Part shown: piece after piece, positions 1 to 64,000 of the stretch | Position numbering within the stretch: the stretch's first letter is position 1 | How the letters are laid out: each line of letters begins with the position of its first letter | From: Clostridiales bacterium | GTDB lineage: Bacteria > Bacillota > Clostridia > Monoglobales > JAIRYP01 | Direction: 5' to 3' | Assembly (NCBI GenBank): GCA_031267755.1 | Contig: JAIRYP010000011.1 | Location: forward strand, 128,761 to 192,760 | DNA length: 64,000 nucleotides | Position numbers and translations under genes: made by a program | The notes under the pieces: generated by a model | Seen by the model: the letters and a program-made list of their open reading frames with translations, nothing else | The model's database searches: none | Told to the model about the DNA's origin: nothing

Positions 1-632
1 TATAAATATGAATTCGCACAAATTTTAATTTCTATTAGATAAGGTTCAAAACAATTTGTTTCTGACTTAAAAAGTCCATTTTTTATCTCTTTGCTTCTTT
101 CAAAAACAACGAAACAATCATAAATTGTTCTTTCGGTTGTCAGCTGTTGCCCATGACTTGACATAAATGAAACAAAATCATGAGTGCCAATAAAAAAACT
201 TGCAGCAGTTTTCATATTTAAAATATTCATTTTTTTAGGAATTTTTAAACTATATTTTCTTAAAAATGGGTTGCACATAAAACTATTCCAAATTCTATAT
301 GAATACGTTTTTTTCGTAACACAAAACCTCGAATTAAACTTTAAATCAACCTCAAAAGATTCAATTACTGAAATATCCTCCGGCAAAACCACATTCAAAA
401 CCTTTGAAAATTTATTTGATGGAATTCTTGAATCAGTCAAAAAATTACAAACATAATCAAATCCATGAACACCAGCATCCGTTCGACTACATCCCACAAC
501 TTCCGAAAACTTGTGTGTTACTTCTTTTACTGCATTTTCTATTCTTCCTTGAACCGTTATTGCATTTTTTTGCCTTTGCCACCCATGATAATTGGTTCCA
601 TCATATTGAATTCTAAGCAAAACATTCTTCAT
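1..632 (-). CDS. truA: tRNA pseudouridine(38-40) synthase TruA (3' end runs off the window edge)
   Basis: Absent from the ORF track because it is cut by the window edge. I checked the reverse frame triplet by triplet from the ATG at 630-632 down to position 237 and found no stop; the stretch below that was read as continuous translation. Translation MKNVLLRIQYDGTNYHGWQRQKNAITVQGRIENAV...GCSRTDAGVHG contains the TruA catalytic RTDAGVH motif. Confidence 0.85.
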   Translation of the reverse strand, partial: MKNVLLRIQYDGTNYHGWQRQKNAITVQGRIENAVKEVTHKFSEVVGCSRTDAGVHGFDYVCNFLTDSRIPSNKFSKVLNVVLPEDISVIESFEVDLKFNSRFCVTKKTYSYRIWNSFMCNPFLRKYSLKIPKKMNILNMKTAASFFIGTHDFVSFMSSHGQQLTTERTIYDCFVVFERSKEIKNGLFKSETNCFEPYLIEIKICANSYL

Positions 633-691
633 ATGTAACTCGCAAAATTTTTAAAATAAATACCTTCGTTCATAAACATTACGTTTAAAAC

Positions 692-1453
692 TTAATTGTC
701 AAATTTTCTTTGTTTTAACGCTTCAAACATCAATATTCCTGCCGCAACTGAAGCATTTAAAGATTTTACATTCCCAAGCATCGGAATTCTTATTAAAAAA
801 TCACATTTTTCTTTGACGGTTCTAGTTATCCCTCTACCTTCGCTTCCAATTACTATTCCTATATCACCTCTAAAATCCGATTCAAAATATAACTTTTCAC
901 CTTCCAAATCAGCACCAAACACCCAAAATCCTAAACTTTTAAGTTTTATAATTGTTTGCGAAATGTTTGAAACTCGACAAATTTTAATATATTCAACAGC
1001 CCCCGATGAAGTCTTAGCAACTACTCCTCCAAGAGATACGCTTTTATTTTTAGAAATAACAATTCCATGACAACCAGCAGAACAAGCAGTCCTAATTATG
1101 CCGCCAAAATTCCCCACATCAGTTATTCCATCCAAAATCAACACAAATGCAGGTTCAACATTTTTTTTAGCATCATTTAATATCTCGTCTAAAGAAAAAT
1201 AATTATATAAAGCAACAAAAGCTAAAATGCCTTGATGATTAGAATTTTTTAAAACTCCATCAATTTTCTCCTTTGATACATATTGCAATACTACTTTTTT
1301 TTTAATTAAAATTTTTTTAATATTTTCTGGAAAGATAAAATTTAAACGATTTTGCACAAAAATTTTATTTATTTGTCTACCTGAAATCAAAGCCTCAAAA
1401 ACAGAATTTTTTCCAAATATTACGTTTTTCATGAATTCATACCTGTCAATCAT
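692..1453 (-). CDS. rlmB: TrmH/SpoU-family 23S rRNA 2'-O-ribose methyltransferase (RlmB-like)
   Basis: 253 aa with SpoU class IV methyltransferase motifs: DVGNFGGIIRTA, IVIGSEGRGI and IPMLGNVKSLNASVAAGILMFE. The real start may be an internal Met (MKNVIFGKN). Confidence 0.8.
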   Translation of the reverse strand: MIDRYEFMKNVIFGKNSVFEALISGRQINKIFVQNRLNFIFPENIKKILIKKKVVLQYVSKEKIDGVLKNSNHQGILAFVALYNYFSLDEILNDAKKNVEPAFVLILDGITDVGNFGGIIRTACSAGCHGIVISKNKSVSLGGVVAKTSSGAVEYIKICRVSNISQTIIKLKSLGFWVFGADLEGEKLYFESDFRGDIGIVIGSEGRGITRTVKEKCDFLIRIPMLGNVKSLNASVAAGILMFEALKQRKFDN

Positions 1454-1515
1454 AACTTAATAAATTAAATTTTTCCAAACTAAAAACTAATCCTAAACTT
1501 GTAAAAATAAAAAAT

Positions 1516-2739
1516 TCATTGATGATCTTCATCATCCAAATAACCTTTCAATTTTTTACTTCTACTAGGATGTCTCAATTTTCTAAGAGCTTTTGCTTCA
1601 ATTTGCCTTATTCTTTCGCGAGTCACATTAAAAATTCTTCCAACTTCTTCAAGCGTTCTCGGCCTACCATCATCAATGCCAAATCTAAACCTCAAGACCT
1701 TTTCCTCTCTTGCAGTAAGAGAACCAAATGTTTCGATTAATTGTTGCTTAAGAATAGAAAGAGAAGCAACATCTGCGGGAATCATTGCAGCATGATCTGG
1801 TATAAAATCTTCAAGATGGCTATCATTTTCTTCTCCAATTGGCGACTCAAGCGAAATCGGTTCCTGAGAGATTTTCATTATTTCTGCAACCCTTTCAGCT
1901 GTAAGGCCCATTTCTTTAGCAATTTCTTCCACAGTAGGACTTCTACCAAGCAATTGAACAAGATTTCTCTGTGTTCGTATAAGCCTATTTATCGTTTCAA
2001 CCATATGAACCGGAATTCTTATCGTTCTCGCCTGATCAGCAATTGCGCGAGTTATAGACTGCCTTATCCACCACGTAGCATAAGTGCTAAATTTATATCC
2101 TTTTCTATAATCAAATTTTTCAACTGCTTTAATAAGACCTAAATTCCCCTCTTGAACTAAATCCAAAAAAGATAATCCACGATTCGTATATTTCTTCGCT
2201 ATACTAACAACCAATCGAAGATTTGCTTCAATAATCCTTCTCGTGCTTTCAAATCTACCTTCTTCTATTTTTTTTGCATTTTCAATCTCCTCTTCGTGAC
2301 TCATAAGAGGAATTGTTCCAATCTCTTTTAAGTACATTTTAATAGGATCATCGAAAACATATTTTGAATCTTTGCCAACTTCCTCTTCGGCCCGTTTTAC
2401 TTTTTTTATACCTTTTTCTTTTTTCAAACTTTCTTCTATTATCTCAAGCTCTTCGCGCATATCCTTAACAATTTCAATACCTTCTTTTTCAATTATTTCG
2501 TATATTTTTTCTATTTGCTCAACAGAAATATCAAAACTTTCAAACGCCGAGTTTATTTGTTCATAAGTTAAAATTCCTTTTACTTTTCCAACTTCAATAA
2601 GTTCTATAATCGTTCTTTTTTTCTTTTCAATTAATCCAGCATCATTCTCTGGAAAATTATTTTTTTTCGTTTCAATTTCCTTAACCTCCTTTGTTTTTTG
2701 CATACCGATATTATTTGGCCCTTTTTTCTTAGTTTGCAT
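1516..2739 (-). CDS. rpoD: primary RNA polymerase sigma factor (sigma-70 / SigA)
   Basis: 407 aa. Region 2 is [27 protein letters not shown] and region 4.2 is [29 protein letters not shown]. It lies directly downstream of dnaG in the classic dnaG-rpoD operon. Confidence 0.95.
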
Positions 2740-4518
2740 CTACGTGCCTGCCTCCTCTTGCAAATCTACTTCTTTAAGTTTTTTTACTATTTCATTTAAA
2801 TCTTCAATATTGCCCCTTGTGGCAAGCTCATTCATTCTACTTTTTAAAATATTCATTTTTATTATCTTAATCGGTTGCATGATCTTATTATTTTGCTTTT
2901 TTTCGTCAAAATCTTGTGAAACAAATAATAAATTTTTAGTCTTATAAAGCATTTCAACAATTTTTGGTATTTCCTCTTGATTAAAAATACTAAAAAACTT
3001 CGCGCTATTTACATCTTCTTCTGCTTTATAAAAATCATATATAGTATGTGCAATTTTTTTATGAAACTCAGCACAAAAATCATCTGGATTTATTTTTTTA
3101 GATATTACTTCAAAATTTTTTTTATTAAACATTAACGAAATCAAAAGCTTTTCAGCACTGATTAATTGGCTATCTTTTTCTATTTTTTGTTTTCCCTCTT
3201 TTTTCAAATTTTTATTTTTATATTTTAAATTGTTCAATATCTTTTGTTTTTCAAACTCCTTAAATAAAATTTTCTTTGATATACCAAGCTCTTTTGAAAA
3301 ATTTTCAATATAAACTTCTCTTTTTAACAAATCATCTATTTTGAAAACAAAATCAACAAACTTATGAAGTGTTTTAATTTTTTCATTCACAGTTTGAACA
3401 AAGTATAATTTTTTAAAATCATTCACTTTGTATTCAAAATAATCTAATGAATTTTTAATTTTCAGATCAAAATTATCAATTCCGTAAATTTTAATATATT
3501 CATCAACATCTTTTGCATTATCAATCTGAATTACCTTAATTTTTATATTCGAATTCAAAAGTACTTCCGCAGCCCTATTTGAAGCCTTCATTCCAGCCTC
3601 ATCAGAATCATAGCAAAGAAAAACAGAATCTACATAATTTTTAATTAATTTTAAATGTTCTTTAGTAAAAGCAATTCCAAGACACGCAACAGAATTTACA
3701 ACTTTATTTTGATGAAGAGTAATTACATCTGTATAGCCCTCAACTATAATTAAACTTTTACAAGAATTTTCTTTGGCAAAATTTAAACCGAAAAGATTTT
3801 GACCCTTTTTAAAAACCAAAGTTTCAGAAGTATTTAAATATTTTGGCAAAATTGTTTCGTTTAAACTTCTTCCGCCAAAACCTACTATATTTTTTTTTAT
3901 ATCTATTATTGGAAATATTATTCTGCCAAAAAATACATCCCATACACTCCCATTTGTTTTTTTTACAGCAAGACCCGCTGAAATAATTTGACACAAATCA
4001 TATCCAATTTTTGTTAAATAATTAACTAATCCATTTCTATCATTTGTGGAATATCCAACTTGAAATTTCTCAATTGAATAATCATTTATTTTTCTCTTTT
4101 TGAGATATTCCATTCCTTCCAAGCCAAAATCACTATTTAAAATCTTAAAATAATAATCTGCAGCCAAATTATTTAAATTATAAATTTCCTGTTTTTTCTC
4201 ATAAACAGCTGACTCTCGATCGTTATATTCTAAAAAATCAATTCCAGCTATATTCGAAAGAAACATAATACTATCAACAAAATTCAAATTTTCTCTTTCC
4301 ATAATAAAATGAATAAGAGTACCGGACTTGGAACATCCAAAACAATAAAACACCTGCTTTTCACGTGAAACCATAAATGATGGAGTTTTTTCATTATGTA
4401 GTGGGCAAAGCCCCACAAAACCACTTCTATTTTCTTTTAACGAGGTGTAACGAGATACAACATCAACTATGTCATTCTTTTCAATAACTTTTTGAATGTA
4501 TTCTGGAGAAAAATACAA
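2740..4518 (-). CDS. dnaG: DNA primase
   Basis: 592 aa with a zinc ribbon (CPLHNEKTPSFMVSREKQVFYCFGCSKSG) and a TOPRIM segment (IIVEGYTDVITL ... CYDSDEAG). Its stop codon abuts the rpoD start at 2739/2740. Confidence 0.95.
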   Translation of the reverse strand: MYFSPEYIQKVIEKNDIVDVVSRYTSLKENRSGFVGLCPLHNEKTPSFMVSREKQVFYCFGCSKSGTLIHFIMERENLNFVDSIMFLSNIAGIDFLEYNDRESAVYEKKQEIYNLNNLAADYYFKILNSDFGLEGMEYLKKRKINDYSIEKFQVGYSTNDRNGLVNYLTKIGYDLCQIISAGLAVKKTNGSVWDVFFGRIIFPIIDIKKNIVGFGGRSLNETILPKYLNTSETLVFKKGQNLFGLNFAKENSCKSLIIVEGYTDVITLHQNKVVNSVACLGIAFTKEHLKLIKNYVDSVFLCYDSDEAGMKASNRAAEVLLNSNIKIKVIQIDNAKDVDEYIKIYGIDNFDLKIKNSLDYFEYKVNDFKKLYFVQTVNEKIKTLHKFVDFVFKIDDLLKREVYIENFSKELGISKKILFKEFEKQKILNNLKYKNKNLKKEGKQKIEKDSQLISAEKLLISLMFNKKNFEVISKKINPDDFCAEFHKKIAHTIYDFYKAEEDVNSAKFFSIFNQEEIPKIVEMLYKTKNLLFVSQDFDEKKQNNKIMQPIKIIKMNILKSRMNELATRGNIEDLNEIVKKLKEVDLQEEAGT

Positions 4519-4902
4519 GTCCTCTTCTATCTCCTCAATTAAGATTTATACTTTTAACACCCTTCTCGCAGTAAACATAATATCAATTTCACTAAACAAT
4601 TTTTAATTATACCTAATTCACTCATACTAATAAAGCTTGTCCACACTTTTAAAAAACACTTTACGTTATCAAATAGCATTTCCACGCCATATTAAAATAA
4701 TTATCTCACTTTTAACACAATTTTCAATTTTATTTCAAAAAACTTTTCCAAACGATAAATTTTTTTGTAACCTAAAAAAAATTAAATTTTATTCCTTTAA
4801 ATTACCCAACCAAATTATATTTTTCATCAATGGTATACGAATTTTTTCGGAAAAAAATTAATATCCTATATCACATTTTAGTTCACTTCGAAAGGATAAC
4901 CT

Positions 4903-5922
4903 ATGAAAAATGAACTTAATTTTCTACATGTCGTGCGGCTCACTCTTATTTTATTCTTTTTTATCCCATTAATTATGCACCATTTTTTTAGTTCTTCAAA
5001 AATCAATTCAAAACTTAAAAACAACAAAACTAAACAAATAACAAAAGAAATAATTTCTCCTGATAGAATAAAAGTTTACAATGTTAAAAATGACACAATC
5101 TTTGAAATTAATTTTGAAGACTATATAATTGGAGTTTTAAGCGGAGAAATGCCTGCATCATACGAACTCGAAGCGCTTAAGGCACAAGCGGTTGCGATTA
5201 GAAGTTATGTCTTAGATAAAATAATAAATTTTAATAAACAAAATTATTTATGCAAACACAACGGAGCCCATATTTGCACTGATCCCGGGCATTGCGAAGC
5301 CTATCTTTCACAAGAAGATGCTAACAACAAATGGGGTAAAGATTGGACAAAAAAATATTTTGATAAAATAATGCAAGCAGTGTTAGAAACTAAATCGGAA
5401 TATATGATATGTGAAGGAGAAGTAGTTAAAGCATTCTTTTTTGCACTAAGTGGCGGAGGAACCGAATTTGCATCAGATATCTGGGGAGGGAAAAATTATC
5501 CCTATTTAAAACCTGTTCAAAGTAAATTTGATAAAAACTCTCCAAATTTTCTTTCAGAAAAAAAACTTTCTGTAAATGATTTTAAAAAAAAATTAAAACT
5601 TTTAAGACCAGAAATTAAAGAACTTTGTGACTCAAAAATATCTTTAAACAACATCAAAAAAACAACTTACGGAAGCGTGCGTGAAATTACATTTAATAAC
5701 GAAAACTTTAAAGGAGAAGAAATTAGAAATACATTTAATCTTAGAAGCACAAATTTTGAAATTACAATAAATGATGATTGTATAACATTTTTAGTAAAAG
5801 GACATGGTCACGGAGTTGGAATGAGCCAATATGGAGCGAATTATTTGGCAAAAAACGGGAAAAATTATAAAGAAATATTAAGGTACTATTATAATGGAAT
5901 AAGTTTTTCACATTTAAACTAA
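4903..5922 (+). CDS. spoIID: stage II sporulation protein D (SpoIID/LytB-domain lytic transglycosylase)
   Basis: 339 aa with an N-terminal membrane anchor and SpoIID motifs LEALKAQAVAIRSY and GHGHGVGMSQYGANYLA. Confidence 0.85.
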   Translation: MKNELNFLHVVRLTLILFFFIPLIMHHFFSSSKINSKLKNNKTKQITKEIISPDRIKVYNVKNDTIFEINFEDYIIGVLSGEMPASYELEALKAQAVAIRSYVLDKIINFNKQNYLCKHNGAHICTDPGHCEAYLSQEDANNKWGKDWTKKYFDKIMQAVLETKSEYMICEGEVVKAFFFALSGGGTEFASDIWGGKNYPYLKPVQSKFDKNSPNFLSEKKLSVNDFKKKLKLLRPEIKELCDSKISLNNIKKTTYGSVREITFNNENFKGEEIRNTFNLRSTNFEITINDDCITFLVKGHGHGVGMSQYGANYLAKNGKNYKEILRYYYNGISFSHLN

Positions 5923-6040
5923 TTAAATTTAAAAAAGAAATAATCATTCCATATAGAAAATAAATAGTGTAATTTAGCTTGCTCAAAAAATTAATTCTCA
6001 AAAAAGCAAGTTAATTTAAATATAATGCGAGGTAATAAAA

Positions 6041-6817
6041 TTGAATAAATCAGATTTAAGCCAAAATACAAAAAGAGAAATCGAATCGTTTGCAAAATAT
6101 AAATTTAATAAATTAAATGGACCGCAAGACAATAAAAAAGATTTCAAAAACCCTATTGTTGAAAAAATTAGAAACGCAATAAAAAAAAACAATATTGAAA
6201 ACATAAAAAAATCAAAAAACAAAAAATCTCCTGAAGGAATTGCAGAAATTGTTGAAGACGAAGTAATCAAATTGATGAAGGAAGGAAAAAATGAATCCGA
6301 AGCTTTAAAATATGTCATGGATAATTTTGACAAAATTTCAAACGAAAACGATGACTCAAACAATGACACTAAAAACATTACAAACTCAATTAGTCCTTCA
6401 CCATATACTAGTTCATTTGATAAAGATTTTGATTATAAAAAAGCCCTCGAAAAACTTAATAAAATTGATCCATTACTACACGAACTTTCTCCTTTTGCTG
6501 ATCCATCAAAACTTTCAAAAACAAATTACTCATCCTACTTTGATTCGCTTTTAAATACGCCATCATCTATTCTTTCTTCAAACAAAAAAAACATTGATTC
6601 AACTTCATTTAAAAAAGAATGGTATGACAAAAATGGCGAATCAGTCGGATTGTTTTATGCAGCCTTTATTATGCTTGGGCTCACATTTGGTTCACTTCTT
6701 GGATATCTTACAAATTATACTCCTTTGAATGCTGCTATCGGCATATTAATTGGCTTTAGCGTTGGAATCGGACTTGGTTTGCTAACAAACGCCTTACTTA
6801 TAACATTTAAGAAATAA
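6041..6817 (+). CDS. hypothetical membrane protein (Lys/Asn-rich N-terminal region, two C-terminal TM helices)
   Basis: 258-aa ORF with a TTG start. The C-terminus VGLFYAAFIMLGLTFGSLLGYL ... AAIGILIGFSVGIGLGLLTNALLI is strongly hydrophobic. I recognise no family. It is the only sizeable ORF in this gap; the overlapping antisense ORF at 6016-6378 is low complexity. Confidence 0.5.
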   Translation: MNKSDLSQNTKREIESFAKYKFNKLNGPQDNKKDFKNPIVEKIRNAIKKNNIENIKKSKNKKSPEGIAEIVEDEVIKLMKEGKNESEALKYVMDNFDKISNENDDSNNDTKNITNSISPSPYTSSFDKDFDYKKALEKLNKIDPLLHELSPFADPSKLSKTNYSSYFDSLLNTPSSILSSNKKNIDSTSFKKEWYDKNGESVGLFYAAFIMLGLTFGSLLGYLTNYTPLNAAIGILIGFSVGIGLGLLTNALLITFKK

Positions 6818-6862
6818 TTATCAAATATGAAAAAATCAAAATTCATTAATTTTTTTAGAATT

Positions 6863-7345
6863 TTACTGTGCAATTTTGTTTTTATCGTCCATTTCATGTA
6901 TAAAACCATTAAAGTCTATTGAACTTATGTCGGCACAAGTGATTTTTTTATTATAAATAAAAACATTCGCTCTGACATCTTGATCCGTCTCCTTGTGATT
7001 CAATACTTTGTATGAATATCTAATCAACTTGCACCCCTTATAATTTGATAAATCGAATCCTATTTTTTTCTGAATTTTATTATAAGAATCGTATATCACA
7101 TCAAAATTATTTGGAACTTTTATGTATTTGATATCAACAGGTTTTTTCTCAACTAGCCATCCAAAATTCTGAATATAAGAAACGTTCATGTCATTAGTCT
7201 TGTTGTCTATTCTATAAAAAAACAACACTACCAGTGCAATTGAAACGAAAAAAAACAAACTTACAATATATTTTTTTTTGACTTTAAACCACTGCATTAA
7301 TTTTTTCATCAAAGACACCACAACTTTTTTGAAAAATATATGCAA
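6863..7345 (-). CDS. membrane-anchored hypothetical protein (DUF4830-like by remembered pattern)
   Basis: 160 aa with an N-terminal TM (YIVSLFFFVSIALVVLFFY). The segment GWLVEKKPVDIKYIKVPNNFDVIYDSYNKIQKKIGFDLSNYKGCKLIRYSYKVLN resembles the clostridial DUF4830 pattern. That assignment comes from memory, not from a search. Confidence 0.5.
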   Translation of the reverse strand: MHIFFKKVVVSLMKKLMQWFKVKKKYIVSLFFFVSIALVVLFFYRIDNKTNDMNVSYIQNFGWLVEKKPVDIKYIKVPNNFDVIYDSYNKIQKKIGFDLSNYKGCKLIRYSYKVLNHKETDQDVRANVFIYNKKITCADISSIDFNGFIHEMDDKNKIAQ

Positions 7346-7424
7346 GATAAAATCAAAATAGAAATAAAAATTAAATCATAATAACGCATCAATTTTAAAG
7401 CTTTAATGCAAAGTATTATAAATA

Positions 7425-8048
7425 TTATTTTTCAATGTACACCTCTTCTAAAAAAACTATTTTTGTTAAAAGTATTTTTGTGTTTAAAATTTTAACTTTA
7501 AACTCGTTAACTTGATTGACTGGTACAAAAAAAATTATTCTTACATTTTCTAAATATTCTATGGTAACATTCCTTGATTTAAATGCTTTTAAAATATTCT
7601 GAATTTTATTTAAGGTGCTATAATTACATTCTATTATAATTTTTAAACATAAGTTCATTTCCATAATGTAACTACTATCTATCACGCCTTTTGCAGCATC
7701 AAAATAAACACGTGCAAGTTTTTTCTTACCAAGAAGCGCCCCACCAAAATACCTTGTCACAATCACAACAACATCAAGCAAATTAAAATTTTTTAAAACA
7801 TTTAAAATTTGCACTCCAGCAGTTCCTGGAGGCTCTCCGTCATCACTATAACGCATAACATTTTCGTTTTTTAAAATATATCCGTATGAATTATGTTTAC
7901 TTCCATAATATTTTTTTTTAACACTTTCCAAAAACTTTCTTATTTCATTCACATTCTTAACCGGAAAAACTTCGGCAACAAAACGCGAACGCTTTTCAAC
8001 TATCTCAAAAAATGCGTAATCTTTTATAGTTAAATATATTTCACTCAA
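7425..8048 (-). CDS. yigZ: YigZ/IMPACT-family protein (UPF0029)
   Basis: 207 aa. KRSRFVAEVFPV and YSDDGEPPGTAGVQIL match the conserved YigZ N-terminal domain. Confidence 0.8.
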   Translation of the reverse strand: MSEIYLTIKDYAFFEIVEKRSRFVAEVFPVKNVNEIRKFLESVKKKYYGSKHNSYGYILKNENVMRYSDDGEPPGTAGVQILNVLKNFNLLDVVVIVTRYFGGALLGKKKLARVYFDAAKGVIDSSYIMEMNLCLKIIIECNYSTLNKIQNILKAFKSRNVTIEYLENVRIIFFVPVNQVNEFKVKILNTKILLTKIVFLEEVYIEK

Positions 8049-8158
8049 ATTTTATTCACTCTTTTTTATTTTTATTGTTATAATTCTAATTCGGATTATC
8101 AAAATTTAATTTTATCTTGCCATACACTTTTTATTCTTTCTAAAATTAAAGGTGAAAA

Positions 8159-8962
8159 ATGAAAAACACAGTTTTTTTCCCAAAGTTTGGGTTTGAAATT
8201 AAAATTAACAATATAGCCTTTGAAATAATGAAATTTAAAATTTATTGGTATGGAATTATTATATGTTTTGGAACTTTGCTTGCCATTTTTTATGGTTTTC
8301 ATGAATGTGAAAAGAAAAAAATTAAATCAGACGATGTATCAAACATGTTGTTAATAGGAATGCCAATTTCTATATTTTGTGCAAGATTTTACTATGTCTG
8401 CTTTAAATTTGAAGATTTCAAAGAAAGAAAATTTCTTGAAATTATTAATATTAGAGAAGGCGGGATTGCTATTTACGGTGCAATTATCGGCGCAATTATC
8501 ACAGGACTAATATATACAAAAATCAAAAAAATTCCGTTTTTGCCTCTTCTTGATATTTTCGGTATTTGCCTTTTAATTGGACAATCAATTGGAAGGTGGG
8601 GAAATTTTATAAATTGTGAAGCCTATGGCACACACACCAACTTGCCGTGGGCAATGAGTATCTCCGGTCAAATCAACGCAAACAATGTACATCCAACATT
8701 TCTTTATGAGTCACTTTGGAACGCACTTGGAATTTTAATATTAAACTTATACAAAAAAAACATCAAATTCAAAGGCGAACTTTTTTGTGCATATATGTTT
8801 TGGTATGGAATTGGCAGAACATTTATAGAAGAAATACGAGCCGATTCACTTATGTTTTTTTCCTTTAAAATATCACAAGTTTTGTCTATAATAATAACAT
8901 TAATTGGTTTATCTATAATACTTTTTAAAAGGTTTAAAAAAATTAATAATCAACTTAATTAA
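8159..8962 (+). CDS. lgt: phosphatidylglycerol-prolipoprotein diacylglyceryl transferase
   Basis: 267-aa polytopic membrane protein with Lgt signatures IYWYGIIICFG, GGIAIYGAIIG and GRWGNFINCEAYG. Confidence 0.9.
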   Translation: MKNTVFFPKFGFEIKINNIAFEIMKFKIYWYGIIICFGTLLAIFYGFHECEKKKIKSDDVSNMLLIGMPISIFCARFYYVCFKFEDFKERKFLEIINIREGGIAIYGAIIGAIITGLIYTKIKKIPFLPLLDIFGICLLIGQSIGRWGNFINCEAYGTHTNLPWAMSISGQINANNVHPTFLYESLWNALGILILNLYKKNIKFKGELFCAYMFWYGIGRTFIEEIRADSLMFFSFKISQVLSIIITLIGLSIILFKRFKKINNQLN

Positions 8963-9010
8963 GAATATATAAAATTTATTTTAATTAACTAACAAGTGAG
9001 GTGATGAAAT

Positions 9011-10294
9011 ATGATTAATGAATCACTCGAATTTTTAAAGAAAAATTTCGCAATAAAAGAAAAAATTTTAAAAATGTCATTGTCTATCGAAAATAAAATA
9101 TGCGATAAATTTTTAGACATCGATAAAATTTCCGATTATAACCAATTAAAAGTTTTAAATAGTTTTCTCGAGCATAAAGTTTCATATACCAATTTTACTG
9201 AAACAACCGGTTATGGTTATGACGATTACGGACGAGATACACTTGAAAAAATTTACGCAAAAATATTCGGATGTGAAGATGCACTAGTACGCCACAACAT
9301 AATATCTGGAACACATGCAATTTCACTTTGCATATTTGGTGTTTTACGTCCAAATGACAACTTACTGTGTGCAACCGGAAAACCTTATGACACATTGATT
9401 GAAGTTTTGGGCTTAAATAATTCTCGCGAATGTTCGCTTAAAAGTTGGGGAATAAACTGTTTTATTGCAGAACTGGACTCACAGAATAAAATTCAATATG
9501 AAAAAATTTCTAAAATTTTAAAAGAAACAAACCCTAAGGCAATTTTGATTCAAAAATCAAAAGGTTATAATTTCAGACCTTCATTTTCTAACGAAGAAAT
9601 CGAAAAAATAATAAAAATAACAAAAAAATGGAATGAAGAATGTATTTGTATAGTTGATAACTGTTATGGAGAATTTGTTGAACTAAAAGAACCTACAGAA
9701 TTTGGTGCAGATCTTATCGCGGGGTCTCTCATAAAAAATTTAGGAGGTGGATTTGTTGACTGCGGAGGGTATGTAGCAGGCAAAAAAAAATATGTAGAAA
9801 AAGCTTCATATAATTTGACAACTGTGGGAATTGGAAAACATGCAGGAGCTAGCCTTGGATTCAATAAAAACATGTATCGAGGATTGTTTAATGCGCCCCA
9901 TGCAGTCAATCAAAGTCTCAAAAGTGCACTATTTTGCTCAGAAATTTTTAGTGAATTAGGTTTTGAAATATGCCCTAAAACTTCAGATAAACGCACGGAT
10001 ATCGTACAAGCAATAAAGCTTGGAAGCGCAGAAAAAGTTATAAAATTTTGTCAAACAATTCAAAAAAACTCCCCAGTAGACAGTCATTTAACGCTGTTAC
10101 CTTCAAGGCTACCAGGATATGTTAATGATATAATCATGGCAAGTGGATCGTTTGTGCAAGGGTCTTCAATAGAAATGTCAGCTGATGCACCAATAATACA
10201 CCCTTACGTTGTATACTTTCAAGGTGGAACAATTTTTAGTTCAGCAAAAATTGCCATAATGAAAGCTGCAAGTGAAATTCTAGATATGTATTAA
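9011..10294 (+). CDS. PLP-dependent C-S lyase family protein (aluminium-resistance / YnbB-like)
   Basis: 427 aa. TGYGYDDYGRDTLEKIYAKIFGCEDALVRHNIISGTHAI and SLIKNLGGG are typical of the aluminium-resistance (Met_gamma_lyase-like) family. Confidence 0.75.
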   Translation: MINESLEFLKKNFAIKEKILKMSLSIENKICDKFLDIDKISDYNQLKVLNSFLEHKVSYTNFTETTGYGYDDYGRDTLEKIYAKIFGCEDALVRHNIISGTHAISLCIFGVLRPNDNLLCATGKPYDTLIEVLGLNNSRECSLKSWGINCFIAELDSQNKIQYEKISKILKETNPKAILIQKSKGYNFRPSFSNEEIEKIIKITKKWNEECICIVDNCYGEFVELKEPTEFGADLIAGSLIKNLGGGFVDCGGYVAGKKKYVEKASYNLTTVGIGKHAGASLGFNKNMYRGLFNAPHAVNQSLKSALFCSEIFSELGFEICPKTSDKRTDIVQAIKLGSAEKVIKFCQTIQKNSPVDSHLTLLPSRLPGYVNDIIMASGSFVQGSSIEMSADAPIIHPYVVYFQGGTIFSSAKIAIMKAASEILDMY

Positions 10295-10355
10295 AAATAA
10301 TAGACTTTTATATTTAATACATTTTATACGCAAACTTATTTTTAAAAATTTTTAA

Positions 10356-11180
10356 ATGGTGATTTATATGATAAATAATACAATAATCGGTCAGTATTAT
10401 CCAAGTGAATCCATTCTTCATAAAATAGACCCAAGAATTAAAATTGTATTCACGATGTTATTTTCAAGCCTAATATTCTTTGTTAAAAATCTCTCAAACT
10501 ATATATTGCTCGGCTTATTTATTTTCTCACTTATAAAAATATCTAAAATTCCAATAAAATTTATATTAAAGGGAATTAAATCTACAATTTTTTTCATCAC
10601 TCTTACTTCCATTTTGAACATATTTTTTACAAATGGAACAACGCTTATAAAATATAAATTTATTACGATAACTTATGAAGGGCTATATTACTGCGCTTTA
10701 ATTATAATTCGAATGTTTTTTCTTATGATAACAACATCGCTCCTTACGTTATGTACACTTCCAACTTCAATTACCGATGGAATTGAAGGCTTACTTTTAC
10801 CCCTAAAAAAATTTAAATTTCCAGTACATGAATTTGCGATGATGATTACCATTGCAATTAGATTCATTCCAACTATTTCTGAAGAAATTGAAAAAATAAT
10901 AAAAGCCCAATCTTCAAGAGGAGTTGATTTTGAAACTAAAAATTTAATTAAAAAACTTAAATATGCTATGTCGATTTTAGTGCCGTTACTTGCCAACTCT
11001 TTTAGGCGTGCCGATGAACTTGCCATTGCGATGGAGTGTAGATGTTATAGAGGAGACGAAAACAGAAGCAAATTTAAAAAACTAAAATTAAAACGCATAG
11101 ACTTATACGCATGCTTCACAATTATAGCTTTTATATGTTTCGTCCTAATTTTTAAAAATTACAAAATGGTGAAAATATAA
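10356..11180 (+). CDS. ecfT: energy-coupling factor (ECF) transporter transmembrane subunit EcfT
   Basis: 274-aa CbiQ-family multi-TM protein with the C-terminal coupling motif RADELAIAMECRCYRG. The second ATG at 10368 is better spaced from the GGTGA Shine-Dalgarno sequence, so the start is uncertain by 12 nt. No ecfA genes lie next to it in this window. Confidence 0.85.
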   Translation: MVIYMINNTIIGQYYPSESILHKIDPRIKIVFTMLFSSLIFFVKNLSNYILLGLFIFSLIKISKIPIKFILKGIKSTIFFITLTSILNIFFTNGTTLIKYKFITITYEGLYYCALIIIRMFFLMITTSLLTLCTLPTSITDGIEGLLLPLKKFKFPVHEFAMMITIAIRFIPTISEEIEKIIKAQSSRGVDFETKNLIKKLKYAMSILVPLLANSFRRADELAIAMECRCYRGDENRSKFKKLKLKRIDLYACFTIIAFICFVLIFKNYKMVKI

Positions 11181-11347
11181 CTTTTAAATTTCAAACTTTA
11201 AAAATTTAAAAAATTCGCTATAATGGTATAAGCACTTCTTACTTTTTGAATTAATATATTCGCATGTAATTTAATGTCTCGTTTCATAAATTTTATAGAC
11301 AAATTTTAATAATTTATATATTTTGAATAATTTCATACAGAGGATAT

Positions 11348-13978
11348 ATGGTTCCAATCAAGCTTAATGAAATACGCGAAGAGTATCTAAGATTTTTCGA
11401 AAAACGAGATCATTTGAAACTTGAATCATTTTCGCTTGTTCCAAAAAACGATGAAAGCATACTTATAATAAACTCAGGCATGGTTCCGTTTAAAAACTAT
11501 TTTGATGGCACCAAAAAACCTCCTCACGGAAGATTAACTACTTGCCAAAAGTGCGTAAGAACAATCGATATAGATAATGTTGGCAAAACTTCTCGTCATG
11601 CATCTTTTTTTGAAATGCTTGGCAATTTTTCTTTTGGTGACTATTTTAAAAAGGAAGCCATCGAATGGGCGTGGGAATTTGTTACTGAAACTTTAAAAAT
11701 TTCAAAAGATAAATTATGGGTAAGTGTTTATGAAGAAGACAAAGAAACTGTAAAAATATGGAAAACTTTAACCGATGTGCATGAGAAAAAAATTGTTTTT
11801 CTTGGTAAAAAAGATAATTTTTGGGAAATTGGAACGGGACCTTGTGGGCCATGCAGTGAAATTTATTTCGACAGAGGATTTCAATTCGGTTGCAAAAAAC
11901 AAAACTGTAAACCAGGATGTAATTGCGATAGATTTATTGAATTTTGGAATCTTGTATTTACTCAATTTGAAAAAAACAAATTTGGTGAGTATATAAAATT
12001 AAATAAACCAAATATCGATACTGGAATGGGACTTGAACGAATAGCATGCATAATACAAGGTAAGAACTCAATATTTGATATAAACGAAACTAAAAAAATC
12101 TTACTTGAAATATCAAATATAACCAAAATAAATTATGAAAAATCAGAAGAAAATGATATATCGCTCAGAATTATAACTGATCACATTAAAAGTTGTGTAT
12201 TTTTGGTCTCAGATTCAATTTTACCATCAAATGAAGGACGTGGCTATGTTTTGCGCCGTTTGATTAGGCGAGCCGAAAAAAATGGCATAATGCTTGGTCT
12301 TAATGAATCGTTTTTATATAAAATAGTCAATTGTGTGATTCAAGAATATTCTTTCACATACCCAGAATTACTTGAAAAAAAAGAATACATAAAAGAAATC
12401 ATAAAAGACGAAGAAGAAAAATTTTTTAAAACACTTGAAATAGGCATTGAAATACTAAAAAATAATATAGAAAGAGTCAAAAACGTAAATGAAGAAACTA
12501 TTTCGGCAGAAATTATTTTTAATTTATATGACACTTACGGTTTTCCTTTTGATTTAGCATGTGAAATTTTAGAAGAAAATGGAATCAAAACCGACAAAAC
12601 AAAATTTGATAGTTTAATGGAAAATCAAAAAAATTGTGCGAGGAGTGCAAAAAATAAAAAATTAAAATCTTTTGAGGATAAAAAAAACCTTAATTTAAAA
12701 GAAAAAACATTATTTGTTGGTTACGATAATTTTGAATGCGATTCTCAAATTCTGTCAATTTACAAAAATAGCGAAAACGTGAAAGAAGCGAAAGAAAACG
12801 ACAAGTTAAGCATAATTTTGAATAAGACAGTTTTTTATGCCGAAAGTGGCGGACAGGTTTCTGATTGTGGTTACTTGTTTTCACCAAATATTAAAATTAA
12901 AGTTTTAAATGTCATAAAACAAAATGAAATTTTTATTTTAGAAACAGAAATTGAAAAAGGAAAAATAAAAGTTGGCGATAAATTAAAATGTCAAATAAAC
13001 ATTAATAAAAGAAAAGAAATATCGAAAAATCATACATGTGTACATCTACTTCAAAGTTCTCTTATAAAAATTTTTGGAAATCAAATACAACAAAAAGGCT
13101 CATACGTTTCCGATGAAAAATTTCATTTTGATTTTTCATATTCAAAACCTATAAATCAAGAAGAGCTCGAAAAAATTGAAAAAGAAATAAATAATAAGAT
13201 ACTTGAAAATTTAGATGTTTACACAATAGAAACAGATAAAGAACTCGCAAAAAATATGGATGCAATCTCAATTTTCGACAAAAAATATAAAGAAAAAGTT
13301 CGAGTTGTAAAAATTGATGATTATAGCACAGAATTTTGTGGCGGCACTCACGTAAAAAAAACTGGAGAAATCGGGATATGTAAAATAATTTCACAACGTA
13401 GTGTATCGAACGGAGTTCGAAGAATTGAAGGAATAAGTGGACTTAGTGTACTCAATTTACTTTTGGTTAAAGAAGGAGTTATAAGCGAAATTTCCGAAAT
13501 TTTTAAAATTAAAGATAAAAAAAATATTATTAAAAAAATCCAAAATATTTCCGAAGAACTTAAAGAAAATAAAAAAGAAATAAAATTATTAAAAACTAAT
13601 TTACTTGAAAAATTATTTTTAGAATTATCAACTAAATTCGAATATATCAACAAAATAAAAACTTTTTTCTTGCAAATTAATAAAAAATATGATACAGAAC
13701 TTCTCAGAAATTTATGCGATTTACTTACAAAAAACTCAGACAAAGTTTTTGTAATTTTATCTGCAAAAACCGATAAAAATATAAATATAATATTATTAGC
13801 AATATCAAAAAATATGATAGATGTTGGCATAAGTTTAGAAAAAATTTCTGAAGATATTATTAAAATTACTAAAGGATCAGGTGGTGGAAAATCTGATTTT
13901 TTTCAAATAAATTACGGCGACGCTACAAAAATTCAAGAATCATTTGAAATAGTTAAAAAAATTCTTGAAAAGATTTAA
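11348..13978 (+). CDS. alaS: alanine--tRNA ligase
   Basis: 876 aa with class II core FEMLGNFSFGDYFK, editing-domain HTCVHLL and CGGTH motifs, and a DHHA1-like C-terminus. Confidence 0.97.
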   Translation: MVPIKLNEIREEYLRFFEKRDHLKLESFSLVPKNDESILIINSGMVPFKNYFDGTKKPPHGRLTTCQKCVRTIDIDNVGKTSRHASFFEMLGNFSFGDYFKKEAIEWAWEFVTETLKISKDKLWVSVYEEDKETVKIWKTLTDVHEKKIVFLGKKDNFWEIGTGPCGPCSEIYFDRGFQFGCKKQNCKPGCNCDRFIEFWNLVFTQFEKNKFGEYIKLNKPNIDTGMGLERIACIIQGKNSIFDINETKKILLEISNITKINYEKSEENDISLRIITDHIKSCVFLVSDSILPSNEGRGYVLRRLIRRAEKNGIMLGLNESFLYKIVNCVIQEYSFTYPELLEKKEYIKEIIKDEEEKFFKTLEIGIEILKNNIERVKNVNEETISAEIIFNLYDTYGFPFDLACEILEENGIKTDKTKFDSLMENQKNCARSAKNKKLKSFEDKKNLNLKEKTLFVGYDNFECDSQILSIYKNSENVKEAKENDKLSIILNKTVFYAESGGQVSDCGYLFSPNIKIKVLNVIKQNEIFILETEIEKGKIKVGDKLKCQININKRKEISKNHTCVHLLQSSLIKIFGNQIQQKGSYVSDEKFHFDFSYSKPINQEELEKIEKEINNKILENLDVYTIETDKELAKNMDAISIFDKKYKEKVRVVKIDDYSTEFCGGTHVKKTGEIGICKIISQRSVSNGVRRIEGISGLSVLNLLLVKEGVISEISEIFKIKDKKNIIKKIQNISEELKENKKEIKLLKTNLLEKLFLELSTKFEYINKIKTFFLQINKKYDTELLRNLCDLLTKNSDKVFVILSAKTDKNINIILLAISKNMIDVGISLEKISEDIIKITKGSGGGKSDFFQINYGDATKIQESFEIVKKILEKI

Positions 13979-14029
13979 TTAATTTTTTATATTAACTAAA
14001 TTAATTACTATTCAACTCTAGGAGAAAGA

Positions 14030-14374
14030 ATGAATAAATGTATTTTTTGTTCAATAATAAAAAAGGAAATTAATGCAAGTATAGTATATGAAAATTCTAA
14101 AGTTCTTGCTTTTAACGACATCTCCCCAATCTCCCCTAAACATATAATTATAATACCTAAGATTCATATAAAATCAACAAATGAAATTGATCAAGAAAAT
14201 TGTCATGTTATATCAGAAATATTCGAAATTATACCAACGATTGCCAAAAAAAATGGTTTTTATAATAATGGTTACAGAATAGTCAATAATTGTGGGAACG
14301 ACGGAGGACAGACCGTTGAACATTTACATTTTCATTTGCTAGGAGGTAGATCTTTCAAATGGCCACCCGGTTAG
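14030..14374 (+). CDS. HIT-family (histidine triad) nucleotide hydrolase
   Basis: 114 aa with the N-terminal CIFCSII motif and the histidine triad HLHFHLLGG. Confidence 0.9.
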   Translation: MNKCIFCSIIKKEINASIVYENSKVLAFNDISPISPKHIIIIPKIHIKSTNEIDQENCHVISEIFEIIPTIAKKNGFYNNGYRIVNNCGNDGGQTVEHLHFHLLGGRSFKWPPG

Positions 14375-14441
14375 ATTAAATTTTTTGTTTAATTTTATTT
14401 ACGAAGTGCTGAAATGACTAAATATTTACATACATCTATAA

Positions 14442-14517
14442 GCCTCCTTAGCTCAGTTGGTAGAGCATTCGACTCTTAATCGACAGGTCTGCGGTTCAAA
14501 CCCGCAAGGGGGCACCA
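14442..14517 (+). tRNA. tRNA-Lys (anticodon CTT), CCA encoded
   Basis: Cloverleaf folded by hand. Acceptor stem GCCTCCT/AGGGGGC, D arm GCTC-AGTTGGTA-GAGC, anticodon arm TTCGA-CTCTTAA-TCGAC (4 bp plus one mismatch, anticodon CTT), variable loop AGGTC, T arm TGCGG-TTCAAAC-CCGCA, discriminator A and CCA. Confidence 0.9.
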
Positions 14518-14538
14518 TAAAAATCGTCAGAGGGAAAA

Positions 14539-15321
14539 TTGTTTGACACTTTGTATGTACAAAATAAATGCAATAAAGAAAATTTATTAATTGGAAGAGA
14601 AATGCATTTTTTTGAAATAATTGATACAACGCAGGATTATTTAAAAAAAAATCATAATCATTTCGCTGAAGGTTTAACTGTTATAGCCTCAAATATGACA
14701 AAAGGAAAAGGAAGAAAAAATAAAAATTTTTTCTCTCCCGAAAAAGGTTTATATATGAGCGTGTTGTTAAAACCAAAAAACGTGAAAAATTTAAATTTTA
14801 TTGTAATTTATGCAAGTGTGGCTGTTTGTGAAGCAATTTACGAAACATATGGAATTGAAGTGGATATTAAATGGGTAAATGACATATTTTGTTTTGGAAA
14901 AAAAATTTGTGGAATACTTGTTGAAAGCATTTTTAAAAATGAAAAGGAAGTTTCTGCAATCGTAGGTTTTGGCATAAACACAAATTCAGACTTGAAAAAT
15001 TTTCCGTCAGAAATAAAAGATAAAGTTTCAACACTGTTTGAGTGCACCGGCATAAGAATTAAAAATGAAGAAATCGCATTTCGTGTATTAAAAAATTTTA
15101 ATAAAATATATGCCTATTATAAAAAAAATAAAAATAAAGATATATTAACAAAATACAAAAAAAGAAATTTTATTCTTAAAAAAAATATAAAAGTTATCGA
15201 AAATGAAAATTCTTACATAGCAAAAGCTGTTGATTTAGATGAATTTGGTAGACTTGTTATCATGAAAGGAAAAGAAATCAAAATTTTAGATTCGGAAGAA
15301 GTAAGTCTTGACATTATCTAA
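14539..15321 (+). CDS. birA: biotin--[acetyl-CoA-carboxylase] ligase (class I, no N-terminal HTH)
   Basis: 260 aa with the biotin-binding loop GKGRKNKNFFSPEKGLYMSVLL and KWVNDIF.GKKICGILVE. It is too short to carry a repressor domain. The start may be the internal Met at about 14602. Confidence 0.8.
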   Translation: MFDTLYVQNKCNKENLLIGREMHFFEIIDTTQDYLKKNHNHFAEGLTVIASNMTKGKGRKNKNFFSPEKGLYMSVLLKPKNVKNLNFIVIYASVAVCEAIYETYGIEVDIKWVNDIFCFGKKICGILVESIFKNEKEVSAIVGFGINTNSDLKNFPSEIKDKVSTLFECTGIRIKNEEIAFRVLKNFNKIYAYYKKNKNKDILTKYKKRNFILKKNIKVIENENSYIAKAVDLDEFGRLVIMKGKEIKILDSEEVSLDII

Positions 15322-15571
15322 ATTTTTTTGAATTTTTAAATAATTTGTTTTTTAAAATTTAATAACCCAAATTAAACGTACTAAAAATTCTAAATTATTT
15401 AACAAAATTTTTCAATAAATCTAACATTCAAACAACATGTTCTGTTTTGTTAAAATCGTTTGTAAAAAATAAATTTTAAATCAATTAAAAAAATATAAAA
15501 TTCAAACCTACTGCTGAATCAAAAATGATTTTTTTACAATAATAAAAAAAAATAAGTTAGCCAGGGGTACT

Positions 15572-16162
15572 ATGATGAGATTTTTATTTATTTTTTTATT
15601 GATAATAAATTTGTGTAGCTGCAAAGAAACTAAAGATTACAACAATAACACTTACAAAAACGAAACATTTAAAGATGATGAAAGATATAAAAGGTCTGGC
15701 CTAGAAAGAATGTCAGGTGACGAAATAAGCAATCTTGAAGAAACTGCATATATGATGCATCGTACCGAAGATAAAAAGGCTGCAAAACACGTTATGACAA
15801 CTCCACAAGGCGACTCGCCCACACTTTGGTCATTAGCGCAAATAAAACTTTTCATGGAAAATCACAATATCGGAAATTATACTGAATTATATTACACACT
15901 GAAAGGTTATAAAGTAAAAAAAGGAACACGAGAACACGATGGAAGTGGCGAAGCAGGAGCATCAATATTTAAAAATAATTATGACTATATAAAAGCAAAA
16001 TATGAATTAATTATAGAAAATTGGGACGTCCTTCGCGAAAATATTCCAGGAATACATTTAAACTCCGAAGAAGCTGAAAAAGTTATTGAATTTGCTTTTT
16101 GCACTAGTGAAGAGTTTTATAATAAATATCCCGAAAGTTTATCAGGATCTCCTGTTGAGTAG
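15572..16162 (+). CDS. hypothetical lipoprotein
   Basis: 196 aa with the signal peptide plus lipobox MMRFLFIFLLIINLCS-C and a GGGG-containing RBS region upstream. I recognise no family. Confidence 0.6.
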   Translation: MMRFLFIFLLIINLCSCKETKDYNNNTYKNETFKDDERYKRSGLERMSGDEISNLEETAYMMHRTEDKKAAKHVMTTPQGDSPTLWSLAQIKLFMENHNIGNYTELYYTLKGYKVKKGTREHDGSGEAGASIFKNNYDYIKAKYELIIENWDVLRENIPGIHLNSEEAEKVIEFAFCTSEEFYNKYPESLSGSPVE

Positions 16163-16268
16163 TTAATTTTTAATTTTTTGGATTACAAACATTTAAAATT
16201 AAAACAACATATAAATAATTAAAAACATAAATTCTTATATGAAATTTGCTTTTTTAAAATTACTTTTA

Positions 16269-16297
16269 TTTGACATCAAAAAATAATTTCTGCATAA
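16269..16297 (+). promoter_or_regulatory. sigma-A-type promoter candidate for the infC-rpmI-rplT operon
   Basis: TTGACA (16269-16274), a 17-nt spacer, then CATAAT (16292-16297) with TG immediately upstream. It sits about 105 nt upstream of the proposed infC start. AT-rich DNA yields many -10-like hexamers, but an exact TTGACA is rarer. Confidence 0.35.
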
Positions 16298-16401
16298 TAA
16301 ATTTAATTCTCAATTTTTATAATATTTTAAAAATATTAATGTAAAAAATTTAAAAATAATTTTTTAATTTTGAAAATCGTAGATTTAGGGGGCATAAGTT
16401 C

Positions 16402-16941
16402 ATAAGTAAAAAAGATTTAGAAATAAATGAAAATATTAAAGATAAAGAAATTAGATTACTCGATACAGATGGTTCTCAGCTTGGAATAATACAAAGAACA
16501 ATAGCAATGGAAATGGCCTATGGGAAAAATTTAGATCTTGTTAAAATTTCTCCAACGGCAAGTCCTCCTGTGTGTAAAATAATGAACTATGGAAAATATA
16601 AATTTGAAGCAATTAAAAAAGATAAGGAACATAAAAAGAGACAAAAAAGCGAAAATATTAAAGAAATAAGAATTACACAGAATATTGGCGAACATGATCT
16701 TAATACTAAAATTGAAAACATAATAAAATTCTTAAAAATGGGATATAAGGTAAAAATCACCATAAGATTTAGGGGACGCGAAATTACTCATTCGTCCATA
16801 GGCATATCGCTCATTGAAGAAATTTCGAAAAAAGTTTTAGAATATGGTTCGCCCGAAAAAAATCCCAAACTTGAAGGTAAATTCCTTTCAGTGGTAATTG
16901 GTTCGAAGAAAAATTTATCCGCAACTGAACAGCCTCAATAG
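16402..16941 (+). CDS. infC: translation initiation factor IF-3, with a non-AUG (ATA) start
   Basis: The ORF track starts at an internal Met (16507), but the frame is open back to 16360. The upstream residues [39 protein letters not shown] are the conserved IF-3 N-domain. AGGGGG (16387-16392) sits 9 nt before the in-frame ATA at 16402. Confidence 0.85.
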
Positions 16942-16966
16942 AATCAAAAATATAAGGGGAAAAGCA

Positions 16967-17164
16967 ATGCCAAAATTAAAGACTCATAAAGGCGCATCAA
17001 AACGCTTTAGTTTTACAAAAAATGGAAAAATAAAAAGTACTAAAGCTTTTAGAAGGCACATTCTAAACAAAAAAACAACAAAAAGAAAAAGACATTTAAG
17101 AAAAATTGCTTATTTAGATTGTTCTAGTGTAAAAACTATAAAAAAAATGCTTCCGTATGCATAA
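16967..17164 (+). CDS. rpmI: 50S ribosomal protein L35
   Basis: [14 protein letters not shown]... (65 aa) starts at the ATG at 16967, preceded by AAGGGGA. The track's longer 88-aa version starts upstream inside infC. Confidence 0.9.
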
Positions 17165-17192
17165 AATATTTTTAAAAAATTAAGGAGGAAAA

Positions 17193-17546
17193 ATGTCCAG
17201 AATAAAAGGGGCGGTAAAAACTCGAGCAAGACATAAAAAAATTCTAAAACTCGCAAAAGGTTATAGAGGAGCAAAAAGCAAACTTTTTAGAACTGCAAAA
17301 CAAGCTGTCATGAAATCATTAGCCTATGCATATCGAGACCGAAGACAAAAGAAAAGAAATTTTCGAAGACTTTGGATTTTAAGGATTAACGCAGCTGCAA
17401 GATCAAATGGAATCACTTACAGTAAATTTATGAATGGACTTAGAAAAAATAAAATCACAGTCAACCGAAAAATGCTCTCAGAAATTGCAATCTCGGATCC
17501 AAATGCTTTTAAATTTCTAGTCGAAGAATCTAAAAAAATCGCATAA
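17193..17546 (+). CDS. rplT: 50S ribosomal protein L20
   Basis: 117 aa beginning [27 protein letters not shown], with an AAGGAGG RBS upstream. Confidence 0.95.
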
Positions 17547-17618
17547 CAAAATTGAGTTTATATTTTAATTGCTATTTTTTAACTAACTGTTTATTTTTAT
17601 TTTAAACTTGGATTTCAA

Positions 17619-19385
17619 ATGAATGAAGTATTAGAAGAAATTTTATTTTTAAGAAACGAAATAAAAAAAAATAACCATCTTTATTATAATTTAGATGATC
17701 CTGTTATAAGCGATTTTGAATACGATGAACTCATGAGGCGTCTTGAATTTTTGGAATTGCAAAATCCAGACTTTATGAAAAACAACTCACCGTCACAAAT
17801 CGTCGGAGGCAAAGCACTTAAAACATTCAAAAAAATTGACCATAAAGAATCAATGGAAAGTTTAAGTAACGTTTTTTCTAAAGAAGAATTTCTTAATTTT
17901 GATTCAAAAATCAAAAAAACATTAAATCAAAAAAAATATAATGAAGAAATAGAGTATGTTTTAGAAACAAAAATAGATGGTCTTTCAGTTTCGATTGAAT
18001 ATGAAACTGGAGAAATTGTACGTGGTTCAACAAGAGGCGATGGGAAAATTGGAGAAGACGTAACTGAAAATTTAAAAACAATAAGAACTCTACCACAAAA
18101 CGTAAAAACATCACTTGATTACTTCGAAGTTAGAGGTGAGGTTTTTATGTCCAAAGAAAATTTTACAAAGTTGAATCAAGAAAGAAAAATCCAAGGAGAA
18201 AAAGAATTTTCAAATCCAAGAAATGCTGCAGCGGGTTCTCTTAGACAATTAGATTGCAATATTACAAAATATAGAAACTTAGATATACTAATATTTAATT
18301 TACAAAAGATCGTTGGCATAGAATTTGAAACACACACCGAATCACTTAAATTTCTTAATGATATTGGTTTCAATGCAAGCCCAATTATTTACAAATCAAG
18401 TAATATTGAAAATATATTTTTGCATATTGAAAAACTTGAACAAGAAAAGGAAAAATATTTACATCAAATTGATGGTGCAGTAGTAAAAGTCAACAATTTA
18501 AATCTTCGAAAAATTCTCGGTAGCACATCAAAAAGTCCAAGATGGGCAATAGCTTATAAATTTTCTGCTGAAAAAAAGGAAACAAAAATAGAAGACATTG
18601 TAACTCAAATTGGAAGAAGTGGTGCAATAACTCCAATTGCAATATTGAAACCTGTAGATCTAGGCGGAACAACGGTAACTAAAACAACGCTTCACAATAT
18701 TGATAACATCAAAAACAAAGACATTCGAATTGGAGACTATGTTTTAGTTCAAAAATCAGGAGATATAATACCTGAAATAATTTGTTCTTTTAAAGAAAAA
18801 CGACTCGGAAATGAAAAAATATTTGTTATGCCAAAAAAATGTCCCGCTTGCAATACCGATCTCAAAAAAGAAAAAAATGAAATTATAATAAAATGTACAA
18901 ATTTATTTTGCCGTGCGAAAAGTCATAAAAGTATCATACATTTTGTGTCAAGACATGCTATGGAAATTAATGGACTCGGAGTTTCTGTAATCGCTCAATT
19001 ACTTGAATGTAAAATGATTGAAGACTTTGCAGATATTTATTATTTAAAATATGAAAAACTAATAAACCTTGCAAGATTTGGCGATAAATCTGCGAAAAAA
19101 TTATTGGAATCAATTTATGAATCTAGAAAAAGAAGTTTGGAAAGACTCTTATATGGACTTGGAATACCGTTAATTGGTTTAAATGCTGCAAAAATAATAT
19201 CGAAAAAATTTTCAAATATGAAAAATATTATGAATAGTTCAATTGAAGATTTTTTAAACATTCCTGAAATCGGAGAAAAAATGGCAAAAAACATATTTAT
19301 ATATTTTAAAAACAATAAATCTCAAGAATTAATCAAAAAATTGGAATCTGCAAACATAAACATGAATTATTATATTGATGAATAA
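17619..19385 (+). CDS. ligA: NAD-dependent DNA ligase LigA (short form, no BRCT domain)
   Basis: 588 aa with the adenylation motif KIDGLS, an OB fold, a Cys4 zinc finger (CPACNT...CTNLFC) and HhH repeats (LYGLGIPLIGLNAAKII, IPEIGEKMAKNI). The protein ends directly after the HhH region. Confidence 0.95.
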   Translation: MNEVLEEILFLRNEIKKNNHLYYNLDDPVISDFEYDELMRRLEFLELQNPDFMKNNSPSQIVGGKALKTFKKIDHKESMESLSNVFSKEEFLNFDSKIKKTLNQKKYNEEIEYVLETKIDGLSVSIEYETGEIVRGSTRGDGKIGEDVTENLKTIRTLPQNVKTSLDYFEVRGEVFMSKENFTKLNQERKIQGEKEFSNPRNAAAGSLRQLDCNITKYRNLDILIFNLQKIVGIEFETHTESLKFLNDIGFNASPIIYKSSNIENIFLHIEKLEQEKEKYLHQIDGAVVKVNNLNLRKILGSTSKSPRWAIAYKFSAEKKETKIEDIVTQIGRSGAITPIAILKPVDLGGTTVTKTTLHNIDNIKNKDIRIGDYVLVQKSGDIIPEIICSFKEKRLGNEKIFVMPKKCPACNTDLKKEKNEIIIKCTNLFCRAKSHKSIIHFVSRHAMEINGLGVSVIAQLLECKMIEDFADIYYLKYEKLINLARFGDKSAKKLLESIYESRKRSLERLLYGLGIPLIGLNAAKIISKKFSNMKNIMNSSIEDFLNIPEIGEKMAKNIFIYFKNNKSQELIKKLESANINMNYYIDE

Positions 19386-19492
19386 TTCACAATATTATTA
19401 ACAAAATATAATTTTTTAAGTAAAAACATTGACTAAAATCAAAAAATATTTAAAATTTTTTTACATTAAAAATAACGAGGAGGAAAAAATCA

Positions 19493-21421
19493 ATGTTTTG
19501 TGTTGCTAAAAGTCCTTATTTTAACAAACTAGTAAAAAAACAAACTAAAGATATTTTCACCAACATTATTTCATCAAAACTAAATGATGATCAAAAAATA
19601 ATTTTAAAAAAAAGTCAAGAATTAGGTGGACCGAATTATGAAGCTCTTCAAATTATAAAAATTCTTGCTACAGTTATGGAAGAAAAACGTTTAATTATTT
19701 TTGAAACAGATGTTGATATCCATAATTATAAATTTTTTTTTGAAAGATTTTTAAATTACCTAGCCCAAACAGATACTTTTAAAAAAATATTTTTAAAAGA
19801 AAATTTTATTAAAGAATGTTCAAAAAATGATTTTGATTTTCTTTGTAATATTTTTATATATTTTTTTGCTCCGGCTGCATTCGAAGAAAACTGTGGACGT
19901 AAATTAGAAATAGTTATAGAAAAAGCAATTCCAATATTTTTAGAATTACATAAACAAAAAATTCCACATTCACTTAATGAATATAGATTTATAATCTCCA
20001 AATACATATTATATTTTCCTTTAAAAATGCAAAAAAAAATTATTGAATTTTTAGTTAAATATGACCCAAAGATTCTAGACGAATTTCGCGACGAATTTCC
20101 CGAAGAAAAAACAAAACTAATTCTTTTAGCAAAACTTGCTAATGAAAATGAAAAAGTAAGTGATTTAATTGTTAGAATGTCTTGTGAACTATCAATCAAC
20201 GCCACAACTTTTTTGTTTTTTGTAAAACTAGAAATGAAAAAAATAGATTTAGAAAATATAGATTATTTTAATTTTATTGAAACTGGATGGTATGAAATAT
20301 TTGATAAATGGAAAGGATTTGAACAAGCTTTAGTCATACTTTTAAAAACAAAGCTTGAAAAAAAAGTTATATCAAAATATGATCCAAAATGTCTTCAAAA
20401 TTTATATGACAAAATTTTACGTAATGTTCAAAACAATAATTCAACAACACTCGAAGAAGATGAAGAAGATTTAGAAGAGAAGGATTTAAAAAAGATAGCA
20501 GAAAGAATTTTTATTCTTTTTTGTTGTGGAAAAATAACTCGTGGTCAAGCTTTAAAATTGAGCCAAAACAAATTTAATTCTGTAGATAATATTCCATTTA
20601 TTGAAAAAAGAGGAATTTCTTTTTCCGCAAAATTTAATGATCATAATATCATAAAGGAAGATGAATTTCAAGTTGAAGAAATTCCAATTTTTGGAATATA
20701 TCCTTTAACGGGCACAGAAAAATCACTTAAAAAAACTAAAGAAGAAAACGAAGCAATATTAAAATCTAAACAAAAACCCGATCAAACATCGAATAAATCA
20801 CAAACTATAGGTATTAAAAATGAATCTTTAGAAAAAATAGAAACAGAACTTACTTCCAGACAACTTGCGGCAAATTTTGTTTATACAAAAAAATTAAAAA
20901 CAAAAATTAAAAAAGATTTGGAAAATTTGAGTGAAAAAAAACTTTTTTCTGATGAACATATTATTCCAAAAGTTAAAGAAATAAATGATGTAATCGAAAT
21001 AATAGGACTTTCCATTTTTATAGCGTACCTTCCAGATGAAAAAATATCAAGAAGAGATTCTAAAAATATTCATGACTTACTTATGAATGCAAGTAAAAAT
21101 TACTTTTCAAAAAATCGACAAGAACTTTCAGAATGGAAAGAAAAAATATTAGAAATTATAAAAAACCCGGATTCAGAAGCAACTGAAATTAAGAAAAAAT
21201 TAATCGAAATTCACTCTCATTATTTACAAAAAATAAATCCTAATATTCATATTTTCATAATTTTCCGATGGGCCGTAATACTAGCAGATTCTTTATTAGA
21301 TTTTTTAAAGGGACTTCAAACGCGTGAGCAAATATTTAACAAAACAGAATTTAAAAATTTAACTCCATTTCTAAAAAAAGATTCAAATGAACGCGATATT
21401 TTCGATCCTGTTTTAAATTGA
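19493..21421 (+). CDS. hypothetical protein, large paralog family C, member 1
   Basis: 642-aa ORF with an AGGAGG RBS. It shares blocks with 23376-25499: IIKEDEFQVEEIPIFGIYPLTGTEKS versus IIKEDEILEEETQVFGVYPTSGTTRS, and ILFCCGKITRGQALKL versus LLFISGKISEEKILEI. It has no signal peptide and no recognisable domain. Confidence 0.7.
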   Translation: MFCVAKSPYFNKLVKKQTKDIFTNIISSKLNDDQKIILKKSQELGGPNYEALQIIKILATVMEEKRLIIFETDVDIHNYKFFFERFLNYLAQTDTFKKIFLKENFIKECSKNDFDFLCNIFIYFFAPAAFEENCGRKLEIVIEKAIPIFLELHKQKIPHSLNEYRFIISKYILYFPLKMQKKIIEFLVKYDPKILDEFRDEFPEEKTKLILLAKLANENEKVSDLIVRMSCELSINATTFLFFVKLEMKKIDLENIDYFNFIETGWYEIFDKWKGFEQALVILLKTKLEKKVISKYDPKCLQNLYDKILRNVQNNNSTTLEEDEEDLEEKDLKKIAERIFILFCCGKITRGQALKLSQNKFNSVDNIPFIEKRGISFSAKFNDHNIIKEDEFQVEEIPIFGIYPLTGTEKSLKKTKEENEAILKSKQKPDQTSNKSQTIGIKNESLEKIETELTSRQLAANFVYTKKLKTKIKKDLENLSEKKLFSDEHIIPKVKEINDVIEIIGLSIFIAYLPDEKISRRDSKNIHDLLMNASKNYFSKNRQELSEWKEKILEIIKNPDSEATEIKKKLIEIHSHYLQKINPNIHIFIIFRWAVILADSLLDFLKGLQTREQIFNKTEFKNLTPFLKKDSNERDIFDPVLN

Positions 21422-21447
21422 CAAAATTAAAATTAATTTAATGTGAG

Positions 21448-23343
21448 GTGTTAATTTTGATTAAAAAATTTAAAGTTCCTGAAAGAATTCATATAAGAAA
21501 CATGGAAAATAAATATAGGGATTCAAATCCATTTCCTCCCGCAGATAGAGAAGAAATTTTAAACCTTGCGTTTAAATTTAAATACAATGAATCACCATAT
21601 TGGAAAAAAATTTCAATTTTTTTATCTAAATTAATTTTTAAAAAAAAATTGGTATTAGAATCTTTAGATGAATTTAAAAAATTTTTATATGAATTTAATT
21701 TTCTTTTTTTTAATGTAAAAGAAGTGCAAAATAACTTACATTTTTTTGTGAATAAAACTGAATCCGAAGCAGCCAAAAAAACTTCTATAAATTTTAAATT
21801 TACTTTAGACATATTTAGCATTTCCTTATGTTATTTTAATTGTCTTGAACATTATTTTGAATTATTAAAAATAAAAGCAGATGAAAATAAAATAAAATAT
21901 TTTTTCGAAATTGTAGTCCCAATATATTTACAACTTTTAAAACTTGATGAAAATGGAAAAATTCACCCTTTATTCAATAAAAACTTGCTAGAAATTTCAA
22001 AATATTTGGCAGAATATTCTGAAATAGAAAAAGAAAAAATTATAAAATACATGTGTAACAATGACCCAGAAGAAACATTAAATTTACAAGAATTAGAAAA
22101 CAAAAATTTGAATAGAAAATTATTAATTATTAATGAAGATATTGATGATGATTGTGAAATTAATTTTTTAAGCAAATATATTGCTCACGAAATTTTTAAT
22201 GATAAAACTGATGAAAAAGGTTTTAAATTAGCTTTAATATTAGAAAAATCTGGACATAGTGCGTGTATTGAAAAAATAAATTTAAATAATTTAGGAGAAA
22301 TTGGAAATTGGGAAGGTTATGAAGAGATTTTAGCACGTTTAATTGGGTTAAATTTTAGTGAAGAAGATTTAAAAAAAATTTTTCCAAATTTAAAAGACAT
22401 AAAAGATTTTGCCCAACATTTAGAAGGACTTTCTATTTCTACAAGATCAAAAAAAGTAAAAAAAATAAAGGCTTTAGAATTGTCTTATCTTGTTTTAATG
22501 GGAGTAATGAGCTCACAGCAAGCTTTGGAATATATGGAAACATCAGAAAATCTCGCCGGTATTCCATACATTCAAAATCCAAATGGAGAATTTGAGCTAA
22601 AATTCGCTGATAATGTTTCCGAAAACAATCTAAGTTCATTGCAGATTCCAACTAATGTTGCCTTAAATATAAATAATATACCAGGAGTTATTCACGTATC
22701 AGATGATACCGTAAAAGAAATTGCAGAAGAAGCTCCGGAAGATTCACATGAAGAGGCTGTGGAAGAAATTGCAGAAGATTCAGATGAAGAGACTACGGAA
22801 GAGAAATTTGCAGAAAAAATTCCTGAAGTCGCAACTACAACTGACGAAGAACCAAATAAATCAATCTTAAATATAGAAAAAAATGAAATTTTAGAAAAAA
22901 ACGATTTTAATATAAATTGGACGGAAAATTTTTTAGAAATGTTTTTCTTATATATTAAAAATCAAAAAGAACTAACACATAAGAATGTTAAAGTTTATGA
23001 ACTTTTTTTAAAACAATTTTTTTCTAAAGAGCACAAAATCGTTTTTGAAAAGATTGAACATGAAATAGAAAATATTATGAGAAATGATGGTTTAAACAAA
23101 GAAGAAAAAATAACTGAAATTTCACATTTTATGAATTTAGAATTAAAAAAAATTAACCCTTATTGTGACAAAACTACCGTAGTTATGTTCTTATTAAAGT
23201 TTTACGATTTCTTGAAAGATATTTTTTGCCCAATTAAAACAGAAGATATTATTTTCAAACTTAAAAAACAAACAAAACAGCACACAAAGTTTCAAACTAA
23301 CGAAAATACACTTGCAAATCCAGATAAAACAAGTAAAACGTAA
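21448..23343 (+). CDS. hypothetical protein, large paralog family C, member 2
   Basis: 631-aa ORF. The start is ambiguous: GTG 21448, TTG 21457 or ATG 21502, all after GAGGTG. It is collinear with members 1 and 3 (YLVLMGVMSSQQALEYM block) and has an acidic linker EIAEEAPEDSHEEAVEEIAEDSDEETTEE. Confidence 0.65.
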   Translation: MLILIKKFKVPERIHIRNMENKYRDSNPFPPADREEILNLAFKFKYNESPYWKKISIFLSKLIFKKKLVLESLDEFKKFLYEFNFLFFNVKEVQNNLHFFVNKTESEAAKKTSINFKFTLDIFSISLCYFNCLEHYFELLKIKADENKIKYFFEIVVPIYLQLLKLDENGKIHPLFNKNLLEISKYLAEYSEIEKEKIIKYMCNNDPEETLNLQELENKNLNRKLLIINEDIDDDCEINFLSKYIAHEIFNDKTDEKGFKLALILEKSGHSACIEKINLNNLGEIGNWEGYEEILARLIGLNFSEEDLKKIFPNLKDIKDFAQHLEGLSISTRSKKVKKIKALELSYLVLMGVMSSQQALEYMETSENLAGIPYIQNPNGEFELKFADNVSENNLSSLQIPTNVALNINNIPGVIHVSDDTVKEIAEEAPEDSHEEAVEEIAEDSDEETTEEKFAEKIPEVATTTDEEPNKSILNIEKNEILEKNDFNINWTENFLEMFFLYIKNQKELTHKNVKVYELFLKQFFSKEHKIVFEKIEHEIENIMRNDGLNKEEKITEISHFMNLELKKINPYCDKTTVVMFLLKFYDFLKDIFCPIKTEDIIFKLKKQTKQHTKFQTNENTLANPDKTSKT

Positions 23344-23375
23344 AGTATTAAATTTTTTAAAGTTGGTGTTAAATT

Positions 23376-25499
23376 ATGACGAGGTGGGCAAAAGAAGAAA
23401 TAATTAATAATTTGATAAAAATGCAAAATAATATTTTATTAGGTAAACTTACTGAAGAACAAAAAGAAACACAAACAAAAGCAAGAAAATTAGGTCTAGG
23501 TTATAATGGCGTAGCCCAAATAGTCTCTAATTTAATCGTTTTAACACAAGAAAATGATGAATTCAAATACTTAGTTAAAATTAATCAAGAAGGATTTGAA
23601 AATTTTTGTAAAGAAATTTTTAAAATGGCTGAAGTTCAAGGAATATCAAATAATGTAATGATGACTAACAAAGAAATGAAAGAAAAAACAGCTATTTTAG
23701 CAAAAACATTTACTGAAATGATGACTTATTATCAAATCGAAGAAAAATATTCAGACGCTATAAACCTTGAAATAAAAGAAAAAATGCAAACAATTTTATT
23801 TCCGAGAAAAGAAAAGAAAAGCGCTGAACAAGTTTTACACGAAACTTTTTCAACTCTTTGGAATATTGTTTCTCACGAAGATAAACTTTTTAGAGGTTTA
23901 ATTCATGAGTATCAAATGGCAAGAATATTAAGAAAATTCAACCCAACTGAACAGGAAAAAATATTTAAATATTTAGGTAAATTTGAAGTAAATGAATTAC
24001 CTGAATTAGAAAATAAAGATTTACAAGAAAAATTATTAATGTTTAGAAAATTTTTACATCGAATGAGTTCTAGGGATGAATATTATTGTGTAAGCTCTCA
24101 GATACTCCAAATAATATTCTCAAAAACTGACAAAAAACATCTTAAAGAATTGTTTAAACTTGAAGAAGAAGACAAGTTTCATTCTTATCCAAGCCAAATC
24201 AAAAAATTGCCTGAACTACTTGAAACTGATTGGTCAAAACATATGGGCTTATTATTTGATATTTTAAAAATCGATAATTATGGATATGACTGCAATTTTT
24301 TATTAAGCTTCTCAGGTCATGCAGACGAGATAAGCGAAGTGTACACTATGATAAAAGAAAATTTTAACTCAAATAATATGCAAATGAACGAACAAGAGCG
24401 TGCATTATGTGGTGAAAAATTATTATTACTTTTTATATCAGGAAAAATAAGTGAAGAAAAAATTTTAGAAATTGCAAAGAGACAAGTTTCAAGTCCTGAC
24501 GAAATTCCAAAATGTTCAATTTCAGAATATCGTGGTTATATTAAACCTGATGAGCCTGATGGAGAAATTAAATGCATTGAAGAAAAATCAAATCATCGTT
24601 TTAAAGTTGAAATCACTCCCAATTCAATAATTAAAGAAGATGAAATACTAGAAGAAGAAACCCAAGTTTTTGGCGTATATCCAACAAGCGGTACCACAAG
24701 ATCTCGCGAAGAAACATGGCATGAACAAACTAGTAAATATTGGGCATTAAATCCGATATCAATAAAAGGAGAACATGTTCATGAAAAGGAAGAAGAAAGA
24801 GGAGAAGAAACTGAAGAAGAAAAAAATCTTCGAGAACGTGTTAAAGAACAAAATAGCGATTTAGAAGAATTTTTAGATTATGTTAAGTCTTTGCCAGATG
24901 AAGATATTACCTTTGTAGAAAGAGAAAACACACATTTAGAAATTGGAAATTCTTCAAATGATTCTCTCCCAGAAGGGAAAGCTTTAAGCGAAGAACAAAA
25001 ACGTAAAAATTTAACATTTTCTTTAGTAGCGTTGGCTTTTTTGCTCGCTTATCCATCAGATAAAATTATTTTAAATAGGGAATATAAAAGTTTGGATGCT
25101 TTTTCAAAATTTATGAAAGGTGAAATTGATGAAAAATATAGAGAATTTTTTAAACAATCAGTTAAATCAATTATTCATAGAATGAAATTTGACAATTCTT
25201 ATATTGGAAAACAAGAAAAAGCTGAAAAAATAAAAAAATTAATAACGGATGAAATAAACTCTTTCGGTCGATTTTATCTTTATAAAGATATGTTCGTTCT
25301 AAAACGATATTTACAATGTCTTGTCGATTGGTTTGTTGATAGGTTTTTTAAATCCAAAACACGTGAAGAAATTTGTGAAAAAAATCCGGACATTAAAAGA
25401 CAGTTGTTTACGCTTCCTAAAAACCCTGTAGAAATTAGCAAATTCAATAAAATCACTTCTGAAACTCCTTCGGAAAATTCAGAATCTCACAGTTTATAA
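23376..25499 (+). CDS. hypothetical protein, large paralog family C, member 3
   Basis: 707-aa ORF. Its N-terminal block LTEEQKETQTKARKLGLGYNGVAQIVSNLIVL parallels member 1 (LNDDQKIILKKSQELGGPNYEALQIIKILATV). It has an acidic linker EKEEERGEETEEEKN and a C-terminal block LTFSLVALAFLLAYPSDKI. Confidence 0.7.
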   Translation: MTRWAKEEIINNLIKMQNNILLGKLTEEQKETQTKARKLGLGYNGVAQIVSNLIVLTQENDEFKYLVKINQEGFENFCKEIFKMAEVQGISNNVMMTNKEMKEKTAILAKTFTEMMTYYQIEEKYSDAINLEIKEKMQTILFPRKEKKSAEQVLHETFSTLWNIVSHEDKLFRGLIHEYQMARILRKFNPTEQEKIFKYLGKFEVNELPELENKDLQEKLLMFRKFLHRMSSRDEYYCVSSQILQIIFSKTDKKHLKELFKLEEEDKFHSYPSQIKKLPELLETDWSKHMGLLFDILKIDNYGYDCNFLLSFSGHADEISEVYTMIKENFNSNNMQMNEQERALCGEKLLLLFISGKISEEKILEIAKRQVSSPDEIPKCSISEYRGYIKPDEPDGEIKCIEEKSNHRFKVEITPNSIIKEDEILEEETQVFGVYPTSGTTRSREETWHEQTSKYWALNPISIKGEHVHEKEEERGEETEEEKNLRERVKEQNSDLEEFLDYVKSLPDEDITFVERENTHLEIGNSSNDSLPEGKALSEEQKRKNLTFSLVALAFLLAYPSDKIILNREYKSLDAFSKFMKGEIDEKYREFFKQSVKSIIHRMKFDNSYIGKQEKAEKIKKLITDEINSFGRFYLYKDMFVLKRYLQCLVDWFVDRFFKSKTREEICEKNPDIKRQLFTLPKNPVEISKFNKITSETPSENSESHSL

Positions 25500-25538
25500 G
25501 TTTGGAATAAAAATTTTAAAAAAGAGATTAATTTAAAA

Positions 25539-26816
25539 ATGAAACTTTTGATAAAAAATGGAAGAATTGTAAATCCAGCAAATAATTTAGAAGAGACATT
25601 TGATATTTTAAGCGAAAACGGAATCATAAAAAAAATTGAAAAAAATATAACGGAAAATTCAGACGTTATAATAAACGCAAAACATAAAATAGTTATTCCT
25701 GGGCTTATAGATGTTCATTCGCATTTTAGAGATCCCGGAGAAACACATAAAGAAGATATAATTTCGGGATGTAAAGCCGCCGAAACAGGCGGTTTTACTT
25801 CAATTGTGTGCATGGCAAATACAAATCCTGTAATAGATAATGAATTTGTCATAAAATACATAATTGATAAAGCAAAAAAATTTTCAAAAGTAAACATCTT
25901 TCCAGTTGCCTCAATTACCAAAGGAATGTTAGGTAATGAACTTACAGAAGTTGGAAAACTGAAAAAATTTGGCATTGTTGGAATTTCAGATGATGGTAAG
26001 CCCGTTGAAAACGCATCAATTTTGCGAAATAGCTTACTTTATTCGAAAATGTTTAATATTCCATTATTTTCGCATTGTGAACGTCTTGATATGACATCTG
26101 GCACAGTAATGAATGAAGGAATCATGGCAACAAGTTTAGGACTTATAGGTGCGCCAAATGTCTCAGAAAGTGCAGCAATAGCTGCAGATATATTAATAGC
26201 CGAATCAGTAAATTCAAAAATACACATATGCCACGTTAGTACAAAAGAATCCGTTGAAATCATTAGAATTGCTAAAAAAAAAGGAATAAAAGTAACGTGC
26301 GAAACTGCTCCACATTACTTTTCGCTCACTGATGAGATGGTGCGCGGTTATAACACAAACGCTAAAGTAAATCCACCGCTTAGAGATCACAATGACGTTT
26401 TGGAAATTATAAAAGGTTTAAGTGATGGAACAATTGATATAATTGCAAGTGACCATGCGCCTCACCACGAAGATGATAAAAACTTGCCATTTTGTATGGC
26501 AAAATGCGGTATAATTGGTCTTGAAACCTCTTTAGCAATTGGCATGACTTTTCTTGTAAAAAAAGAAAAAATAAGTCTTATGGAACTAATAAAAAAAATG
26601 ACATTGAATCCAAATAAGTTAATAAACGTTGATAGAGGTTCTATTGAAGTTGGGAAAGTTTCTGATATAACAATATTTGATGAAAAAGAAAAATGGATTG
26701 TTGATGCAAAAAAAATTAAAAGTAAATCAAAAAACTCTCCATTCATAGGTTTTGAGCTTTATGGCAAGGTAAAATATACAATCGCTGCTGGAGAAATAAT
26801 ATACAAAGACGATTAA
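25539..26816 (+). CDS. pyrC: dihydroorotase
   Basis: 425 aa with metal-binding motifs DVHSHFRDPG and ASDHAPH. Confidence 0.92.
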   Translation: MKLLIKNGRIVNPANNLEETFDILSENGIIKKIEKNITENSDVIINAKHKIVIPGLIDVHSHFRDPGETHKEDIISGCKAAETGGFTSIVCMANTNPVIDNEFVIKYIIDKAKKFSKVNIFPVASITKGMLGNELTEVGKLKKFGIVGISDDGKPVENASILRNSLLYSKMFNIPLFSHCERLDMTSGTVMNEGIMATSLGLIGAPNVSESAAIAADILIAESVNSKIHICHVSTKESVEIIRIAKKKGIKVTCETAPHYFSLTDEMVRGYNTNAKVNPPLRDHNDVLEIIKGLSDGTIDIIASDHAPHHEDDKNLPFCMAKCGIIGLETSLAIGMTFLVKKEKISLMELIKKMTLNPNKLINVDRGSIEVGKVSDITIFDEKEKWIVDAKKIKSKSKNSPFIGFELYGKVKYTIAAGEIIYKDD

Positions 26817-26858
26817 AATATTTAAAAAATATAACTATTTCATATTCAGAGGTATTTT

Positions 26859-27773
26859 GTGTCGATCGATTTAATGATTGAAAAAATTAAAGAAAAAAAT
26901 GATACACCTATTTCTGTAGGACTTGATCCAAAAATTGATTATATACCAAACGATATAAAAAACATAATATCAAAAAAATACGGTTTTGGGCCTAAATTTG
27001 CAGCAAAATGTTTGTACGAATTTAATAAAGGAATAATAGACGCAATTTATGATATTGTTCCAATCGTTAAAATACAGTCAGCTTATTATGAACTATATGG
27101 CTCAGAAGGAATTTTTACGTTTGCAGATACCATAAATTATGCTAAAATGAAGGGTTTATACGTTATCGTTGATGTAAAAAGAAATGATATTGAAGAAACA
27201 AGCGAAGCGTATGCTAACGCTTATTTAGGAAAAACAAATATAACATATAATTCAAAATTTCAAGCGTTTGGCGCAGATTCTATGACAGTTAATCCATATT
27301 TTGGTTCTGATGGAATAGTACCATTTATAAATGTTTGTAAAAAATATTCCAAAAGCATTTTTACAATAGTCAAAACTTCAAATAAATCTTCATTTGAAAT
27401 TCAAGATTTAATTTGTGAAGGCGTACCACTTTACGAAAAAATTGCACATTTTGTTTCAGAATGGGGCAAAGATTTAATTGGAAAAAATAACTACAGTAAT
27501 ATCGGTGCAGTAATCGGTGCAACACATCCAAAAGTTTTCAAAACTCTTAGAAAAATTATGAAAAAATCATATTTTTTAGTGCCAGGATGTGGAGCTCAAG
27601 GAGGGTCAGTTAAAAATATTTCAGACGCTTTTAATGAAAACGGCTTAGGTTGCATAATAAACGCATCTCGCTCTATAATCTGTGCACACATGAAAAACAA
27701 CGAAAATTATCAAAATGAAGCAAGACGCGAAACCTTAAAACTTAGTTACGATGTGAAAAAATTATTTTCATAA
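26859..27773 (+). CDS. pyrF: orotidine 5'-phosphate decarboxylase (long, type 2)
   Basis: 304 aa (GTG start) with VGLDPK, the VDVKRNDI catalytic-Lys region and VPGCGAQGG. Confidence 0.88.
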   Translation: MSIDLMIEKIKEKNDTPISVGLDPKIDYIPNDIKNIISKKYGFGPKFAAKCLYEFNKGIIDAIYDIVPIVKIQSAYYELYGSEGIFTFADTINYAKMKGLYVIVDVKRNDIEETSEAYANAYLGKTNITYNSKFQAFGADSMTVNPYFGSDGIVPFINVCKKYSKSIFTIVKTSNKSSFEIQDLICEGVPLYEKIAHFVSEWGKDLIGKNNYSNIGAVIGATHPKVFKTLRKIMKKSYFLVPGCGAQGGSVKNISDAFNENGLGCIINASRSIICAHMKNNENYQNEARRETLKLSYDVKKLFS

Positions 27774-27843
27774 TTAGACTGTTAATAAAAATAACTAAAT
27801 TAAAATTAAAAAATATAAGATTTCTGTATTAAAGAGGTATATC

Positions 27844-28608
27844 GTGCTTTATGAATTATCCAAAAAAAAAGCTATTAATGACAAAATATTTGACTTTGAA
27901 GTTGAAAGTTTTAATTCAACCGAAAATGTTAAAGCGGGACAATTTTTTTATATAGATTGTGGTGGCAAAAGTTTTTTAAGACGTCCAATAAGTATATGTG
28001 ATGTTTTAGATGGAAAATTACGATTTATTTTTGAAATTCGAGGAATTGGAACTTATGAATTATCCAAAAAAAAATGTGGTGAAAAAATCGATATTCTGGG
28101 CCCATTTGGAAAACCATTCAACACTGAATTTGGTAAAAATAAAATTTCTATATTGATAGGAGGTGGAATTGGAATTATTCCTCTTTTTAAACTTTCGAAA
28201 GAACTTGAAAAGGTTGTAGCTATACTTGGTTTTAAAACAAAAGAATCTATTTTTCTTAAAGAAGAATTTGTTTCGACATGTGATAAAGTTATTATAACGA
28301 CAGATGATGGAAGCTTTGGAAAACATGGTAACGCGTTTGAGGCACTTGAAGATACACTAGAACGTGAAGAAAACAAAAAAAATATTGGTGCGCTGTACAC
28401 TTGCGGACCTAAAAAATTAATTTATGGTGTTGCAAAATTCGGAATAACAAACAACATTAAAACACAGGTTTCAATGGAAGAACACATGGGATGTGGAATT
28501 GGTGCATGCATGGCTTGTGTGTGTGACACGACAGAAGGAAAAATGCGAGTGTGTAAAGAAGGACCAGTTTTCGATTCGAAAAAAATTTTAAACAATTTTG
28601 AAGAGTAA
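27844..28608 (+). CDS. pyrK: dihydroorotate dehydrogenase B electron-transfer subunit
   Basis: 254 aa with the FAD-binding motif RRPISICD and a C-terminal 2Fe-2S cluster motif CGIGACMACVC...CKEGPVF. Confidence 0.9.
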   Translation: MLYELSKKKAINDKIFDFEVESFNSTENVKAGQFFYIDCGGKSFLRRPISICDVLDGKLRFIFEIRGIGTYELSKKKCGEKIDILGPFGKPFNTEFGKNKISILIGGGIGIIPLFKLSKELEKVVAILGFKTKESIFLKEEFVSTCDKVIITTDDGSFGKHGNAFEALEDTLEREENKKNIGALYTCGPKKLIYGVAKFGITNNIKTQVSMEEHMGCGIGACMACVCDTTEGKMRVCKEGPVFDSKKILNNFEE

Positions 28609-28828
28609 ATAAAACTTTAAAAACTTAAACGCAACTTGAACAATAATCAAAAACACTTTATTGTTATTAACAAAATTTAATATAAAATTTTAAAGTTGAT
28701 AAAAAATAACTAATTGAAATAAGCTTTTATTTTTGAAATTTATATAATTTAATATCAATCAACAAAATAAAAAAAATTTTACAAGTAAAAATGCTATAAT
28801 TTTATGTTTAACAAAAAGGGGCATAAAT

Positions 28829-29749
28829 TTGACTCAAAAAAAAATAAATATGAAAGTGGATATTGGTGGGGTAGTCTGGAAAAACCCAGTTTCAACAGCA
28901 TCAGGCGTCTTCGGATTTGGAGAAGAATACTCAAGTTTTTTTGATATAAATGCGCTTGGAGCAATATGTTTAAAATCTCTCACGCTTAAAAAACAAGTTG
29001 GGAACGATTCTCCAAGAATTGCAGAAACTTCATCTGGAATTTTAAATAGCATCGGTCTTCAAAATCCAGGCATTGATTTTTTTATAAAACATGAACTACC
29101 AAAACTTAAAAAAATTTGCAAAACAAACATAATTGCAAGCATTGCTGGTTCGTCAATAGAAGAGTACGCAATTATTGCTGAAATGTTAGGTTCAAACGTT
29201 AATATGATTGAACTTAATATTTCATGCCCCAATGTTAAAGAAGAATGTATAACGTTTGGAATTAACTCAAAATCAGTTGAAAACATAACAAAAAAAATTA
29301 AAAAAGTGTCTAAAGTTCCTTTGATTGTCAAACTTTCTCCGAATGTTGAAAATATTTGTGATATATCAAAAGCAGCTGAATCGGGGGGGGCAGACGCACT
29401 ATCGCTTGTAAATACTTTCTTGGGTATGAAAATAGATATAAAAAATCAAAAACCTTACTTCAAAAACACCTTTGCTGGACTTTCTGGGCCAGCAATAAAA
29501 CCCATTGCACTCAGAATGGTATGGCAAGCTAGGCTTGCAACAAAACTTCCAATAATCGGACTTGGAGGAATAACATGCACAAATGATGCGTTAGAATTTC
29601 TAATGGCTGGTGCAAACGCCGTGGCAATCGGAACATATGGTTTTTTTGATCCACTCATTTGGCCCAAAATTAAAGATGGTATAGAAAAATATTTAATTGA
29701 AAATAACATAAATGACATAAAAAATATATCTTTAACAAATTCATATTAA
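28829..29749 (+). CDS. pyrD: dihydroorotate dehydrogenase B catalytic subunit
   Basis: 306 aa with WKNPVSTASG, ELNISCPNV and GLGGI. The TTG at 28829 is 7 nt after AAAGGGG. The alternative ATG at 28850 (MKVDIGG) is in frame. Confidence 0.9.
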   Translation: MTQKKINMKVDIGGVVWKNPVSTASGVFGFGEEYSSFFDINALGAICLKSLTLKKQVGNDSPRIAETSSGILNSIGLQNPGIDFFIKHELPKLKKICKTNIIASIAGSSIEEYAIIAEMLGSNVNMIELNISCPNVKEECITFGINSKSVENITKKIKKVSKVPLIVKLSPNVENICDISKAAESGGADALSLVNTFLGMKIDIKNQKPYFKNTFAGLSGPAIKPIALRMVWQARLATKLPIIGLGGITCTNDALEFLMAGANAVAIGTYGFFDPLIWPKIKDGIEKYLIENNINDIKNISLTNSY

Positions 29750-29805
29750 CAAAAAAAATAAGAAAATTTTTTCAATATTTAATTTATGTAACATTAATCT
29801 AAATA

Positions 29806-30183
29806 TTATTTTTCTAATAAGCCTTGGCCAATTTTTAATAAATTTTCAGATTTGAAAAAATATTTTTTAATAAAAAGATGACGAATAATGGTAAAATTGT
29901 TAAATATCCTTGTACCAAACACAACTATTGCTGCAATATATATGTTTATTCCAAGTTTGTTTCCTAAATATGTAAGAAAAGCTGCTAAAAAAGTATTTGT
30001 AAAAAATCCAGTTATAAACACTGTAAAATTGAATTTTTTATTCATATTAGAAATTATTCCACCAAACACTGAGTCAAAAGCAGCAAGTATTGCAACAGCA
30101 ACATACTGCGATATATTCGTAGTAATATCCGGAACAATTGTTCCAACGTAAGCGCCAAGTAATAAAAAAATAATAGTTAACAT
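29806..30183 (-). CDS. sbp: small basic membrane protein Sbp (DUF1290)
   Basis: 125 aa with four hydrophobic segments. AILAAFDSVFGGI...VFITGFFTN resembles the Bacillus Sbp/YlxX family. Confidence 0.7.
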   Translation of the reverse strand: MLTIIFLLLGAYVGTIVPDITTNISQYVAVAILAAFDSVFGGIISNMNKKFNFTVFITGFFTNTFLAAFLTYLGNKLGINIYIAAIVVFGTRIFNNFTIIRHLFIKKYFFKSENLLKIGQGLLEK

Positions 30184-30418
30184 ATGTCCTCTTTTATACG
30201 CTGAACTTAATTTTTATAACCAAAAACCCATTTTAACATTTATGAATCTGAAAATCAAATTTATTTTCACTAAAATTTTGATAAAATATTCATTAATGAA
30301 AATTTTCTATATGTTTAAAGAACCATAGGAAATAAATTAAACATTTACAATTAAAATTATTGTTGAAATAATAAATAAAACTGATATAATTTCAATAAAG
30401 ATTCATAGGGGTGATTTT

Positions 30419-33055
30419 TTGGCATTTGGATTAAAAAACGTCATTGAAGCGTTTATTGGAACTTGTAGTGATAGAAGATTAAAAGAAATCCGACCTATCT
30501 GTGACAGCATTATTCTAACAAAAGACAAAATGATAAATTTATCGGAAAGTGAAATTCGCGAAAAAACAAACAAATTCAAGGAAGCCATTAAAGAAAAAAC
30601 TAAAAGCAATAATTTAATTATTGAAGCTTTTGTTTTGATCATGGAAGTAATAAAAAGAAATTTAAACATAAATCCATTTAAAGTACAGATTATGGGCGCA
30701 TTAATACTTGATCAAGGCGGAATTGCTGAAATGAAAACAGGAGAAGGCAAAACACTCGTTGCTGTTATGGCGGCATATGTCAACGCCTTAAACGAAAATG
30801 GTGTTCACATCGTTACAGTCAATGATTATTTAGCAAAACGTGATAAGGAATGGATGGAAAAAGTTTACGTTTATTCAGGACTTAGCGTTGATTGCATTTT
30901 GCACGAAATGAACGATAATGAAAGAAAAGAAAAATATACCAAAGATGTAATATATGCAACCAACAATGAACTTGGTTTTGATTACCTTCGCGATAACATG
31001 GTAATTCGTAAAGAAGATCGAGTGCAAAAAAAACTAAATTTTGCAATAATTGATGAAGTAGACAGCATTCTAATAGATGAAGCTAGAACTCCTCTCATCA
31101 TTTCTGGAAAAGGAGAAAAATCTACAGAAACTTACAATAATGTTGAAAAATTTGTTTGTAAATTAAAACATATAACAATTGCAGAAAATGATGATAAAGA
31201 AGATTCCGATGAAAAATTTAAAAAATATGATTACATAGTTGAGGAAAAAGCTAAAACTTCAACATTAACTGAAAGCGGAGTAAAAAAAGTTGAAGATTTT
31301 TTTGGATTAAAAAACCTTTCTGATATCTCCAATATGACTTTGTCTCATCATATCAATCAAGCAATTAAGGCGCACGGAAACATGAAAAGAGACATCGATT
31401 ATGTTGTCAAAAATGGAGAAATTTGGATCGTTGATGAATTTACAGGAAGAATTATGCAAGGAAGGCGTTATAGTGACGGTTTACATCAAGCAATTGAAGC
31501 AAAAGAAAAAGTTAAAGTGCGAAACGAAAGTAAAGTTCTTGCAACAATTACATTTCAAAACTATTTTAGGCTATACAAAAAATTATCAGGAATGACAGGC
31601 ACCGCACATACTGAAGAAAATGAATTTCAAGAGATATATCATCTTGACGTTGTAAAAATTCCAACGAATAAACCACTCATAAGGTTTGACAAACCCGATG
31701 TAATATATAAAACGGAAAAAGCAAAATTTAAAGCAGTTGCTGAAAAAACTGAAAAAATACACAAAACTGGCCAACCTTTGCTCGTTGGCACAGTTTCAAT
31801 AGAAAAATCCGAATTGTTGAGTAACATGCTTAAAAAACGCGGAATTAGACATAATGTATTAAACGCTAAATTCCACGAAAAGGAAGCTGAAATAATTGCA
31901 CAAGCAGGAAAAAAATTTGCTGTAACGATAGCAACAAATATGGCGGGACGCGGAACTGATATAATTCTTGGTGGAAATGCTGAATTTATGGCAAAAAAAG
32001 AAATGAAAAGATTGGGTTTTTCAAACGACACTATCTCACTTTGCACAAGCTTCGTCGAGATAAAAGATAAAGAAATATTAAATGCAAAAGAAAAATTTAA
32101 TAATCTACTTAAATATTTTGAAGAGCAAACAAATAAAGAACAAGAAGAAATAAAAAAACTCGGTGGTCTTTACATAATTGGCACAGAGCGTCACGAAAGT
32201 CGAAGAATTGATAATCAACTTCGAGGTCGTTCCGGCAGACAAGGTGACCCGGGTTATTCAAGATTTTATCTATCTCTCGAAGACAATTTGATGCGTTTAT
32301 TTGGTTCTCAAAAAATTGCAAATGTTATGAATATGCTCAAAATGAATGACGATGAAGCAATTGAAAGCAAAATGGTTTCAAACGCCATAGAAAATGCCCA
32401 AAAAAAAGTTGAATCACATAATTTTGATATTAGAAAACATGTAATTCAATACGATGACGTGAATAATCAACAAAGAGAAATTATATATAAACAGCGCAAT
32501 GTAGTTTTGAATGGCAAAAATATAAAAGAAAATATTGTAAATATATTTGATAATCTAATAGAAAAAATTTTAAATTTATTCATCTTCGATAATCAAAAAC
32601 CTAAAAATTGGAATTGGATTGAAATGCGTAAATATTTTGAAGAGATTTTTTTTGTAACATCAGAAAAAGAATTTAAGCCAGAAAATTATGATTTTAAGAA
32701 AAAAACAATGAATAGAAATATTCTAAAAGAAAACTTAATGAAAATTGTTAAAGAAAAATATGAAGAAAGAGAAAAAATGTTTGGAGAAAAAATAAGAGAA
32801 ATTGAAAGAATTATTCTACTTCATGCTGTTGATGAAAAATGGATAGAACACATTGATAATATGGAACAACTTAAACACGGAATACATCTTCAAAGCTATG
32901 CCCAAAAAGACCCCATAGTCGAATATAAATTTGAAGGAATGAAAATGTTTAACGAAATGGTTGAATCCATAAAAGAAAATACAGTAAAATGTTTATTCAA
33001 CTTTAAAATTGACGAACATTCATCAACCTTAAATTTAACAAATTATATAATCTAA
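30419..33055 (+). CDS. secA: preprotein translocase ATPase SecA
   Basis: 878 aa (TTG start) with Walker A MKTGEGKTLVAVMAAY, the DEAD-like box IIDEVDSILIDEARTPLIISG and TNMAGRGTDI. There is no C-terminal Cys-rich zinc tail. Confidence 0.97.
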   Translation: MAFGLKNVIEAFIGTCSDRRLKEIRPICDSIILTKDKMINLSESEIREKTNKFKEAIKEKTKSNNLIIEAFVLIMEVIKRNLNINPFKVQIMGALILDQGGIAEMKTGEGKTLVAVMAAYVNALNENGVHIVTVNDYLAKRDKEWMEKVYVYSGLSVDCILHEMNDNERKEKYTKDVIYATNNELGFDYLRDNMVIRKEDRVQKKLNFAIIDEVDSILIDEARTPLIISGKGEKSTETYNNVEKFVCKLKHITIAENDDKEDSDEKFKKYDYIVEEKAKTSTLTESGVKKVEDFFGLKNLSDISNMTLSHHINQAIKAHGNMKRDIDYVVKNGEIWIVDEFTGRIMQGRRYSDGLHQAIEAKEKVKVRNESKVLATITFQNYFRLYKKLSGMTGTAHTEENEFQEIYHLDVVKIPTNKPLIRFDKPDVIYKTEKAKFKAVAEKTEKIHKTGQPLLVGTVSIEKSELLSNMLKKRGIRHNVLNAKFHEKEAEIIAQAGKKFAVTIATNMAGRGTDIILGGNAEFMAKKEMKRLGFSNDTISLCTSFVEIKDKEILNAKEKFNNLLKYFEEQTNKEQEEIKKLGGLYIIGTERHESRRIDNQLRGRSGRQGDPGYSRFYLSLEDNLMRLFGSQKIANVMNMLKMNDDEAIESKMVSNAIENAQKKVESHNFDIRKHVIQYDDVNNQQREIIYKQRNVVLNGKNIKENIVNIFDNLIEKILNLFIFDNQKPKNWNWIEMRKYFEEIFFVTSEKEFKPENYDFKKKTMNRNILKENLMKIVKEKYEEREKMFGEKIREIERIILLHAVDEKWIEHIDNMEQLKHGIHLQSYAQKDPIVEYKFEGMKMFNEMVESIKENTVKCLFNFKIDEHSSTLNLTNYII

Positions 33056-33242
33056 ATAAATAACGAATAAAAATAATTTCTATGTATAAGAAAACGAAAA
33101 AACTTAGACACCGTTGCATTAATAAATTGATTTTTAAATATCTCTCAAACCACAAAAAATTAAAATTACTTGAGAAAATAGCAAACAATATTAATGGCAA
33201 CAACTTATACTTTTTATTTTTAATTTATTTTTTAAATTTAAA

Positions 33243-35444
33243 CTATTTTTGATTAGAATGATCGAAAGTCTTTTCTTTCTTTTCAACCTGTTTTTCAAAA
33301 TCTTCAGACGATTGAAAAGTTGAATGTTCTGTAACTTTTTCTCGATCTTGCACCGCAGTGGAACTTTCACTTCTTGAATGGAAAGGTGGTAAATGTTTTA
33401 GGGGATAAAAATCCTCATTTCCTTTTAATTTTATTGGTTTCTCAAAAACAGCATCTGGATATCTACAGTGATTATAGTATGGAGCAAGAAAAAATATATG
33501 CAATAAACCGCTTCTAAAAAATAAATAAATAGCTTGAAAAAAAATATATATTTTGCTTCTTTTAAGCCCATCGCGTTCAAGTATTTTAATCATAGCCTTA
33601 ACTTTTATTTTCTTTTTTTCCTTTGAATCTAACACTTCATGTAAGGACCGCTTGCCCTCTTCACTTAATTTAATTTTTTCAGCTTTGAGTAACGCTAACA
33701 AAAAAAGCAACTGTTCCTCATAAGCGTTTAAACGTCGAGTCGTCATATATTTTTTTTCCGCAAAATCATTCAAACGTTTATTAAAAGAATCTTTTTCTTC
33801 TTCTACTTTGCCTTCTACTTCTTTACCTTCTTCGTTTTCTTCTTCTACTTCTTTTTCTTCTTCTACTTCTTCTACTTCTTTACCTTCTTCGTTTTCTTCT
33901 TCTACTTCTTTTTCTTCTTCTACTTCTTCTACTTCTTTACCTTCTTCGTTTTCTTCTTCTACTTCTTTTTCTTCTTCTACTTCTTTTTCCTCTTTTTCTT
34001 CTTTTTCTTTTTGAAGAATCCTCTCATAAAATTTCTCAACATTTTGATCGAAATTTGAATAATCCAATAGATGTATATTATAACCATATTCATCCATATA
34101 AAAAGATACTTTTTCTTTAAAATCTGATAATTGTTTCAATAATCCAGGTTCTCGATCTCCACTTTTTTTAAACTTTTCAACTATTTTATAAACTTTTGGG
34201 CTTCCAAAAAACGCAAAATTTAAAATAATTCTTTCTCTAAAATTTAATTTTTTTTCTATAGTTAAATCAACAGAAAATCCAAAAGGAAGCCACATATTTC
34301 CATTTTGCCACAAACCTACAATACAAGCCTCTTTAAGCGCTTGTTTAAAATAAATATGTTTAAATTCTCTTTTAGAACAAATATTAAACTTCCTAATTAA
34401 CATCTGAACAAATTCCGAAGGCTTTTTATTTTTTTCACAAAAATCAGTTAAAGTGAGTGCTGGAACTAAAACAAGAGCACCTAAATCTTGAGAAGAACAA
34501 GAATCACTTTCAAGAGGTTCAATACAATCAAGTAAACGTAAAACTCGATTATCAAAGACCTCATTAAACTCTATTGTTTCAGTACAATTTGGAATTGCAA
34601 AATAACCTAAAAAAAAGAAAAAGAAAATTTTACTTGCATCATTAAAAGAACTAACTCGACCTAAAACATTTTGTGAAAAACCTAATTTCTCTAAATCATA
34701 AAAATTTTCATTACCAACTCCGCCACAAATAATTGATTGATGCAAAATATATAAAATATCATTTTTCAATTCTGGAGTTAAACTAGACATTGGCGTAATT
34801 TGTTTTTTTAAATCTTCAAAACTTTTTGACAAATTAATAGGAAAACTCATACAAGTCTGCAAAGATTGTTTATGATTTGAAATGCGACAATGCCGAATTC
34901 TAAAAATTTTAGTTATTGCAGCATAATTATATTTGTCAATATAATCAAAACTACTAAAATACTCAATAAAACGTTCAAAATATTTTAAACCTAAACCTTC
35001 GCGCTCATCAAAACAACGAGATTCAAAAATAATATTTTCCACATTGCTCAATAATTCTTCTTTTTGACTTGGATTCAAAGAATTATAATTCAGTCCACTA
35101 GTTAAAATAATTAAGGTACAAACAAATTTAATAAACCTATCTGGTTCTGTTGTAAATAAAATAACAGATTTACAAAATCTTTCTTCTTTAAATAATTCTA
35201 AAATAATGATTTTTAAAACTTCACTATTCTCGACAAATGGATATCCATAATTTTGTGAAATAAAACTAGAAATTTCTTCTAAAATATTCCAAAATTTTTC
35301 TATGTTAGAATCAGAAATATAATATTCTTTTGGTGGTTTATTAAAATCAACACCCACAAATGAATCATTTACTATTTCTCTTACTTCATTAATCTCATCT
35401 TGAAATTTACTACCTGATTCGCTAATAAGTTCAATTAAATTCAT
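33243..35444 (-). CDS. hypothetical protein with acidic tandem repeat; divergent fourth member of family C
   Basis: 733-aa ORF. Its C-terminal block EEQLLFLLALLKAEKIKLSEEGKRSLHEVL parallels LTFSLVALAFLLAYPSDKIILNREYKSLDAF (member 3) and IEIIGLSIFIAYLPDEKISRRDSKNIHDLL (member 1). An acidic linker sits at the same relative position. Confidence 0.65.
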   Translation of the reverse strand: MNLIELISESGSKFQDEINEVREIVNDSFVGVDFNKPPKEYYISDSNIEKFWNILEEISSFISQNYGYPFVENSEVLKIIILELFKEERFCKSVILFTTEPDRFIKFVCTLIILTSGLNYNSLNPSQKEELLSNVENIIFESRCFDEREGLGLKYFERFIEYFSSFDYIDKYNYAAITKIFRIRHCRISNHKQSLQTCMSFPINLSKSFEDLKKQITPMSSLTPELKNDILYILHQSIICGGVGNENFYDLEKLGFSQNVLGRVSSFNDASKIFFFFFLGYFAIPNCTETIEFNEVFDNRVLRLLDCIEPLESDSCSSQDLGALVLVPALTLTDFCEKNKKPSEFVQMLIRKFNICSKREFKHIYFKQALKEACIVGLWQNGNMWLPFGFSVDLTIEKKLNFRERIILNFAFFGSPKVYKIVEKFKKSGDREPGLLKQLSDFKEKVSFYMDEYGYNIHLLDYSNFDQNVEKFYERILQKEKEEKEEKEVEEEKEVEEENEEGKEVEEVEEEKEVEEENEEGKEVEEVEEEKEVEEENEEGKEVEGKVEEEKDSFNKRLNDFAEKKYMTTRRLNAYEEQLLFLLALLKAEKIKLSEEGKRSLHEVLDSKEKKKIKVKAMIKILERDGLKRSKIYIFFQAIYLFFRSGLLHIFFLAPYYNHCRYPDAVFEKPIKLKGNEDFYPLKHLPPFHSRSESSTAVQDREKVTEHSTFQSSEDFEKQVEKKEKTFDHSNQK
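33811..33981 (-). repeat. 3 x 57-bp in-frame tandem repeat encoding (EEEKEVEEENEEGKEVEEV)3
   Basis: By direct comparison, units 33868-33924 and 33925-33981 are identical. Unit 33811-33867 differs only at its first base. The period of 57 bp equals 19 codons. Confidence 0.9.
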
Positions 35445-35683
35445 TCTCTAAGATTCCTTTGCTTAAAACAAATATGAATATTAAAACAATTATTATTATG
35501 TAGAAAAAATAAAATAATTAAAAGTATTTATTGAATTATTTTTGCTCAAAAAATCTAAATTAATGAATAAATAATTGAATTTTTTACCACACTATTACTG
35601 TAAATTAAGTCTTAGAAACTTAAATTTATATTTGTTTAAAAATTCAAATGTTAGTTTAAAACGAACGTAAGGGGATGATTAAT

Positions 35684-36229
35684 ATGAAAGCCACGGGAAT
35701 AGTGCGAAAAATTGACAATTTAGGTAGAGTTGTAATACCCAAAGAAATTAGATCAACAATGAAAATACGCGAAGGTGATCCACTCGAAATATATACAGAT
35801 AGAAATAATGAGGTAATATTTAAAAAATATTCATTGATCGGTGAGCTTGGAATCTTTGCCGAGCAATATACCGAAAGTTTAGCAAAAGTTTCGCAATTTC
35901 CAGTTTGCATAAGCGACAGAGATGTTTTAATTGCTTGCAATGGAATTTCAAACAAAAATCTGATAATAGGCAAAAGAATTTCCAAAGAAATTGAAGATTA
36001 TATAGAAACAAAAACTTTATCTATAATAAAAAAAGAAGAAAAAGTTCCGCTTTTACTTGAAGACAATCAAAAATATAAAATTGCGGCAATTGCTTCAATA
36101 ATTTTCGAAAATGAACCAATTGGATCAGTACTACTTCTTGAAAACTCAAAAAACAAAAAAGATGTTGAAGAATCAGATATGAAACTTATTGAGGTTGCTT
36201 CAATTTTTCTATCAAAGGTCGCAAATTAA
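35684..36229 (+). CDS. spoVT: stage V sporulation protein T (AbrB-type DNA-binding domain plus GAF-like domain)
   Basis: MKATGIVRKIDNLGRVVIPKEIRSTMKIREGDPLEIY is the SpoVT/AbrB swapped-hairpin domain. The length of about 181 aa fits SpoVT rather than AbrB. The ATG at 35684 is better spaced from AAGGGG than the track's ATG at 35675. Confidence 0.85.
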   Translation: MKATGIVRKIDNLGRVVIPKEIRSTMKIREGDPLEIYTDRNNEVIFKKYSLIGELGIFAEQYTESLAKVSQFPVCISDRDVLIACNGISNKNLIIGKRISKEIEDYIETKTLSIIKKEEKVPLLLEDNQKYKIAAIASIIFENEPIGSVLLLENSKNKKDVEESDMKLIEVASIFLSKVAN

Positions 36230-36307
36230 GTAAAATAATAATAACCGTAAATTAAAAAATTTTAAAAACGTTTGAAAAATTTTATAGAACGTAATCAAAA
36301 ATAAATA

Positions 36308-36324
36308 GTCGCCTGAGAGGCGAC
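36308..36324. terminator. bidirectional rho-independent terminator between convergent spoVT and 36358-37617
   Basis: Perfect 7-bp stem GTCGCCT/AGGCGAC with a 3-nt loop (GAG). It is flanked by an A-rich run upstream and a T-rich run downstream (ACATTTATTTAATTTTT). Confidence 0.6.
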
Positions 36325-36357
36325 ACATTTATTTAATTTTTAATTATAGAATCAAAA

Positions 36358-37617
36358 TTATTTCCCCGGAACAGTTGCTTTTTTAGGAGCAGGGGCTTTA
36401 GCTTTAGGAGGCATTGCATTAGGCGGCGTAATCGGGGTAGATTGACGATATAATTCTACTTCGTTTTCTTGTTTTTGAGTTATTGCATCCTTAGCATGAA
36501 TAACTAAATCACTAATTTTTTCTTCGTCAATGTGTGGCAAGTTTGCATCCACATGCTTTTTTGCAAGAAATTCAAGTGCGCTGTGATCGCCATTTTTTGC
36601 TTTTTCCATATTAATTTGTATTTCTTTCAATTTTGCTTCTAATTCTTTTAATCTTTTCGAACAAGTATCTGCGCAAATGTCAAGCTCGTCTTTAATTATT
36701 TTGGTAAGATTACGAAAATCTTCTATTGATTTTTCATACATTTTTTTAACGAGTTCTTTCCTAAAATCTTTCGAAGAATCAGGAAAAGCGTTTTTAACTA
36801 ACCGTCCTAAATTCTTCTCCAATTCGTGAGACGTTTCAATCAATTGATTATAAAACTTTTCTCCTAGCTTACCTAAAGATTTAAAATATCTCAAAACCTT
36901 TATAATTTCTGTTGAAACAACACTTAACTCTTTACCTCCTCTTTTTAATTTTTCAACATATTCTATTGCCTTATCAATAGCTTCATCAAATGACACCGTT
37001 TTTTCTGACGACATTTTATCTGATGCTAATTCAACTGGCAATGATTCGTTCGCTGAGAATGAGTCAAGCGTTAGTTTCTCTGGCGAAGAAATTTTGGAGG
37101 ATGAATCGAGCATTGGTTTTTCTGATGAAAAATCATTCGATAAATCGGGCGAAATTGTAAACGATGAAGTTTCTAAAACTGGTAAAGTTCCTGAGCCTTC
37201 AGGGTCTTTATAATCTTCTGGCTCTGAAATTGTTAAATTGGGATTCGACGCCTCAGTGGTTTCTGTTTGACTAGTTTTAACTACTCCTAATGCATCATTC
37301 TCTGGTAATTTTTCTAAATTTTCTTCTTTAATTTTTGTAGCATCAATTTCTTTTACTTTTTCTCTCTCTTGATTTATTTTCTTTTTTATTTTTTCAAATT
37401 TACTGTAATTTTCGAAAAATAAAAAATCTTTTTCAAAAGAATGCAAAATCAATAAAATAATCAAAATAGGTGTAAAAAACAAACAAATAATAAATTGAAA
37501 TATCATTTTGTAAAAAATTTTATTTTGCTGTTTGATTAATTCTTTTATGTTTTCGGTATCATCAGAATGTTTTTCAATCTTTTTAAAATCAATCATGTTT
37601 TTCACCACCTGAAACAA
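36358..37617 (-). CDS. hypothetical single-pass membrane coiled-coil protein, KKATV[PH]GK-tail family (type A, copy 1)
   Basis: 419 aa. The N-terminus KKIEKHSDDTENIKELIKQQNKIFYKMIFQFIICLFFTPILIILLIL is near-collinear with 40233-41417. A Ser/Glu/Pro-rich linker is followed by a helical C-domain ending PPNAMPPKAKAPAPKKATVPGK. Confidence 0.75.
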   Translation of the reverse strand: MFQVVKNMIDFKKIEKHSDDTENIKELIKQQNKIFYKMIFQFIICLFFTPILIILLILHSFEKDFLFFENYSKFEKIKKKINQEREKVKEIDATKIKEENLEKLPENDALGVVKTSQTETTEASNPNLTISEPEDYKDPEGSGTLPVLETSSFTISPDLSNDFSSEKPMLDSSSKISSPEKLTLDSFSANESLPVELASDKMSSEKTVSFDEAIDKAIEYVEKLKRGGKELSVVSTEIIKVLRYFKSLGKLGEKFYNQLIETSHELEKNLGRLVKNAFPDSSKDFRKELVKKMYEKSIEDFRNLTKIIKDELDICADTCSKRLKELEAKLKEIQINMEKAKNGDHSALEFLAKKHVDANLPHIDEEKISDLVIHAKDAITQKQENEVELYRQSTPITPPNAMPPKAKAPAPKKATVPGK

Positions 37618-37711
37618 TTTTAAAAAATATAACGATTATTTTAAACAATTTTTTTAAAATAATCAATGATATTTTTTTAATAAATTAAGTTTATTTGTGA
37701 AGTTAAAATTT

Positions 37712-38911
37712 TTATTTTCCGTGTACAGTTGCTTTTTTGGGCGCAGGGACTTCAGCTTTAGGAGGCATTGCATTAGGCGGCAACATTGCAGCCGCTTGCT
37801 TAGGTGGGATTGGGTGATATATTGCTTCTTGAGTATCTATTTTCTTTTTTAAATCGGCTTCTACTTGACTGACAAATTTATTAGCGCTATCTACAAAATG
37901 CTGTTTTAGCGAAGTTAAGGTCGCGTCTGAAATTTCTGGGCAAGGAATCGGCTTCGCTTGAGCAATAAAAGAAGTTGCTTCTTCATCGCCTCCAACAGCT
38001 TCAACGAGTTTTTTGCCTATAAGTTCATCCTGAGCCTGCTTTTCTTCTAAATATTTTGTTAATGGCACTTGTGCTTTTTTATATGTATCTGTCATCGAAT
38101 CAAAAATTGAAGTAAGACCTCCAACTAAATTACTATTATTTTCTACAATCAATCCAGTCTTAACTGTCTCAGGCAAAGGAGCCTCTGTTATCAATTTTGA
38201 AGTTTTAACGCCGCCTTCTTGTAATACATGTTTTACATCATCTAAAGTTCCTCCATACCAAACATCTAATTTTCCCGAACTTGATACTCCCTTACTTCCT
38301 TCGTTAGAACTTCCCTTTTGAAAAATTCCAAAAAAATGTTTTGCATTGTTTGCATTTGTCTGTATGCGCTGTTGCTCATCAACTTCACGCTTTCGTTCAA
38401 CAGCCTTACATTTCTCTTTAATACCTTCTAACAACCCTTTATATCTCTGCCACCCTTTTCTAAATCTTTCTAATTCTGCAATTTCTCCATCCAATCTTGA
38501 TCTTTCATCTTCAGCATTACTTTTCTGTACAGCACGCGAAATACCTCCACCGATAGCACCAGCCAACAAACCAATGCCTGCACCAACTGCTGTTCCTACT
38601 AAAGGAATTGGAAAACTTGTACCAATTGCAGCACCAACACCTGCTCCTGTGGCTGCCCCAGCACCTGCACCAGCAACACCTCCTGCTACAGGTCTTGTTA
38701 CATTTCCCTTGATTATCCCGTCTTGGTCTTCTACCAAAACCCTAAAATCTCTTATACACTCTTCGATTTTCGTAATTAAAGCACTAGCACTCTCTAAATG
38801 TCTTTCCAACTCATCTTCTGTAAAACCTCGCGCAGTGTATTCACCAACAATTTCACCTGATCCCACTTCTCTTTTCATACGCTCCATTTCGTCTCGCGCA
38901 GTTGCTGCCAT
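37712..38911 (-). CDS. hypothetical glycine-zipper membrane protein, KKATV[PH]GK-tail family (type B, intact copy)
   Basis: 399 aa with the Gly/Ala zipper segment AGGVAGAGAGAATGAGVGAAIGTSFPIPLVGTAVGAGIGLLAGAIGGGI, followed by coiled coil. The C-terminus is PPNAMPPKAEVPAPKKATVHGK. Its DNA is much GC-richer than its neighbours: my counts are 60/130 for 38781-38910 and 62/120 for 38581-38700, against 25/120 for 39181-39300. Confidence 0.8.
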   Translation of the reverse strand: MAATARDEMERMKREVGSGEIVGEYTARGFTEDELERHLESASALITKIEECIRDFRVLVEDQDGIIKGNVTRPVAGGVAGAGAGAATGAGVGAAIGTSFPIPLVGTAVGAGIGLLAGAIGGGISRAVQKSNAEDERSRLDGEIAELERFRKGWQRYKGLLEGIKEKCKAVERKREVDEQQRIQTNANNAKHFFGIFQKGSSNEGSKGVSSSGKLDVWYGGTLDDVKHVLQEGGVKTSKLITEAPLPETVKTGLIVENNSNLVGGLTSIFDSMTDTYKKAQVPLTKYLEEKQAQDELIGKKLVEAVGGDEEATSFIAQAKPIPCPEISDATLTSLKQHFVDSANKFVSQVEADLKKKIDTQEAIYHPIPPKQAAAMLPPNAMPPKAEVPAPKKATVHGK

Positions 38912-39124
38912 TTTTAACTCCTTCTGAGATTATGATTGATTTTAAATTGTTCTAACAAAGATGCTTATACTGCAAAATAAAAAATTTTAAATAAAATTTT
39001 TGAAAATATATTAATAAACTTTTAAAACTATAATTAAAATACTTTGTAAAAAATTTATAATTGTTTTTCATTAATTAATTGTGTTATCATTATGTAATTC
39101 ATATTTTTAATAAAGGACGAAATA

Positions 39125-40165
39125 ATGAACACTGCATCAGAAGAATATAAAGAGATTTTTAATGCTTTTTTTGAAGAAGTAAATTTACTTGAAAAAGATA
39201 AATTCAGAAAAGAAATCATGGATATGATGCTTGATTGGACAGAATTTTTTAAAAAGAAAAATGAATTAGATGAGAATGATTATATTTCAGAAAAAAAAAT
39301 GAACAAAATCATAAAAAAAGTATATAGATCAAAAGTAATTCAAGAATATAATAAAGAAACAGGTTCTAATTTAGAAGAACTTGTTGTTGTTTGTCCATCA
39401 ACTCATCATTTTAATTTTCTTCACTTCCATCAAATTAAAGATATTTTTAATTATTTACAAAGGCACAAGATTAAATTTATATTAAAAAACATACGTTTAT
39501 TAATTCAACTTAAAAATATTGAAGAAAATAAATATCAAAATGATGAAATTGTCAAAAAAATTTTAGACAAAACTAGAAAATCAATACATGATTTTCGATG
39601 CATAGAAATAGAATACAAAGATGAATTTAAAAAAAAAGATTCTCCAGTGCTTTTTATTGTTAGACATGCTTGCATAATAAATTTAGCATGCAAATTACTG
39701 AAATCGATGGAAAGAAAAATAAAATTTTCAACACATGATTTGAATAAACTTAAATTTTTTATGAAAATAGAAAATGAAAGTGGATTTGGCTTTTATAACC
39801 AATATATTTTTGAAGAATTAAAAAACACATATAATAAAAAAGGTAAAAAAGCACTCCATAATCAATTAAAAAATTTAGAAGATAATTTTTCATCATTAAA
39901 CACAAAAATTTTTCCAAATTTAATCGGTTATTTCTACACTATTTTTGTAGAAATTAAAGATCATTTCTTTCCTAAAAAACCTGAAATAATCTTAGAAGAG
40001 TTAAAAAAAGAAAAAATGGCAGGATATAGAAGTTTTGAAAATTATATAGAATTAATAAAAGAAGTAAAAGAACTAAACGGCAAAATTGATCCTACATCTT
40101 TTAGTGATCCTGCACTCAATAATATAAACACTAGTAAAGTTGAAGAATATATGTTTATAAAATAA
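39125..40165 (+). CDS. hypothetical protein (Lys-rich, soluble)
   Basis: 346-aa ORF on the opposite strand between the two copies of the duplicated module, with an AAGGA RBS upstream. It has no TM segment, no signal peptide and no recognisable motif. Confidence 0.6.
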   Translation: MNTASEEYKEIFNAFFEEVNLLEKDKFRKEIMDMMLDWTEFFKKKNELDENDYISEKKMNKIIKKVYRSKVIQEYNKETGSNLEELVVVCPSTHHFNFLHFHQIKDIFNYLQRHKIKFILKNIRLLIQLKNIEENKYQNDEIVKKILDKTRKSIHDFRCIEIEYKDEFKKKDSPVLFIVRHACIINLACKLLKSMERKIKFSTHDLNKLKFFMKIENESGFGFYNQYIFEELKNTYNKKGKKALHNQLKNLEDNFSSLNTKIFPNLIGYFYTIFVEIKDHFFPKKPEIILEELKKEKMAGYRSFENYIELIKEVKELNGKIDPTSFSDPALNNINTSKVEEYMFIK

Positions 40166-40232
40166 CTATAACTAATCTTTGACCTTTTTTTAGCTTTAAA
40201 TCCTCTCAGTAAATGGAGCAATTATATTAAAA

Positions 40233-41417
40233 TTATTTTCCGTGTACAGTTGCTTTTTTAACTGGAGTTTCAGAAGACATTGATTCAAAAAAAGGCATAG
40301 CTGGTTTTGCAGTTGAAAACCTTTTACGGTATTCCTCCACCCGGGCTTTTTGATTTTGAATTATTGAGTCTATCAAATTGTTAATTAAGCTATATAATTT
40401 TTCCTCATCGATTTCCGAAAATAAAAAAGGCGCTTCCACATGTTCTTCGGCAAGAAATGCTAACGCTTTTTCATCGCCCTCTTTTGCTTTTTGCATATTG
40501 ACTAAAATTATTTTTGATTCATTTTCTAATCTCGCCATTCTCTCTGCACACATACCCTCAAGAGCTCCAATATCATGACCAATTGTTATATAAAAATTAC
40601 GCACTTGTATTTCCGTTTCAATAAAAATTTCTTCAAAAATCTCTTTTATGGAATCTTTTGAAATATTAGGAAAAGTCACATTAAGTAATACTTTTAAATT
40701 TGCTTTTAAATGATGCAGTTTACCAAAAGTTTGGTAAATAAAATTATAGTACAGTTTAGATATAGATTTAGAAAGCTTACGATTTTTTTCAATTTCCTCT
40801 AAAATACCATCGCTTTTTTTGATTTTTGCTTCTGTTTTTTCTTTTCTAATACTCTCTGCAACTTTGTCGAATACTCCATCTAATAACGCTAATTTTTCCT
40901 GTTCGAACTGTTCCGACAAAACGAACGAAATATCTGGGGTTCTTAAATCTTTTGATTCTTGTGAATTTAAAACTGGTGATTCAAGGTTTGATGATTCAGA
41001 ATTATCAACACTTTCAGGCTGCTCTGTATTTAAAGATGGTGATTCAAGGTTTGATGATTCAGAACTTTTTATTTTTTTAATTTCTGTTGAATTTAATGGT
41101 TCACTATCTTTCAATTTTTCTATTCTTTGTCTTTCAAATTTCTCAAAATCTATTTCCTTTATTTTTTTTCTCTCTAAATTTATTTGTTCCTTTATTTCTT
41201 CTAATTCTTTGCACGTTTTAAAAAACAAATAATCTTTTTCAAAAAAATGCAATAATAAAAAAATTATGAAAACAGGAATAAAAAATAAACAAATTATAAA
41301 TTGAAATATCATTTTATAAAACGGTTTGTTTTGTTGCCTAATTAAATCTTTTATAAATTCTGTATCATTCGATTGTTCTTCGATTCTTTTAAAATTAACC
41401 ATAACTTCTATCGCCAA
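40233..41417 (-). CDS. hypothetical single-pass membrane coiled-coil protein, KKATV[PH]GK-tail family (type A, copy 2)
   Basis: 394 aa. The N-terminus FKRIEEQSNDTEFIKDLIRQQNKPFYKMIFQFIICLFFIPVFIIFLLL is paralogous to 36358-37617. The C-domain block MQKAKEGDEKALAFLAEEHVEA ... ends VKKATVHGK. Confidence 0.75.
   Translation of the reverse strand: MAIEVMVNFKRIEEQSNDTEFIKDLIRQQNKPFYKMIFQFIICLFFIPVFIIFLLLHFFEKDYLFFKTCKELEEIKEQINLERKKIKEIDFEKFERQRIEKLKDSEPLNSTEIKKIKSSESSNLESPSLNTEQPESVDNSESSNLESPVLNSQESKDLRTPDISFVLSEQFEQEKLALLDGVFDKVAESIRKEKTEAKIKKSDGILEEIEKNRKLSKSISKLYYNFIYQTFGKLHHLKANLKVLLNVTFPNISKDSIKEIFEEIFIETEIQVRNFYITIGHDIGALEGMCAERMARLENESKIILVNMQKAKEGDEKALAFLAEEHVEAPFLFSEIDEEKLYSLINNLIDSIIQNQKARVEEYRKRFSTAKPAMPFFESMSSETPVKKATVHGK
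40975..41064 (-). repeat. 63-bp-period coding repeat (SESSNLESP[SV]LN x2) in the linker of 40233-41417
   Basis: The exact 27-nt string GGTGATTCAAGGTTTGATGATTCAGAA occurs at 40975-41001 and 41038-41064, with similar flanks. Confidence 0.8.
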
Positions 41418-41491
41418 CTTTTAAAATATTTTTTTAAAATAAACAATAATGTTTTTTCGACAAATTAAGTTTATTTATAAAATTAAAACCA

Positions 41492-42659
41492 CTATTTTCC
41501 AGGTACAGTTGCTTTTTTAGAAACTGGGGTTTTAAGAGGTGTTACAGTAAGTGGTGATGTGTCTGCTTGCGTAAACGGAGTTGGTTGATATTGCAACCTG
41601 AAAGCTTCCACGGCAGCCTTTTGTCTCTGAATTATAATATCCTTAACGTGACTAATCAAATCGTTAATTTTTGCCTCATCAATTTGCGGTAAATTTGCTT
41701 TCAAATGTTTTTTTAGCAAAAATGCAGAAGCAGATTCATCACCTTCACTAGCTTTAACCATATTAAGTTGTATTTCTTTTAATTCAATTTCCAGCTCTTT
41801 CATTCTTTCCAAACGAGTACCAATACAAATTTCAAATTCCTCTTTAATTTTTATGTAACAATCGCGAATATCTTCTTTTGACTTTTTAAATACATTTTTA
41901 ACAAGTTTTTTTCTAAAAACCTTTGGAAAATCTGGAAAAGTATTTTTAACTAATTCTTTCAAACTGCTTTTCAATTCATCTTTCATATCATCAATCTGAT
42001 CAGAAAGTTTATCTCTAAATGTTTGCAATTTATCTATGTGTTCTCTATTTTCGTTATGTTCTTCAATGGCCTCTTGTTTCTTCGCCCCGCCATTTTTCAA
42101 ATCAGTTTCTAATTGTTTAACTTTTAATTCTAAAACCACACAGTCTTCTAATTCTTTTTGCTTCGCTGGTGATTTGTCAGGTACTTTACGATGATCCATT
42201 TCTGTTTTTATCTTTGTAATAAAAACCTTCCAGAATTGATTTCTCGAACATATAATGCGGAATTATCTCAGCTTCAAGTCTTGTTTTTTCTTCCGTTAAA
42301 CTTTTGTTTTCAAGTTCACTCGCCGCTTTTCCAAACACATAACCAAAAATAGTGCCTATAATAGGAATAATAGAACCAACTATCGCATAAGCAAGTGGCG
42401 ACGAATTTGAATCTTCCAACATTTTTGTTATCTAGTTATTTCTTTGTTCACAATGAACTAACCCTCTTTCACGAAATTCGATACGATTTTCAGAATCAAC
42501 CCAATATTCCTTCAACTGTTGATTGTTTAAATCAACGATTTCTTCTGGCACAATAAACGATTCTCCCGCACGTTCTTTTCTATTTTCCTTTAGAACATGA
42601 AATTCTTCGCTTAATTTAAAAATTTCACTAGAAGTTTTTGTCGCAGACATCGATACCAT
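41492..42659 (-). pseudogene. disrupted type-B KKATV[PH]GK-tail gene (three collinear ORFs: 42432-42659, 42186-42422, 41492-42199)
   Basis: The ORFs together span 1168 nt, against 1200 nt for intact 37712-38911, with the same order of parts. The N-domain RKERAGESFIVPEE parallels MKREVGSGEIVGEY. The TM segment is AYAIVGSIIPIIGTIFGYVFG. Coiled coil and the tail KKATVPGK follow. ORF1 and ORF2 are in the same frame, separated by a TAG at 42432-42434. ORF2 and ORF3 differ by one frame at the A5 run at 42221-42225. Removing one base there gives LEGFITKIKTEMDHRKV, matching LEGIKEKCKAVERKREV in the intact copy. Confidence 0.55.
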
Positions 42660-42888
42660 ACCTCCAAATAAAAAAAGTATTGTTATATTGCTGAAATACT
42701 ATGTATTTATATATAAAAATTTTAAAATAATTTCAACAAAATTTCAAAAAACAAAAATGTTTTTTATTGAAAAAACTTCTAAAATGACTAACTTGAAAAA
42801 TATTTGAAAAAATACAATATTTTTATGTATGCGACTTGAAAAATTTTTAAAGATAATTTTTTAAAAATAAAATTTAGCAAAATATTGA

Positions 42889-43983
42889 TTACACGTTAAA
42901 CAGAAAATGAATAATATCTCCATCATGAACAACATATTCCTTTCCTTCACTTCTGATAAGTCCTTTTGACTTTGCATTTGAAAGACTTCCGCATTCTAAA
43001 AAATCATCAAATCCAATTACTTCGGCACGAATAAAACCACGTTCAAAATCTGAGTGTATTTTTCCAGCTGCTGCCGGTGCTTTTGTATTATTCGTAATTG
43101 TCCATGCTCTTACCTCTGGTTTTCCAGCAGTGAAATAACTTATTAATTCAAGTAAATCATAACTTTTTTTAATAAAACTATTAAGTCCGGTATCGCTTGC
43201 TCCTATATCCTCTAAAAATATTTTCTTTTCTTCATCAGACAAACTAGAAAGTTCCTCCTCGATTTTAGCGGAAATTACAATCATCTCAGACTCATTTTTT
43301 TCACTATATTCTTGAACTTTTTTTAAAAAATCATTTTTACCTGGATTTGTATAATCACCTTCAGTAGAATTTGCTGCATAAATCACTGGTTTTAAAGTGA
43401 TTAAATTAACATTTGACACAATCTCAATTTCTTTTTGGGAAAGATTCAAATTTCTAGCCATTTTACCGCTTTCGAGAAATACCTTTATCTTATTTAAGGT
43501 ATCAAGTTCAAATTTCCTATTTTCTTCGTTAATTTTAAAATTTTTATCAAGTTTTGAAATTCGTTTTTCAACAATATCAATATCTGAAAAAATAAGTTCC
43601 AAATTAACAATTTCAATGTCACGAATTGGATCAACAGAATTTTCGACATGAAAAATATTTTCATCTCTAAAACACCTTACAACGTGAACTATAGCATCAA
43701 CTTCGCGAATATTTGATAAAAATTTATTACCAAGTCCTTCGCCAACGCTTGCTCCTTTCACAAGACCCGCTATATCAACAAAATTTGCAACCGCTGGCGT
43801 AATTTTTTCTGGGTTATATATTTTTGATAATTCTTCAAGACGGATATCTGGCACATTTACAACACCAATATTGGGCTCTATTGTGCAAAAAGGATAATTG
43901 GCAGACTGCACAGACGACTTAGTTATCGCATTAAAAAGAGTACTCTTTCCAACGTTTGGAAGTCCAATAATGCCAAGTTCCAT
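42889..43983 (-). CDS. ychF: ribosome-binding ATPase YchF
   Basis: 364 aa with the G1 motif GIIGLPNVGKSTLFNA and a C-terminal TGS domain (KGLIRSEGKEYVVHDGDIIHFLFNV). Confidence 0.95.
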   Translation of the reverse strand: MELGIIGLPNVGKSTLFNAITKSSVQSANYPFCTIEPNIGVVNVPDIRLEELSKIYNPEKITPAVANFVDIAGLVKGASVGEGLGNKFLSNIREVDAIVHVVRCFRDENIFHVENSVDPIRDIEIVNLELIFSDIDIVEKRISKLDKNFKINEENRKFELDTLNKIKVFLESGKMARNLNLSQKEIEIVSNVNLITLKPVIYAANSTEGDYTNPGKNDFLKKVQEYSEKNESEMIVISAKIEEELSSLSDEEKKIFLEDIGASDTGLNSFIKKSYDLLELISYFTAGKPEVRAWTITNNTKAPAAAGKIHSDFERGFIRAEVIGFDDFLECGSLSNAKSKGLIRSEGKEYVVHDGDIIHFLFNV

Positions 43984-44126
43984 CTTCTTCTCCTAATTTT
44001 TATATATCATAAATTTAAATCAAAACAGCTCAATATAAAATTTATCACTTTTTTTCTATAAATAAATCAAATAAACTTCTATATTCAAAATAACTTTGCT
44101 GTTCTTGTTGTCTAGATTTATTCGAT

Positions 44127-44780
44127 TCATTTTTGTAAATCTCTTTTAATATTATTAATATCATCATTTATTTCTTTATATTGCCTTAAATTCTTCTCAG
44201 CGTGATCTTCAAGTTCTCGTATCTGAGTACGTTCAAAAACTTCTTCATCAAAAATGAATCTAGCTCTACGATTTCTCCTATCTTCTTCTTCACTCAAAAT
44301 ACGTTGTTGTTCTACACGTCGAGCTTCTTGTAAAAATGAAAAAAGTTCAATACTACGTACTTTAAACTCTGCTTCTGTCACTAATTCCTTTACTCTATTC
44401 ACTAAAAATTTTTTACCATACAAAATATTACTTAAAATTAGTTTGTCACTCGCTGCAATTTCTTCTTTAAGAGAATCGGAAAAAGGTTTTTTACTTTCAT
44501 ACCTTATTTTCTCTTCTTCTAATTGTCTTTCAAGTTCTTCTATTATAGGTCTTGAAGCAAAATCTACCAACATACTAAAACTTTGTAATATTCCGTAACA
44601 ATTTCGTGCTTCAACAATATCAATATCATTTTCAAAATTCGCAAACGCAACAACATTTCCATCAGGCCCAATTCCTTGTCTATCTCCAGAAAACAACCTC
44701 AAATGAGCTGCTTCCGCATTTTCAACTGTTTGTTCATCCATATCTAAAATTCTATAACATTGAAAAAATATACCATTCAT
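44127..44780 (-). CDS. hypothetical protein, family A ([FY]F.CYRILDMD N-terminus), copy 1
   Basis: 217 aa. MNGIFFQCYRILDMDEQTVENAEAAHLRLFSG aligns with MVFFDCYRILDMDSEKVRAASEAYERLCQRV from 44858-45511. The two also share EEEDRRNRRARFIFDEE versus EEEDRINRRSRLSYDEE. It has no TM segment or signal peptide and a coiled-coil C-half. Confidence 0.7.
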   Translation of the reverse strand: MNGIFFQCYRILDMDEQTVENAEAAHLRLFSGDRQGIGPDGNVVAFANFENDIDIVEARNCYGILQSFSMLVDFASRPIIEELERQLEEEKIRYESKKPFSDSLKEEIAASDKLILSNILYGKKFLVNRVKELVTEAEFKVRSIELFSFLQEARRVEQQRILSEEEDRRNRRARFIFDEEVFERTQIRELEDHAEKNLRQYKEINDDINNIKRDLQK

Positions 44781-44857
44781 CGTTTAACCAATCCCTTCTT
44801 ATTACAAAAAATATTTTATAAATTTAAAATAATTATAATATTTATTTTTACTCAATT

Positions 44858-45511
44858 TTACTTATTTTTAAAATTATTAATATCTTGACTTAATTTTTTT
44901 TGAAGACGTAAAATTCTTTCTGAAGGAGTTTCAAACATTTTTATTTCTTTTTCTACAAGAAACTCTTCGTCATAACTAAGTCTACTTCTACGATTTATTC
45001 TATCTTCTTCTTCTCTCAAAATACTCTCTTGTTCTAAACGTTGAGCTTCTCTAGTATCATGAATAAGTTGAATAAAAGTTAATCTATTTTCCGCCTCTCG
45101 TAATTTTTCTTCTACGTCTCTAACAATAGATTTAACATTACACAAAAGATTAAGTGAAAGATAGTAATCACTTTCTGCACGCCTTTTTAAAATGGGATCT
45201 GAAAAAGTTTTACCTTCAAAACTTTGTTTTGCTAATTCCAATTCTTGTTCACGTTGTAATATTAAAGGAGCTGAGGCCATTACTACATCTGCATAAAAAT
45301 TCCGCAATGATCCAAAAATACCCCTAGCAGTATTAAGATCAATTTGATTAAAAGCTTCAGGAAAAAACTCTGGAAAAACTTCAAACTGTGTAGGATTTTC
45401 AACAGTTCCAATCGCATGAACGCGTTGACACAATCTCTCATAAGCTTCACTTGCTGCTCTGACTTTTTCTGAATCCATATCTAAAATTCTATAACAATCG
45501 AAAAAAACCAT
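44858..45511 (-). CDS. hypothetical protein, family A, copy 2
   Basis: 217 aa, collinear with 44127-44780 over its full length, with a GAGGAG RBS upstream. Confidence 0.7.
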   Translation of the reverse strand: MVFFDCYRILDMDSEKVRAASEAYERLCQRVHAIGTVENPTQFEVFPEFFPEAFNQIDLNTARGIFGSLRNFYADVVMASAPLILQREQELELAKQSFEGKTFSDPILKRRAESDYYLSLNLLCNVKSIVRDVEEKLREAENRLTFIQLIHDTREAQRLEQESILREEEDRINRRSRLSYDEEFLVEKEIKMFETPSERILRLQKKLSQDINNFKNK

Positions 45512-45558
45512 ATTTAATCTCTCCTCTTTTTTTAATATAAAAAATATTCTACAAACTT

Positions 45559-45588
45559 ATTATAACACAATAACTTGAAAAAAATCAA
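45559..45588 (-). promoter_or_regulatory. sigma-A-type promoter candidate with extended -10 upstream of 44858-45511
   Basis: Read on the minus strand: TTGATT (45583-45588), an 18-nt spacer, then TGTTATAAT with TATAAT at 45559-45564. That is about 45 nt upstream of the start codon. The same leader sequence recurs upstream of the gene remnant at about 46585-46655. Confidence 0.35.
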
Positions 45589-45667
45589 ACATTTTAAATT
45601 TTTACGCCAAACAATGAAATCTCCACACATCATATATTTCTCATAATTATTATTGTTTACTCAATCT

Positions 45668-46249
45668 TCATTTGCCTAACTGTAATTTAAGATTTTCAAT
45701 ATCTTTATTTAAACTTGTTAATAAATGTGAAGCTCTTTCGTTGAGTCCTTCAAATTCTTTTATATTGCCTACAAAAAAATGCTCATCATAAACATCAACA
45801 ATAATTCTTTCATTTTCCGTATTTTCCCGAACTGTTACAAAAAAATTTACATCTTGATGAAATTCATCATTAATTTGACTAACCATCAATTCAAATTGCG
45901 CTAATTGCAAAACTTGCTTAATGATATCAATACACAAATCAATATTAAGTAAATTAAGTTCTATAGATATTCTATCTTCAGAATCTATATCTGTTCCCTC
46001 TAAATCAGTCTGAAGCTGTTCAGACATAGCTATTGATGTTGAAAATACTAAATTTCCGAAATCTTCTAATGTTTGGCAACAACGTTCCGCAGTAGCCACA
46101 TCAACTCCAACTATAGCATGATCTACAAAAAAACTTCCATCATTGTCTATTGAAACTCTACCACTACATAATGTTCGAAAAGCTTCATCAGCTCTTTCAA
46201 TCGTCTCCAAATCTAAATTCAACTTATCATGAAAATAAATAAAATTCAC
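45668..46249 (-). CDS. hypothetical protein, family A, divergent copy 3
   Basis: 193 aa. MNFIYFHDKLNLDLETIERADEAFRTLCSG aligns with the N-termini of the other two copies. The C-terminal NKDIENLKLQLGK parallels DINNIKRDLQK. It lacks the RRNRR block. Confidence 0.65.
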   Translation of the reverse strand: MNFIYFHDKLNLDLETIERADEAFRTLCSGRVSIDNDGSFFVDHAIVGVDVATAERCCQTLEDFGNLVFSTSIAMSEQLQTDLEGTDIDSEDRISIELNLLNIDLCIDIIKQVLQLAQFELMVSQINDEFHQDVNFFVTVRENTENERIIVDVYDEHFFVGNIKEFEGLNERASHLLTSLNKDIENLKLQLGK

Positions 46250-46388
46250 CTATATCCCACTCCTTTTTAATATAAAAAATATTTATAAACGTAAAAAATT
46301 GAAAAAATAAAATTATTTATCCATTATCTTAAATTTCACACGTTTAAAATAATCATGCTGTTCCTCTTGTTTTTTCTAAACGATACTG

Positions 46389-46523
46389 TTAACTTAAAAT
46401 CCTTTCAATATTATTAATATCATCACTTAATTTTCTATGTAACGCTAAATTTCTCATAAAAAGATCTTAGAGTTTTCGTATATGAACCTCTTCAATAAAT
46501 CCTTCGTCATATTGAAAATCATT
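46389..46523 (-). pseudogene. 5'-deleted remnant of a fourth family A gene
   Basis: The minus-strand translation DFQYDEGFIEEVHIRKL*DLFMRNLALHRKLSDDINNIERILS* aligns with FIFDEEVFERTQIRELEDHAEKNLRQYKEINDDINNIKRDLQK* of 44127-44780. An in-frame TAA (plus-strand TTA at 46467-46469) replaces a Glu codon. The 3' flank (46346-46388) also matches the flank of 44127-44780. Confidence 0.7.
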
Positions 46524-46863
46524 AATAAATATTAATTAAAACATATTTTAAATAATAATCTAAAATTGCAAAAATTTTCTTTTTATCTCACTCCTTTGTA
46601 AACTAAAAAATATTTTCAAGTATTTTCATAACACATAAATTTAAAAAATACAATAATTACTGAAAACTTTTGAAGAATTAAACAATTTTTCTCTCATCAA
46701 TCTAATGGTTTAAAATTACTGATTAAAATTAATAAATATTTACAAAACTTATTATTTACATTTTTTATAAAAAATATTAAATAATTTTAAATTTTGTAAA
46801 TAAAATTAATCAAACTTAAAAAAATAAAATTCTCAAAATTTAAAATTAACTTTTTGAAGAATT

Positions 46864-47601
46864 TTAAAATTTCCTTTTGCCTAAAAATTTTTTACAAAAT
46901 AAACTATTGGCAGAAATCTCAAGATCATCATTCAATTTTGACAAACTCAAAAACTCCTCATATTTTTGTTTTAACGCTTTATTTAACAAATGATCACACA
47001 CTAAAGGATTTTTAGGAAGAAGTGGCCCATGAAGATAAGTTCCAATAATATTTTCGTGCATCACGCCCTCAAATTCAAAATTGTTATAACATCCACCAAT
47101 TAATATTTTACCAAACGGTTTATAACAATTATTAAATGTTCTACCTGCATGATTCTCAAAACCGACTATTTTATTATCAAATAATTCATTTTCCAAAATT
47201 ATATTTCCAATTATACGCTTATCGCTTGATTCGGTATAAATATCCAATATTCCAAGCCCTTCAAGCATCTCATCTTTAATTTTATAATATTTCCCAAGAA
47301 GTTGATACCCACCGCAGACAGCAAGCAATACTTTTTGATCCTCAACATATTTTCTTATTTTATTTTTTATGCATAATAATTTTTCACAAACTATTTTTTG
47401 TTCTCTATCCGAGCCTCCGCCAATAAAAATAATATCAACATAATTTAAATCAATATTTTCAGACTCTGTCGTCAGCTCAATAACGTTTGCATCAATATTC
47501 CTCCACAAAAGCCTTCTTTTCATGCATTCAATATTCCCTCTATCGCTGTAAAGATTCAACAAATCAGGATACATATGGAGAATATTTACTACCACAACCA
47601 T
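46864..47601 (-). CDS. gatD: lipid II isoglutaminyl synthase, glutaminase subunit GatD (CobQ-type amidotransferase)
   Basis: 245 aa with the nucleophile motif LLAVCGGYQLLG and the His region GTYLHGPLLPKNP. It lies immediately downstream of murT. Confidence 0.85.
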   Translation of the reverse strand: MVVVVNILHMYPDLLNLYSDRGNIECMKRRLLWRNIDANVIELTTESENIDLNYVDIIFIGGGSDREQKIVCEKLLCIKNKIRKYVEDQKVLLAVCGGYQLLGKYYKIKDEMLEGLGILDIYTESSDKRIIGNIILENELFDNKIVGFENHAGRTFNNCYKPFGKILIGGCYNNFEFEGVMHENIIGTYLHGPLLPKNPLVCDHLLNKALKQKYEEFLSLSKLNDDLEISANSLFCKKFLGKRKF

Positions 47602-47667
47602 TCCTCAATTTCTTTATAAAATACTCAAAAGATAAAAATTAAAATTCTTAAACAATTATTTAATCTA

Positions 47668-49122
47668 TTAACAACATTTTAACTCATTTTTATTAAAATT
47701 GTTCCTGATTTCTAAAATTATATTTCTAGTTGTAAAAAGAGCAGTGTAATTAACCAAAATATAACAAACTTCAGCTCTTGATTTAAAACTTTCACATATT
47801 GTTTGTTTAATATCTTCACTAAAATAATCAACTGCAATTTCTGAATACTTAAAACGAAGTGCAACATCATAAAATCTTGAGCCTGCAACACCAATAAAAC
47901 ATATCTTATCGTTATTTAATTTTTCAAAATCAACATCCCAAATCCACGATACATCTTTTCCATCATTCACATTGTCATTAATCACAATAATTATGCTTTT
48001 AAACTCTTCTTTTTTTAAAATTGTATGTATCGCTTGATTAAATCCTGCAGGATTCTTAGACAAATTAAGAAACACTCTCATATTATTTAAACCAATTTCT
48101 TCCATTCTGCCAAGTTGAAAAGGATAATGAACTTTTAAAAAATCAACTTGAATTCCACAAACGCTGATCGCCGAAAGGGCAGCAAGCACATTATAAATAT
48201 CATATATTCCCCATCTTAAAAACTTCACAACTTTCTCATTTATTTTAAAACTTTCTCCAAAAACTATATCTTTCGCAGCAAAATCAATTTCAGGACATTT
48301 ATACCCACAATTTTCACAAAAATATTTTCCAAGCTGACCATAGTGATAATATTCGTAATACATTTTACTGCCACATAAAATACAAAATCTACCTTCACGA
48401 ACTTCATCCATATTATCTGAAATTTTTTCGTCAATTCCAAAATAATAAATATTTTCTTTCTTTTTAAAAGAATATTCTTTTGAATAAAAAACATGTTTGC
48501 TTTCTGTATCCATTTCACTTAAATTAATGTTCTCATCAGTTTTTTCTATCACAAATTTTTCAAGTCCAAATTCAGCAATTAATGGATCATCAGCATTCAA
48601 CACAAGTTTTGAATTTTTAACCTTCTTTAAAGCATTTTCAATTAACTTAATCGCACTATCTATTTCTCCATATCTATCAAGTTGATCTCTAAACAAATTT
48701 GTAATTACTACAACATGTGGAGTTAAAAAATCAAAAATTTTAGTTACATACGCCTCATCAATTTCAAAACATGCATAATCGGCCGAAAGTTTTCCAAAAA
48801 TATTAGTTTTTTCAATTAATGATGTAACAATACCACTTGGCATATTTGCACCAAACTTATTGCACACAACGATAGTTTTTTCACAATTATCAATTCTATA
48901 ATTTTCAATAAAACTGCATAAAATATTGTTAACTGTGGTTTTGCCATTAGTACCGCACACAACAATTATCTCTTTTTTTATAAATTTAGATAAAATTCTT
49001 ATAATATTTGGACAAATCTTGAGTGCGAGAACACCAGGCATAGACGTTGTTTTTTTATTTAAAATTTTTCCTATAAAAATCACAGATTTAGCTATCCAAA
49101 TTGCAAACAATTTTCTAAGCAA
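47668..49122 (-). CDS. murT: lipid II isoglutaminyl synthase, Mur-ligase-like subunit MurT
   Basis: 484 aa with the Mur ligase P-loop VCGTNGKTTV, a Cys4 ribbon (CILCGSKM...CENCGYKC) and a DUF1727-like C-terminus. It is paired with gatD. Confidence 0.88.
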   Translation of the reverse strand: MLRKLFAIWIAKSVIFIGKILNKKTTSMPGVLALKICPNIIRILSKFIKKEIIVVCGTNGKTTVNNILCSFIENYRIDNCEKTIVVCNKFGANMPSGIVTSLIEKTNIFGKLSADYACFEIDEAYVTKIFDFLTPHVVVITNLFRDQLDRYGEIDSAIKLIENALKKVKNSKLVLNADDPLIAEFGLEKFVIEKTDENINLSEMDTESKHVFYSKEYSFKKKENIYYFGIDEKISDNMDEVREGRFCILCGSKMYYEYYHYGQLGKYFCENCGYKCPEIDFAAKDIVFGESFKINEKVVKFLRWGIYDIYNVLAALSAISVCGIQVDFLKVHYPFQLGRMEEIGLNNMRVFLNLSKNPAGFNQAIHTILKKEEFKSIIIVINDNVNDGKDVSWIWDVDFEKLNNDKICFIGVAGSRFYDVALRFKYSEIAVDYFSEDIKQTICESFKSRAEVCYILVNYTALFTTRNIILEIRNNFNKNELKCC

Positions 49123-49256
49123 ATCTTTTTACAACCTCCACAACTTCTCTAGATTCTCTTTAATTTTTCAAACTATTCATTACCAAGTTATATTTTTAAT
49201 ATCACTAATTTAAAACACATAATTCGTACCTTAAATTAATTTTATTACATTAAAAT

Positions 49257-51233
49257 TTACGTAATTATTGCACCGCTTTGAATATCATCCAAAACCGTAG
49301 TCAATGACACTTTATTTCCAATAGATGCTGATAAAATCATTCCATTGGATTCGAATCCCATTATTTCAACTGATTTTAAATTTGCAATAAATAAAATATT
49401 TTTTCCAATAAGCTCTTTTGGGGAATAATATTTTAAAATTCCAGATAAAATTTGTCTCTTTTTATCTCCACACTCAATTATAAACTTCAAAAGTTTTGAA
49501 GACCTTGGAACTTTCTCGCACTCCAAAATTTTCCCAACCCTAATATCTAACTTTTCAAAATCCCTAATATCAACACTCTGTTTATATGTTACTTTGTCTT
49601 CGCAATTAATTTTATTTTCTACATTTTTTTTAATATTTCCAACTACTTTATTATCATTTTCAATTTCTAAATAAATTTCTCTTAATTTTTCTTTTGCGTC
49701 AATTCTTTTAAATAAAACTTCCCCGCCTGTAAGATTAAAAACTTCAACATTACCAAACTTTTCTATGCTTTCAAAAGTAATTTCAACCCCCAAAATTTTA
49801 GAAATTTTTTCTGAAGTCCTTGGCATAAACGAAGAAATGAAAAAAGCGACAAAACGTATACTCTCAAGTAAATTATAAATAATCTCTCGCAATCGATTCA
49901 TTGAATTTTTATCATTCGCCAAATTCCACGGAGTAGTTTCATCAATATATTTATTTATTCGATTTATAAACTTCCAAATTTCTTTAAGTGAACTAGATAT
50001 TTTATAATCATTTACAAAATTAATAACATTTTTTAAGCAATTGCTACATGCACTTTTTAAATCATCATCAACTAAATTACTACAATAAATCTCTTTAACG
50101 TTATTAACAATACCGCTAAAATATTTATTTGTCATAGCAACAACACGACTTACCAAATTTCCCAAAGAATTTGCAAGATCAGAATTATATTTGCTTATCA
50201 CAGTCTCAAAACTAATTGAACCATCTGCCAAATAAGGCATTTCACTCATTACAATGTATCTCACGGCATCAGTTCCAAAATGTTTTACTAAAAAATCAGT
50301 ATATATAACATTTCCAACAGTTTTACTCATTTTATCGCTATTAACTAAAAGCCATGGATGCGCAAAAATCTTTTTAGGCAGAGGCTCATCAAGCGCCATA
50401 AGCATAATTGGCCAATAAACAGAATGAAATCTAAGTATATCCTTGCCGATAATATGCACATCCGCCGGCCAATATTTTTCATATTCAACATTTTTTTCAC
50501 CTGGCGAATAACCAAGCGCCGTTATATAATTCGATAATGCATCAATCCAAACATAAACAACATGTTTCGGATCAAAACTAACCGGAATTCCCCAATTAAA
50601 ACTTGTTCTCGAAACACATAAATCCTGAAGACCAACTTCTAAAAAATTATTCATAATCTCTTTTTTCCTAGACAATGGTTGAATAAAATCAACATTCTCC
50701 TCAAAAAAATTCAAAAGTTTATCTTGATATTTCTTCATATTAAAAAAATATGCTTCCTCTTCTTGCTGTTCAACATTTCTTCCGCAATCAGGACACCTAT
50801 TAACATTTACAACCTGTGTTTGAGTCCAAAAAGATTCACACGAAACGCAATACCACCCAACATACATGCCCTTATATATATCACCTTGATTATAAAGCTT
50901 TTCAAAAATTTTCTGAACAGATTTAACATGCTGAACATCAGTCGTTCTTATGAATCTATCATATTTTATATCAACCATATCAAAAATCTTTTTTATTTCA
51001 CTCGAAATCTCATCAACATTTTGTTTTGGAGTTATGTTTTTTGAAAGCGCAACTTCTTGTATTTTTTGCCCATGCTCGTCCGTTCCCGTGAGAAAAAAAA
51101 CATCATAACCAAGATACCTCTTAAATCTTGCTATGGAATCAGTTAAAATTATTTCATAAACATTTCCAATGTGTGGTTTTCCCGAAGCATAAGCAATTGC
51201 ACTTGTTATATAGAATTTCTTTTTGAATGTCAT
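49257..51233 (-). CDS. metG: methionine--tRNA ligase (with C-terminal tRNA-binding domain)
   Basis: 658 aa with a HIGH-type motif (GKPHIGNVYE), KMSKT, a zinc knuckle (CVSCESFW...CPDCG) and a C-terminal EMAP-like domain (LDIRVGKILECEKV). Confidence 0.97.
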   Translation of the reverse strand: MTFKKKFYITSAIAYASGKPHIGNVYEIILTDSIARFKRYLGYDVFFLTGTDEHGQKIQEVALSKNITPKQNVDEISSEIKKIFDMVDIKYDRFIRTTDVQHVKSVQKIFEKLYNQGDIYKGMYVGWYCVSCESFWTQTQVVNVNRCPDCGRNVEQQEEEAYFFNMKKYQDKLLNFFEENVDFIQPLSRKKEIMNNFLEVGLQDLCVSRTSFNWGIPVSFDPKHVVYVWIDALSNYITALGYSPGEKNVEYEKYWPADVHIIGKDILRFHSVYWPIMLMALDEPLPKKIFAHPWLLVNSDKMSKTVGNVIYTDFLVKHFGTDAVRYIVMSEMPYLADGSISFETVISKYNSDLANSLGNLVSRVVAMTNKYFSGIVNNVKEIYCSNLVDDDLKSACSNCLKNVINFVNDYKISSSLKEIWKFINRINKYIDETTPWNLANDKNSMNRLREIIYNLLESIRFVAFFISSFMPRTSEKISKILGVEITFESIEKFGNVEVFNLTGGEVLFKRIDAKEKLREIYLEIENDNKVVGNIKKNVENKINCEDKVTYKQSVDIRDFEKLDIRVGKILECEKVPRSSKLLKFIIECGDKKRQILSGILKYYSPKELIGKNILFIANLKSVEIMGFESNGMILSASIGNKVSLTTVLDDIQSGAIIT

Positions 51234-51425
51234 AATTAAATAATTCCTTAATTTTTTAAATTTTTGCTAACCATATTTTCTTAAACTTAATTAAAATATT
51301 AAAAAATGAAATTATTAGTAAATCAAAAATTTTTTTATTTTAAATTTTTTAAAATTTATTCATATCGTAATTTTTTCGCCATAATAACTTTTAAACATTT
51401 ATGAAACAATTACTTTTCTTTTTAA

Positions 51426-52184
51426 TTAATCATCAAAATTAACAAAACTTAAAAATTTTTTCGTTCTTTCTTCTTTTGGATTTTGAAATATACTATCTGG
51501 CGAACCTTCTTCAATTATGCGTCCACCATCCATAAATAATATACGATTTGCAACATCTCGTGCAAATCTCATCTCATGAGTTACTATAATAATAGTCATA
51601 CTAGAAAGAGCAAGTTCTTTTATAACCTCCAAAACTTCTACAACCATTTCAGGATCAAGAGCACTTGTCGGTTCATCAAAAAGCATAACTCCAGGATTCA
51701 TCGCAAGCGCCCTAGCAATTGCAACACGCTGCTGCTGACCGCCCGAAAGCTGTTTAGGATAGCTATCTGCTTTATCAGCAAGCCCAACTCTTTTCAAAAG
51801 CTCATAAGCTTTACTTTCAGCCTCTTCTTTAGACATAATTTTTAAATCTACTGGCGCAAGCATTATATTTTTTTTCACTGTAATATGAGGAAACAAATTG
51901 AATTGTTGGAAAACCATTCCAATATTTCTTCGCAATTTATCAATATTTTTGTCTTTTTTAAGCTCATTTTTATCAATAAAAACTTCACCACTATCTGGCT
52001 GTTCAAGTAAATTTAAACATCTTAAAAAAGTAGATTTTCCAGATCCAGACGGACCTATAATACCAACTACTTCTCCCTCAGTAACATCAAGACTAATTCC
52101 CTTTAAAATTTTCAAATCCCCAAAACTTTTATATAAATTTTTAACACTGACTTTTATTAACACGATTATAATTCCTTTCCGCAA
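51426..52184 (-). CDS. polar amino acid ABC transporter ATP-binding protein (GlnQ-like)
   Basis: Walker [10 protein letters not shown], signature [15 protein letters not shown] and Walker [12 protein letters not shown]. The track start is a TTG that overlaps the permease gene. A GTG at 52163 ([15 protein letters not shown]) is a likelier start. Confidence 0.9.
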
Positions 52185-52836
52185 CCATCGAAATCTGAGT
52201 TAAAATAGTTACAATGATTAAATAAAAAATCGCAACAACCGTCCAAGTAGAAAACGATTCCATCGTCCTACCAATATAAATTTTTGCCTCATAAATAATT
52301 TCTCCAAGACTTATCACTGAAACAATTGATGTATCTTTTAAACTTATTATAAACTGATTTACAAGTGAAGGAATTGAAATTCTTATTGCTTGAGGAAGAA
52401 CAACTCGTATCAAAGAGCGCCACTTTGAAAACCCAAGACTACGAGCCGCCTCCGTTTGACCAACATCGACCGCCAAAACTCCTCCACGAAAAATTTCCGA
52501 AATGTATGCGCCCGCATTAAGCCCAAGTGTAATAATTGAAGCAGTAAAAACTGATATCCTAAAGTTTATTCCAAAATGTTGAATAAGCTGTGGAATAGCA
52601 AAATAAATATAAAATACCTGAACTATAAGTGGAGTTCCACGTATTATCCAAACATAAACATCAGACAAAAAAGAAAAAATTTTAATACACGATAAATGTG
52701 CTAAGCATGATAATAAACCCAAAAATATTGCAATAATAAGAGCTATAAAAGTTGTTTGCATCGTAATACCAAAACCCTTCAATAAAAAAGGAAAAGCTTC
52801 ATTCAAAACTTTAATTATATTCATAAACTTCTCCAA
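52141..52836 (-). CDS. polar amino acid ABC transporter permease
   Basis: 231 aa, multi-TM, with the EAA loop [24 protein letters not shown]. The start may be the internal Met at 52824. Confidence 0.88.
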
Positions 52837-53608
52837 ACCTTTTTACATATTTATTTATAATTCGTTCATATTCCCCGTTTTGAATGATGTTATCAAGACC
52901 ATTATTAAACATATTTAAAAGCTCCTGATTTTTCTCCTTAAGCACTACAAAACCATAACAAAATTCGGAATTAGAACTTAAAACAATTTTAAGTCCATTA
53001 TTCTGTGAAATTCCATATTCAAGAACTGTTTGATCTTCAAAACACGCAACAGAATTTCCAGTTTTTATCTCATCATACATAATAGGAGTTTCATCAAAAT
53101 AATTTGTCGTAAATCCAATCTTATCTTTCAACGATTCAGCAAATAATGCAGCCTGAGTTCCGGTTTTAAGAGCAATCTTTTTTCCCCTTAAATCTTCAAA
53201 AGTTTTTATCCCATTTTCTTCTTTTTTTACTGCAACGCAAACATTCGTTTTATAATAACCCTTAGAAAAATCATACTTAATTCTTCTTTCATCAGTTATT
53301 ATTACACCAGCCATCATTCCATCCGCTTGGCTTGACTCAAGCGCAGTAATCGCACTATTAAAACCAAGGCCTTTAAATTTATATTTAAATTTTTGATCCT
53401 TTGCTATCTCTTCGAAAATCTCAATGTCAATTCCCACATCTTTACCCTTGGCATTTTTAAACTCGAAAGGCGCATAATCAATATCTGTTGCAATTACAAA
53501 TATCTTTTCTCTTGTGTTAACGTTTTCGCATCCTGCGAACAATAACGCTACTCCACAAAACAAAATTGCAAGATGCAATTTTATTTTTATTTTTCCCAAA
53601 CTTAACAC
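52811..53608 (-). CDS. polar amino acid ABC transporter substrate-binding lipoprotein
   Basis: 265 aa with the lipobox LLFAGC and a family-3 SBP pattern (DYAPFEF, GLGFNSAITALESSQADGMMAGV). Confidence 0.85.
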   Translation of the reverse strand: MLSLGKIKIKLHLAILFCGVALLFAGCENVNTREKIFVIATDIDYAPFEFKNAKGKDVGIDIEIFEEIAKDQKFKYKFKGLGFNSAITALESSQADGMMAGVIITDERRIKYDFSKGYYKTNVCVAVKKEENGIKTFEDLRGKKIALKTGTQAALFAESLKDKIGFTTNYFDETPIMYDEIKTGNSVACFEDQTVLEYGISQNNGLKIVLSSNSEFCYGFVVLKEKNQELLNMFNNGLDNIIQNGEYERIINKYVKRFGEVYEYN

Positions 53609-53659
53609 CTCAAAAACACATAAAATAATATTTTAGATATCAAAATTTCAAAAACAATA

Positions 53660-54484
53660 TTAATAAACTCCAACTACATTATCTGCCTCTACTAAATCTC
53701 CATAAATTGGATACAAGGTTTTTTCGTAATCTTCATAAAAAAATTTTTCTTCTCTAAGTTTTTTTATTTCATCGTCCAACCAACTTAATAGATCGTGATC
53801 GCTTTTTCTTACAGCTGGAGCGATAAAACTTTCGCTTCCAAATGAGTCAACAGAAACCGAAAAATCATCATTCCCATTAACCCATGCGTATAGTATGGTG
53901 TTATCGTGTGACATTGCATCCCCTCTTCCATTGGCTAAAGCATTAAAGGCTTCAGTATTTTGATCAAATTTTAAAAGTTTTATTTCCGGGTGATTTGTTG
54001 CAAAAAATACTTCGGCTGTTGTACCTTTATTTACAATCAATGTTTTTCCATTTAATTCTTCAATATTTGAAATTGGAAATTTTTTTGGAGAAGCAATGCC
54101 TAAACGAACTTTCATATATGGTTTACTAAAATTAACAACCTTTTCTCTATCTTTAGTAATTGTAAAATTGGCAAGAGTTACATCAACCTTTCCGGACAAA
54201 AGATAACTAACGCGATTTGCAGCTTCCATTGGTACAAACTCAAGTTTACTTTCATCGCCCAATAAGTCTTTAGCAATTCTTTTAGCCAAAAAAACATCAT
54301 ACCCTTGATTTTCACCATTCGTATCAATATAACCAAAAGGAAACTTATCTATAAAAACTCCGATCTTAATTTTACCACGTTCTTTTATTTCATCTAACAA
54401 ATTTTTCTCTGAACTGCAGCCAAAAATTGTTAGACCTAATAAAATAGCAGCGCAAAATAAAAATATTTTCTTAAACTTTTTCAT
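53660..54484 (-). CDS. polar amino acid ABC transporter substrate-binding lipoprotein (second system)
   Basis: 274 aa with the lipobox LTIFGC and a family-3 SBP pattern (FPFGYID, GKVDVTLANFTIT.DR). Confidence 0.85.
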   Translation of the reverse strand: MKKFKKIFLFCAAILLGLTIFGCSSEKNLLDEIKERGKIKIGVFIDKFPFGYIDTNGENQGYDVFLAKRIAKDLLGDESKLEFVPMEAANRVSYLLSGKVDVTLANFTITKDREKVVNFSKPYMKVRLGIASPKKFPISNIEELNGKTLIVNKGTTAEVFFATNHPEIKLLKFDQNTEAFNALANGRGDAMSHDNTILYAWVNGNDDFSVSVDSFGSESFIAPAVRKSDHDLLSWLDDEIKKLREEKFFYEDYEKTLYPIYGDLVEADNVVGVY

Positions 54485-54678
54485 AAAATTACTCCTTTAT
54501 TATTCTTCAAAATATTTAATAAAATCAAAAATAAATCTTCTTCATTATTTAAAATTTTTATTTTACGTAAATAATTTGTTCTCTTTCATAAAAAATCTTT
54601 TTAAAATTATGTATCCAAAAAATATAAACCATATCTTCATCATGTCAATAACTTTAAAATTATAATCTTTAAAATTTT

Positions 54679-55452
54679 TTAATCTGACTTTTCATTTTTA
54701 TGAGATTTAAATTCGAAAATATCCAAAAATCTTTTTGCTTTTTCAGTCTCAGGATTATTAAAAAAATTTGAATTATTTTCTAAAATTTCTCCATCATCCA
54801 AAAATAAAACACGATCATTTATAGCTTTTGCAAACGGCATTTCATGAGTCACAATAATCATTGTGGTACCCTTTTCAGCAAGTTCAAAAATAAGTTCCAA
54901 AACCTCTCTGCTCATTTCAGGATCAAGTGAAGCTGTAACTTCATCAAACAAAAGTATTTCAGGTTCCATAATAAGCGCTCTAGCTATTGCAACTCTTTGT
55001 TTCTGGCCGCCAGACAACTGATGAGGAAAAAAATCACCTCGATTCAATAAACCAACACGCTCCAAGAGTTTCCTTGAATTTTCAAGTACTTCACTTTTGT
55101 TTTTTTTCTGAACTAAAATAGGACCTAAACTAATATTTTCAAAAACATTCATGTGCGGAAATAAATCATAATTCTGAAAAACCATTCCAATTTTTTGACG
55201 CACAAGCTCCCATTTTGTTTTAGAAGTTGTAATAACCTCGCCATTAAATTTAATTGTTCCTGATTCAATGTTTTCAAAACCATTTATACATCTTAAGATT
55301 GTGCTTTTTCCTGAACCGCTTGGTCCTAAAATAACTAAAACTTCACCTTTGTGAATATCAAAAGATATATTCTTAAGTATATGCAACCCATTAAAACTTT
55401 TATGCAAATTAAAAATCTCTAATATAATTTTTTTACACATTAAAAATCTCAC
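54679..55452 (-). CDS. polar amino acid ABC transporter ATP-binding protein (second system)
   Basis: 257 aa with [24 protein letters not shown] and LLFDEVTASLD. Confidence 0.9.
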   Translation of the reverse strand: MRFLMCKKIILEIFNLHKSFNGLHILKNISFDIHKGEVLVILGPSGSGKSTILRCINGFENIESGTIKFNGEVITTSKTKWELVRQKIGMVFQNYDLFPHMNVFENISLGPILVQKKNKSEVLENSRKLLERVGLLNRGDFFPHQLSGGQKQRVAIARALIMEPEILLFDEVTASLDPEMSREVLELIFELAEKGTTMIIVTHEMPFAKAINDRVLFLDDGEILENNSNFFNNPETEKAKRFLDIFEFKSHKNEKSD

Positions 55453-55529
55453 TTCTTAACTTCTTTTATATTAAACATATGCCATAGATAATAAAAACAT
55501 TTTTAAATTATTTTCAAAAAATTCTAAAA

Positions 55530-56213
55530 TTAAATTTTAAACTTATTTTCAAAAAATTTTGCAAAACAAGACACTGTTTGACATGCTACAAAAAAAAGAG
55601 CAAATATAAATCCATATACAAAAAATGGTGCTTTTGGATTTTTAAATACATTGTATTCTATAATCTGTTGACCAACTTTCAAAACCTCTATAACACCAAT
55701 CAAAGTAACAATAGAAGTTGTTTTTATCATTCTAACAATTAAATTAATTGCATTTGGTAAAACCATTCTCATAATCTGAGGCATTATTATTTTTTTATAC
55801 AATTGTTTGTATGTAAAACCAATTGCGAGCCCGCTTTCATACTGATGTTTTGGCAACGCTTCCATACTGCTGAGTATAATATCAGAAAATTCAAAAGTTC
55901 CCCAAACGAAAAACACTATAATTGACACCGCCGTACCACTTAATCCTCCGTTTTTACCTGAAAGTTTAAAATAAAATAAAAAGAGCCAGGCAAAAATCGG
56001 AATTATTCTAACAATTTCGAGAAAAATTTTAAAAACAATGCGAAATATCTTTCTTTTAGAAACTATAAAACCAAACAAAATACCAAAAAATATGGATAAA
56101 AGAACAGAAACCAAAGATATATACAAATTAACACAAAATGCCCTAAGCAATCTTTTAAACCCTACGGCTTCTTGAACAAAAAAATCCAAAACTCCAATAC
56201 TTAAAATATTCAC
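55530..56213 (-). CDS. polar amino acid ABC transporter permease (second system)
   Basis: 227 aa, multi-TM, with the EAA-like loop QYESGLAIGFTYKQLYKKIIMPQ. Confidence 0.85.
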   Translation of the reverse strand: MNILSIGVLDFFVQEAVGFKRLLRAFCVNLYISLVSVLLSIFFGILFGFIVSKRKIFRIVFKIFLEIVRIIPIFAWLFLFYFKLSGKNGGLSGTAVSIIVFFVWGTFEFSDIILSSMEALPKHQYESGLAIGFTYKQLYKKIIMPQIMRMVLPNAINLIVRMIKTTSIVTLIGVIEVLKVGQQIIEYNVFKNPKAPFFVYGFIFALFFVACQTVSCFAKFFENKFKI

Positions 56214-56324
56214 ATTCTTTCTTGCCTCCCAAAAAATTATACTAGAAAAACAAAAAATATTTATAATTTAAATAATTAATATTTCCTCTGTAAACAAAAA
56301 TTATATGATTTTAATTTCAAATAA

Positions 56325-57029
56325 TCAAAATAAAATTTTATTATCTATGTATTTAATTTTTTCTTTCAAAAACGTAAACAACAAAACAAATGGCAAAATA
56401 ATTACAACATACGAAACAATAAGCATAAACAACGCTTCATTTGTACAATAATACATGCCAATTACATCTTTTGTTACAAACATGACATCAGCAAGTGCCA
56501 CAATACCTGCAACACTTGTCTCTTTAATTAAAAACACAATAACTCCAGCTATAAGCGGCATCGACAATACAATTGCTTGAGGCAAAATAATGTGGCAAAT
56601 TAATTGCCAATTGTTGAGACCAATGCTCAATCCAGATTCAATTTGAGTTTTTTTAATGGAATCAAACCCACCCTTAACGGCCTCACACATATAACTTCCA
56701 CCCAAAAACGAAAGACCAAACAACGCACAATTAAACGAACTAAGGCGCACCCCAAATAATGGTAAACTAAAATAAAGAAAAAATAATTGAATTGTAAGAG
56801 GTGTATTTCTTGAAATCTCTACATAAAATTTAATAATCCATGAAACTATTGGAATCTTCATATAACTTATTGCACTACAAACTATTCCCAAAAACAATGA
56901 AATCATAATAGCGCACAAAGAAAGTTTTAAAGTTAAAAAAATCGATTCTTTGTAAATGGGAATAAGTTTCATAATCAAAACAAAATCCATAAAAACCACC
57001 ACAAAAAACATAAAATTTAAATTAATCAA
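56325..57029 (-). CDS. polar amino acid ABC transporter permease (second system)
   Basis: 234 aa, multi-TM, with the EAA-like loop QIESGLSIGLNNWQLICHIILPQA. Confidence 0.85.
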   Translation of the reverse strand: MINLNFMFFVVVFMDFVLIMKLIPIYKESIFLTLKLSLCAIMISLFLGIVCSAISYMKIPIVSWIIKFYVEISRNTPLTIQLFFLYFSLPLFGVRLSSFNCALFGLSFLGGSYMCEAVKGGFDSIKKTQIESGLSIGLNNWQLICHIILPQAIVLSMPLIAGVIVFLIKETSVAGIVALADVMFVTKDVIGMYYCTNEALFMLIVSYVVIILPFVLLFTFLKEKIKYIDNKILF

Positions 57030-57126
57030 CGCTTTTAAAACTAATATTTTTCAAAATAATTTCGTTTTCGAACAACTTACTATTTTAGTTAATATCTTAT
57101 CACATTAATTATTAAATCATATCTTT

Positions 57127-58680
57127 TTATGCACATTTCTCCTCCAAAGCCTTTTCCTCAAGCTTTTTAACTACTGAAGGATTTATTTTAACAACCGAAA
57201 CAGTCCAAAGAACCACAACAATTAAAGACGCTGCCATTATAATTCTCATATTAATTGGAGTTGTAATTTTAGAACCAGGTGCAACAAAATTTGTAAGAAT
57301 CACAATTAAAGTTGAAGCACCACTTTTACCAAGCCTGCTCCCAACAACTTCAACTGCTGCTTGGCTTTTAAGCTTTGCATCAGAATCCAAAGGAAGATAA
57401 GCCATATTTTTAGTAGAATCAAACATGGAATATTTAACTCCCTTTATGCAGCCAACCTGATATGCGCCTACCCACACACAAGCATTTAATAAACTTTGTC
57501 CAAATATCAAAATATTCTCTGCAGCATGTTCTTTATAAATCATAATAATAAAAAGTAATATAGCACCAAGACCTGTGAATAAAGGCGTTATTAAAGCCGT
57601 CGTTCTCCACTTGCAACTTTTTAATATATTTGTCCCAACAATCATCAAAAGAATCGTTAAAATTCCAACTCTTTTGGAATAACCACCCATAAATGCATTA
57701 TATTCATTGCTTCCCGGATATTGAACTCTAACTTGACTTTTCCAAATTTGTTCAATAAGAACAGTCGACATTCCATAAGAAAACACAAGAGCCGCAATAA
57801 GAAGCACATAAACATCAGTACAAACATACTTCAAACCACTCATAACTCCCATTTTAGGTTTTTTCTTCTTCTTTTTATTTTTATTTCCTTCGCATGAATA
57901 AAATTTTGGATCACCTAATACATTTTTTTGCATCCAGGCATATATAAACATTATAGAAATTCCAAAAAATATTACAAAAGACATCTGCCATTTTAAATTT
58001 TGTCCAAATGCAATAACCTGATTTGCTCCGACTTGATCAGCAGCTTTTTTTGACAATCTTTCAACAAATTCACCAGAAGCTATAAGACCAAAATTCCCAA
58101 TCATTCCAAACAAACTATAAAATCTTGGAGCTTCACTTGTCTTTGTAATTTCATTTGCAAACTGCCAATAAAGAAGTCCAATAACTGCTGTTCCCCAAAG
58201 TTCAGCAATAACATAAGCGAGCGTTATCGTCCAATTTGTAAAACACGGAATAATCCAATAAAGCCACGGGAATTTCTGCCTTAAATTTGTTATCGTTTCA
58301 ATCGAAGCGTGTAAATATTTAATATTGGGAAATAAAACAAAACCAAAGAGTGCATAAAAAATTACAAAAAACGTTAACACTCCATAAAACATTTGTTGAG
58401 ACGAAAATTTATTCGACATTTTCATAAAAACCGCCATAAATGCAAACGAAATCGGTAAAACAAACCATGTTTTAAGAGCTGAAAGCATTTCAGAACCGCC
58501 ACCAGTTGCACACGTTTGCACCAATGTATCCTTCAAATCTCTACATAATGTGTATATAAAAAGAATGCAAATCATCATAATGCCCATAGGCAAAAACTTC
58601 TTAAGTTCAAAATTGTGTATCGGCCACAAAACAGAACGTATCTTACCGAATTTAGGTTTACCAACCTCTTTATCGCTCAT
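57127..58680 (-). CDS. tlc: ATP/ADP translocase (nucleotide transporter, Tlc/NTT family)
   Basis: 517 aa with about 12 hydrophobic segments. Long collinear matches to the Rickettsia/Chlamydia Tlc sequence as I remember it include FGKIRSVLWPIHNFELKKFLPMGIMM, AELWGTAVIGLLYWQFANEITKTSEAPRFYSLFG and GVKYSMFDSTKNMAYLPLDSDAKLKSQAAVEVVGSRLGKSG. Confidence 0.9.
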   Translation of the reverse strand: MSDKEVGKPKFGKIRSVLWPIHNFELKKFLPMGIMMICILFIYTLCRDLKDTLVQTCATGGGSEMLSALKTWFVLPISFAFMAVFMKMSNKFSSQQMFYGVLTFFVIFYALFGFVLFPNIKYLHASIETITNLRQKFPWLYWIIPCFTNWTITLAYVIAELWGTAVIGLLYWQFANEITKTSEAPRFYSLFGMIGNFGLIASGEFVERLSKKAADQVGANQVIAFGQNLKWQMSFVIFFGISIMFIYAWMQKNVLGDPKFYSCEGNKNKKKKKKPKMGVMSGLKYVCTDVYVLLIAALVFSYGMSTVLIEQIWKSQVRVQYPGSNEYNAFMGGYSKRVGILTILLMIVGTNILKSCKWRTTALITPLFTGLGAILLFIIMIYKEHAAENILIFGQSLLNACVWVGAYQVGCIKGVKYSMFDSTKNMAYLPLDSDAKLKSQAAVEVVGSRLGKSGASTLIVILTNFVAPGSKITTPINMRIIMAASLIVVVLWTVSVVKINPSVVKKLEEKALEEKCA

Positions 58681-59194
58681 AAAATACTTACCTCCCTCAA
58701 ATACTTCAAATACATTTTGTTATATATATTCTCCAAAAAAACGAAAAATATAAATATAAATAATACACAAAGACTAATCTCATAATTTCATTTTTTCCAA
58801 CAAACACTTCCGCCTCTCACTCGCATTCTTGCAAAACACAAACAGCGTAAGTATATCATAACTAATAAAATATTTTCTAAAAAATAAAACATTTACAATG
58901 TCATCTTTCAACTGTTCGTATAATTCAAACAAAAATCGTATTAAAAATTAAAGAAATAACTAAGCATAACCCACTTCTTATATCATAAATGTTTTTGATA
59001 TTAATCGTTATTTTCCTTCATTTTGTAAGTAAATTATTAAAAAAATATGCAAATATTAAAAAAGTGTGTCAAATAAAAATAAATTTAAAATTAACTAAGA
59101 AAAAATATTTTTGCTAAAATTTAACTTTGCAAAAATTTTTGTAATAAATTAGCATCAATATTAGTTATAATACAAAAATAATTTAATAACTATT

Positions 59195-59222
59195 TTGACA
59201 TTTTTAAAAATCATGTTATTCT
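59195..59222 (+). promoter_or_regulatory. sigma-A-type promoter candidate for rpsO-pnp
   Basis: TTGACA (59195-59200), a 16-nt spacer, then TATTCT (59217-59222), preceded by TGT as an extended -10. It sits about 120 nt upstream of rpsO, leaving room for an S15 autoregulatory leader. Confidence 0.35.
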
Positions 59223-59340
59223 GTTCATTCGGAGATTTGTTTTTAAAAAATTAAATAAAAATCGACTTTTTAGTATTACAAATCAATTGCGATGAAAAAA
59301 TATAATAGAGACAAAAATACAAATTAAAAGGAAATGAAAA

Positions 59341-59604
59341 ATGATTAAAGAAGCAAAAAGTAAAATAATTAAAAATTATGCAATACATCAAAGTGATACG
59401 GGCTCTCCGGAAGTGCAGATTGCAATTTTAACCTTTCGAATAAATGAGCTTAACGAACATCTTAAAATTCATAAAAAAGATTTTCATTCAAGAAGAGGGC
59501 TTTTAAAAATGGTCGGTTCAAGAAGAAATCTTCTCAATTATCTTCATGATAAAAATTTTGAAAGATATCATTCACTAATTGAAAGACTCGGCCTCAGGCA
59601 TTAA
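59341..59604 (+). CDS. rpsO: 30S ribosomal protein S15
   Basis: 87 aa with [50 protein letters not shown]. Confidence 0.95.
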
Positions 59605-59670
59605 ATATTTACAGATTTTAACTATTTTTTATCTGTATTTGAGATTAATGGACACACAGGAGATTTTAAA

Positions 59671-61782
59671 TTGATTTATTCGAAAACTTATGAAGATAAT
59701 ACAAAAAAATATGAAACTAAAATTTCGGGTAGAAAAATCGTTGTTGAAATCGAAAAATACGCGTTTTTTGCGAACGCTTCTGTCATGGTTGGATACGGTG
59801 ATACGAGAGTGTTAACGACAGTGACTTCTTCCAGCAAGCCTCGCGAAGGAATTGACTTCTTTCCCCTTAGCGTAGATTATGAAGAAAGAAAATATGCAAT
59901 TGGAAAAATTCCTGGAGGATTTGTGAAACGCGAAGGAAGACCTTCAGATAGAGCAATAGTCACATCTCGCATGATAGACAGATCGCTCAGGCCTCTTTTT
60001 TTTCTAAATAATTGTCGAAATGACGTGTCAATTGTTTCAACTGTATTATCGGTTCAACAAGATAATCCACCAGATCTTTGCGCAGTACTTGGTGCGTCAG
60101 TTGCAGTTTCTATATCCGATATATTCTGGAATGGTCCGATTGCAACAGTTTTCGTTGGTTATGTTAATGAAAGGTTTATAATTAATCCTAACAGCTTGGA
60201 AAAAAACGAAAGCACTTTAAATCTCACCGTTTCAGGAAGTATGGAAAAAATAATTATGATTGAAGCGAATGCAAACGAAATTACGGAAGAAGTGATGTTG
60301 GACGCAATTTTTTTTGCTCATGAAGAAATAAAAAGAATTATAAATTTTATACTAAAAATTAAAGATGATGTCGGAAAACAAAAAAATAATTTTAAAATTG
60401 ACCAAACTTATATTGAACTTGTTGAAAAAATTAATGATTTTTCCGAACTGATGGTAGCCGAAACACTTTTAATAAACGATAAAATTTTACGAAAATCAAC
60501 CGTTGATGATTTGTTTTGCAAGATATGCGAAGAAATTAAAAACGAATATCCCGTCAATGTTTATAAAAATCAAATTGAAAACGCAATACACGAGATTGAA
60601 AAAAAAAGTGCACGAAAGTATTTATTGAATGGCAAAAGACTTGATGGGCGAGAATTGAATGAAATTAGACCAATGTACGCAAAAATAGGAATTCTTCCAC
60701 GCACTCACGGAAGTGCACTTTTTAATCGAGGGCAAACTCAAGTATTGACAACTGCAACCCTTGGCACACCCAGAGATATGCAAACTCTTGATGGAATAGA
60801 TGAAGAAGAAGAATACAAAAAATACGTGCATCATTACAATTTTCCACCATATAGCGTTGGCGAAACTAAACCTTTAAGAGGTCCTGGGAGACGAGAAATC
60901 GGTCACGGAACTTTAGCTGAAAAATCTTTAGAACCCGTACTTCCTTTGGAACATGAATTTTCATATGCAATAAGATTAGTTTCGGAGGTTCTAAGTTCAA
61001 ATGGTTCAACATCACAGGCAAGTGTTTGCGCAAGTACTTTGGCATTGATTGATGCCGGAGTGCCAATAAAAAACCCAGTTGCCGGAATTTCGATAGGTCT
61101 TGTCACAGATTCAAATACTGAGTCATTTGTTACGATGGTTGACATACAAGGTATTGAAGATTTTTTTGGCGATATGGACTTTAAAGTAGCGGGAACAAAA
61201 AAAGGAATTACGTCAATTCAATTGGACATCAAAATTGATGGTCTTACAAACGAAATAATTAAAACAGCACTTTTCAAAGCACGTGATGCAAGATATTATA
61301 TTTTAGATGAAATTATGAATCCAATTATCGCTACCAAAGAAAAAGGAATTTCGAAGTTTGCGCCAAAAGTTGCAAGTTTACAAATTCCAACTGAAAAAAT
61401 TAAAGACATTATAGGTTCCGGTGGAAAAATAATTCAAAAAATTACTTCAGAAACTGGCGCAGAAATTGACGTTGAAAACAATGGAAAAATATTTGTTTCC
61501 TCAAATGACCAAAATAAAATTGACAAAGCTTTAAATATAATTAAACAAATCTTAAAAGTTCCTATGCCAGGAGAAATTTATGAAGGAAAAATTGTATCAA
61601 TAACTGACTTTGGAGCATTTGTTGAAATTTTCCCCGGAAAAGATGGTCTTATACACATATCAAAACTTTCAAATATAAGAATAGACAAAGTTGAAGATGT
61701 CGTAAAACTTGGTGAAACAGTAAAAGTTGAAGTGCTTGATATTGATAAACAGGGAAAAATAAACTTAAAAAAAATAAATTAA
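59671..61782 (+). CDS. pnp: polyribonucleotide nucleotidyltransferase (PNPase)
   Basis: 703 aa (TTG start) with two RNase PH domains (GRELNEIRP..., DFFGDMDFKVAGT), a KH domain (IGSGGKIIQKI) and an S1 domain (GEIYEGKIVSITDFGAFVEI). Confidence 0.97.
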   Translation: MIYSKTYEDNTKKYETKISGRKIVVEIEKYAFFANASVMVGYGDTRVLTTVTSSSKPREGIDFFPLSVDYEERKYAIGKIPGGFVKREGRPSDRAIVTSRMIDRSLRPLFFLNNCRNDVSIVSTVLSVQQDNPPDLCAVLGASVAVSISDIFWNGPIATVFVGYVNERFIINPNSLEKNESTLNLTVSGSMEKIIMIEANANEITEEVMLDAIFFAHEEIKRIINFILKIKDDVGKQKNNFKIDQTYIELVEKINDFSELMVAETLLINDKILRKSTVDDLFCKICEEIKNEYPVNVYKNQIENAIHEIEKKSARKYLLNGKRLDGRELNEIRPMYAKIGILPRTHGSALFNRGQTQVLTTATLGTPRDMQTLDGIDEEEEYKKYVHHYNFPPYSVGETKPLRGPGRREIGHGTLAEKSLEPVLPLEHEFSYAIRLVSEVLSSNGSTSQASVCASTLALIDAGVPIKNPVAGISIGLVTDSNTESFVTMVDIQGIEDFFGDMDFKVAGTKKGITSIQLDIKIDGLTNEIIKTALFKARDARYYILDEIMNPIIATKEKGISKFAPKVASLQIPTEKIKDIIGSGGKIIQKITSETGAEIDVENNGKIFVSSNDQNKIDKALNIIKQILKVPMPGEIYEGKIVSITDFGAFVEIFPGKDGLIHISKLSNIRIDKVEDVVKLGETVKVEVLDIDKQGKINLKKIN

Positions 61783-62181
61783 GAAATAAGTTCAACAAAA
61801 TTGTATAAAAACTTTTTTCAGTTTATTTTTTAAGTTATTAAAACTCTTTTTTTAATTATATTTTCATATTTTTTTAATTCTCTGATTTGATAATTATCTC
61901 TTAAATTTTATTTTTAAATTCAAAAAATCACATATATGCTAATGTTTTCCAAATTACAAATCCTAAAAACCATAAACTTATTAATGGTATACTAACATTT
62001 ATTTCACAAAATTATTAATTACAAAAAATTTTGATCTCGTCCATTTTAAATTTCTGTTCAATAAAAATCATTTTTCAATATTAACTTAATATCATTTTTT
62101 CAACCATATAGAATAACTGCAATTTGAGTTTAATAAAACTAAATATTTATAATTGCAATTAAAAATTTTGGAGGAAATTTA

Positions 62182-62895
62182 GTGTTAGTGATAAAAATTA
62201 AAAACATTTACCTATATACCATTATTATTGCTTTTTTGACATCAGGCATATTATTATTCAGCTTTAAAAATAAAATTGCTACGGTTTTTTCAACGTCAAT
62301 CACAAATAAAGTTATAATTATAGATGCTGGACATGGTGGTGTTGATTCTGGCGCAATTTCAAACGATGCCATTGAAAAAGAATTAAATCTTCAAATAGCA
62401 ACCAAATTGCAAGCCTTCCTAGAAGAAGGCGGTGCAACTGTCGTTTTAACACGAAACGAAGATAAATCATTACAAAATCCTAATAGGAACAAAAAAATAT
62501 CCGCTAAAAAATCAGATTTACTCGAAAGAAAAAGAATTATGGATGAATCAAACGCTGATATATTTGTAAGCATACACATGAACAAGTATATTAATTCTTG
62601 CTATAAAGGCAGCCAAGTGTTTTATTCAAACAATGCAAATAGCAAAATCCTTGGTGAAACAATTCAAACATCACTTGCCGAAACTTTCAAAGATAACAAT
62701 AATAGAAAATCAAAACAATTAACTGAAGGGGTGTTTTTGCTAAAAAAAGCAACAATTCCTTCTGTGATAGTCGAATGCGGCTTTCTATCTAATCCAGATG
62801 AAGCAAAAAAATTAAAAAACGAAATTTATCAAAGAAAAATTGCATGGGCAATCAATCTTGGCATTATGAACTATTTCTTAAATTTTAAAAAATAA
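62182..62895 (+). CDS. cwlD: germination-specific N-acetylmuramoyl-L-alanine amidase CwlD
   Basis: 237 aa (GTG start) with an N-terminal TM and the Amidase_3 motifs IIDAGHGGVDSGA, LTRNED, ADIFVSIHMN and VECGFLSNPDE. Confidence 0.85.
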   Translation: MLVIKIKNIYLYTIIIAFLTSGILLFSFKNKIATVFSTSITNKVIIIDAGHGGVDSGAISNDAIEKELNLQIATKLQAFLEEGGATVVLTRNEDKSLQNPNRNKKISAKKSDLLERKRIMDESNADIFVSIHMNKYINSCYKGSQVFYSNNANSKILGETIQTSLAETFKDNNNRKSKQLTEGVFLLKKATIPSVIVECGFLSNPDEAKKLKNEIYQRKIAWAINLGIMNYFLNFKK

Positions 62896-63016
62896 CAACG
62901 TGATAGTAATTAAACAATTAATTTACATTTTTTATTAAAAATTCCAAAAATTACATGAATTAATATTAAAAAATTGCGTAAAATATCGTTGAATTAAATA
63001 AATGGAGGTGAAAAAA

Positions 63017-63184
63017 ATGTCTGGATCATATAAAGAAAACCTTAAAGCTCAAGCAGCAAGCGATGTTGGAGTTAAACTTCATAATTGCAAAGGATGTAAC
63101 GGAGATCTTACATCTCGTGAAGCAGGAAGCGTTGGCGGAAGAATGAATCAATTATTATGGAACTCTGTTAATAAACAACAATAA
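63017..63184 (+). CDS. small acid-soluble spore protein, alpha/beta type
   Basis: 55 aa starting at the ATG at 63017, 7 nt after GGAGGTG. VGVKL...GDLTSREAGSVGGRM matches the SASP alpha/beta signature region. Confidence 0.8.
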   Translation: MSGSYKENLKAQAASDVGVKLHNCKGCNGDLTSREAGSVGGRMNQLLWNSVNKQQ

Positions 63185-63240
63185 CAATCAAATGTTTATT
63201 AAATTAAAAGTTAATTTTTACTAAAAATTACAAAACCTAT

Positions 63241-63262
63241 TGCCAAGAATTAAATCTTGGCA
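63241..63262 (+). terminator. rho-independent terminator candidate after the SASP gene
   Basis: Perfect 8-bp stem TGCCAAGA/TCTTGGCA with a 6-nt loop (ATTAAA), followed by TACAATTTG. The T-tract is weak. Confidence 0.45.
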
Positions 63263-63405
63263 TACAATTTGTCCATTGATATATTTTATATAATTGAAAT
63301 AAAATATTCACGTTTATTTAAAATATTGGTATAAATTATGTTATAAAACAATTTTATATATTAATATTTAAATAAAAAAATACATTAAAATTTATGGAGG
63401 AACAA

Positions 63406-64000
63406 ATGAGCGATGTTAGAGAGGAAATTGCACACGAAGCAAAAATTACAGATGCTAGAGAATTTGCATTTTTAAAATTAGATAAAATTAAATCTGCAAA
63501 AAATAATATTAGAACTCTAATACATACACCTGGCGCACCTATTAAAGAAATTAATGAAGCTTTAGATTACCTAGCATGGATTGAGGGAAGAATTAGAAAA
63601 TCATTACAGGCAGATGAAGATTTTTATAAATATTATAAAATTTTAAAAGAAAAAAAAGAAATACTTATAGCTCTTGGAGTATCACCAGAATTAGGAATAG
63701 CAAATGGAAGTGACCCTGAAACTGTTGAACTTGCGAAAACTTACAATAGTATAGTATCTATAAGGCGTAATTTATTGCCGGAAACAATGGCAAATCAAGA
63801 TTGGGAAAATATTGACAAACATTTTAATGACTTAATGAAAAACACTAAACTATTACATGAAATTTCAATTTTATCTTCTTATTTTTCTTTTTTCTCTTCT
63901 TCAAATAATGTTTCACAACCTGCTCCAACCGGAGGTTTAGGGCATATTCCAGACACAGGATATTCACAACCTAATTCAACCTTAAGAGATTTGCAGAACT
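63406..64000 (+). CDS. hypothetical protein (partial, continues past the window end)
   Basis: The ATG at 63406 lies 6 nt after GGAGGA, and my translation runs without a stop to the window end: MSDVREEIAHEAKITDAREFAFLKLDKIK...SQPAPTGGLGHIPDTGYSQPN. It is absent from the ORF track because it has no stop within the window. I recognise no family. Confidence 0.55.
   Translation, partial: MSDVREEIAHEAKITDAREFAFLKLDKIKSAKNNIRTLIHTPGAPIKEINEALDYLAWIEGRIRKSLQADEDFYKYYKILKEKKEILIALGVSPELGIANGSDPETVELAKTYNSIVSIRRNLLPETMANQDWENIDKHFNDLMKNTKLLHEISILSSYFSFFSSSNNVSQPAPTGGLGHIPDTGYSQPNSTLRDLQN

Follow-up and report, generated by a model that had tools for sequence, protein, structure and literature searches.

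Three tandem orphan paralogs between ligA and pyrC in a low-GC Clostridia genome that encodes a TLC-type ATP/ADP translocase

Lineage-specific expansions of ORFan and effector genes are familiar from obligate intracellular bacteria, as in the Inc proteins of Chlamydia and the effector paralog groups of Legionella and Coxiella. Among the Firmicutes, the morphogenetic proteins of the spore coat and exosporium (SpoVID, CotE and, in C. difficile, CdeC and CdeM) are leaderless, often lineage-restricted and often clustered, and they sometimes bear acidic disordered stretches. Intracellular Clostridia of termite-gut protists have TlcC, genomes of 1.0-1.3 Mb and GC contents down to 27.5%, the value for RsTa-C01; 94-248 pseudogenes have been counted in the described endosymbionts, and endospores have been reported in them (Takahashi et al. 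2023, PMC10579323). They also carry putative host-interfering proteins, about half of which have signal peptides, and what defines these proteins is a recognisable domain of eukaryotic type, namely a Rab-type small GTPase, Ser/Thr kinase or Myb domain (PMC10579323).

The DNA considered here is a window of 64,000 nucleotides (28% GC) from a MAG deposited as "Clostridiales bacterium". The window encodes a TLC-type ATP/ADP translocase (Pfam E = 6e-151; NCBIfam 421.9 bits against a cutoff of 387.2). The source genome resembles the obligately intracellular "energy-parasite" Clostridia of 2023, but its assignment to their clade, the small-genome Acutalibacteraceae, is made by resemblance only; the MAG's accession series is absent from the supplement of PMC10579323. 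The source bacterium is probably one that lives inside another cell. Between ligA and pyrC in this window lie three ORFs on the plus strand, all annotated as hypothetical in the source MAG:

19493-21421, plus strand: paralog A, a 642-aa ORF (NCBI MDR1391939.1, LBJ09_01955, hypothetical protein)
21457-23343, plus strand: paralog B, 628 aa from the TTG at 21457, or 631 aa if the GTG at 21448 is used
23376-25499, plus strand: paralog C, a 707-aa ORF (MDR1391941.1, LBJ09_01965)

An earlier, sequence-only reading of this DNA had described three tandem ORFs between ligA and pyrC, and we recover the same positions and sizes; the protein collection holds an exact match for A. Its short intergenic gaps of 26 bp (A-B) and 32 bp (B-C) are also borne out, the former becoming 35 bp with the TTG start of B. 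For that protein, the 628-aa form is the NCBI call and the 631-aa form the JGI call; the TTG is favored by the NCBI call and by better Shine-Dalgarno spacing, with a GAGGTG 6 nt before it. Two signals precede A:

19477-19483, plus strand: Shine-Dalgarno sequence GAGGAGG of A, 9 nt upstream of the ATG, from direct reading of the sequence
19429-19456, plus strand: promoter-like TTGACT-16 nt-TAAAAT in the 107-bp spacer between ligA and A (consensus scan, 10/12 matches; a pattern match only, of a kind no commoner here than in shuffles)

No terminator-like site was found on the plus strand from ligA to pyrC, and transcription may therefore continue into pyrC-F-K-D. Together with the strong RBS and the promoter-like site upstream of A, this renders the operon proposed in that reading plausible. 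The upstream flank is ligA (Pfam DNA_ligase_aden, OB, ZBD and HHH, without BRCT), and the downstream flank is a dihydroorotase-type amidohydrolase (pyrC) followed by pyrF, pyrK and pyrD. The three genes occupy the spot where free-living Clostridia have pyrB, the signature of which is absent from the window. The locus had been placed in a core-gene neighborhood, a description to be qualified, since the setting is a reduced, AT-rich genome with a TLC translocase and two further tandem orphan families within the same 64 kb. The sporulation genes spoIID and spoVT are also present in the window, and the nearest tRNA gene is 5 kb from the three ORFs.

A, B and C are real genes. In DNA of such composition one would meet a stop every 10-12 codons or so, and ORFs this long without one have a probability of 1e-23 to 1e-31 at the local base composition. 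Their codon usage and codon-position GC match those of housekeeping genes, and the CAI is 0.75-0.77 in frame (0.77 for A) versus 0.48-0.53 off frame; the coding-type gradient GC1>GC2>GC3 is seen in A. Overall GC is 24-28%, against 27-33% in neighboring genes. Because the ORFs are intact at ~24% mutual identity, long-term selection against nonsense mutations is required, and they probably encode lineage-specific proteins kept by selection.

As judged from their sequences, the three proteins are very distant paralogs of one another. The collinear, mutual similarity noted earlier is real but weak: all three sequences align collinearly with 23-24% identity, and the Smith-Waterman z-scores for the three pairs are significant (18.3, 8.6 and 10.2), the real score being unreached by any of 300 composition-preserving shuffles. 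BLASTP gives 3e-11 for A-C, 2e-4 for A-B and 0.11 for B-C (0.002-0.01 in a small search space). Among the blocks once thought common to all three, two are indeed present in A, B and C: the C-terminal hydrophobic helix and the central GKI[ST]..[QK].L block. The N-terminal block (LxxxQK...LG...QI, the earlier pattern for which was off by one residue) and the IIKEDE...FG[IV]YP.[ST]GT block occur in A and C but not in B; they are common to A and C only because B, the most divergent member, has lost both. The central region of the other two is as follows:

20498-20716, plus strand: central conserved block of A (aa ~336-408), comprising a hydrophobic helix, G-K-I-T, a helix, and IIKEDE-8 aa-FGIYPLTGT
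24411-24700, plus strand: central conserved block of C (aa ~346-441), LLFISGKISEEKILEI ... IIKEDEILEEETQVFGVYPTSGT

This is the best-conserved segment between A and C, and a degenerate DNA pattern of it has matches only in these two genes, with 0 expected by chance. An acidic low-complexity linker had been attributed to each protein; it is strong in B (net charge -15 over 30 aa), moderate in C (-9) and weak in A (-7), where the acidic stretch is positioned N-terminal to the central block. The linker of B (aa ~416-460) is encoded by a 24-nt imperfect tandem repeat at 22715-22778. Comparisons with hhalign (N/C, N/middle, middle/C and N1/N2) found no internal domain duplication (E = 0.24-0.82), and the Pfam repeat families of solenoid proteins (HEAT, TPR, ARM, ankyrin-like) had no match to A, B or C.

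Another orphan in the window has a comparable architecture:

33243-35444, minus strand: orphan D, 733 aa, 8 kb from A, B and C

The layout of D follows that of the three paralogs: its large N-terminal part is joined through an acidic repeat linker to a C-terminal domain, here of ~170 aa, whose opening hydrophobic helix matches theirs in relative position (LLFLLALLKAEKI versus LAFLLAYPSDKII). It is encoded on the opposite strand. We considered D as a fourth family member and rejected it, given no detectable homology (hhalign E = 0.25; Smith-Waterman z <= 1.8).

Structure prediction, a check proposed in the earlier reading, was run for A and C and yielded hints of an all-helical fold only, at low confidence (pLDDT 37-38). 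The AF2 models, built with the three-paralog alignment, have mean pLDDT values of 38.2 (A) and 36.8 (C) and suggest that both proteins are all-helical; in C, values of 65-80 are reached only at residues ~320-380 and 410-420, in the region of the central block. A Foldseek search of the PDB with this low-confidence model of C produced only noise, no hit having an E below 1.4 or a TM above 0.12. By heuristic inspection, the N-termini (MFCVAKSPYFNKLVKKQTKD..., MIKKFKVPERIHIRN... and MTRWAKEEIINNLIK...) contain no hydrophobic core of a Sec-export or lipoprotein signature, in agreement with the earlier statement that signal peptides are lacking. This absence favors a function inside the bacterium. 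The maximum Kyte-Doolittle 19-mers, also a heuristic, are 1.91 (A), 1.41 (B) and 1.65 (C), and the same approach did not find an Inc-like bilobed hydrophobic domain. Charged residues (R, D or K) occur within the top hydrophobic segments, and these do not coincide in the alignment, which upholds the view that there are no convincing TM helices; the proteins appear to be soluble.

The family had been called unrecognised and devoid of any recognisable catalytic motif, and both descriptions stand. No curated-profile, PDB-sequence or large-database match was found, nor any catalytic or other domain in Pfam, NCBIfam, PHROGs or PADLOC. The best Pfam-A scores were E = 0.08-0.23 (12-14 bits, cutoff 27), the best NCBIfam scores 14-17 bits (cutoffs 180-429) and the best PHROGs values E = 0.07-0.96; the sole PADLOC-DB match was SIR2 (E = 0.19, 9.5 bits), which does not make this a known defense system. 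Among PDB sequences, phmmer with A, B and C and hmmsearch with the three-sequence profile returned 0 matches at E <= 10. An exhaustive phmmer search with C of 1.84 billion representative proteins found C itself as the sole match and no eukaryote homolog. Large-database searches with a k-mer prefilter, using A and the three-sequence profile, gave zero matches; A failed to retrieve itself there because its cluster representative is an unrelated 48-aa fragment, a clustering artefact. No match was found by tblastn in 50,697 phage and 72,556 plasmid records, nor to C in a scan of IMG/VR. Looking up contigs by the exact sequences of window proteins likewise gave no record. Metagenome scans with alignment-derived patterns and with IIKEDE-N24-FG[IV]YP found none in a collection that apparently does not hold the window's own contig. 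Of 53 genome loci examined for pyrC synteny (all <=51% identical), 0 had ligA nearby and 0 had an A/B/C-like ORF, and the contigs of the three best SecA matches were neither syntenic with nor similar to this locus.

The nearest SecA matches are ~60% identical and belong to generic Clostridia or Ruminococcaceae. The FYMINK/GARP ratio of SecA is 2.7 here versus <=1.5 in all relatives listed, and ranking the SecA matches by AT-biased composition gave no comparably biased sister genome among them. Even core proteins of the window share no more than 45-60% identity with their nearest relatives, and its housekeeping proteins are still recognised at E = 1e-20 to 1e-190. The description of the family as lineage-specific and fast-diverging fits these sequence comparisons, and poor sampling of sister genomes would look alike; orphan status may come in part from scarce sister genomes and from fast, AT-biased evolution. 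Orphan families are frequent in divergent MAGs.

The account toward which we lean, tentatively and short of calling it probable, is that A, B and C form a lineage-restricted tandem family of soluble, helical scaffold or adaptor proteins for the symbiont's intracellular life. Tandem duplication would have given rise to them within a reduced, AT-rich Clostridia genome, one whose TLC translocase is the marker of an obligately intracellular life on imported ATP. Each member would be soluble and predominantly alpha-helical, with an N-terminal helical region of ~300 aa (a layout taken from low-confidence models), a short central module in which a G-K-I-[ST] turn between helices is followed in A and C by IIKEDE...FG[IV]YP.[ST]GT, and, at the C-terminus, a helical domain of ~180 aa. 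Each would also have a low-complexity linker, which varies among the members and is strongly acidic in B and C. Selection would maintain the intact genes, which are probably co-transcribed from a promoter upstream of A. As non-enzymatic scaffolds or adaptors specific to the symbiont's intracellular life, the proteins could serve to organise some process within the bacterium or else to bind components of the host cell; the central module would be the putative binding site, and the duplicates would diverge in partner specificity. Reduced intracellular genomes shed DNA readily, and thus 6 kb of intact orphan paralogs near essential genes are probably needed for the unusual lifestyle. The support that this intracellular context lends to a role in host interaction is circumstantial, and the cytoskeletal and developmental roles that the earlier reading also suggested are neither favored nor disfavored by these results.

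It is unlikely, in our estimation, that A, B and C are host-targeted effectors that reach the protist cytoplasm by non-classical export, either leaderless and SecA-dependent or through lysis of the bacterium, manipulate host processes and diversify as copies in an arms race. The family diverges rapidly and has expanded in tandem in a genome whose TLC translocase bespeaks an intracellular context, and effectors often combine a low-complexity linker with a short conserved motif. Described relatives, too, have many putative host-interfering genes, about half without signal peptides (PMC10579323). Nevertheless, A, B and C have no signal peptide, the window shows no specialised secretion system, Pfam detects no eukaryote-like domain, and C has no eukaryote homolog among 1.84e9 proteins. 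The chances are slimmer still for a bolder form of this idea, in which the three represent a novel host-directed family: helical adaptors without a leader that, once released into the cytoplasm of the protist, grip host machinery via the GKI[ST]/IIKEDE-FGxYP module and that possibly go back to a host (parabasalid) gene which was captured and remodelled. Because most host protist genomes have yet to be sequenced, a host origin might escape detection. If this were true, the three paralogs together with the window's other two tandem orphan families would constitute an effector repertoire independent of the Legionella, Chlamydia and Rickettsia paradigms.

We also doubt that the three proteins are extremely diverged members of a known family, e.g. 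of cell-division, chromosome-organisation or spore-morphogenesis proteins, obscured by rapid, AT-biased change in a small population. Morphogenetic proteins of the spore coat lack a leader, are lineage-specific and often have acidic disordered regions. The extreme amino-acid bias of SecA and the low identities of the core proteins would accord with such a history, as would spoIID and spoVT in the window and the endospores of described endosymbionts (PMC10579323). Yet the housekeeping neighbors are still recognisable, whereas A, B and C match nothing at E <= 1-10. Further, we know of no standard Clostridia gene set with three 630-700 aa paralogs. Selfish, mobile-element or phage-derived cargo, or an anti-phage defense cluster, inserted beside the pyr operon is very improbable: the slightly lower GC and the synteny break where pyrB is expected are countered by native codon usage, by the PHROG, PADLOC, phage, plasmid and IMG/VR searches without a match, by the distance to the nearest tRNA gene, and by the lack of an integrase, transposase or flanking repeat. 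We give just as little credence to the view that these are non-functional relics, annotated ORFs without expression or selection. Homologs are lacking, and described relatives do have numerous pseudogenes (PMC10579323), but three long ORFs have stayed intact at ~24% identity (chance <=1e-23 each), with conserved blocks, a strong RBS for A and a CAI far higher in frame than off frame.

Our claim stops short of a new mechanism and is limited to an orphan family that is real and under selection, in genomic surroundings that are suggestive. A, B and C resemble the expansions of Chlamydia, Legionella and Coxiella in that their genome is reduced and encodes a TLC ATP/ADP translocase, and in forming a fast-diverging paralog cluster with low-complexity linkers, no outside homologs and no enzymatic domain. 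Unlike the Inc proteins, they have no bilobed hydrophobic domain; unlike all of these expansions, they occur in Gram-positive Clostridia with no evident secretion signal or specialised secretion system, and host targeting is hypothetical. They share with spore-coat proteins a leaderless, clustered and lineage-restricted nature and acidic stretches, and sporulation genes lie in the same window, but they match none of those proteins in sequence and are far larger than most; a sporulation-sigma promoter was not identified for them. The genome is apparently of the same type as those of the endosymbiotic Clostridia in PMC10579323 (Clostridia, TlcC, very low GC). Compared with the eukaryotic-like proteins of those organisms, which are likewise accessory genes and are proposed to interfere with the host, A, B and C are without eukaryotic domains (Pfam) or signal peptides. 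Intracellular Clostridia that import host ATP were recognised only in 2023, and lineage-specific families such as this one are obvious candidates for mediating the interaction between these bacteria and their protist hosts.

The interval between ligA and pyrC encodes three large proteins, referred to here as A, B and C, that form a tandem family apparently new at the sequence level and annotated only as hypothetical. Their positions and common strand are as a sequence-only reading of this DNA had placed them:

17619-19385, + strand: ligA, NAD-dependent DNA ligase upstream of A, with adenylation, OB, Zn-finger and HhH domains
19493-21421, + strand: A, 642 aa, LBJ09_01955, hypothetical protein
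21448-23343, + strand: B, 631 aa, LBJ09_01960, hypothetical protein
23376-25499, + strand: C, 707 aa, LBJ09_01965, hypothetical protein
25539-29749, + strand: pyrC-pyrF-pyrK-pyrD

By exact protein match, the three are MDR1391939-41 in NCBI, encoded on a contig of 257,603 bp in a MAG labelled "Clostridiales bacterium". The annotated forms of B differ in length (628 aa in NCBI versus 631 aa in JGI), and its start is more probably the TTG at 21457, with GAGGTG 6 nt upstream, than 21448. The 107-bp spacer between ligA and A contains a strong Shine-Dalgarno sequence (GAGGAGG) ahead of A, as well as a promoter-like TTGACT-16-TAAAAT. Downstream of C lie an amidohydrolase gene (a dihydroorotase according to NCBI), then pyrF, pyrK and pyrD, and then secA. 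No terminator-like site was found on the + strand from ligA to pyrC; thus A-B-C, possibly together with pyrCFKD, could be a single transcription unit.

The order of the pyr genes is that of free-living Clostridia (loci L007-L045). In 13 of 16 Clostridia loci, an aspartate-carbamoyltransferase (ATCase, pyrB) signature stands directly upstream of pyrC, and A, B and C sit at the slot that pyrB holds in these relatives. A motif heuristic detected no ATCase signature across the entire window; on that basis, the pathway for de novo pyrimidine synthesis may lack its initial part. Further, none of 53 pyrC loci has ligA close by, which makes this a point of rearrangement, not an insertion that interrupts a conserved gene order.

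The mutual similarity of A, B and C is, as judged by alignment, low yet real. The matches are collinear, identity in the three-way alignment is 23-24%, and the observed Smith-Waterman score was never equaled by any of the shuffles.

Pairwise similarity of A, B and C (Smith-Waterman z against 300 shuffles per pair)
A-C: BLASTP E 3e-11 over 130 aa; z 18.3; tblastn 3.7e-9 over 334 aa
A-B: BLASTP E 2e-4 over 273 aa; z 8.6
B-C: BLASTP E 0.11 (0.002-0.01 in a small search space) over 88 aa; z 10.2

Conservation has four maxima, located at residues ~20-40 of C, residues ~180-220, residues ~350-440 and the final ~60. The first is common to A and C only, the second is present in all three proteins, the third is the central block, and the fourth is the C-terminal end. 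Two blocks have been lost from B, the N-terminal one and IIKEDE...FG[IV]YP.[ST]GT. The motif patterns proposed from the sequence alone describe these blocks essentially correctly, save for an N-terminal block offset by one residue. The acidic linker that had been ascribed to each protein is strong in B and moderate in C; in A, it is weak. No internal duplication was found, and no further member of the family was found elsewhere in the window.

The family had been called unrecognised, and neither curated profiles, PDB sequences nor large protein libraries yielded a relative. Pfam, NCBIfam, PHROGs and PADLOC gave only sub-threshold noise, and sequence and profile searches of the PDB returned no matches even at E <= 10. 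An exhaustive phmmer search with C against 1.84 billion representative proteins recovered only C itself. Word-indexed searches with A and with a three-sequence profile were empty; A is invisible to such searches because, through an artefact of clustering at 90% identity, an unrelated ENA fragment of 48 aa stands in for it. AlphaFold2 models built on the three-paralog alignment are nearly all helical and of low confidence (mean pLDDT 38 and 37), with values of 65-80 confined to the central conserved block, and Foldseek returned noise for such a model (best E = 1.4). AT-driven divergence and a lack of sister genomes may account for part of the orphan status.

A, B and C are not the only orphans in the window, which also has further Pfam-less ORFs:

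33243-35444, - strand: isolated orphan, 733 aa, with a repeat at 33790-34003
36358-37617, 37712-38911, 40233-41417 and 41492-42199, all - strand: second tandem orphan family, four members, mutual E = 1e-10 to 4e-72
44127-44780, 44858-45511 and 45668-46249, all - strand: third tandem orphan family, three proteins of ~190-217 aa, mutual E = 2e-37 to 1e-5
6041-6817, + strand: Pfam-less protein, 258 aa, with a C-terminal hydrophobic Gly-rich segment
15572-16162, + strand: Pfam-less protein, 196 aa, with a lipoprotein-like N-terminus (MMRFLFIFLLIINLCSC)
39125-40165, + strand: Pfam-less protein, 346 aa, of very low GC (22%)

The 733-aa orphan resembles A, B and C in its layout and in a hydrophobic helix past the linker (LLFLLALLKAEKI), but homology to them is not significant (hhalign E = 0.25, Smith-Waterman z <= 1.8). 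Its acidic linker consists of a 57-nt unit repeated in tandem, nearly perfectly, 3.7 times with 94% matches (EKEVEEENEEGKEVEEVEE). Neither the second nor the third family matched Pfam or NCBIfam. All four proteins of the second family end in KKATV[PH]GK after a Pro/Ala-rich stretch, and this conserved tail at the very C-terminus could serve in sorting or anchoring. Two of the four have an N-terminal hydrophobic segment (YKMIFQFIICLFF...), and the member at 37712-38911 combines an unusually high GC content (40%) with a Gly/Ala-rich hydrophobic region. The 196-aa protein has a weak NCBIfam match to the BSAP5b pore-forming-toxin family (E = 2.8e-4, far under cutoff). The cumulative GC skew declines over 1-8 kb, climbs between ~8 and 32 kb, declines again over 32-60 kb and ends with a slight rise. 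These turns match changes of gene strand near 8, 33 and 59 kb and probably reflect gene orientation, not a replication origin or terminus.

The decisive clue to the genomic context is a transporter gene:

57127-58680, - strand: TLC-type NTP/NDP exchange transporter, an ATP/ADP translocase (Pfam PF03219 E = 6e-151; NCBIfam TIGR00769 421.9 bits versus a cutoff of 387.2)

TLC-type translocases are a hallmark of obligate intracellular "energy parasites". The lineage appears isolated among the accessible data: the closest pyrC among 185,579 species, at one genome per species, is 51% identical, and the top SecA matches, from generic Clostridia or Ruminococcaceae, are ~60% identical. In its amino-acid composition, the window's SecA shows a far stronger AT bias than all of these.

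All three proteins are intact at ~24% identity inside a genome type that sheds DNA, which argues for selection on them; this is the strongest functional statement that the data allow. That they are non-functional relics is very improbable. The local base composition predicts a stop every 10-12 codons, and open stretches of 628-707 codons would arise by chance with a probability of 1e-23 to 1e-31. Their GC content declines from codon position 1 to 3, like that of adjacent housekeeping genes. With eleven housekeeping genes of the window as the training set, their codon adaptation index is 0.75-0.77 in frame versus 0.48-0.53 out of frame, equal to or above the 0.68-0.74 of the housekeeping genes themselves. 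A, B and C are thus native coding genes, not recent imports. Mobile or defence cargo, which genes at a rearrangement point might bring to mind, is likewise a remote prospect: tblastn of phage and plasmid collections and a scan of IMG/VR gave no match. Two metagenome scans, one with a degenerate pattern for the A/C motif, were empty too.

In line with the reading from the sequence, heuristic inspection of the proteins showed neither a signal peptide nor a conserved transmembrane segment, and Pfam and NCBIfam detect no catalytic domain in them. These three absences favour soluble proteins that act as scaffolds or adaptors rather than enzymes. Function would then lie in the short central module, and the linker would serve as a flexible spacer. 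Given the intracellular context and the orphan expansions found in parallel, a role specific to the lifestyle, perhaps directed at the host, is plausible. We hold this general reading tentatively, at somewhat below an even chance. The specific reading, in which A, B and C are host-targeted effectors, draws on the same context and is unlikely. Equally doubtful is a known family diverged past recognition, spore-morphogenesis proteins included; AT-driven divergence and the sporulation genes spoIID and spoVT in the window would suit it, and the profile searches returned only noise. As a kind, tandem ORFan families restricted to one lineage of intracellular bacteria are well known. A host-interaction role, if confirmed, would be of real value.

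A BRCT domain is usual at the C-terminus of bacterial NAD-dependent ligases. The LigA encoded here (588 aa) terminates past its HhH domain without one, a loss compatible with genome and protein reduction. Together with the TLC-type transporter, a GC content of 28%, the sporulation genes and the lack of an ATCase signature, this makes the source genome resemble those of Clostridia that live obligately inside termite-gut protists as "energy parasites", a likeness and not a clade placement. Those endosymbionts have genomes of 1.0-1.3 Mb with GC down to 27.5% and the translocase counterpart TlcC; endospores have been observed in them, their pseudogenes are numerous, and interference with the host has been proposed for accessory genes (Takahashi et al. 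2023, PMC10579323).

Follow-up and report, generated by a model that had tools for sequence, protein, structure and literature searches.

A duplicated two-gene module with a shared C-terminal octapeptide: a lineage-specific family of possible envelope proteins in an uncultured clostridial bacterium

Four minus-strand genes of the window (the whole 64-kb stretch of DNA that was analysed) form two pairs, in each of which a type B gene is followed by a type A gene, i.e., B1-A1 and a broken B2 followed by A2 (Table 1). The ORFs are found where the sequence-only reading had placed this duplicated module. The B-to-A junction is duplicated as well, with respective strings at 37682-37708 and 41462-41488, 2 nt off the earlier estimate. 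NCBI places the start of A1 at M8 (412 aa, protein MDR1391950) and that of A2 at M6 (389 aa, protein MDR1391953). The genes of the family are real: ORFs of ~400 codons have a probability of ~1e-15 to stay open by chance in DNA of 28% GC, codon usage and GC3 match those of housekeeping genes, and Shine-Dalgarno sequences are located upstream of B1 and B2n. B2 is decaying, i.e., it carries one in-frame TAG (42432-42434) and one frameshift (B2m/B2c) between ~42189 and 42262. A neighbouring orphan family likewise has a degraded copy.

Table 1. Features of the locus and their positions within the window.
Feature	Position	Strand	Remarks
A1 gene (type A)	36358..37617	-	ORF start TTG 37617; likely start ATG 37596
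B1 gene (type B, 399 aa, MDR1391951)	37712..38911	-	Shine-Dalgarno AAGGAG upstream
A2 gene (type A)	40233..41417	-	likely start ATG 41402
B2c, C-terminal fragment of broken B2 (235 aa; C-domain and tail)	41492..42199	-	annotated as own CDS, P0126
B2m, middle fragment with TM helix LAYAIVGSIIPIIGTIFGYVFG	42186..42422	-	homologous to B1 TM/juxtamembrane region
B2n, N-terminal fragment	42432..42659	-	ends at in-frame TAG; GGAGG Shine-Dalgarno upstream
A1 5' block (N-peptide, TM helix, juxtamembrane helix)	37288..37587	-	75% nt identical to A2 41094-41393
A1 transmembrane helix MIFQFIICLFFTPILIILLILHSF	37435..37506	-	
A2 transmembrane helix MIFQFIICLFFIPVFIIFLLLHFF	41241..41312	-	
B1 Gly/Ala-rich hydrophobic segment, aa 74-125	38537..38692	-	TM core aa 99-122
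A1 helical C-domain, four main helices at aa 210-393	36439..36990	-	approximate bounds
A1 tail KKATVPGK	36361..36384	-	AAA AAA GCA ACT GTT CCG GGG AAA, then TAA
B1 tail KKATVHGK	37715..37738	-	27/27 nt identical to A2 tail including stop codon
A2 tail KKATVHGK	40236..40259	-	
B2 tail KKATVPGK	41495..41518	-	stop codon TAG
B1 3' tract (…PPNAMPPKAEVPAPKKATVHGK*)	37712..37781	-	89% nt identical to A1 36358-36427 over 70 nt
B1-to-A1 intergenic junction	37618..37711	-	promoter-like TTGATT-17-TAAAAT (37666-37638); conserved with B2-to-A2 junction
B2-to-A2 intergenic junction	41418..41491	-	TTGTTT-17-TAAAAG at 41446-41418
Bidirectional intrinsic terminator (GTCGCCTCTCAGGCGAC, then T-run) between A1 and spoVT	36308..36324	.	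z = -3.0
Isolated inverted copy of tail DNA (AAAAAAGCAACTGTTCC)	33701..33717	+	17-nt exact match to A1; possibly not part of feature

A helical C-domain of about 170-200 aa is common to all four products; the sequence-only reading had estimated about 130 aa. The claimed homology itself is supported by BLASTP comparisons of the C-domains of A1 and B2c (47% identity, E 1e-47) as well as by those of A1 with A2 (37%, E 2e-72) and B1 (30%, E 6e-11). With its C-domain, B2 resembles type A more than it does B1, which makes the family a mosaic. AF2 models of A1 and B1 show the same helix pattern (pLDDT of 79 for the A1 C-domain and of 72-89 for B1 residues 208-365). Regarding the type B genes, the idea of two copies of one pair holds for the TM/juxtamembrane segment (score 56 vs. 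25.8 +/- 4.5 for shuffles, 0/500 as high) and the C-domain; only there is homology of B1 and B2 demonstrable, while their N-domains show no detectable similarity.

Each product ends in KKATV[P/H]GK followed by the stop codon, and a six-frame scan finds exactly four such ends within the window, which confirms the proposed invariant tail. Invariant columns make up 7/8 of the tail vs. 17/216 (8%) of the remaining C-domain alignment (binomial P = 1.4e-7). On the DNA level, 23-27/27 nt of the tail are identical in every pair of the four genes, while the 45 nt upstream show 11-16/45 identity, i.e., chance level in five of six pairs. The variable positions GT[T/A], C[C/A]N, GG[G/A] and TA[A/G] comprise three silent changes and one P/H change. 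Since the tail DNA matches while the upstream DNA is at chance level, since variable positions are mostly synonymous, and since silent sites elsewhere are saturated, the tail is kept by selection on the peptide rather than by recent copying. This makes a functional tag or docking motif a reasonable reading of the sequence. The preceding spacer is variable and Pro-rich (AF2 pLDDT below 50); a low-confidence spacer of this kind plus a tail is a pattern typical of a short linear motif.

Two observations qualify this picture. A fifth paralogue (P0127) ends in …ETIHDKTL, i.e., in a degenerate and non-terminal version of the tail with two extra residues after Lys, such that the family can do without a strictly C-terminal KKATVxGK. 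Furthermore, a different gene (minus-strand orphan gene 33243-35444) harbours the inverted copy of the tail DNA, which is a hint that the DNA itself might matter.

Next, we consider age and selection. The dS of A1/A2 is about 1.2 with saturated silent sites, and the duplication of the A/B module is, by this measure, old. For the same pair, dN/dS values of 0.12 (N-peptide and TM helix), 0.49 (C-domain) and 0.59 (linker) are observed, and a dN/dS of 0.30 is found for A1/B2c. These values indicate strong constraint on the type A N-peptide and TM helix and faster evolution of the C-domain (0.3-0.5). The 3' tract of B1 differs from A1 with a dS of 0.34 and represents a younger local gene-conversion tract; part of the tail uniformity could therefore be concerted evolution. 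In spite of saturated silent sites, a 100-nt block that holds the B-to-A junction strings is 83% identical between the two copies. It resembles a conserved promoter region and probably harbours a promoter of A or a site for its regulation. B and A point in the same direction, and a terminator follows A1 only, where it ends the B1-A1 transcription unit.

The architectures that had been described for both types are confirmed. Type A proteins have a hydrophobic core of 24 aa that shows, by inspection, no cleavage motif, preceded by an N-peptide with about 8 Lys/Arg in 30 aa. Type B proteins start with a helical domain of 75-95 aa without signal sequence. B2 has a single TM helix of 22-24 aa, and the first half of the hydrophobic region of B1 stays below the hydropathy threshold for TM segments. 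A simple positive-inside count is ambiguous for type A, given 3 K/R on each flank of the TM helix. Export is unlikely for both the basic N-peptide of type A and the N-domain of type B, which supports N-in. We thus infer an N-in/C-out topology with an extracytoplasmic C-domain. For exposed proteins one would also expect this sequence pattern, i.e., a conserved anchor and a distal domain that evolves fast.

In accordance with the sequence-only reading, no described family matches: neither sequence searches (Pfam, NCBIfam, PHROG, PADLOC, PDB) nor fold searches (PDB, viral structures) provide a significant match. The best fold neighbours have E values of at least 0.06 and TM-scores of 0.2-0.4, i.e., are not significant. 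An exhaustive profile search among 1.84 billion representative proteins yields 5 family members, all from one MAG, namely the genes of the window and P0127. Scans of genome, metagenome and viral collections for the tail pattern show chance matches only. The suspicion of an undescribed system is thus not borne out. The tail is found in these genes only, which comes close to what the sequence-only reading had named as counter-evidence, but no close relative of the source organism has been sequenced (the nearest YchF is about 65% identical), such that the restriction to one MAG says little about conservation in relatives.

Our best explanation, which is tentative but quite possible, is that the genes encode lineage-restricted, anciently duplicated bitopic envelope proteins (N-in/C-out) with the tail as docking motif. 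Here, the cytoplasmic part would be a basic 30-aa peptide in type A and a helical domain (about 75-95 aa) in type B, followed by one signal-anchor TM helix per protein and a stalk. In type A, the stalk comprises a short coiled coil and about 100 aa of disordered linker, which is acidic and Ser/Glu/Pro-rich. Next come a helical bundle of elongated shape (about 170-200 aa), the Pro-rich spacer and the basic octapeptide KKATV[P/H]GK-COOH. Tail and helical head, the latter fast-evolving, would both be extracytoplasmic, located within the wall or beyond it and facing host or spore compartment. All paralogues would use the tail as a short linear motif for docking to the same partner or surface, e.g., a receptor protein that they share or an anionic constituent of wall or host. 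The constrained B-to-A junction would carry the promoter or regulatory site for A.

Alternatively, C-domain and tail could be part of a cytoplasmic scaffold (cf. EzrA, DivIVA, PspA/Vipp1) in division, sporulation or membrane remodelling, with the tail binding a conserved cytoplasmic machine like the FtsZ C-terminal peptide does. We consider this unlikely. It needs type A to be N-out or type B to form a hairpin from the 52-aa hydrophobic segment. The Gly/Ala-rich region of B1 could in principle cross the membrane twice, but its sub-threshold first half and the single helix of B2 speak against it. Equal K/R counts on both TM flanks and a very Lys-rich juxtamembrane C-side are in favour of the scaffold, but export of the type A N-peptide or the type B N-domain is improbable. 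Vipp1/PspA and BAR-type membrane-binding helical proteins are among the best fold neighbours, but with the non-significant scores given above, and no Pfam match to PspA/IM30, EzrA or DivIVA is found even at E <= 1. The scaffold would also fit the adjoining spoVT and the annotation of the TM-less B2c as own CDS, while core cytoplasmic scaffolds do not usually have a 100-aa acidic Ser/Pro-rich linker or dN/dS values of 0.3-0.6. Even less probable is a true sorting, anchoring or cross-linking signal read by a dedicated enzyme, e.g., Lpp-like Lys attachment via an L,D-transpeptidase, cross-links to a spore layer by a transglutaminase, or a C-terminal processing protease. All four proteins have the terminal Gly-Lys and two more Lys in common, the tail sits on a flexible Pro-rich spacer, the organism has sporulation genes, and membrane anchor, helical rod and terminal Lys recall Braun's lipoprotein. 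But none of the enzymes expected to co-occur is encoded in the 64-kb window (sortase, L,D-transpeptidase (YkuD), transglutaminase, Ctp/PDZ protease, dedicated protease or transporter). Without a hydrophobic segment or an LPXTG-like motif, the tail does not fit the definition of any known C-terminal sorting signal, and it is found on four proteins of one family only while sorting signals normally mark diverse cargo. The two extra residues of P0127 count against it as well, and monoderm bacteria are not known to attach proteins via a C-terminal Lys. Overall, the interpretation of the sequence-only reading is supported in part.

Two further explanations are improbable, too. A 24-27-nt block might be kept uniform by repeated gene conversion, or serve as a recombination or regulation site on the DNA or RNA level with the peptide being incidental, which we rate about as low as the sorting signal. 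In its favour, B1 and A2 tails are fully identical including a rare CAC His codon and the stop codon, the 3' ends of A1 and B1 are joined by the conversion tract, and the type B tail abuts the conserved junction. Furthermore, the 16-mer AAAAAAGCAACTGTWC is found a fifth time, inverted, at 33701-33716, where 2e-4 to 6e-4 matches are expected by chance. However, 3/4 variable positions are synonymous and in each pair the first Lys codon is precisely where the block begins, as predicted for amino-acid selection. Nothing is conserved downstream of the A1 and A2 tails (26-30/90), no conserved RNA structure includes the tail, an inversion between the inverted copy and A1 would give no sensible ORFs (from reading the ORF map), and the degenerate P0127 tail (T-I-H-D-K) still aligns as protein. 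Least probable, and in our view very much so, are decaying or functionless orphans, i.e., relic or de novo-like ORFs of a reductive, pseudogene-rich genome with the tail as slowest-decaying remnant. The lesions of B2, the degraded copy in the neighbouring orphan family and the searches without homologues beyond the source MAG would agree with this, as would the 94-248 pseudogenes of related endosymbiont genomes (PMC10579323). But ORFs of ~400 codons are intact in three copies despite saturated silent sites, dN/dS values (0.12-0.5) are well below 1, codon usage is native, and junction, Shine-Dalgarno sequences and terminator are conserved.

We compared the family with known systems. Chlamydial Inc proteins such as IncA are lineage-specific paralogues of host-restricted bacteria without homologues outside their lineage and combine an N-proximal hydrophobic anchor with an elongated helical or coiled-coil domain; IncA (6e6a) is fold neighbour rank 4 (E 0.15, TM 0.22, not significant). 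In Inc proteins the hydrophobic domain is bilobed with two helices, in contrast to the single TM helix of type A; they also lack a common C-terminal octapeptide and reach the host vacuole membrane via type III export from a diderm, while the family resides in a Firmicute with no known route of export to a host membrane. The Borrelia PFam12 protein BBH37 stands for paralogous helical surface proteins of host-restricted bacteria. It is also among the fold neighbours (E about 0.5, not significant) and is similar in its small helical bundles, tandem duplicates, rapid divergence, partial pseudogenisation and lack of homologues elsewhere, but PFam12 proteins are diderm lipoproteins without common terminal motif. 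Lpp of E. coli, whose C-terminal Lys is the covalent attachment point to peptidoglycan, is alike in architecture only (membrane-anchored helical rod, invariant C-terminal Lys). The family lacks lipobox, acylated Cys and Pfam or NCBIfam matches; its proteins are 7 times longer, from a monoderm and without L,D-transpeptidase nearby. LPXTG/sortase, PEP-CTERM, GlyGly-CTERM and T9SS CTD signals also place a short conserved element at the extreme C-terminus of divergent proteins. They differ in combining a signature motif, hydrophobic helix and basic cluster, or in being a folded domain, and have many unrelated cargo proteins and a co-occurring dedicated enzyme; the tail comprises 8 polar or basic residues on one family with no enzyme nearby. 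The FtsZ C-terminal peptide and the acidic tip of SSB share the layout of 6-10 conserved terminal aa after a folded domain and a variable disordered spacer, but belong to universally conserved cytoplasmic proteins with known partners, while we infer docking for the tail.

Finally, the window hints at the lifestyle of the source organism. It encodes a TLC ATP/ADP translocase (E 6e-151) as well as spoVT and spoIID, at a GC content of 28%. Clostridial endosymbionts of termite-gut protists have 27.5-33% GC and an ATP/ADP translocase, form endospores and are surrounded by a host membrane (PMC10579323). By analogy, the source organism resembles these intracellular, spore-forming Clostridia. Since the family is found in no other sequenced organism, it is, as far as sequences tell, not a general new system but a real lineage-specific curiosity of an uncultured clostridial spore former with a probably host-dependent and possibly intracellular lifestyle.

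The four genes of the locus lie on the minus strand and form two pairs, in each of which a type B gene (B1, B2) is followed by a type A gene (A1, A2). This arrangement had been claimed by the sequence-only reading and holds, positions included; a six-frame scan of the window finds exactly four open reading frames (ORFs) that end in KKATV[PH]GK followed by a stop codon. We refer to this terminal peptide, KKATV[P/H]GK, as the tail. The pairs are separated by an unrelated plus-strand orphan gene (39125-40165), and between secA and murT/gatD the conserved genes spoVT and ychF are intermixed with orphan genes. In the public record, the A/B genes are listed as MDR1391950-53 (locus tags LBJ09_02010-02025) on a 257,603-bp contig labelled 'MAG: Clostridiales bacterium'.

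Positions of the A/B genes and of conserved genes around them
Feature	Position	Strand	Product or remark
secA	30419-33055		followed on the upper-coordinate side by spoVT, ychF and orphan genes
spoVT	35675-36229	plus	
A1	36358-37617	minus	412 aa; NCBI start M8
B1	37712-38911	minus	399 aa
A2	40233-41417	minus	389 aa; NCBI start M6
B2	41492-42659	minus	broken
ychF	42889-43983		
murT/gatD	46864-49122		

B2 is broken twice, namely by an in-frame TAG (42432-42434) and by a frameshift between ~42189 and 42262. The resulting pieces are an N-terminal fragment of 75 aa (B2n), a middle fragment of 78 aa with the TM helix (B2m) and a C-terminal fragment of 235 aa (B2c) that comprises C-domain and tail and is annotated as its own CDS (P0126). 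The A/B ORFs are real genes, since a 400-codon open frame is expected by chance with P ~1e-15 at the window's composition, codon usage and GC3 agree with the housekeeping genes, and strong Shine-Dalgarno sequences are found at B1 and B2n.

Next, we compared the products using BLASTP. A1 and A2 align over their full length (37% identity, E 2e-72), while B2c matches A1 with 47% identity over 202 aa (E 1e-47) and A2 with 40% identity (E 2e-25). The similarity of A1 and B1 is lower (30% identity, 145 aa, E 6e-11). The C-domain of B2 is nearer to type A than to B1. The shared helical C-domain described by the sequence-only reading thus exists, but the alignments extend it to ~170-200 aa instead of 130 aa. 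An AlphaFold2 model of the A1 C-domain (pLDDT 79) shows helices at 15-32, 34-82, 88-146, 150-157 and 170-198, with the last 25 residues, i.e., a Pro-rich spacer and the tail, being disordered. As a whole, the model of B1 is of poor quality (pLDDT 58), yet its residues 208-365 repeat the helix pattern of A1 with pLDDT 72-89.

Type A proteins start with a Lys-rich N-peptide of ~30 aa and a 24-aa TM helix (MIFQFIICLFF…). A short charged helix and an acidic linker rich in Ser, Glu and Pro then lead to the C-domain, the spacer and the tail. The A2 linker contains an internal 63-nt repeat, where two 40-nt copies at a spacing of 63 nt (93% identical; 40962-41064, minus strand) encode SESSNLESP[S/V]LN, which points to a recent expansion of the disordered stalk. 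B1 starts with a helical N-domain (~75 aa), which is followed by a Gly/Ala-rich hydrophobic segment of 52 aa, a long helix and the C-domain. Type A proteins and B2 each have one TM helix of 22-24 aa. For the TM/juxtamembrane segments of B1 and B2, the local alignment score of 56 is reached by none of 500 shuffles (25.8 +/- 4.5), while alignment of their N-domains reveals no detectable similarity.

We then studied the conservation of the tail. In the four-sequence alignment, 7/8 tail columns are invariant compared to 17/216 other C-domain columns (P = 1.4e-7). On the DNA level, tail plus stop codon are identical at 23-27 of 27 nt in all six pairs, while the 45 nt ahead of it show chance-level identity (11-16/45) in 5/6 pairs. 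The variable tail sites are GT[T/A], C[C/A]N, GG[G/A] and TA[A/G], i.e., three silent changes and one Pro/His replacement. The paralogues themselves are old, with a Nei-Gojobori dS of ~1.2 for A1/A2. Given the tail-only DNA identity, the mostly silent tail changes and this age, the tail has been retained on the peptide level while the paralogues diverged over a long time.

The exception among the six pairs is A1/B1, for which 39/45 of the preceding positions are identical. This is part of a 70-nt 3' tract (A1 36358-36427 vs. B1 37712-37781, minus strand; …PPNAMPPKA.APAPKKATV…), outside of which the neighbouring A1 and B1 C-domains are only 30% identical. Since the tract is 89% identical with a dS of only 0.34, it represents a younger local gene conversion. 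Between A1 and A2, dN/dS (Nei-Gojobori) is lowest in N-peptide plus TM helix (0.12) and higher in the juxtamembrane helix (0.45), the C-domain (0.49) and the linker (0.59); for A1/B2c, we obtain 0.30. By these values, cytoplasmic peptide and membrane anchor are the best conserved parts of type A, and the helical head evolves fast. Programmed frameshifting on the A6 run was rejected: the -1 and +1 frames stop after 12-27 codons, and their similarity is a trivial result of the common DNA. A literature search for the tail peptide yielded no papers.

A duplicated B-to-A junction, also noted from the sequence earlier, is found as a block comprising the B tail and the adjoining intergenic spacer (37639-37738 vs. 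41419-41518). Since it is 83% identical although silent sites are saturated, the block is constrained non-coding DNA. It contains promoter-like boxes (TTGATT-17-TAAAAT in module 1, TTGTTT-17-TAAAAG in module 2) and is likely a promoter or regulatory region of the A genes. We word this role with care because a generic sigma-70 promoter scan shows no enrichment (39 matches vs. 37.7 in shuffled sequence) and is uninformative alone. A convincing terminator is only found after A1 (36308-36324, z = -3.0). RNA structure analysis supports no structure involving the tail, and Rfam identifies only a tRNA in the whole window.

To our searches, the family has no relatives beyond its own MAG. In Pfam, NCBIfam, PHROGs and PADLOC, there are only sub-threshold or compositional matches (RasGAP_C with 22 bits, glycine zippers and, along the Gly-rich segment, tape-measure proteins). 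Profile and single-sequence searches of PDB sequences found nothing, and Foldseek gave no significant match in PDB or BFVD, the fold neighbours being generic long-helix proteins (BAR domains, Vipp1, IncA, ciliary proteins, designed bundles; TM <= 0.41). The earlier statement that no described family matches is sustained, and A/B are members of no known family.

Word-indexed searches of 5.8 billion clusters returned only proteins of the source MAG itself. An exhaustive HMM search of 1.84 billion representatives identified the four window proteins and a fifth paralogue (P0127, E 2e-21; MDR1391736, LBJ09_00905), which is encoded by a partial gene on a contig of 8,610 bp from the same MAG. When aligned to the tail, its C-terminus (…QQAPETIHDKTL) shows T-I-H-D-K with two more residues behind it and is thus a degenerate, non-terminal version. 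A sixth match, a 3585-aa coiled-coil protein, is spurious (hhalign probability 0.8%). The back-translated tail pattern gave 3 metagenome, 2 GTDB-species and 0 viral matches in collections that do not contain the source MAG. These are chance matches since they lie in ORFs of only 9-31 codons in unrelated GC backgrounds. A C-domain pattern scan of GTDB genomes provided no confirmed relative.

We also followed synteny via YchF. The source lineage is unsampled: the window's YchF is a singleton at 90% identity, with true nearest relatives being ~65% identical. The two seemingly closest metagenomic YchF (L006 10001-11518, 505 aa; L007 412-1785, 457 aa) only score that high because their G-domain is duplicated, and they have unrelated neighbourhoods. 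Taken together, the 'undescribed system' put forward by the sequence-only reading is unsupported, because we are left with a five-member ORFan family of one MAG that has no associated enzyme, one decayed copy and one degenerate tail.

The tail had further been proposed to act as a sorting, secretion, anchoring or cross-linking tag. In sortase signals, an LPXTG-like motif precedes a hydrophobic segment, after which a basic cluster forms the C-terminus. In each of the four proteins, the final 30 residues contain neither such a motif nor a hydrophobic stretch. Hydropathy scans reveal no C-terminal TM segment, and an NCBIfam scan (E <= 1) reports no sorting-domain model (PEP-CTERM, GlyGly-CTERM and similar) for any A/B protein. 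Braun lipoprotein Lpp carries a lipobox and an acylated Cys after its signal peptide, while, on inspection, A/B proteins have no signal peptide or lipobox; their sole N-proximal Cys sits within the TM helix (FIIC), and neither Pfam nor NCBIfam matches them to Lpp. One likeness is the terminal Lys of the four proteins: in Lpp, an L,D-transpeptidase joins the C-terminal Lys covalently to peptidoglycan. No sortase, L,D-transpeptidase (YkuD), transglutaminase, dedicated protease or exporter is encoded in the 64-kb window. Thus, we rate an enzyme-recognised sorting or cross-linking tag, including Lpp-like attachment via the terminal Lys, as quite improbable.

Further known systems were compared as well. 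There is no Pfam match to PspA/IM30/Vipp1 (PF04012; ESCRT-III-like) at E <= 1, and the Foldseek match to Vipp1 (8qbs) is not significant (E 0.17, TM 0.31). Chlamydial Inc proteins feature a bilobed hydrophobic domain of 40-60 aa; the Gly/Ala-rich hydrophobic segment of B1 comprises 52 aa, with only its second half passing the TM threshold. Inc proteins reach the host vacuole membrane by type III secretion; no respective genes are found in the window, and Firmicutes are not known to possess such a system. Based on Pfam gathering thresholds, Gly-zipper_YMGG (PF13441) and DUF1269 were rejected for B1 (13.7 bits vs. 28.9 and 15.7 vs. 26.9), with GxxxG spacing being visible. A phage tape-measure or internal virion identity was discarded as well. 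Here, the PHROG matches (best E 1e-6, 27.6 bits) cover only parts of models with 303-1988 positions and fall mainly on the Gly/Ala-rich segment of B1 (top match aa 66-326, others ending by aa 123-272); the neighbours are housekeeping genes without a phage neighbourhood, and the tail is absent from viral contigs. PADLOC's anti-phage defence models gave only matches with E ~0.003-0.01 and <15 bits. By analogy, A/B are of a known kind, i.e., helical envelope proteins with a membrane anchor that form lineage-specific paralogous families in host-restricted bacteria.

The most economical reading, which we favour tentatively, is that A/B are orphan bitopic envelope proteins with N-in/C-out topology and the tail as docking motif. 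Here, a conserved cytoplasmic part and membrane anchor would be followed by a stalk and a fast-evolving helical head, and all paralogues would dock to one partner or surface via a short linear motif, which is basic, terminal and attached through a flexible Pro-rich spacer. We infer the topology because we would not expect the N-terminal parts to be exported, no cleavage motif is present, and a conserved anchor is combined with a variable head; simple counting of K/R residues next to the TM helices gives an ambiguous answer in this respect. A cytoplasmic scaffold seems unlikely. An explanation on the DNA level or by concerted evolution is kept alive by a fifth copy of the tail DNA, an inverted exact 17-nt copy (AAAAAAGCAACTGTTCC) at 33701-33717 (plus strand) within a minus-strand orphan gene. 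For such 16-17-nt copies, only 2e-4 to 6e-4 matches are expected by chance. The copy has no flanking homology and could be a coincidence, a relic or a DNA-level site; a site-specific inversion between it and A1 is unsupported, as no sensible ORFs would result. Set beside the mostly silent variation within the tail, we regard this explanation as rather improbable. That the genes are functionless and decaying, as the broken B2 might suggest, is the least probable alternative when read along with the low dN/dS of the anchor.

The window is AT-rich (25-31% GC) and encodes a TLC-family ATP/ADP translocase (PF03219; 57127-58680, minus strand; E 6e-151), within a MAG of 28% GC. Such translocases are a hallmark of obligate intracellular bacteria and energy parasitism. 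Next to it, at 51426-57029 (minus strand), two tandem polar amino-acid ABC transporter sets are found (ATPases 50% identical, permeases, two solute-binding proteins), which is consistent with a dependence on imported metabolites. The window also holds spoIID (4903-5922, plus strand) besides spoVT, and since both are present, the organism has probably retained sporulation although its genome is reduced and AT-rich. By analogy, the source MAG fits the clostridial endosymbionts of termite-gut protists, which have genomes of 1.0-1.3 Mb with 27.5-33% GC, an ATP/ADP translocase, many pseudogenes, visible endospores and an enclosing host membrane (Takahashi et al. 2023, PMC10579323).

Further orphan genes surround the locus. 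At 44127-46249 (minus strand), three tandem paralogues of 193-217 aa (26-40% identity) lack TM helices and match no Pfam family; a fourth copy (46395-46498) is degraded and contains no ORF of at least 40 aa. The orphan gene that harbours the inverted tail copy (33243-35444, minus strand; 733 aa, no family match) carries a 57-nt tandem repeat (33790-34003, 3.7 copies, 94% matches) encoding EEKEVEEENEEGKEVEEV. At 19493-25499 (plus strand), three consecutive large ORFs (642, 631 and 707 aa) without Pfam match may constitute another lineage-specific family, the first and third being 28% identical over 130 aa (E 9e-10).

As a small and clean example, the locus combines a terminal motif under peptide-level constraint with local gene conversion and pseudogenisation. 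Its value is limited for now since the family is confined to one MAG, the organism is uncultured and the tail has no link to an enzyme or pathway; finding the tail on other proteins of a complete genome or in sister lineages would raise its significance. The tail provides a compact 8-residue peptide handle for finding the partner. If A/B are exposed in the envelope of a host-dependent Firmicute, they would be candidates for the interface of a Gram-positive spore-former with the eukaryotic cell. To our knowledge, almost nothing is known about this interface in the recently described clostridial 'energy parasites'. It would be a long shot that KKATV[P/H]GK-COOH is a new signal for envelope attachment or host docking in an intracellular clostridial symbiont that forms spores. 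In that case, either the terminal Lys would be coupled covalently to peptidoglycan as in Lpp, in a monoderm bacterium, or the tail would tether the bacterial surface to the host-derived vacuole membrane, and A/B would be the first described host-interface family of these Clostridia.

Follow-up and report, generated by a model that had tools for sequence, protein, structure and literature searches.

A GC-rich gene with host-type codons for a lineage-restricted, probably membrane-anchored glycine-zipper protein in an AT-rich Clostridia genome

A gene with 40% GC in a genome with 28% GC looks foreign, and the locus described here raises the question of whether it is so and of what kind of protein the gene encodes. 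The gene, here termed type B, lies in a stretch of 64,000 nucleotides (the window) of contig JAIRYP010000011.1 from a metagenome-assembled genome (MAG) of a Clostridiales bacterium. The identical NCBI entry is titled 'MAG: hypothetical protein LBJ09_02015 [Clostridiales bacterium]'. The original prediction, made from the sequence of the window, described an intact gene, and this was borne out by an uninterrupted reading frame with an ATG start and a ribosome-binding site. The features of the locus are listed in Table 1. An ORF at 38346-38927 was rejected as a genuine gene. It lies entirely within B on the opposite strand and is therefore read as a stop-free antisense frame of the GC-rich codons of B.

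Table 1. Coordinates of the type-B gene, its parts and neighbouring features in the window
Feature	Position	Strand	Remarks
Bidirectional terminator-like hairpin	36308..36324	.	3' of A, between A and convergent spoVT
Type-A partner gene	36358..37617	-	NCBI start 37596, 412 aa
B-to-A intergenic region	37618..37711	-	Promoter-like TTGATT-17-TAAAAT (promoter scan)
Type-B gene (P0001)	37712..38911	-	399 aa; 100% match to NCBI MDR1391951.1
Pro-rich tail of B	37715..37816	-	Low confidence; basic terminus KKATVHGK
Long helix (aa 121-242), then bundle (248-306, 310-318, 329-365)	37817..38551	-	Shared C-domain of the family
Basic juxta-zipper motif SRAVQKSNAEDERSRL (aa 125-140)	38492..38539	-	VQKSNAEDE identical in P0007
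Zipper lobe 2 (aa 106-124)	38540..38596	-	Gly 106, 110, 114, 118, 122; more hydrophobic lobe
Hinge SFPIPLV (aa 99-105)	38597..38617	-	Uncharged, two prolines, separates the lobes
Zipper lobe 1 (aa 75-98)	38618..38689	-	Gly 77, 81, 85, 89, 93, 97; near-pure Gly/Ala/Val
N-terminal charged domain (aa 1-74)	38690..38911	-	Predicted helix 32-68, AlphaFold2 pLDDT about 80-86
Ribosome-binding site AAGGAG of B	38918..38923	-	6 nt 5' of ATG; read from sequence
Second type-A copy A' (P0003)	40233..41417	-	NCBI 389 aa; 37% identity to A
Broken second type-B copy B'	41492..42659	-	In-frame TAG 42432-42434, then frameshift near 42186-42199
B' C-domain piece	41492..42199	-	235 aa
B' piece with hydrophobic segment and coil	42186..42422	-	78 aa
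B' N-domain piece	42432..42659	-	75 aa

Base composition and codon usage of the type-B gene

Gene B is the strong compositional outlier that it had been taken for, with 40.3% GC against 28.1% for the window and the highest GC content among the 46 ORFs found there with a length of 150 aa or more (mean 29.6%, z=4.1). The G+C counts given in the original prediction were reproduced exactly (62/120 at 38581-38700, 60/130 at 38781-38910 and 25/120 at 39181-39300). The gene used for comparison, at 39125-40165, has the lowest GC content of any ORF in the window (21.9%), and the contrast with B was thereby exaggerated.

The GC excess of B is confined to the first and second codon positions (GC1 0.555 and GC2 0.428; z=3.3 and 3.45, respectively). 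A GC3 comparison, which the original prediction had itself proposed as a means of refutation, was made over the 46 ORFs of this one 64-kb window and revealed no anomaly: GC3 is 0.228 in B against 0.202±0.038 in the 45 other ORFs (z=0.68), eight of which have an equal or higher value. The prediction also held that amino-acid content cannot explain all of the bias. Expected GC values, computed from the protein sequence and the window's own codon usage, contradict this, being 0.401 against an observed 0.404 for the whole gene (z=0.56) and 0.438 against 0.452 for the N-domain segment (z=0.64), where the Arg/Ala/Gly/Glu content accounts for the GC. In the zipper segment the synonymous sites are even more AT-biased than expected (0.521 observed versus 0.581; z=-2.7), with a GC3 of 5% and 28 of the 30 Gly/Ala codons ending in A or T.

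Along its whole length, B has many GARP residues and few FYMINK residues. Gly and Ala together make up 21.6% of the protein, and GARP residues constitute 30%, compared to ~15% in other proteins, and still 25% when the zipper is left out. Outside the zipper, a GC of 0.376 is predicted, whereas housekeeping proteins give about 0.29. B owes its high GC to the protein that it encodes, and the codons are the AT-ending ones of the host. The GC signal is thus uninformative on recent transfer or on expression level. Given the host-like GC3 and a GC content matching the amino-acid expectation, the two explanations first proposed, recent horizontal acquisition and strong codon selection on a highly expressed gene, both fail. 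The synonymous composition of B lies within the range of the 45 other window ORFs, and the databases offered no donor lineage, all homologs found being from the same MAG. Based on the codon-position analysis, the apparent foreignness is purely a matter of protein composition, and raw GC contrasts are unfit for calling gene transfer in genomes of this kind.

A family of paired genes restricted to one genome

Type-B and type-A genes adjoin and the pair is duplicated in the locus, in agreement with the two-type gene module that had been proposed. The proteins belong to a family whose members have a helical C-domain (about 190 aa) and, after it, a Pro-rich tail whose terminus is basic, the types differing in their anchor, which is a classical N-terminal transmembrane helix in type A and an internal bilobed glycine zipper in type B. 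Six copies were found, four in the locus (A, B, A' and the broken B') and two on other contigs of the same MAG; P0005 and P0007 bear LBJ09 locus tags of this MAG, the tags being LBJ09_00365 and LBJ09_00905 and the protein entries MDR1391636.1 and MDR1391736.1. All four copies in the locus end in KKATV[HP]GK.

In A, an N-tail with seven Lys and a transmembrane helix (Kyte-Doolittle 2.87; Hessa dG -2.7) precede an acidic Ser/Glu/Pro linker, which leads to the shared C-domain and then to the tail KKATVPGK. Between A and A', synonymous differences amount to about 0.6, and dN/dS is 0.18 for the N-terminus and transmembrane helix, 0.61 for the linker and 0.46 for the C-domain. The C-domain of B' is 46% identical to A. 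The middle piece of B' has one hydrophobic Gly-containing segment, AIVGSIIPIIGTIFGYVFG, which is the counterpart of lobe 2 in B and plainly hydrophobic (Kyte-Doolittle 1.9), and the fragment also carries SELENKSLTEEKTRL, related to the basic juxta-zipper motif of B. At the nucleotide level, the B-to-A intergenic region is conserved between the two module copies, with 83% identity to 41419-41518 across 100 nt, and A and B show 89% identity in their last 70 nt despite saturated synonymous sites in the family. A search of Rfam over 36000-43000 gave no match even at E<=1.

An exhaustive profile search of 1.84 billion representative proteins recovered family copies in the same MAG and in no other genome. 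Word-indexed searches, for which B, A and a profile of B and P0007 lacking the zipper served as queries, returned the query proteins alone, and scans of genome and metagenome contig collections for the family motifs gave no match. Among 80 YchF loci (best YchF identity 62%), there was neither synteny with the locus nor any relative of A or B. B is the most divergent member of the family and is not recovered from its paralogs by BLASTP at 1e-4. In Pfam, NCBIfam, PHROG and PADLOC nothing scored above threshold for B. The sub-threshold scores were 13.7 bits for Gly-zipper_YMGG (cut-off 28.9) and 15.7 for DUF1269 (cut-off 26.9) in Pfam, and 14.6 for YiaD_Gzip_OmpA (cut-off 175) in NCBIfam. These weak family matches are restricted to glycine-zipper membrane segments (DUF1269, Gly-zipper_YMGG, YiaD and the zipper regions of phage tape-measure proteins). 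The family profile found nothing meaningful among PDB sequences, and Foldseek comparison with the PDB and viral models gave generic long-helix matches alone, all with E>0.1 and some to surface proteins.

These searches also bear on an ancient acquisition from a GC-richer donor, after which synonymous sites would have ameliorated fully while the GARP-rich composition lagged behind. Even outside the zipper, the amino-acid composition of B is what a genome with roughly 40-50% GC would be expected to yield, and the divergence of B within the family fits such a history. However, with no homolog outside the MAG among the representative proteins or contig collections there is no candidate donor, the family has expanded in its own genome, and its type-B copy P0007 is only mildly enriched in GARP residues. 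In addition, B shares its tail and flanking intergenic DNA with the neighbouring native copies. No integrase or transposase adjoins the locus and no mobility signature (integrase, transposase or phage genes) was detected among the locus proteins with Pfam, NCBIfam, PHROG and PADLOC, while the sole tRNA of the window, at 14442-14517, does not flank the locus. We regard an ancient transfer as highly improbable.

The glycine zipper and its relation to the membrane

The 49-aa Gly/Ala string quoted in the original prediction corresponds to residues 76-124 of B. Its glycine zipper is real; the claim that it is uninterrupted did not stand, since two in-register GxxxG runs (G77-G97 and G106-G122) are split by the Gly/Ala-free stretch TSFPIPLV, of which T98 is counted with lobe 1. 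B has nine i,i+4 Gly pairs against 4.9 expected from composition-matched shuffles (P=0.011) and a run of six (P=0.016). The same spacing is enriched in P0007, which was tested independently (P=0.029). Although the two paralogs are only 27% identical overall, they agree in having two lobes, a Pro hinge and VQKSNAEDE after the zipper, and the hinge motif P-I-x-x-G-T is conserved in P0007. Judged from these sequence patterns, the zipper of B appears to be under constraint.

The description of a zipper flanked by a charged N-domain and a coiled coil agrees with the AlphaFold2 model, where a helix spans residues 32-68 and one long helix residues 121-242, and pLDDT is about 90 across residues 170-365. 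No signal peptide or lipobox was found in B, the N-terminus MAATARDEMERMKREVGSGE being charged and having no hydrophobic h-region. Charged residues are absent from the 50-residue zipper stretch, where Thr and Ser are the only polar residues. The two flanks of the zipper hold three and four Lys/Arg and the hinge none.

B is a lineage-restricted and probably membrane-anchored protein, and the zipper is the likely anchor. A helical hairpin is our tentative assignment for its topology, which we would put at somewhat under an even chance. In such an arrangement, the two (GxxxG)n lobes and the uncharged Pro hinge would form a hairpin dipping into the cytoplasmic membrane, and the small-residue faces of the lobes would allow tight helix-helix packing and homo- or hetero-oligomerization. 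Both the N-terminal helix and the long helix after the zipper would remain on the cytoplasmic side, where the latter and the bundle may serve as a membrane-tethered scaffold and the conserved tail may bind a partner common to type A. By the positive-inside rule, the positive flanks of the zipper agree with an N-in, C-in hairpin, and the absence of a signal peptide fits this topology. Summed Hessa dG values are positive for both lobes (+5 to +6 kcal/mol for lobe 1, Kyte-Doolittle 1.1-1.25; +2.7 kcal/mol for lobe 2, Kyte-Doolittle 1.91), making spontaneous Sec-type insertion marginal, and the one hydrophobic segment in B' fits a single span better than a hairpin. The complete reading, with B as a native gene of an AT-rich, poorly sampled Clostridia lineage, a member of a genome-restricted multigene family, anchored by a zipper hairpin and equipped with a scaffold C-domain, seems to us evenly balanced between right and wrong.

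In two AlphaFold2 runs with different alignments, residues 71-123 had no secondary structure (pLDDT 23-34), the zipper still being unstructured in the second run with a 7-sequence alignment; with alignments of 5-7 sequences this is weak evidence for disorder. As the zipper is given no confident structure, we infer membrane insertion of B from the features above. The same region could instead lie outside the membrane, the outcome that the original prediction had named as a refutation, with low-complexity sequence of a flexible, disordered or self-associating kind serving as linker between soluble helical parts of a cytoplasmic or peripheral protein. Besides the low pLDDT, such a linker would agree with the nearly pure Gly/Ala composition of lobe 1 and its unfavourable hydrophobicity and insertion energy, with a weak 12-nt tandem periodicity in the lobe 1 DNA, typical of expandable low-complexity sequence, and with the failure of all Pfam glycine-zipper models to reach threshold for B. 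It accords poorly with an i+4 Gly register exceeding that of shuffles in two such divergent paralogs, with the conserved layout of hinge and lobes and with 50 residues so nearly devoid of polar side chains. Moreover, lobe 2 and its B' counterpart are plainly hydrophobic, and the sister type-A proteins are membrane proteins. A soluble linker is accordingly considered unlikely, though not negligible.

For the C-domains, a location outside the cell was also considered. Type A would then be held by a type-II signal anchor and its acidic Ser/Glu/Pro linker would traverse the wall, lobe 2 would be the single membrane span of B, and the bundles would be variable surface modules subject to paralog turnover and gene conversion, as in the surface-protein families of host-associated bacteria. 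The seven Lys in the N-tail of A are hard to translocate and thus favour an N-in, C-out orientation for this protein, and its acidic, low-complexity linker evolves fast compared to the constrained anchor. The single hydrophobic segment in B', the pseudogene, the homogenised ends and the genome-restricted expansion of the family are in line with surface display, and the weak helical-bundle fold matches include surface proteins. On the other hand, positive charges in B, P0007 and B' cluster after the zipper (4-5 Lys/Arg) and no charged residue precedes lobe 2, which for a single span predicts C-in. The C-domains also have recurrent cysteines. Exported Firmicute proteins usually avoid cysteines, which is weak evidence. 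B has no signal peptide, and no wall-anchoring motif (LPXTG or SLH) was detected with Pfam. Surface display is in our view an improbable reading, on a level with the soluble linker. The orientation of type A is ambiguous; if it is N-in/C-out, the membrane would separate the C-domain of A from that of B, unless B is single-span.

Comparison with known glycine-zipper and bilobed proteins

The concept of the glycine-zipper membrane segment reportedly goes back to Kim et al. in 2005. Like B, the segments of this type (Gly-zipper_YMGG PF13441, DUF1269 PF06897 and SlyB/YfgH/OsmB/YiaD) have (G/A/S)xxxGxxxG runs of small hydrophobic residues, and the '2TM' zipper domain resembles B in having two lobes around a short turn. 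The zippers of SlyB and YfgH act in oligomerization and membrane stabilization, not in killing. SlyB, YfgH, OsmB and YiaD belong to the Gram-negative outer membrane, whereas B comes from a Clostridia-class lineage. Unlike the zipper lipoproteins, B has no lipoprotein signal or lipobox and is a protein of 399 aa whose zipper is flanked by a large helical domain on either side.

Phage tape-measure proteins (PHROG 167, 794 and 934) share with B a hydrophobic Gly-zipper segment followed by long coiled-coil helices, and they are the best PHROG matches of B (E=1.2e-6, 27.6 bits, residues 66-326), the match being local, low-scoring and composition-driven. A tape-measure protein or prophage remnant was rejected, as the neighbouring genes have no PHROG structural matches and B has 399 aa, whereas tape-measure proteins are encoded in tail-gene modules and match the tail in length, usually with >600 aa. 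The viral structure library gave no match to B at E<0.1.

A further reading, in line with the membrane-perturbing or channel role suggested in the original prediction, is that B and A form a pore-forming or membrane-depolarizing module, in which the zipper would oligomerize into an ion-conducting or lytic pore as in TelE, EsxX, Tse4, CdzC/D and VacA, with A as partner or immunity protein and the duplicated, decayed modules as an array of polymorphic toxin cassettes. In-register extended GxxxG runs are needed for the activity of TelE and are also found in CdzC/D, Tse4 and VacA (PMC10434224; PMC5380434). B has such runs, and like the T7SSb LXG effectors TelE/EsxX, CdzC/CdzD and the T6SS effector Tse4 it adjoins a membrane-protein gene, B always being followed by A. 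TelE and EsxX occur in Firmicutes, and variants of the glycine-zipper toxins are polymorphic and lineage-restricted, as is the family described here, with its duplicated module, one decayed copy and homogenised ends. However, no known toxin or channel family matches B. In B and its immediate neighbours no LXG, WXG100, bacteriocin-leader, T7SS, T1SS or T6SS component was detected at E<=0.1, and B has no secretion signal. The zipper lies near the N-terminus (residues 75-124 of 399), after an N-domain of only 74 aa and before a 275-aa helical domain, while known toxins carry theirs in a C-terminal tip or are peptides of 5-10 kDa. The partner A is paralogous to B and has the C-domain and tail in common with it, whereas no such kinship links known immunity proteins to their toxins. 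Glycine zippers are, in addition, common in non-toxic anchors and stabilizers such as SlyB and YfgH. We therefore judge a pore-forming module to be rather unlikely. As to specific toxin classes, identity with an LXG toxin was rejected because the LXG domain (searched with Pfam at E<=0.1), the C-terminal zipper tip and nearby secretion-system genes are all absent. A Cdz or class IIb two-peptide bacteriocin was rejected on size (399 aa versus about 5-10 kDa) and for want of a leader and of an ABC/type-I exporter in adjacent genes.

More speculatively, the A/B modules may constitute an undescribed two-anchor membrane system of an unsampled Clostridia lineage. The B hairpin and the single-span A would co-assemble via their helical domains and identical basic tails, either perturbing membranes, as a new polymorphic toxin/partner cassette whose decayed copies would be spares, or remodelling or tethering the membrane of the cell itself. 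We assign this proposal a low probability. Should the zipper form pores or organize membrane assemblies, a speculative notion with homologs in one MAG, it would show Firmicute glycine zippers in a new context. The family itself is a further orphan family of unusual design, in which a double glycine zipper sits between helical domains, the paralogous partner is held in the membrane by a classical transmembrane helix and both proteins have a basic tail at the C-terminus in common.

The anchored arrangement favoured here also has a parallel in design. Chlamydial Inc proteins have a short N-terminal segment, a bilobed hydrophobic domain of 40-60 residues in which a short loop connects two helices, and a helix-rich or coiled-coil domain, and they form large paralogous families that are specific to a genome and have no homologs elsewhere (PMC3048545). 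The layout of B is alike, with lobes of 24 and 19 residues and a 7-residue Pro hinge free of charge; this is an analogy of design only, with no relationship in sequence or fold. Obligate intracellular Chlamydiae export Inc proteins by type III secretion, whereas B is found in a Clostridia MAG carrying a sporulation regulator gene. The lobes of B are Gly/Ala-rich and far less hydrophobic than those of Inc proteins, their hydrophobicity being marginal (Kyte-Doolittle 1.2 and 1.9).

Composition of gene B

The gene carrying the glycine zipper, B, starts with an ATG, with an AAGGAG ribosome-binding site ending six bases 5' of it, and its product is 100% identical to the NCBI entry 'MAG: hypothetical protein LBJ09_02015 [Clostridiales bacterium]'. 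With a GC content of 40.3%, against 28.1% for the window, B ranks first among the 46 ORFs in the window with 150 aa or more (z=4.1). Recounting gave the same G+C numbers as the original prediction (62/120 in the zipper segment, 60/130 in the N-domain segment, and 25/120 in the adjacent gene). The contrast was, however, inflated by the choice of that adjacent gene (39125-40165), which at 21.9% is the most AT-rich of the window ORFs. It is an orphan plus-strand ORF of 346 aa, located on the opposite strand in the interval that separates the A/B modules, with a GC3 of 0.14 and a GC content below the amino-acid-based expectation (z=-2.5).

The counts had been taken to mean that amino-acid content leaves part of the bias unexplained, and to point to recent horizontal acquisition of B or to codon selection. 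Resolved by codon position, the excess resides in GC1 (0.555, z=3.3) and GC2 (0.428, z=3.45), whereas GC3 (0.228, z=0.68) is typical of the window ORFs and is equalled or exceeded in eight of the 45 others. GC contents predicted from the protein sequence and a codon table built from these 45 ORFs match those observed for the whole gene and for the N-domain, whose GC-richness stems from its many Arg, Ala, Gly, Glu, and Val residues. The zipper segment has a stronger AT bias than expected, with a GC3 of 5% and 28 of its 30 Gly/Ala codons ending in A or T. B thus uses native codons, and its anomaly is fully accounted for by its protein sequence. Recent transfer and codon selection are refuted by its ordinary GC3; similar GC3 in other genes, here found within the window, was the outcome that the original prediction itself had named as speaking against an anomaly. 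The protein composition of B is still unusual, with 30% GARP residues (25% without the zipper) against ~15% in other proteins, and 24% FYMINK residues against ~40%. An ancient transfer followed by amelioration of the synonymous sites has no positive support and is considered very improbable. A 193-aa plus-strand ORF antisense to B within its coding region (38346-38927) is read as a stop-free antisense frame of the GC-rich codons of B and not as a gene.

Features of the A/B locus and GC content of gene B
Feature	Coordinates	Strand	Description	GC observed	GC predicted	z
A	36358-37617	-	type-A family copy
B	37712-38911	-	intact ORF, 399 aa	0.404	0.401	0.56
B, zipper segment	38581-38700	-		0.521	0.581	-2.7
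B, N-domain segment	38781-38910	-		0.452	0.438	0.64
A'	40233-41417	-	type-A family copy
B'	41492-42659	-	second type-B copy, broken into ORFs of 75, 78, and 235 aa

Glycine zipper and predicted architecture

The Gly/Ala string reported earlier corresponds to residues 76-124 of B. The glycine zipper is real and in register, but it is not uninterrupted as had been stated: lobe 1 (Gly at 77, 81, 85, 89, 93, and 97) and lobe 2 (Gly at 106, 110, 114, 118, and 122) are separated by an uncharged hinge, TSFPIPLV, without Gly/Ala. Compared with shuffles of these 52 residues, the zipper is enriched in i,i+4 Gly pairs, with nine where 4.9 are expected (P=0.011), and in having a run of six (P=0.016). P0007, encoded elsewhere in the same MAG and 27% identical to B overall, keeps both lobes and a Pro hinge (V-P-I-F-G-T), has an i+4 Gly enrichment of its own (P=0.029), and shares the identical motif VQKSNAEDE immediately after the zipper; judged by sequence, it is a true type-B protein. 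The Gly register is thus real and conserved, which speaks for the zipper being under constraint and against drifting low-complexity sequence.

AlphaFold2 models built from alignments of five and seven sequences (mean pLDDT 70.5 and 74.6) agree on a helix at residues 32-68 and, with pLDDT ~90, on a long helix at 121-242 followed by helices at 248-306, 310-318, and 329-365. The flanks of the zipper are thus helical, while residues 71-123 are unstructured in both models (pLDDT 23-34). Foldseek searches against PDB and viral models gave generic long-helix matches only, all with E>0.1, and the family profile found no meaningful match among PDB sequences. The C-domain is therefore confidently predicted as a helical bundle carried by a long stalk, but defies classification. 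Pfam and NCBIfam matches to B were all sub-threshold and confined to the zipper (DUF1269, 15.7 bits, cut-off 26.9; Gly-zipper_YMGG, 13.7, cut-off 28.9; YiaD, 14.6, cut-off 175). PHROG gave weak, local matches to Gly-zipper-plus-coil regions of tape-measure proteins (best E=1.2e-6, 27.6 bits) and no significant phage-family match for the neighbouring genes, and PADLOC returned no significant match.

The zipper is probably a membrane-embedded anchor that would mediate tight helix packing and oligomerisation. We prefer a helical-hairpin topology in which the N- and C-termini are both cytoplasmic, because B lacks a signal peptide, the 50-residue stretch is uncharged, the hinge contains two prolines, and the outer flanks, especially the conserved post-zipper motif, carry three and four Lys/Arg. 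Against the hairpin stand positive summed insertion energies (+2.7 for lobe 2, +5 to +6 for lobe 1), the uninformative AlphaFold2 models of the zipper, and the single hydrophobic segment retained in B'. Where type B has the zipper, type A has a clear-cut TM helix at its N-terminus (Kyte-Doolittle 2.9, summed Hessa dG -2.7 kcal/mol) followed by an acidic Ser/Glu/Pro linker. A further point against the hairpin is the ambiguous orientation of type A, with which a C-out topology with surface display of the whole family is possible.

Glycine zippers occur in the killing proteins TelE, EsxX, CdzC/D, Tse4, and VacA (PMC10434224; PMC5380434), as well as in the non-toxic membrane stabilisers SlyB and YfgH (bioRxiv 10.64898/2025.12.22.696046). 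Membership of B in a known toxin family was rejected, as the defining features of each are missing. Unlike the glycine-zipper toxins, B lacks an LXG domain, a leader peptide, and nearby secretion genes, the zipper lies towards the N-terminus and not at the C-terminal tip, and its 'partner' is a paralog and not an unrelated immunity protein; a role as pore or toxin is possible but unsupported. From the SlyB class it differs in lacking a lipoprotein signal. The closest design match, by analogy only and with no relationship claimed, is the layout of the Chlamydiae Inc proteins, in which helical/coiled-coil domains follow a two-lobed hydrophobic domain (40-60 residues) in large genome-specific families (PMC3048545).

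The A/B family and its homologs

The four neighbouring minus-strand genes A, B, A', and B' have a C-terminal region of ~190 aa in common, as well as a Pro-rich tail whose end reads KKATV[HP]GK. B' is disrupted by an in-frame TAG (42432-42434) and a frameshift near 42186-42199, and at least its 78-aa and 235-aa pieces are listed by NCBI as separate proteins; its C-domain resembles that of type A (46% identity) more than that of B. Between A and A', synonymous sites are saturated (differences ~0.6), with dN/dS at 0.18 for the N-terminus with the TM helix, 0.61 for the linker, and 0.46 for the C-domain. On sequence comparison, the B-to-A modules are two old duplicates.

Outside the tail, the A and B proteins are only ~20% identical, whereas the last 70 nt of their genes (36358-36427 and 37712-37781), encoding PPNAMPPKA.APAPKKATV.GK, are 89% identical, and the tail looks homogenised. 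Likewise, the B-to-A intergenic region with adjoining tail codons (37618-37738) shows 83% identity to its B'-to-A' counterpart (41418-41518) over 100 nt. The conservation of both blocks far exceeds that of synonymous sites, a sign of gene conversion, or of constraint at the sequence level, affecting the tail and the beginning of A's transcription unit. The B-to-A intergenic region contains a promoter-like TTGATT-17-TAAAAT and had no Rfam match; it may hold a conserved regulatory element or have undergone gene conversion. Given their common, homogenised tail, A and B may present one and the same short peptide to a partner that they share.

A family profile searched against 1.84 billion representative proteins retrieved seven. 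Five come from the locus (its four proteins and the 78-aa fragment of B'); the others are P0005 (a partial sequence of 218 aa, E=1.9e-19) and P0007 (441 aa, E=4.5e-4). These two bear LBJ09 locus tags and thus belong to other contigs of the same MAG. Word-indexed protein searches, including one with a zipper-deleted profile of B and P0007, revealed no further homologs, and family-motif scans of genome and metagenome contigs gave no matches. YchF, encoded next to the locus (42889-43983, minus strand), has a best identity of 62% among 185,579 species-representative genomes; its nearest relatives are from gut Oscillospiraceae and Clostridia MAGs, whose genomes showed no synteny with the A/B locus. 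This level of identity places the MAG in what appears to be a deep, unsampled Clostridia lineage. The orphan status of B may therefore partly be a sampling effect, and the unsampled lineage probably accounts for the many orphan ORFs. The analysis is of value mainly because it corrects the GC inference and describes an orphan family with two kinds of anchor.

Other features of the window

Lineage-specific ORFs are numerous in the window, B being one of them; at least eight other large ORFs here are without a family match. A minus-strand ORF of 733 aa (33243-35444), also without a family match, has a hydrophobic segment near its C-terminus, a highly acidic tandem repeat, EKEVEEENEEGKEVEEVEE, with a period of ~57 nt at 33773-34048, and a GC content below the amino-acid prediction (z=-3.25). 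Consecutive plus-strand ORFs of 642, 631, and 707 aa (19493-25499) had no Pfam match, nor had the 707-aa ORF, the only one of the three run against NCBIfam, a match there; the first and third are weakly similar (30% over 105 aa). Directly beside ychF, at 44127-46249 (minus strand), are two 217-aa paralogs in tandem (39% identical) and an ORF of 193 aa, all without Pfam or NCBIfam matches. Several paralogous gene pairs are also found at 51426-57029 (minus strand), such as 54679-55452 and 51426-52184 (50% identical), along with the mutually related minus-strand genes 52141-52836, 55530-56213, and 56325-57029. Over the whole window, the GC skew switches sign at precisely the points where the coding strand does, near 5000, 33000, and 59000, and thus tracks the direction of transcription. 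Its magnitude is unequal, ~+0.1 over plus-strand and -0.3 over minus-strand gene blocks, and may also carry a replication-strand signal.

Follow-up and report, generated by a model that had tools for sequence, protein, structure and literature searches.

The stretch of DNA analysed here (64,000 nucleotides, hereafter the window) carries, between gatD/murT and ychF, three consecutive genes named A, B and C, whose products resemble one another and no characterised family. The locus raises the question of whether these are genuine genes, how they came to lie side by side, and what their products may do for the bacterium. Genome-unique tandem families are an obvious place to seek the host-interaction or spore/envelope innovations of a lineage, and the window contains further tandem orphan families that belong to the same category of candidates: the KKATV[PH]GK family (hereafter KKATV), which lies across ychF from the triplet and on the same strand, as had been described before, and three paralogs of about 650 aa detected by all-vs-all BLAST (19493-25499).

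A tandem array of three paralogs

Gene A (44127..44780, minus strand, 217 aa, ATG start; NCBI MDR1391958.1, LBJ09_02050), gene B (44858..45511, minus strand, 217 aa, ATG start) and gene C (45668..46249, minus strand, 193 aa, GTG start) are transcribed in the order C, B, A, with A as the promoter-distal member. An earlier sequence-only reading of this DNA had described them as three consecutive minus-strand paralogs, and both the open reading frames and the kinship proved exact: A and B are 40% identical over 216 aa (E 6e-39), and C, the most divergent member, shares 26% identity with A (E 2e-8) and 27% with B (E 4e-7). An all-vs-all BLAST of the window ORFs of at least 60 aa retrieved no additional intact member.

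The motifs quoted in that reading are likewise found in the translations, including the N-termini of all three proteins. A and B have in common the N-terminus FF.CYRILDMD and the C-terminal DINN.K, and the C-terminal motif, given originally as D/NI.N.K, takes the form DI.N.K in 3/3 proteins (DINNIK, DINNFK and DIENLK). The basic block EEEDR.NRR.R...DEE, which had been assigned to the first two genes, lies at residue 164 of A and residue 167 of B and is absent from C, which also lacks about 15 residues at the turn of the predicted hairpin. The pI is 4.9 for A and 4.25 for C. The reading had also remarked on an elevated GC content at 44241-44360; its count of 40/120 is right, but it carries no meaning, since 25% of the sequence's 120-nt windows are at least as GC-rich.

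A ribosome binding site (RBS) of the AGGAG type precedes every one of the three ORFs, being a strong GAGGAG placed 8-9 nt 5' of the ATG in gene B, and an AGGAG upstream of the GTG in gene C. Public annotations place some of the starts differently, so that C has 180 aa at NCBI and B has 206 aa at JGI; we favour the longer forms of B and C, those of the sequence-only reading, because of the position of the RBS and the conservation of the extra residues.

At this base composition the stop probability per codon is 8.3%, and 217 codons would stay open by chance with a probability of about 7e-9. The ORFs of the triplet show the positional order GC1>GC2>GC3 (0.48/0.28/0.14), as ychF does. They have remained open despite roughly 60-74% amino-acid divergence, which argues for long-term selection against stops. 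The Nei-Gojobori dN/dS between the paralogs (0.75-1.0) is uninformative because of saturation and an extreme AT bias, with GC3 about 0.14, and does not demonstrate purifying selection. A, B and C form a real tandem gene array of true paralogs.

A decayed fourth unit and the history of the array

Upstream of C lies the remnant of a fourth member, pseudogene D (46389..46586, minus strand), recognised by tblastn, by its frame-0 translation and by the DNA repeat families D1-D3 and D5; together with its leader, the unit spans about 46389-46615. The tblastn match of A to 46517-46395 shows 44% identity over 41 aa (E 2e-4). Both ends survive in a single frame, about 13 codons at the N-terminus, collinear with A, and some 41 at the C-terminus, while about 150 codons between them are deleted. 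The start codon has changed from ATG to ATA and Tyr9 from TAT to TAG, and the C-terminal remnant reads FQYDEGFIEEVHIRKL, an in-frame stop, DLFMRNLALHRKLSDDINNIERILS and another in-frame stop.

The leader is conserved across all four units (D, C, B and A). Those of D (AAATATTTTTTAGTTTACAAAGGAGTGAG, 46587..46615, minus strand), C (AAATATTTTTTATATTAAAAAGGAGTGGG, 46250..46284, minus strand) and A (AAATATTTTTTGTAATAAGAAGGGATTGG, 44781..44816, minus strand) each include the RBS and belong to the D5 repeat family, in which the copy of D is 74% identical to the leader/start region of C, and that of A sits inside the 77-nt spacer between B and A. The conserved leader and RBS of B (45512..45588, minus strand), covered by the repeat families D6/D7, also contain the best predicted sigma-70-like promoter of the region, a TTGATT-18 nt-TATAAT arrangement with a TG extension that runs from 45588 to 45559 ahead of B. 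A terminator scan of the region returned no terminator. The array arose by repeated local duplication of a unit of about 720-820 bp, consisting of leader, RBS and ORF, and it evolves by birth and death, with three intact genes and one internally deleted pseudogene.

A family confined to one genome

An exhaustive HMM search of 1.84 billion representatives recovered A, B and C together with one false positive. This protein, P0004 (1139 aa, E 2.5e-8 over 8 stretches), is a many-repeat V/A-ATPase proteolipid and was rejected as a homologue because the match comes from a hydrophobic stretch of about 38 residues amplified by its repeats. A word-indexed search of 5.8 billion clusters gave self matches only, and there was no match for the triplet in Pfam, NCBIfam, PADLOC, PHROGs or the sequences of the PDB, no relative in the metagenome and viral scans, and none by unfiltered HMM on 1.45 Mb of related loci. 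Among the sequences searched, the family is confined to this genome.

A phage or mobile origin was rejected as well: PHROGs, the IMG/VR scan and tblastn against phages and plasmids yielded no homologue, and Foldseek against BFVD gave E>=0.14 at best. The GC content of the triplet is that of the genome, and its flanks are gatD/murT and ychF, both of which argue against a mobile-element setting. In a ychF scan of GTDB genomes, the closest sequences were 62% identical and came from Oscillospiraceae/Clostridia metagenome-assembled genomes; no relative examined has murT/gatD beside ychF.

Predicted structure

The AlphaFold model of the full-length product of A (pLDDT 83, pTM 0.62) has helices at residues 3-12, 16-29, 55-96 and 103-216, and that of residues 1-150 reaches pLDDT 84.5 and pTM 0.75; with a 3-sequence alignment as input, a high pLDDT for long helices says little for a specific tertiary fold. 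Both models are all-helical and present an N-terminal bundle followed by a long protruding helix. The bundle, formed by the first 150 residues or so, opens with two short helices that bear the conserved [FY]F.CYRILDMD..A..A...L motif; after a loop comes a helical hairpin, which pairs the 42-residue helix (55-96) with the beginning of the last one. The loop between helices 2 and 3 is variable and rich in aromatic residues, and is modelled as a low-confidence beta-hairpin. The last helix continues for about 65 residues past the bundle and ends in the invariant DIxNxK.

The helical or coiled-coil nature that had been predicted for these proteins therefore stands as far as helices are concerned, whereas the coiled-coil part is modest: helical periodicity in the tail and last helix exceeds that of shuffled sequences in A (p 0.03) and B (p 0.01-0.05), and is not significant in C. 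No signal peptide is found in the three proteins and, also in agreement with the previous description, no transmembrane segment, the maximum Kyte-Doolittle 19-residue mean being 0.92-1.30 against 2.99 for a KKATV-family control. Foldseek searches with the full model and with the 1-150 bundle gave no significant match; AhlC, ClyA, XaxA and YaxA recur among the non-significant ones, with E values of 0.23 or more, TM 0.14-0.45 and rmsd of up to 25 Å, alongside designed bundles, SMC/Rad50 and BAR domains. Together with the sequence searches, this leaves the family as uncharacterised as it had been proposed to be.

Genomic context

Housekeeping genes and orphans make up the annotated ORFs of the window, with SecA as the sole secretion component, and none of them is a toxin gene or part of a dedicated secretion apparatus (T7SS, T6SS, CDI and similar). 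The window has 28% GC, still encodes pyrimidine biosynthesis genes, and includes the sporulation genes SpoIID and SpoVT and a full-length TLC ATP/ADP translocase (PF03219, E 6e-151). The closest non-self homologues of the translocase, at 55-61% identity, belong to Oscillospiraceae/Clostridia genomes, and the next, at 47%, to Holosporales. Its surroundings differ from those of its closest relatives, whose neighbourhoods are arranged as rplM-rpsI-rpsU-HAD-TLC.

Judging from the translocase and the base composition, this genome probably resembles those of the intracellular clostridial parasites of gut protists described in 2023, Ca. Improbicoccus and Ca. Paraimprobicoccus (Takahashi et al. 2023, PMC10579323). 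This small genome clade is placed within Acutalibacteraceae and has genomes of about 1 Mb that have lost biosynthesis and glycolysis functions. Its members form endospores and carry lineage-specific candidate effectors, about half of them with Sec signals, and many pseudogenes, between 94 and 248 in related genomes (PMC10579323). The clade and the present genome have in common a low-GC clostridial background, an ATP/ADP translocase, sporulation genes, pseudogenes, and gene sets that differ between genomes, with the protist host as their proposed target. However, the candidates of the clade are eukaryote-like domains (Rab GTPases, Ser/Thr kinases and others), whereas in the triplet no domain could be recognised, and its proteins have neither a eukaryotic homologue nor a signal peptide. 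As a Gram-positive endosymbiont, a bacterium of this kind would have to deal with its protist host without type III or type IV secretion. A small-genome clostridial order named in another termite-gut study, UBA1242, offers an alternative placement.

What the proteins may do

The reading that we prefer, to which we give a probability of about 0.45, is that of a lineage-specific birth-and-death family of oligomerising helical proteins, scaffold or effector-like, that would work at the envelope or host interface and would not be toxin/immunity pairs. The proteins most likely act as homo- or hetero-oligomeric coiled-coil rods, since a bare amphipathic helix of 65 residues needs a partner. The conserved bundle may serve as a binding head, with specificity presumably tuned by the variable loop and the basic block. 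Their most likely place of action would be the envelope of the parasite or its interface with the host, because the translocase, the 28% GC, the sporulation genes and the tandem orphan families resemble what is seen in protist parasites. Secretion of the triplet is unsupported, given that the proteins have neither a signal peptide nor a recognisable export route.

A bolder proposal, quite unlikely in our estimation, makes A, B and C parts of a new, genome-specific system by which an intracellular, ATP-parasitic Clostridia bacterium that forms spores would act on its host. They could then be signal-less exported coiled-coil effectors acting on the vacuole or the cytoskeleton of the protist host or, alternatively, a small tripartite membrane-remodelling assembly, possibly including the KKATV proteins, with the same targets. 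If true, either version would establish an effector fold not seen before, and it would mean that a Gram-positive endosymbiont exports proteins by a non-classical route. On present evidence, the triplet is one more orphan family of a poorly sampled lineage rather than a demonstrated new mechanism, and its worth is that of a well-delimited candidate, one whose coordinates are clear, whose helical model is confident and whose past duplication and decay are documented.

Competing explanations

A first rival explanation would have the triplet function inside the bacterium, as spore-coat, forespore or cell-envelope morphogenetic coiled-coil proteins with no direct host role. Morphogenetic proteins of the coat and envelope are typically lineage-specific and fast-evolving, the triplet proteins are acidic, helical, rod-like and devoid of signal peptides and transmembrane segments, the array adjoins the peptidoglycan-amidation genes murT/gatD, and endospores of the related clade (PMC10579323) accord with the SpoIID and SpoVT genes of the window. 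However, the proteins are not similar to known coat, DivIVA/GpsB or PspA families, a search for a sporulation-type promoter identified none, and none of the relatives examined conserves this neighbourhood of murT/gatD and ychF. This explanation deserves some weight but is unlikely. Considerably less probable still is that the three genes are expendable, nearly neutral ORFs without current function on their way to loss from an eroding genome. One unit out of four is already a pseudogene, related genomes are rich in pseudogenes (94-248, PMC10579323), the HMM search brought up no homologues, and the paralog dN/dS of about 0.75-1.0, saturated and AT-biased as it is, would fit neutrality. Such decay is hard to reconcile with three ORFs of 193-217 codons kept open in spite of the frequency of stops at this composition, with the conservation of RBS and leader and of motifs at both termini, or with a coherent and confident predicted fold.

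The sequence-only reading itself had compared the locus to the cargo/adaptor or immunity/effector arrangements of polymorphic systems. On a model of this kind, the triplet would be adaptors, chaperones or immunity partners of the membrane-bound coiled-coil KKATV family. Both are multi-copy, coiled-coil-rich families detected in this one genome, both include a decayed member, and they lie on the same strand within 10 kb, with ychF and small ORFs between them; since neither is found elsewhere, their co-occurrence rests on a single genome. The analogy, offered as conjecture, remains so and gained no positive evidence: in neither family did Pfam, NCBIfam or PADLOC reveal a toxin, immunity, trafficking or defence domain, and no secretion system appears among the annotated ORFs of the window. 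Moreover, the KKATV genes, four to five of them in two blocks, do not pair in number or order with three genes plus one pseudogene, the two families are parted by a housekeeping gene that has a promoter-like site of its own, and the conserved C-terminus and variable N-terminus of KKATV are the reverse of the polymorphic-toxin layout. Kinship between the families was rejected as well (hhalign probability 0.2%), and we hold a module of this type to be improbable. The lowest estimate goes to a miniature tripartite membrane-active system like the alpha-pore-forming toxins of the ClyA superfamily, usable on host vacuole membranes, which by analogy might be suggested by the tandem triplet of helical paralogs, the recurrence of AhlC, ClyA, XaxA and YaxA among the top Foldseek matches of both models, and the low-confidence beta-hairpin in the aromatic-rich loop. 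Nevertheless, none of those matches is significant, there is no Pfam HBL/HlyE match, the hydrophobic head is missing (maximum 19-residue mean 0.92-1.30) and the proteins are much shorter than the members of that family, making such a system very improbable.

Likeness to known helical systems

The toxin sets AhlABC, SmhABC, NheABC, Hbl, XaxAB and YaxAB do share with the triplet an operon-like tandem organisation of two or three paralogous elongated helical-bundle proteins. The triplet proteins, however, are roughly half their size and have neither a hydrophobic head nor a beta-tongue, and the alpha-pore-forming toxin fold was rejected, as the full model and the 1-150 bundle gave only non-significant Foldseek matches to it. 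A second likeness is to PspA/IM30/ESCRT-III. These too are soluble, acidic, all-helical proteins of about 220 aa in which a short helix at the N-terminus precedes a long hairpin with a prolonged second helix, and they oligomerise through their helices, as the triplet proteins may do. Ahead of the hairpin, however, the triplet carries a 25-residue loop and another short helix that are absent from PspA. This assignment was rejected too, with no PF04012 match at E<=1 and, as the best ESCRT-III structure, 9ftl_A at E 1.4 and TM 0.41.

The stretch YRILDMD...A..A..RL resembles the DYYEILGV...IKKAYRKL of J domains (DnaJ/Hsp40), and hhalign against the E. coli DnaJ J-domain aligned the YRILDMD stretch over 25 columns with a probability of 1%. 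A, B and C have no HPD and no PF00226 match at E<=1, and this candidate was discarded. The same happened with the WXG100/type VII substrates, from which the triplet differs in length (193-217 aa against about 100 aa), in having no W.G motif and no WXG100 Pfam match; the annotated window ORFs include no T7SS gene.

Obligate intracellular bacteria possess coiled-coil-rich families of effectors and inclusion-membrane proteins, such as the Inc proteins of Chlamydia, which carry a bilobed hydrophobic domain, and the coiled-coil effectors of Legionella/Coxiella, which are exported, like the Inc proteins, by type III or type IV secretion. These families of energy-parasitic bacteria are multi-copy, fast-evolving, genus-restricted and often tandem, with no known homologues elsewhere. 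The triplet proteins are multi-copy helical orphans as well, but contain no hydrophobic segment, and no type III or type IV system was seen in the window. With its N-terminal transmembrane segment followed by a coiled coil, the KKATV family is more Inc-like than the triplet.

The triplet genes and a decayed fourth copy

Three consecutive minus-strand open reading frames, gene A (44127-44780, 217 aa), gene B (44858-45511, 217 aa) and gene C (45668-46249, 193 aa, with a GTG start), lie at the coordinates and on the strand first described for them from the sequence alone, and pairwise comparison bears out the paralogy then claimed: A and B share 40% identity from end to end (E 6e-39), and C is a distant, collinear paralog of both (26-27% identity, E 2e-8 and 4e-7). 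The N-termini described at that stage, the basic block EEEDR.NRR.R...DEE, confined to A and B, and the C-terminal DI.N.K motif of A, B and C alike are each present in the sequences. The accompanying remark on raised GC content (40 of 120 nucleotides) is right as a count and trivial, 40 G+C being reached by one in four 120-nt stretches of the window. These ORFs are not chance, because an open frame of 217 codons would arise with a probability of about 7e-9 at the composition of the window (stop probability per codon 0.083), their GC by codon position (0.48/0.28/0.14) matches that of ychF, and an AGGAG-type ribosome-binding site precedes every start. The products are acidic (predicted pI 4.25-5.2), with no transmembrane segment in A, B or C. 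When all ORFs of 60 aa or longer in the window were compared with one another by BLAST, no further intact member appeared.

The start codons of B (217 vs 206 aa) and C (180 vs 193 aa) differ between the NCBI and JGI annotations (public records MDR1391959.1 / MDR1391960.1; 45512-46249). The conserved N-terminal motif is lost in the shorter calls, and ribosome-binding site position and conservation across the paralogs favour the long forms.

Between C and gatD, a gap of 600 bp holds a decayed fourth unit, D. Residues 175-215 of A align to 46517-46395 with 44% identity and an in-frame stop (tblastn, E 2e-4), and the leader, ribosome-binding site and start region of C are matched by 46563-46615 (repeat finder, family D5). 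Read from the conserved ribosome-binding site, the frame of D is collinear with codons 1-13 of A, with ATG changed to ATA and Tyr9 changed from TAT to TAG, and continues into the C-terminal fragment in one and the same frame, so that about 150 internal codons have gone. All four units have a leader in common (AATATTTTTT[A/G]-TAWT-AAGGAG). The array thus evolves by birth and death: a unit of about 720-820 bp has undergone at least three duplications, and one copy is already dead. The best sigma-70-like promoter of the region lies upstream of B, and a terminator scan found no intrinsic terminators.

Relatives and predicted structure

The only match in a word-indexed search of 5.8 billion clusters was A itself (MAG hypothetical protein LBJ09_02050, "Clostridiales bacterium", on a contig of 257,603 bp), and a three-sequence HMM profile searched exhaustively against 1.84 billion representatives recovered one protein besides A, B and C. 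This protein, a multi-repeat V/A-ATPase proteolipid matched by way of a short hydrophobic stretch that recurs eight times, was rejected as a relative. Nothing above noise came from Pfam, NCBIfam, PADLOC, PHROGs or PDB sequences, and JGI metagenome contigs and IMG/VR yielded no match when scanned, nor did phage and plasmid records (tblastn) or the six-frame translations (1.45 Mb, unfiltered HMM search) of 86 related loci. The triplet is a new family without relatives, though of a familiar kind; since host-dependent lineages with poor sampling commonly carry such orphan tandem families, a specialist would not find it very surprising.

AlphaFold2, run on the three-sequence alignment, modelled A with a pLDDT of 83 and a pTM of 0.62 at full length, and of 84.5 and 0.75 for residues 1-150. 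Helices 3-12 and 16-29, bearing the conserved N-terminal motif, are followed by a low-confidence, variable, aromatic-rich loop (30-54) with a weakly modelled beta-hairpin, then by a helix of 42 residues (55-96) that a short turn joins to a single helix spanning 103-216. Because the helix lengths alone let only some 45 residues of this last helix pair with helix 55-96, about 65 of its residues should protrude, among them the basic block and the DIxNxK end. Hydrophobic periodicity near 3.5 exceeds that of shuffled sequences in A and B (p 0.01-0.05), not in C.

Genomic neighbourhood and host organism

The window has a GC content of 28% and is otherwise occupied by housekeeping genes (sigA, dnaG, ligA, alaS, infC, lgt, pyr genes, secA, ychF, murT/gatD, metG, pnp) and two sets of amino-acid ABC transporter genes. 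A full-length TLC ATP/ADP (NTP/NDP) transporter is encoded at 57127-58680 on the minus strand (PF03219, E 6e-151), with its closest non-self homologues in Oscillospiraceae/Clostridia MAGs (55-61% identity), followed by Holosporales (47%). Its synteny differs from that of its relatives: here the neighbours are amino-acid ABC transporters and pnp, whereas the relatives examined show the order rplM-rpsI-rpsU-HAD-TLC.

The small genome clade within Acutalibacteraceae comprises energy parasites that live obligately within the cells of termite-gut protists; they have genomes of 1.0-1.3 Mb and 27.5-33% GC, an ATP/ADP translocase, 94-248 pseudogenes, endospores visible by TEM, and candidate effectors specific to each genome (Takahashi et al. 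2023, PMC10579323). By analogy with Ca. Improbicoccus (PMC10579323), the transporter probably marks this organism as an energy parasite. SpoIID (4903-5922) and SpoVT (35675-36229), both on the plus strand, occur in one genome with the translocase, pointing to a host-dependent spore former, in agreement with the endospores of the related clade. With translocase, 28% GC and sporulation genes alike, the window fits the profile of the small genome clade, to which the organism may belong, although its translocase synteny differs from that of the relatives examined and its best ychF match reaches no more than 62% identity; UBA1242, mentioned in another termite-gut study, is a different small-genome clostridial order. 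The most notable context here, a spore-forming Clostridia genome that carries an ATP/ADP translocase, is already published for that clade.

Directly beside the translocase, the two paralogous polar-amino-acid ABC transporter sets lie consecutively (51426-57029, minus). Their ATPases are 50% identical, their permeases 25-31% and their putative solute-binding proteins 25%, one of the latter with an SBP_bac_3 match. With the translocase, they form a cluster of import functions.

Possible function of the triplet

The triplet is a real tandem family restricted to this genome, with soluble, acidic, helical products of conserved termini and a documented history of duplication and decay. Given the protruding helix, these proteins would be coiled-coil rods that oligomerise, the conserved bundle serving as their binding head. 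In view of the host-dependent lifestyle and the many tandem orphan families, their likeliest function is that of a lineage-specific scaffold at the envelope or host interface, or one resembling an effector. We give this overall reading a probability of about 0.45, most of which comes from its descriptive part.

A structural role inside the bacterium, in spore or envelope, is an unlikely though not negligible alternative in this organism with sporulation genes. That the triplet consists of expendable ORFs in decay is improbable: although D has decayed, A, B and C keep open frames, ribosome-binding sites and conserved termini. A miniature ClyA-like tripartite membrane-active system, to which three helical proteins might be compared, seems very remote.

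The sequence-only reading likened the triplet to an adaptor or immunity partner of the KKATV[PH]GK family, a multi-copy membrane protein family across ychF (36358-37617, 37712-38911, 40233-41417 and 41492-42199, all minus). Both families are known from this one genome only, the KKATV proteins matching only themselves in the word-indexed search. Pfam, NCBIfam and PADLOC gave no toxin, immunity or defence domains, no secretion apparatus was found within the window, and the two families have no detectable relationship. In addition, the extreme C-terminus (KKATV[PH]GK) is invariant in the four KKATV paralogs and the helical C-terminal domain of about 200 aa conserved, whereas the N-terminal halves vary, the reverse of the layout of polymorphic toxins. 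The descriptive part of that reading is supported, but its mechanistic analogy finds no positive support, and such a partnership is quite improbable.

Other orphan families of the window

The KKATV proteins, without a Pfam, NCBIfam or PADLOC match, include two with a classical transmembrane helix and one with a Gly/Ala-zipper transmembrane region. The family probably has a split fifth member. The 235-aa gene (41492-42659 region, minus) resembles the 3' part of such a member; a 78-aa ORF overlapping its upstream side (42186-42422) has a transmembrane helix and is collinear with residues 94-169 of the 399-aa paralog (E 7e-4), and the match of a 75-aa ORF farther upstream (42432-42659) is unconvincing. 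Either a split gene or a pseudogene with a frameshift could account for this locus. The member at 37712-38911 has a GC content of 0.40 vs 0.28 in the window, and the weak PHROG matches of its Gly/Ala-rich stretch (GAGAGAATGAGVGAAIG...) to tape-measure proteins (E ~1e-6) probably reflect composition, not homology.

The triplet is not the sole tandem orphan family in the window. Three large paralogs without a Pfam domain (642, 631 and 707 aa; 19493-21421, 21448-23343 and 23376-25499, plus) lie between ligA and the pyrimidine genes, with 28% identity between the first and third (E 9e-10) and 24% over 273 aa between the first and second (E 2e-4). A 733-aa orphan (33243-35444, minus) with no Pfam or PHROG match adjoins SpoVT; an acidic repeat (EEKEVEEENEEGKEVEEV) occurs about three times in tandem within it, and a segment at its C-terminus is hydrophobic. 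This orphan and another of 346 aa are situated between the tandem orphan families of the window.
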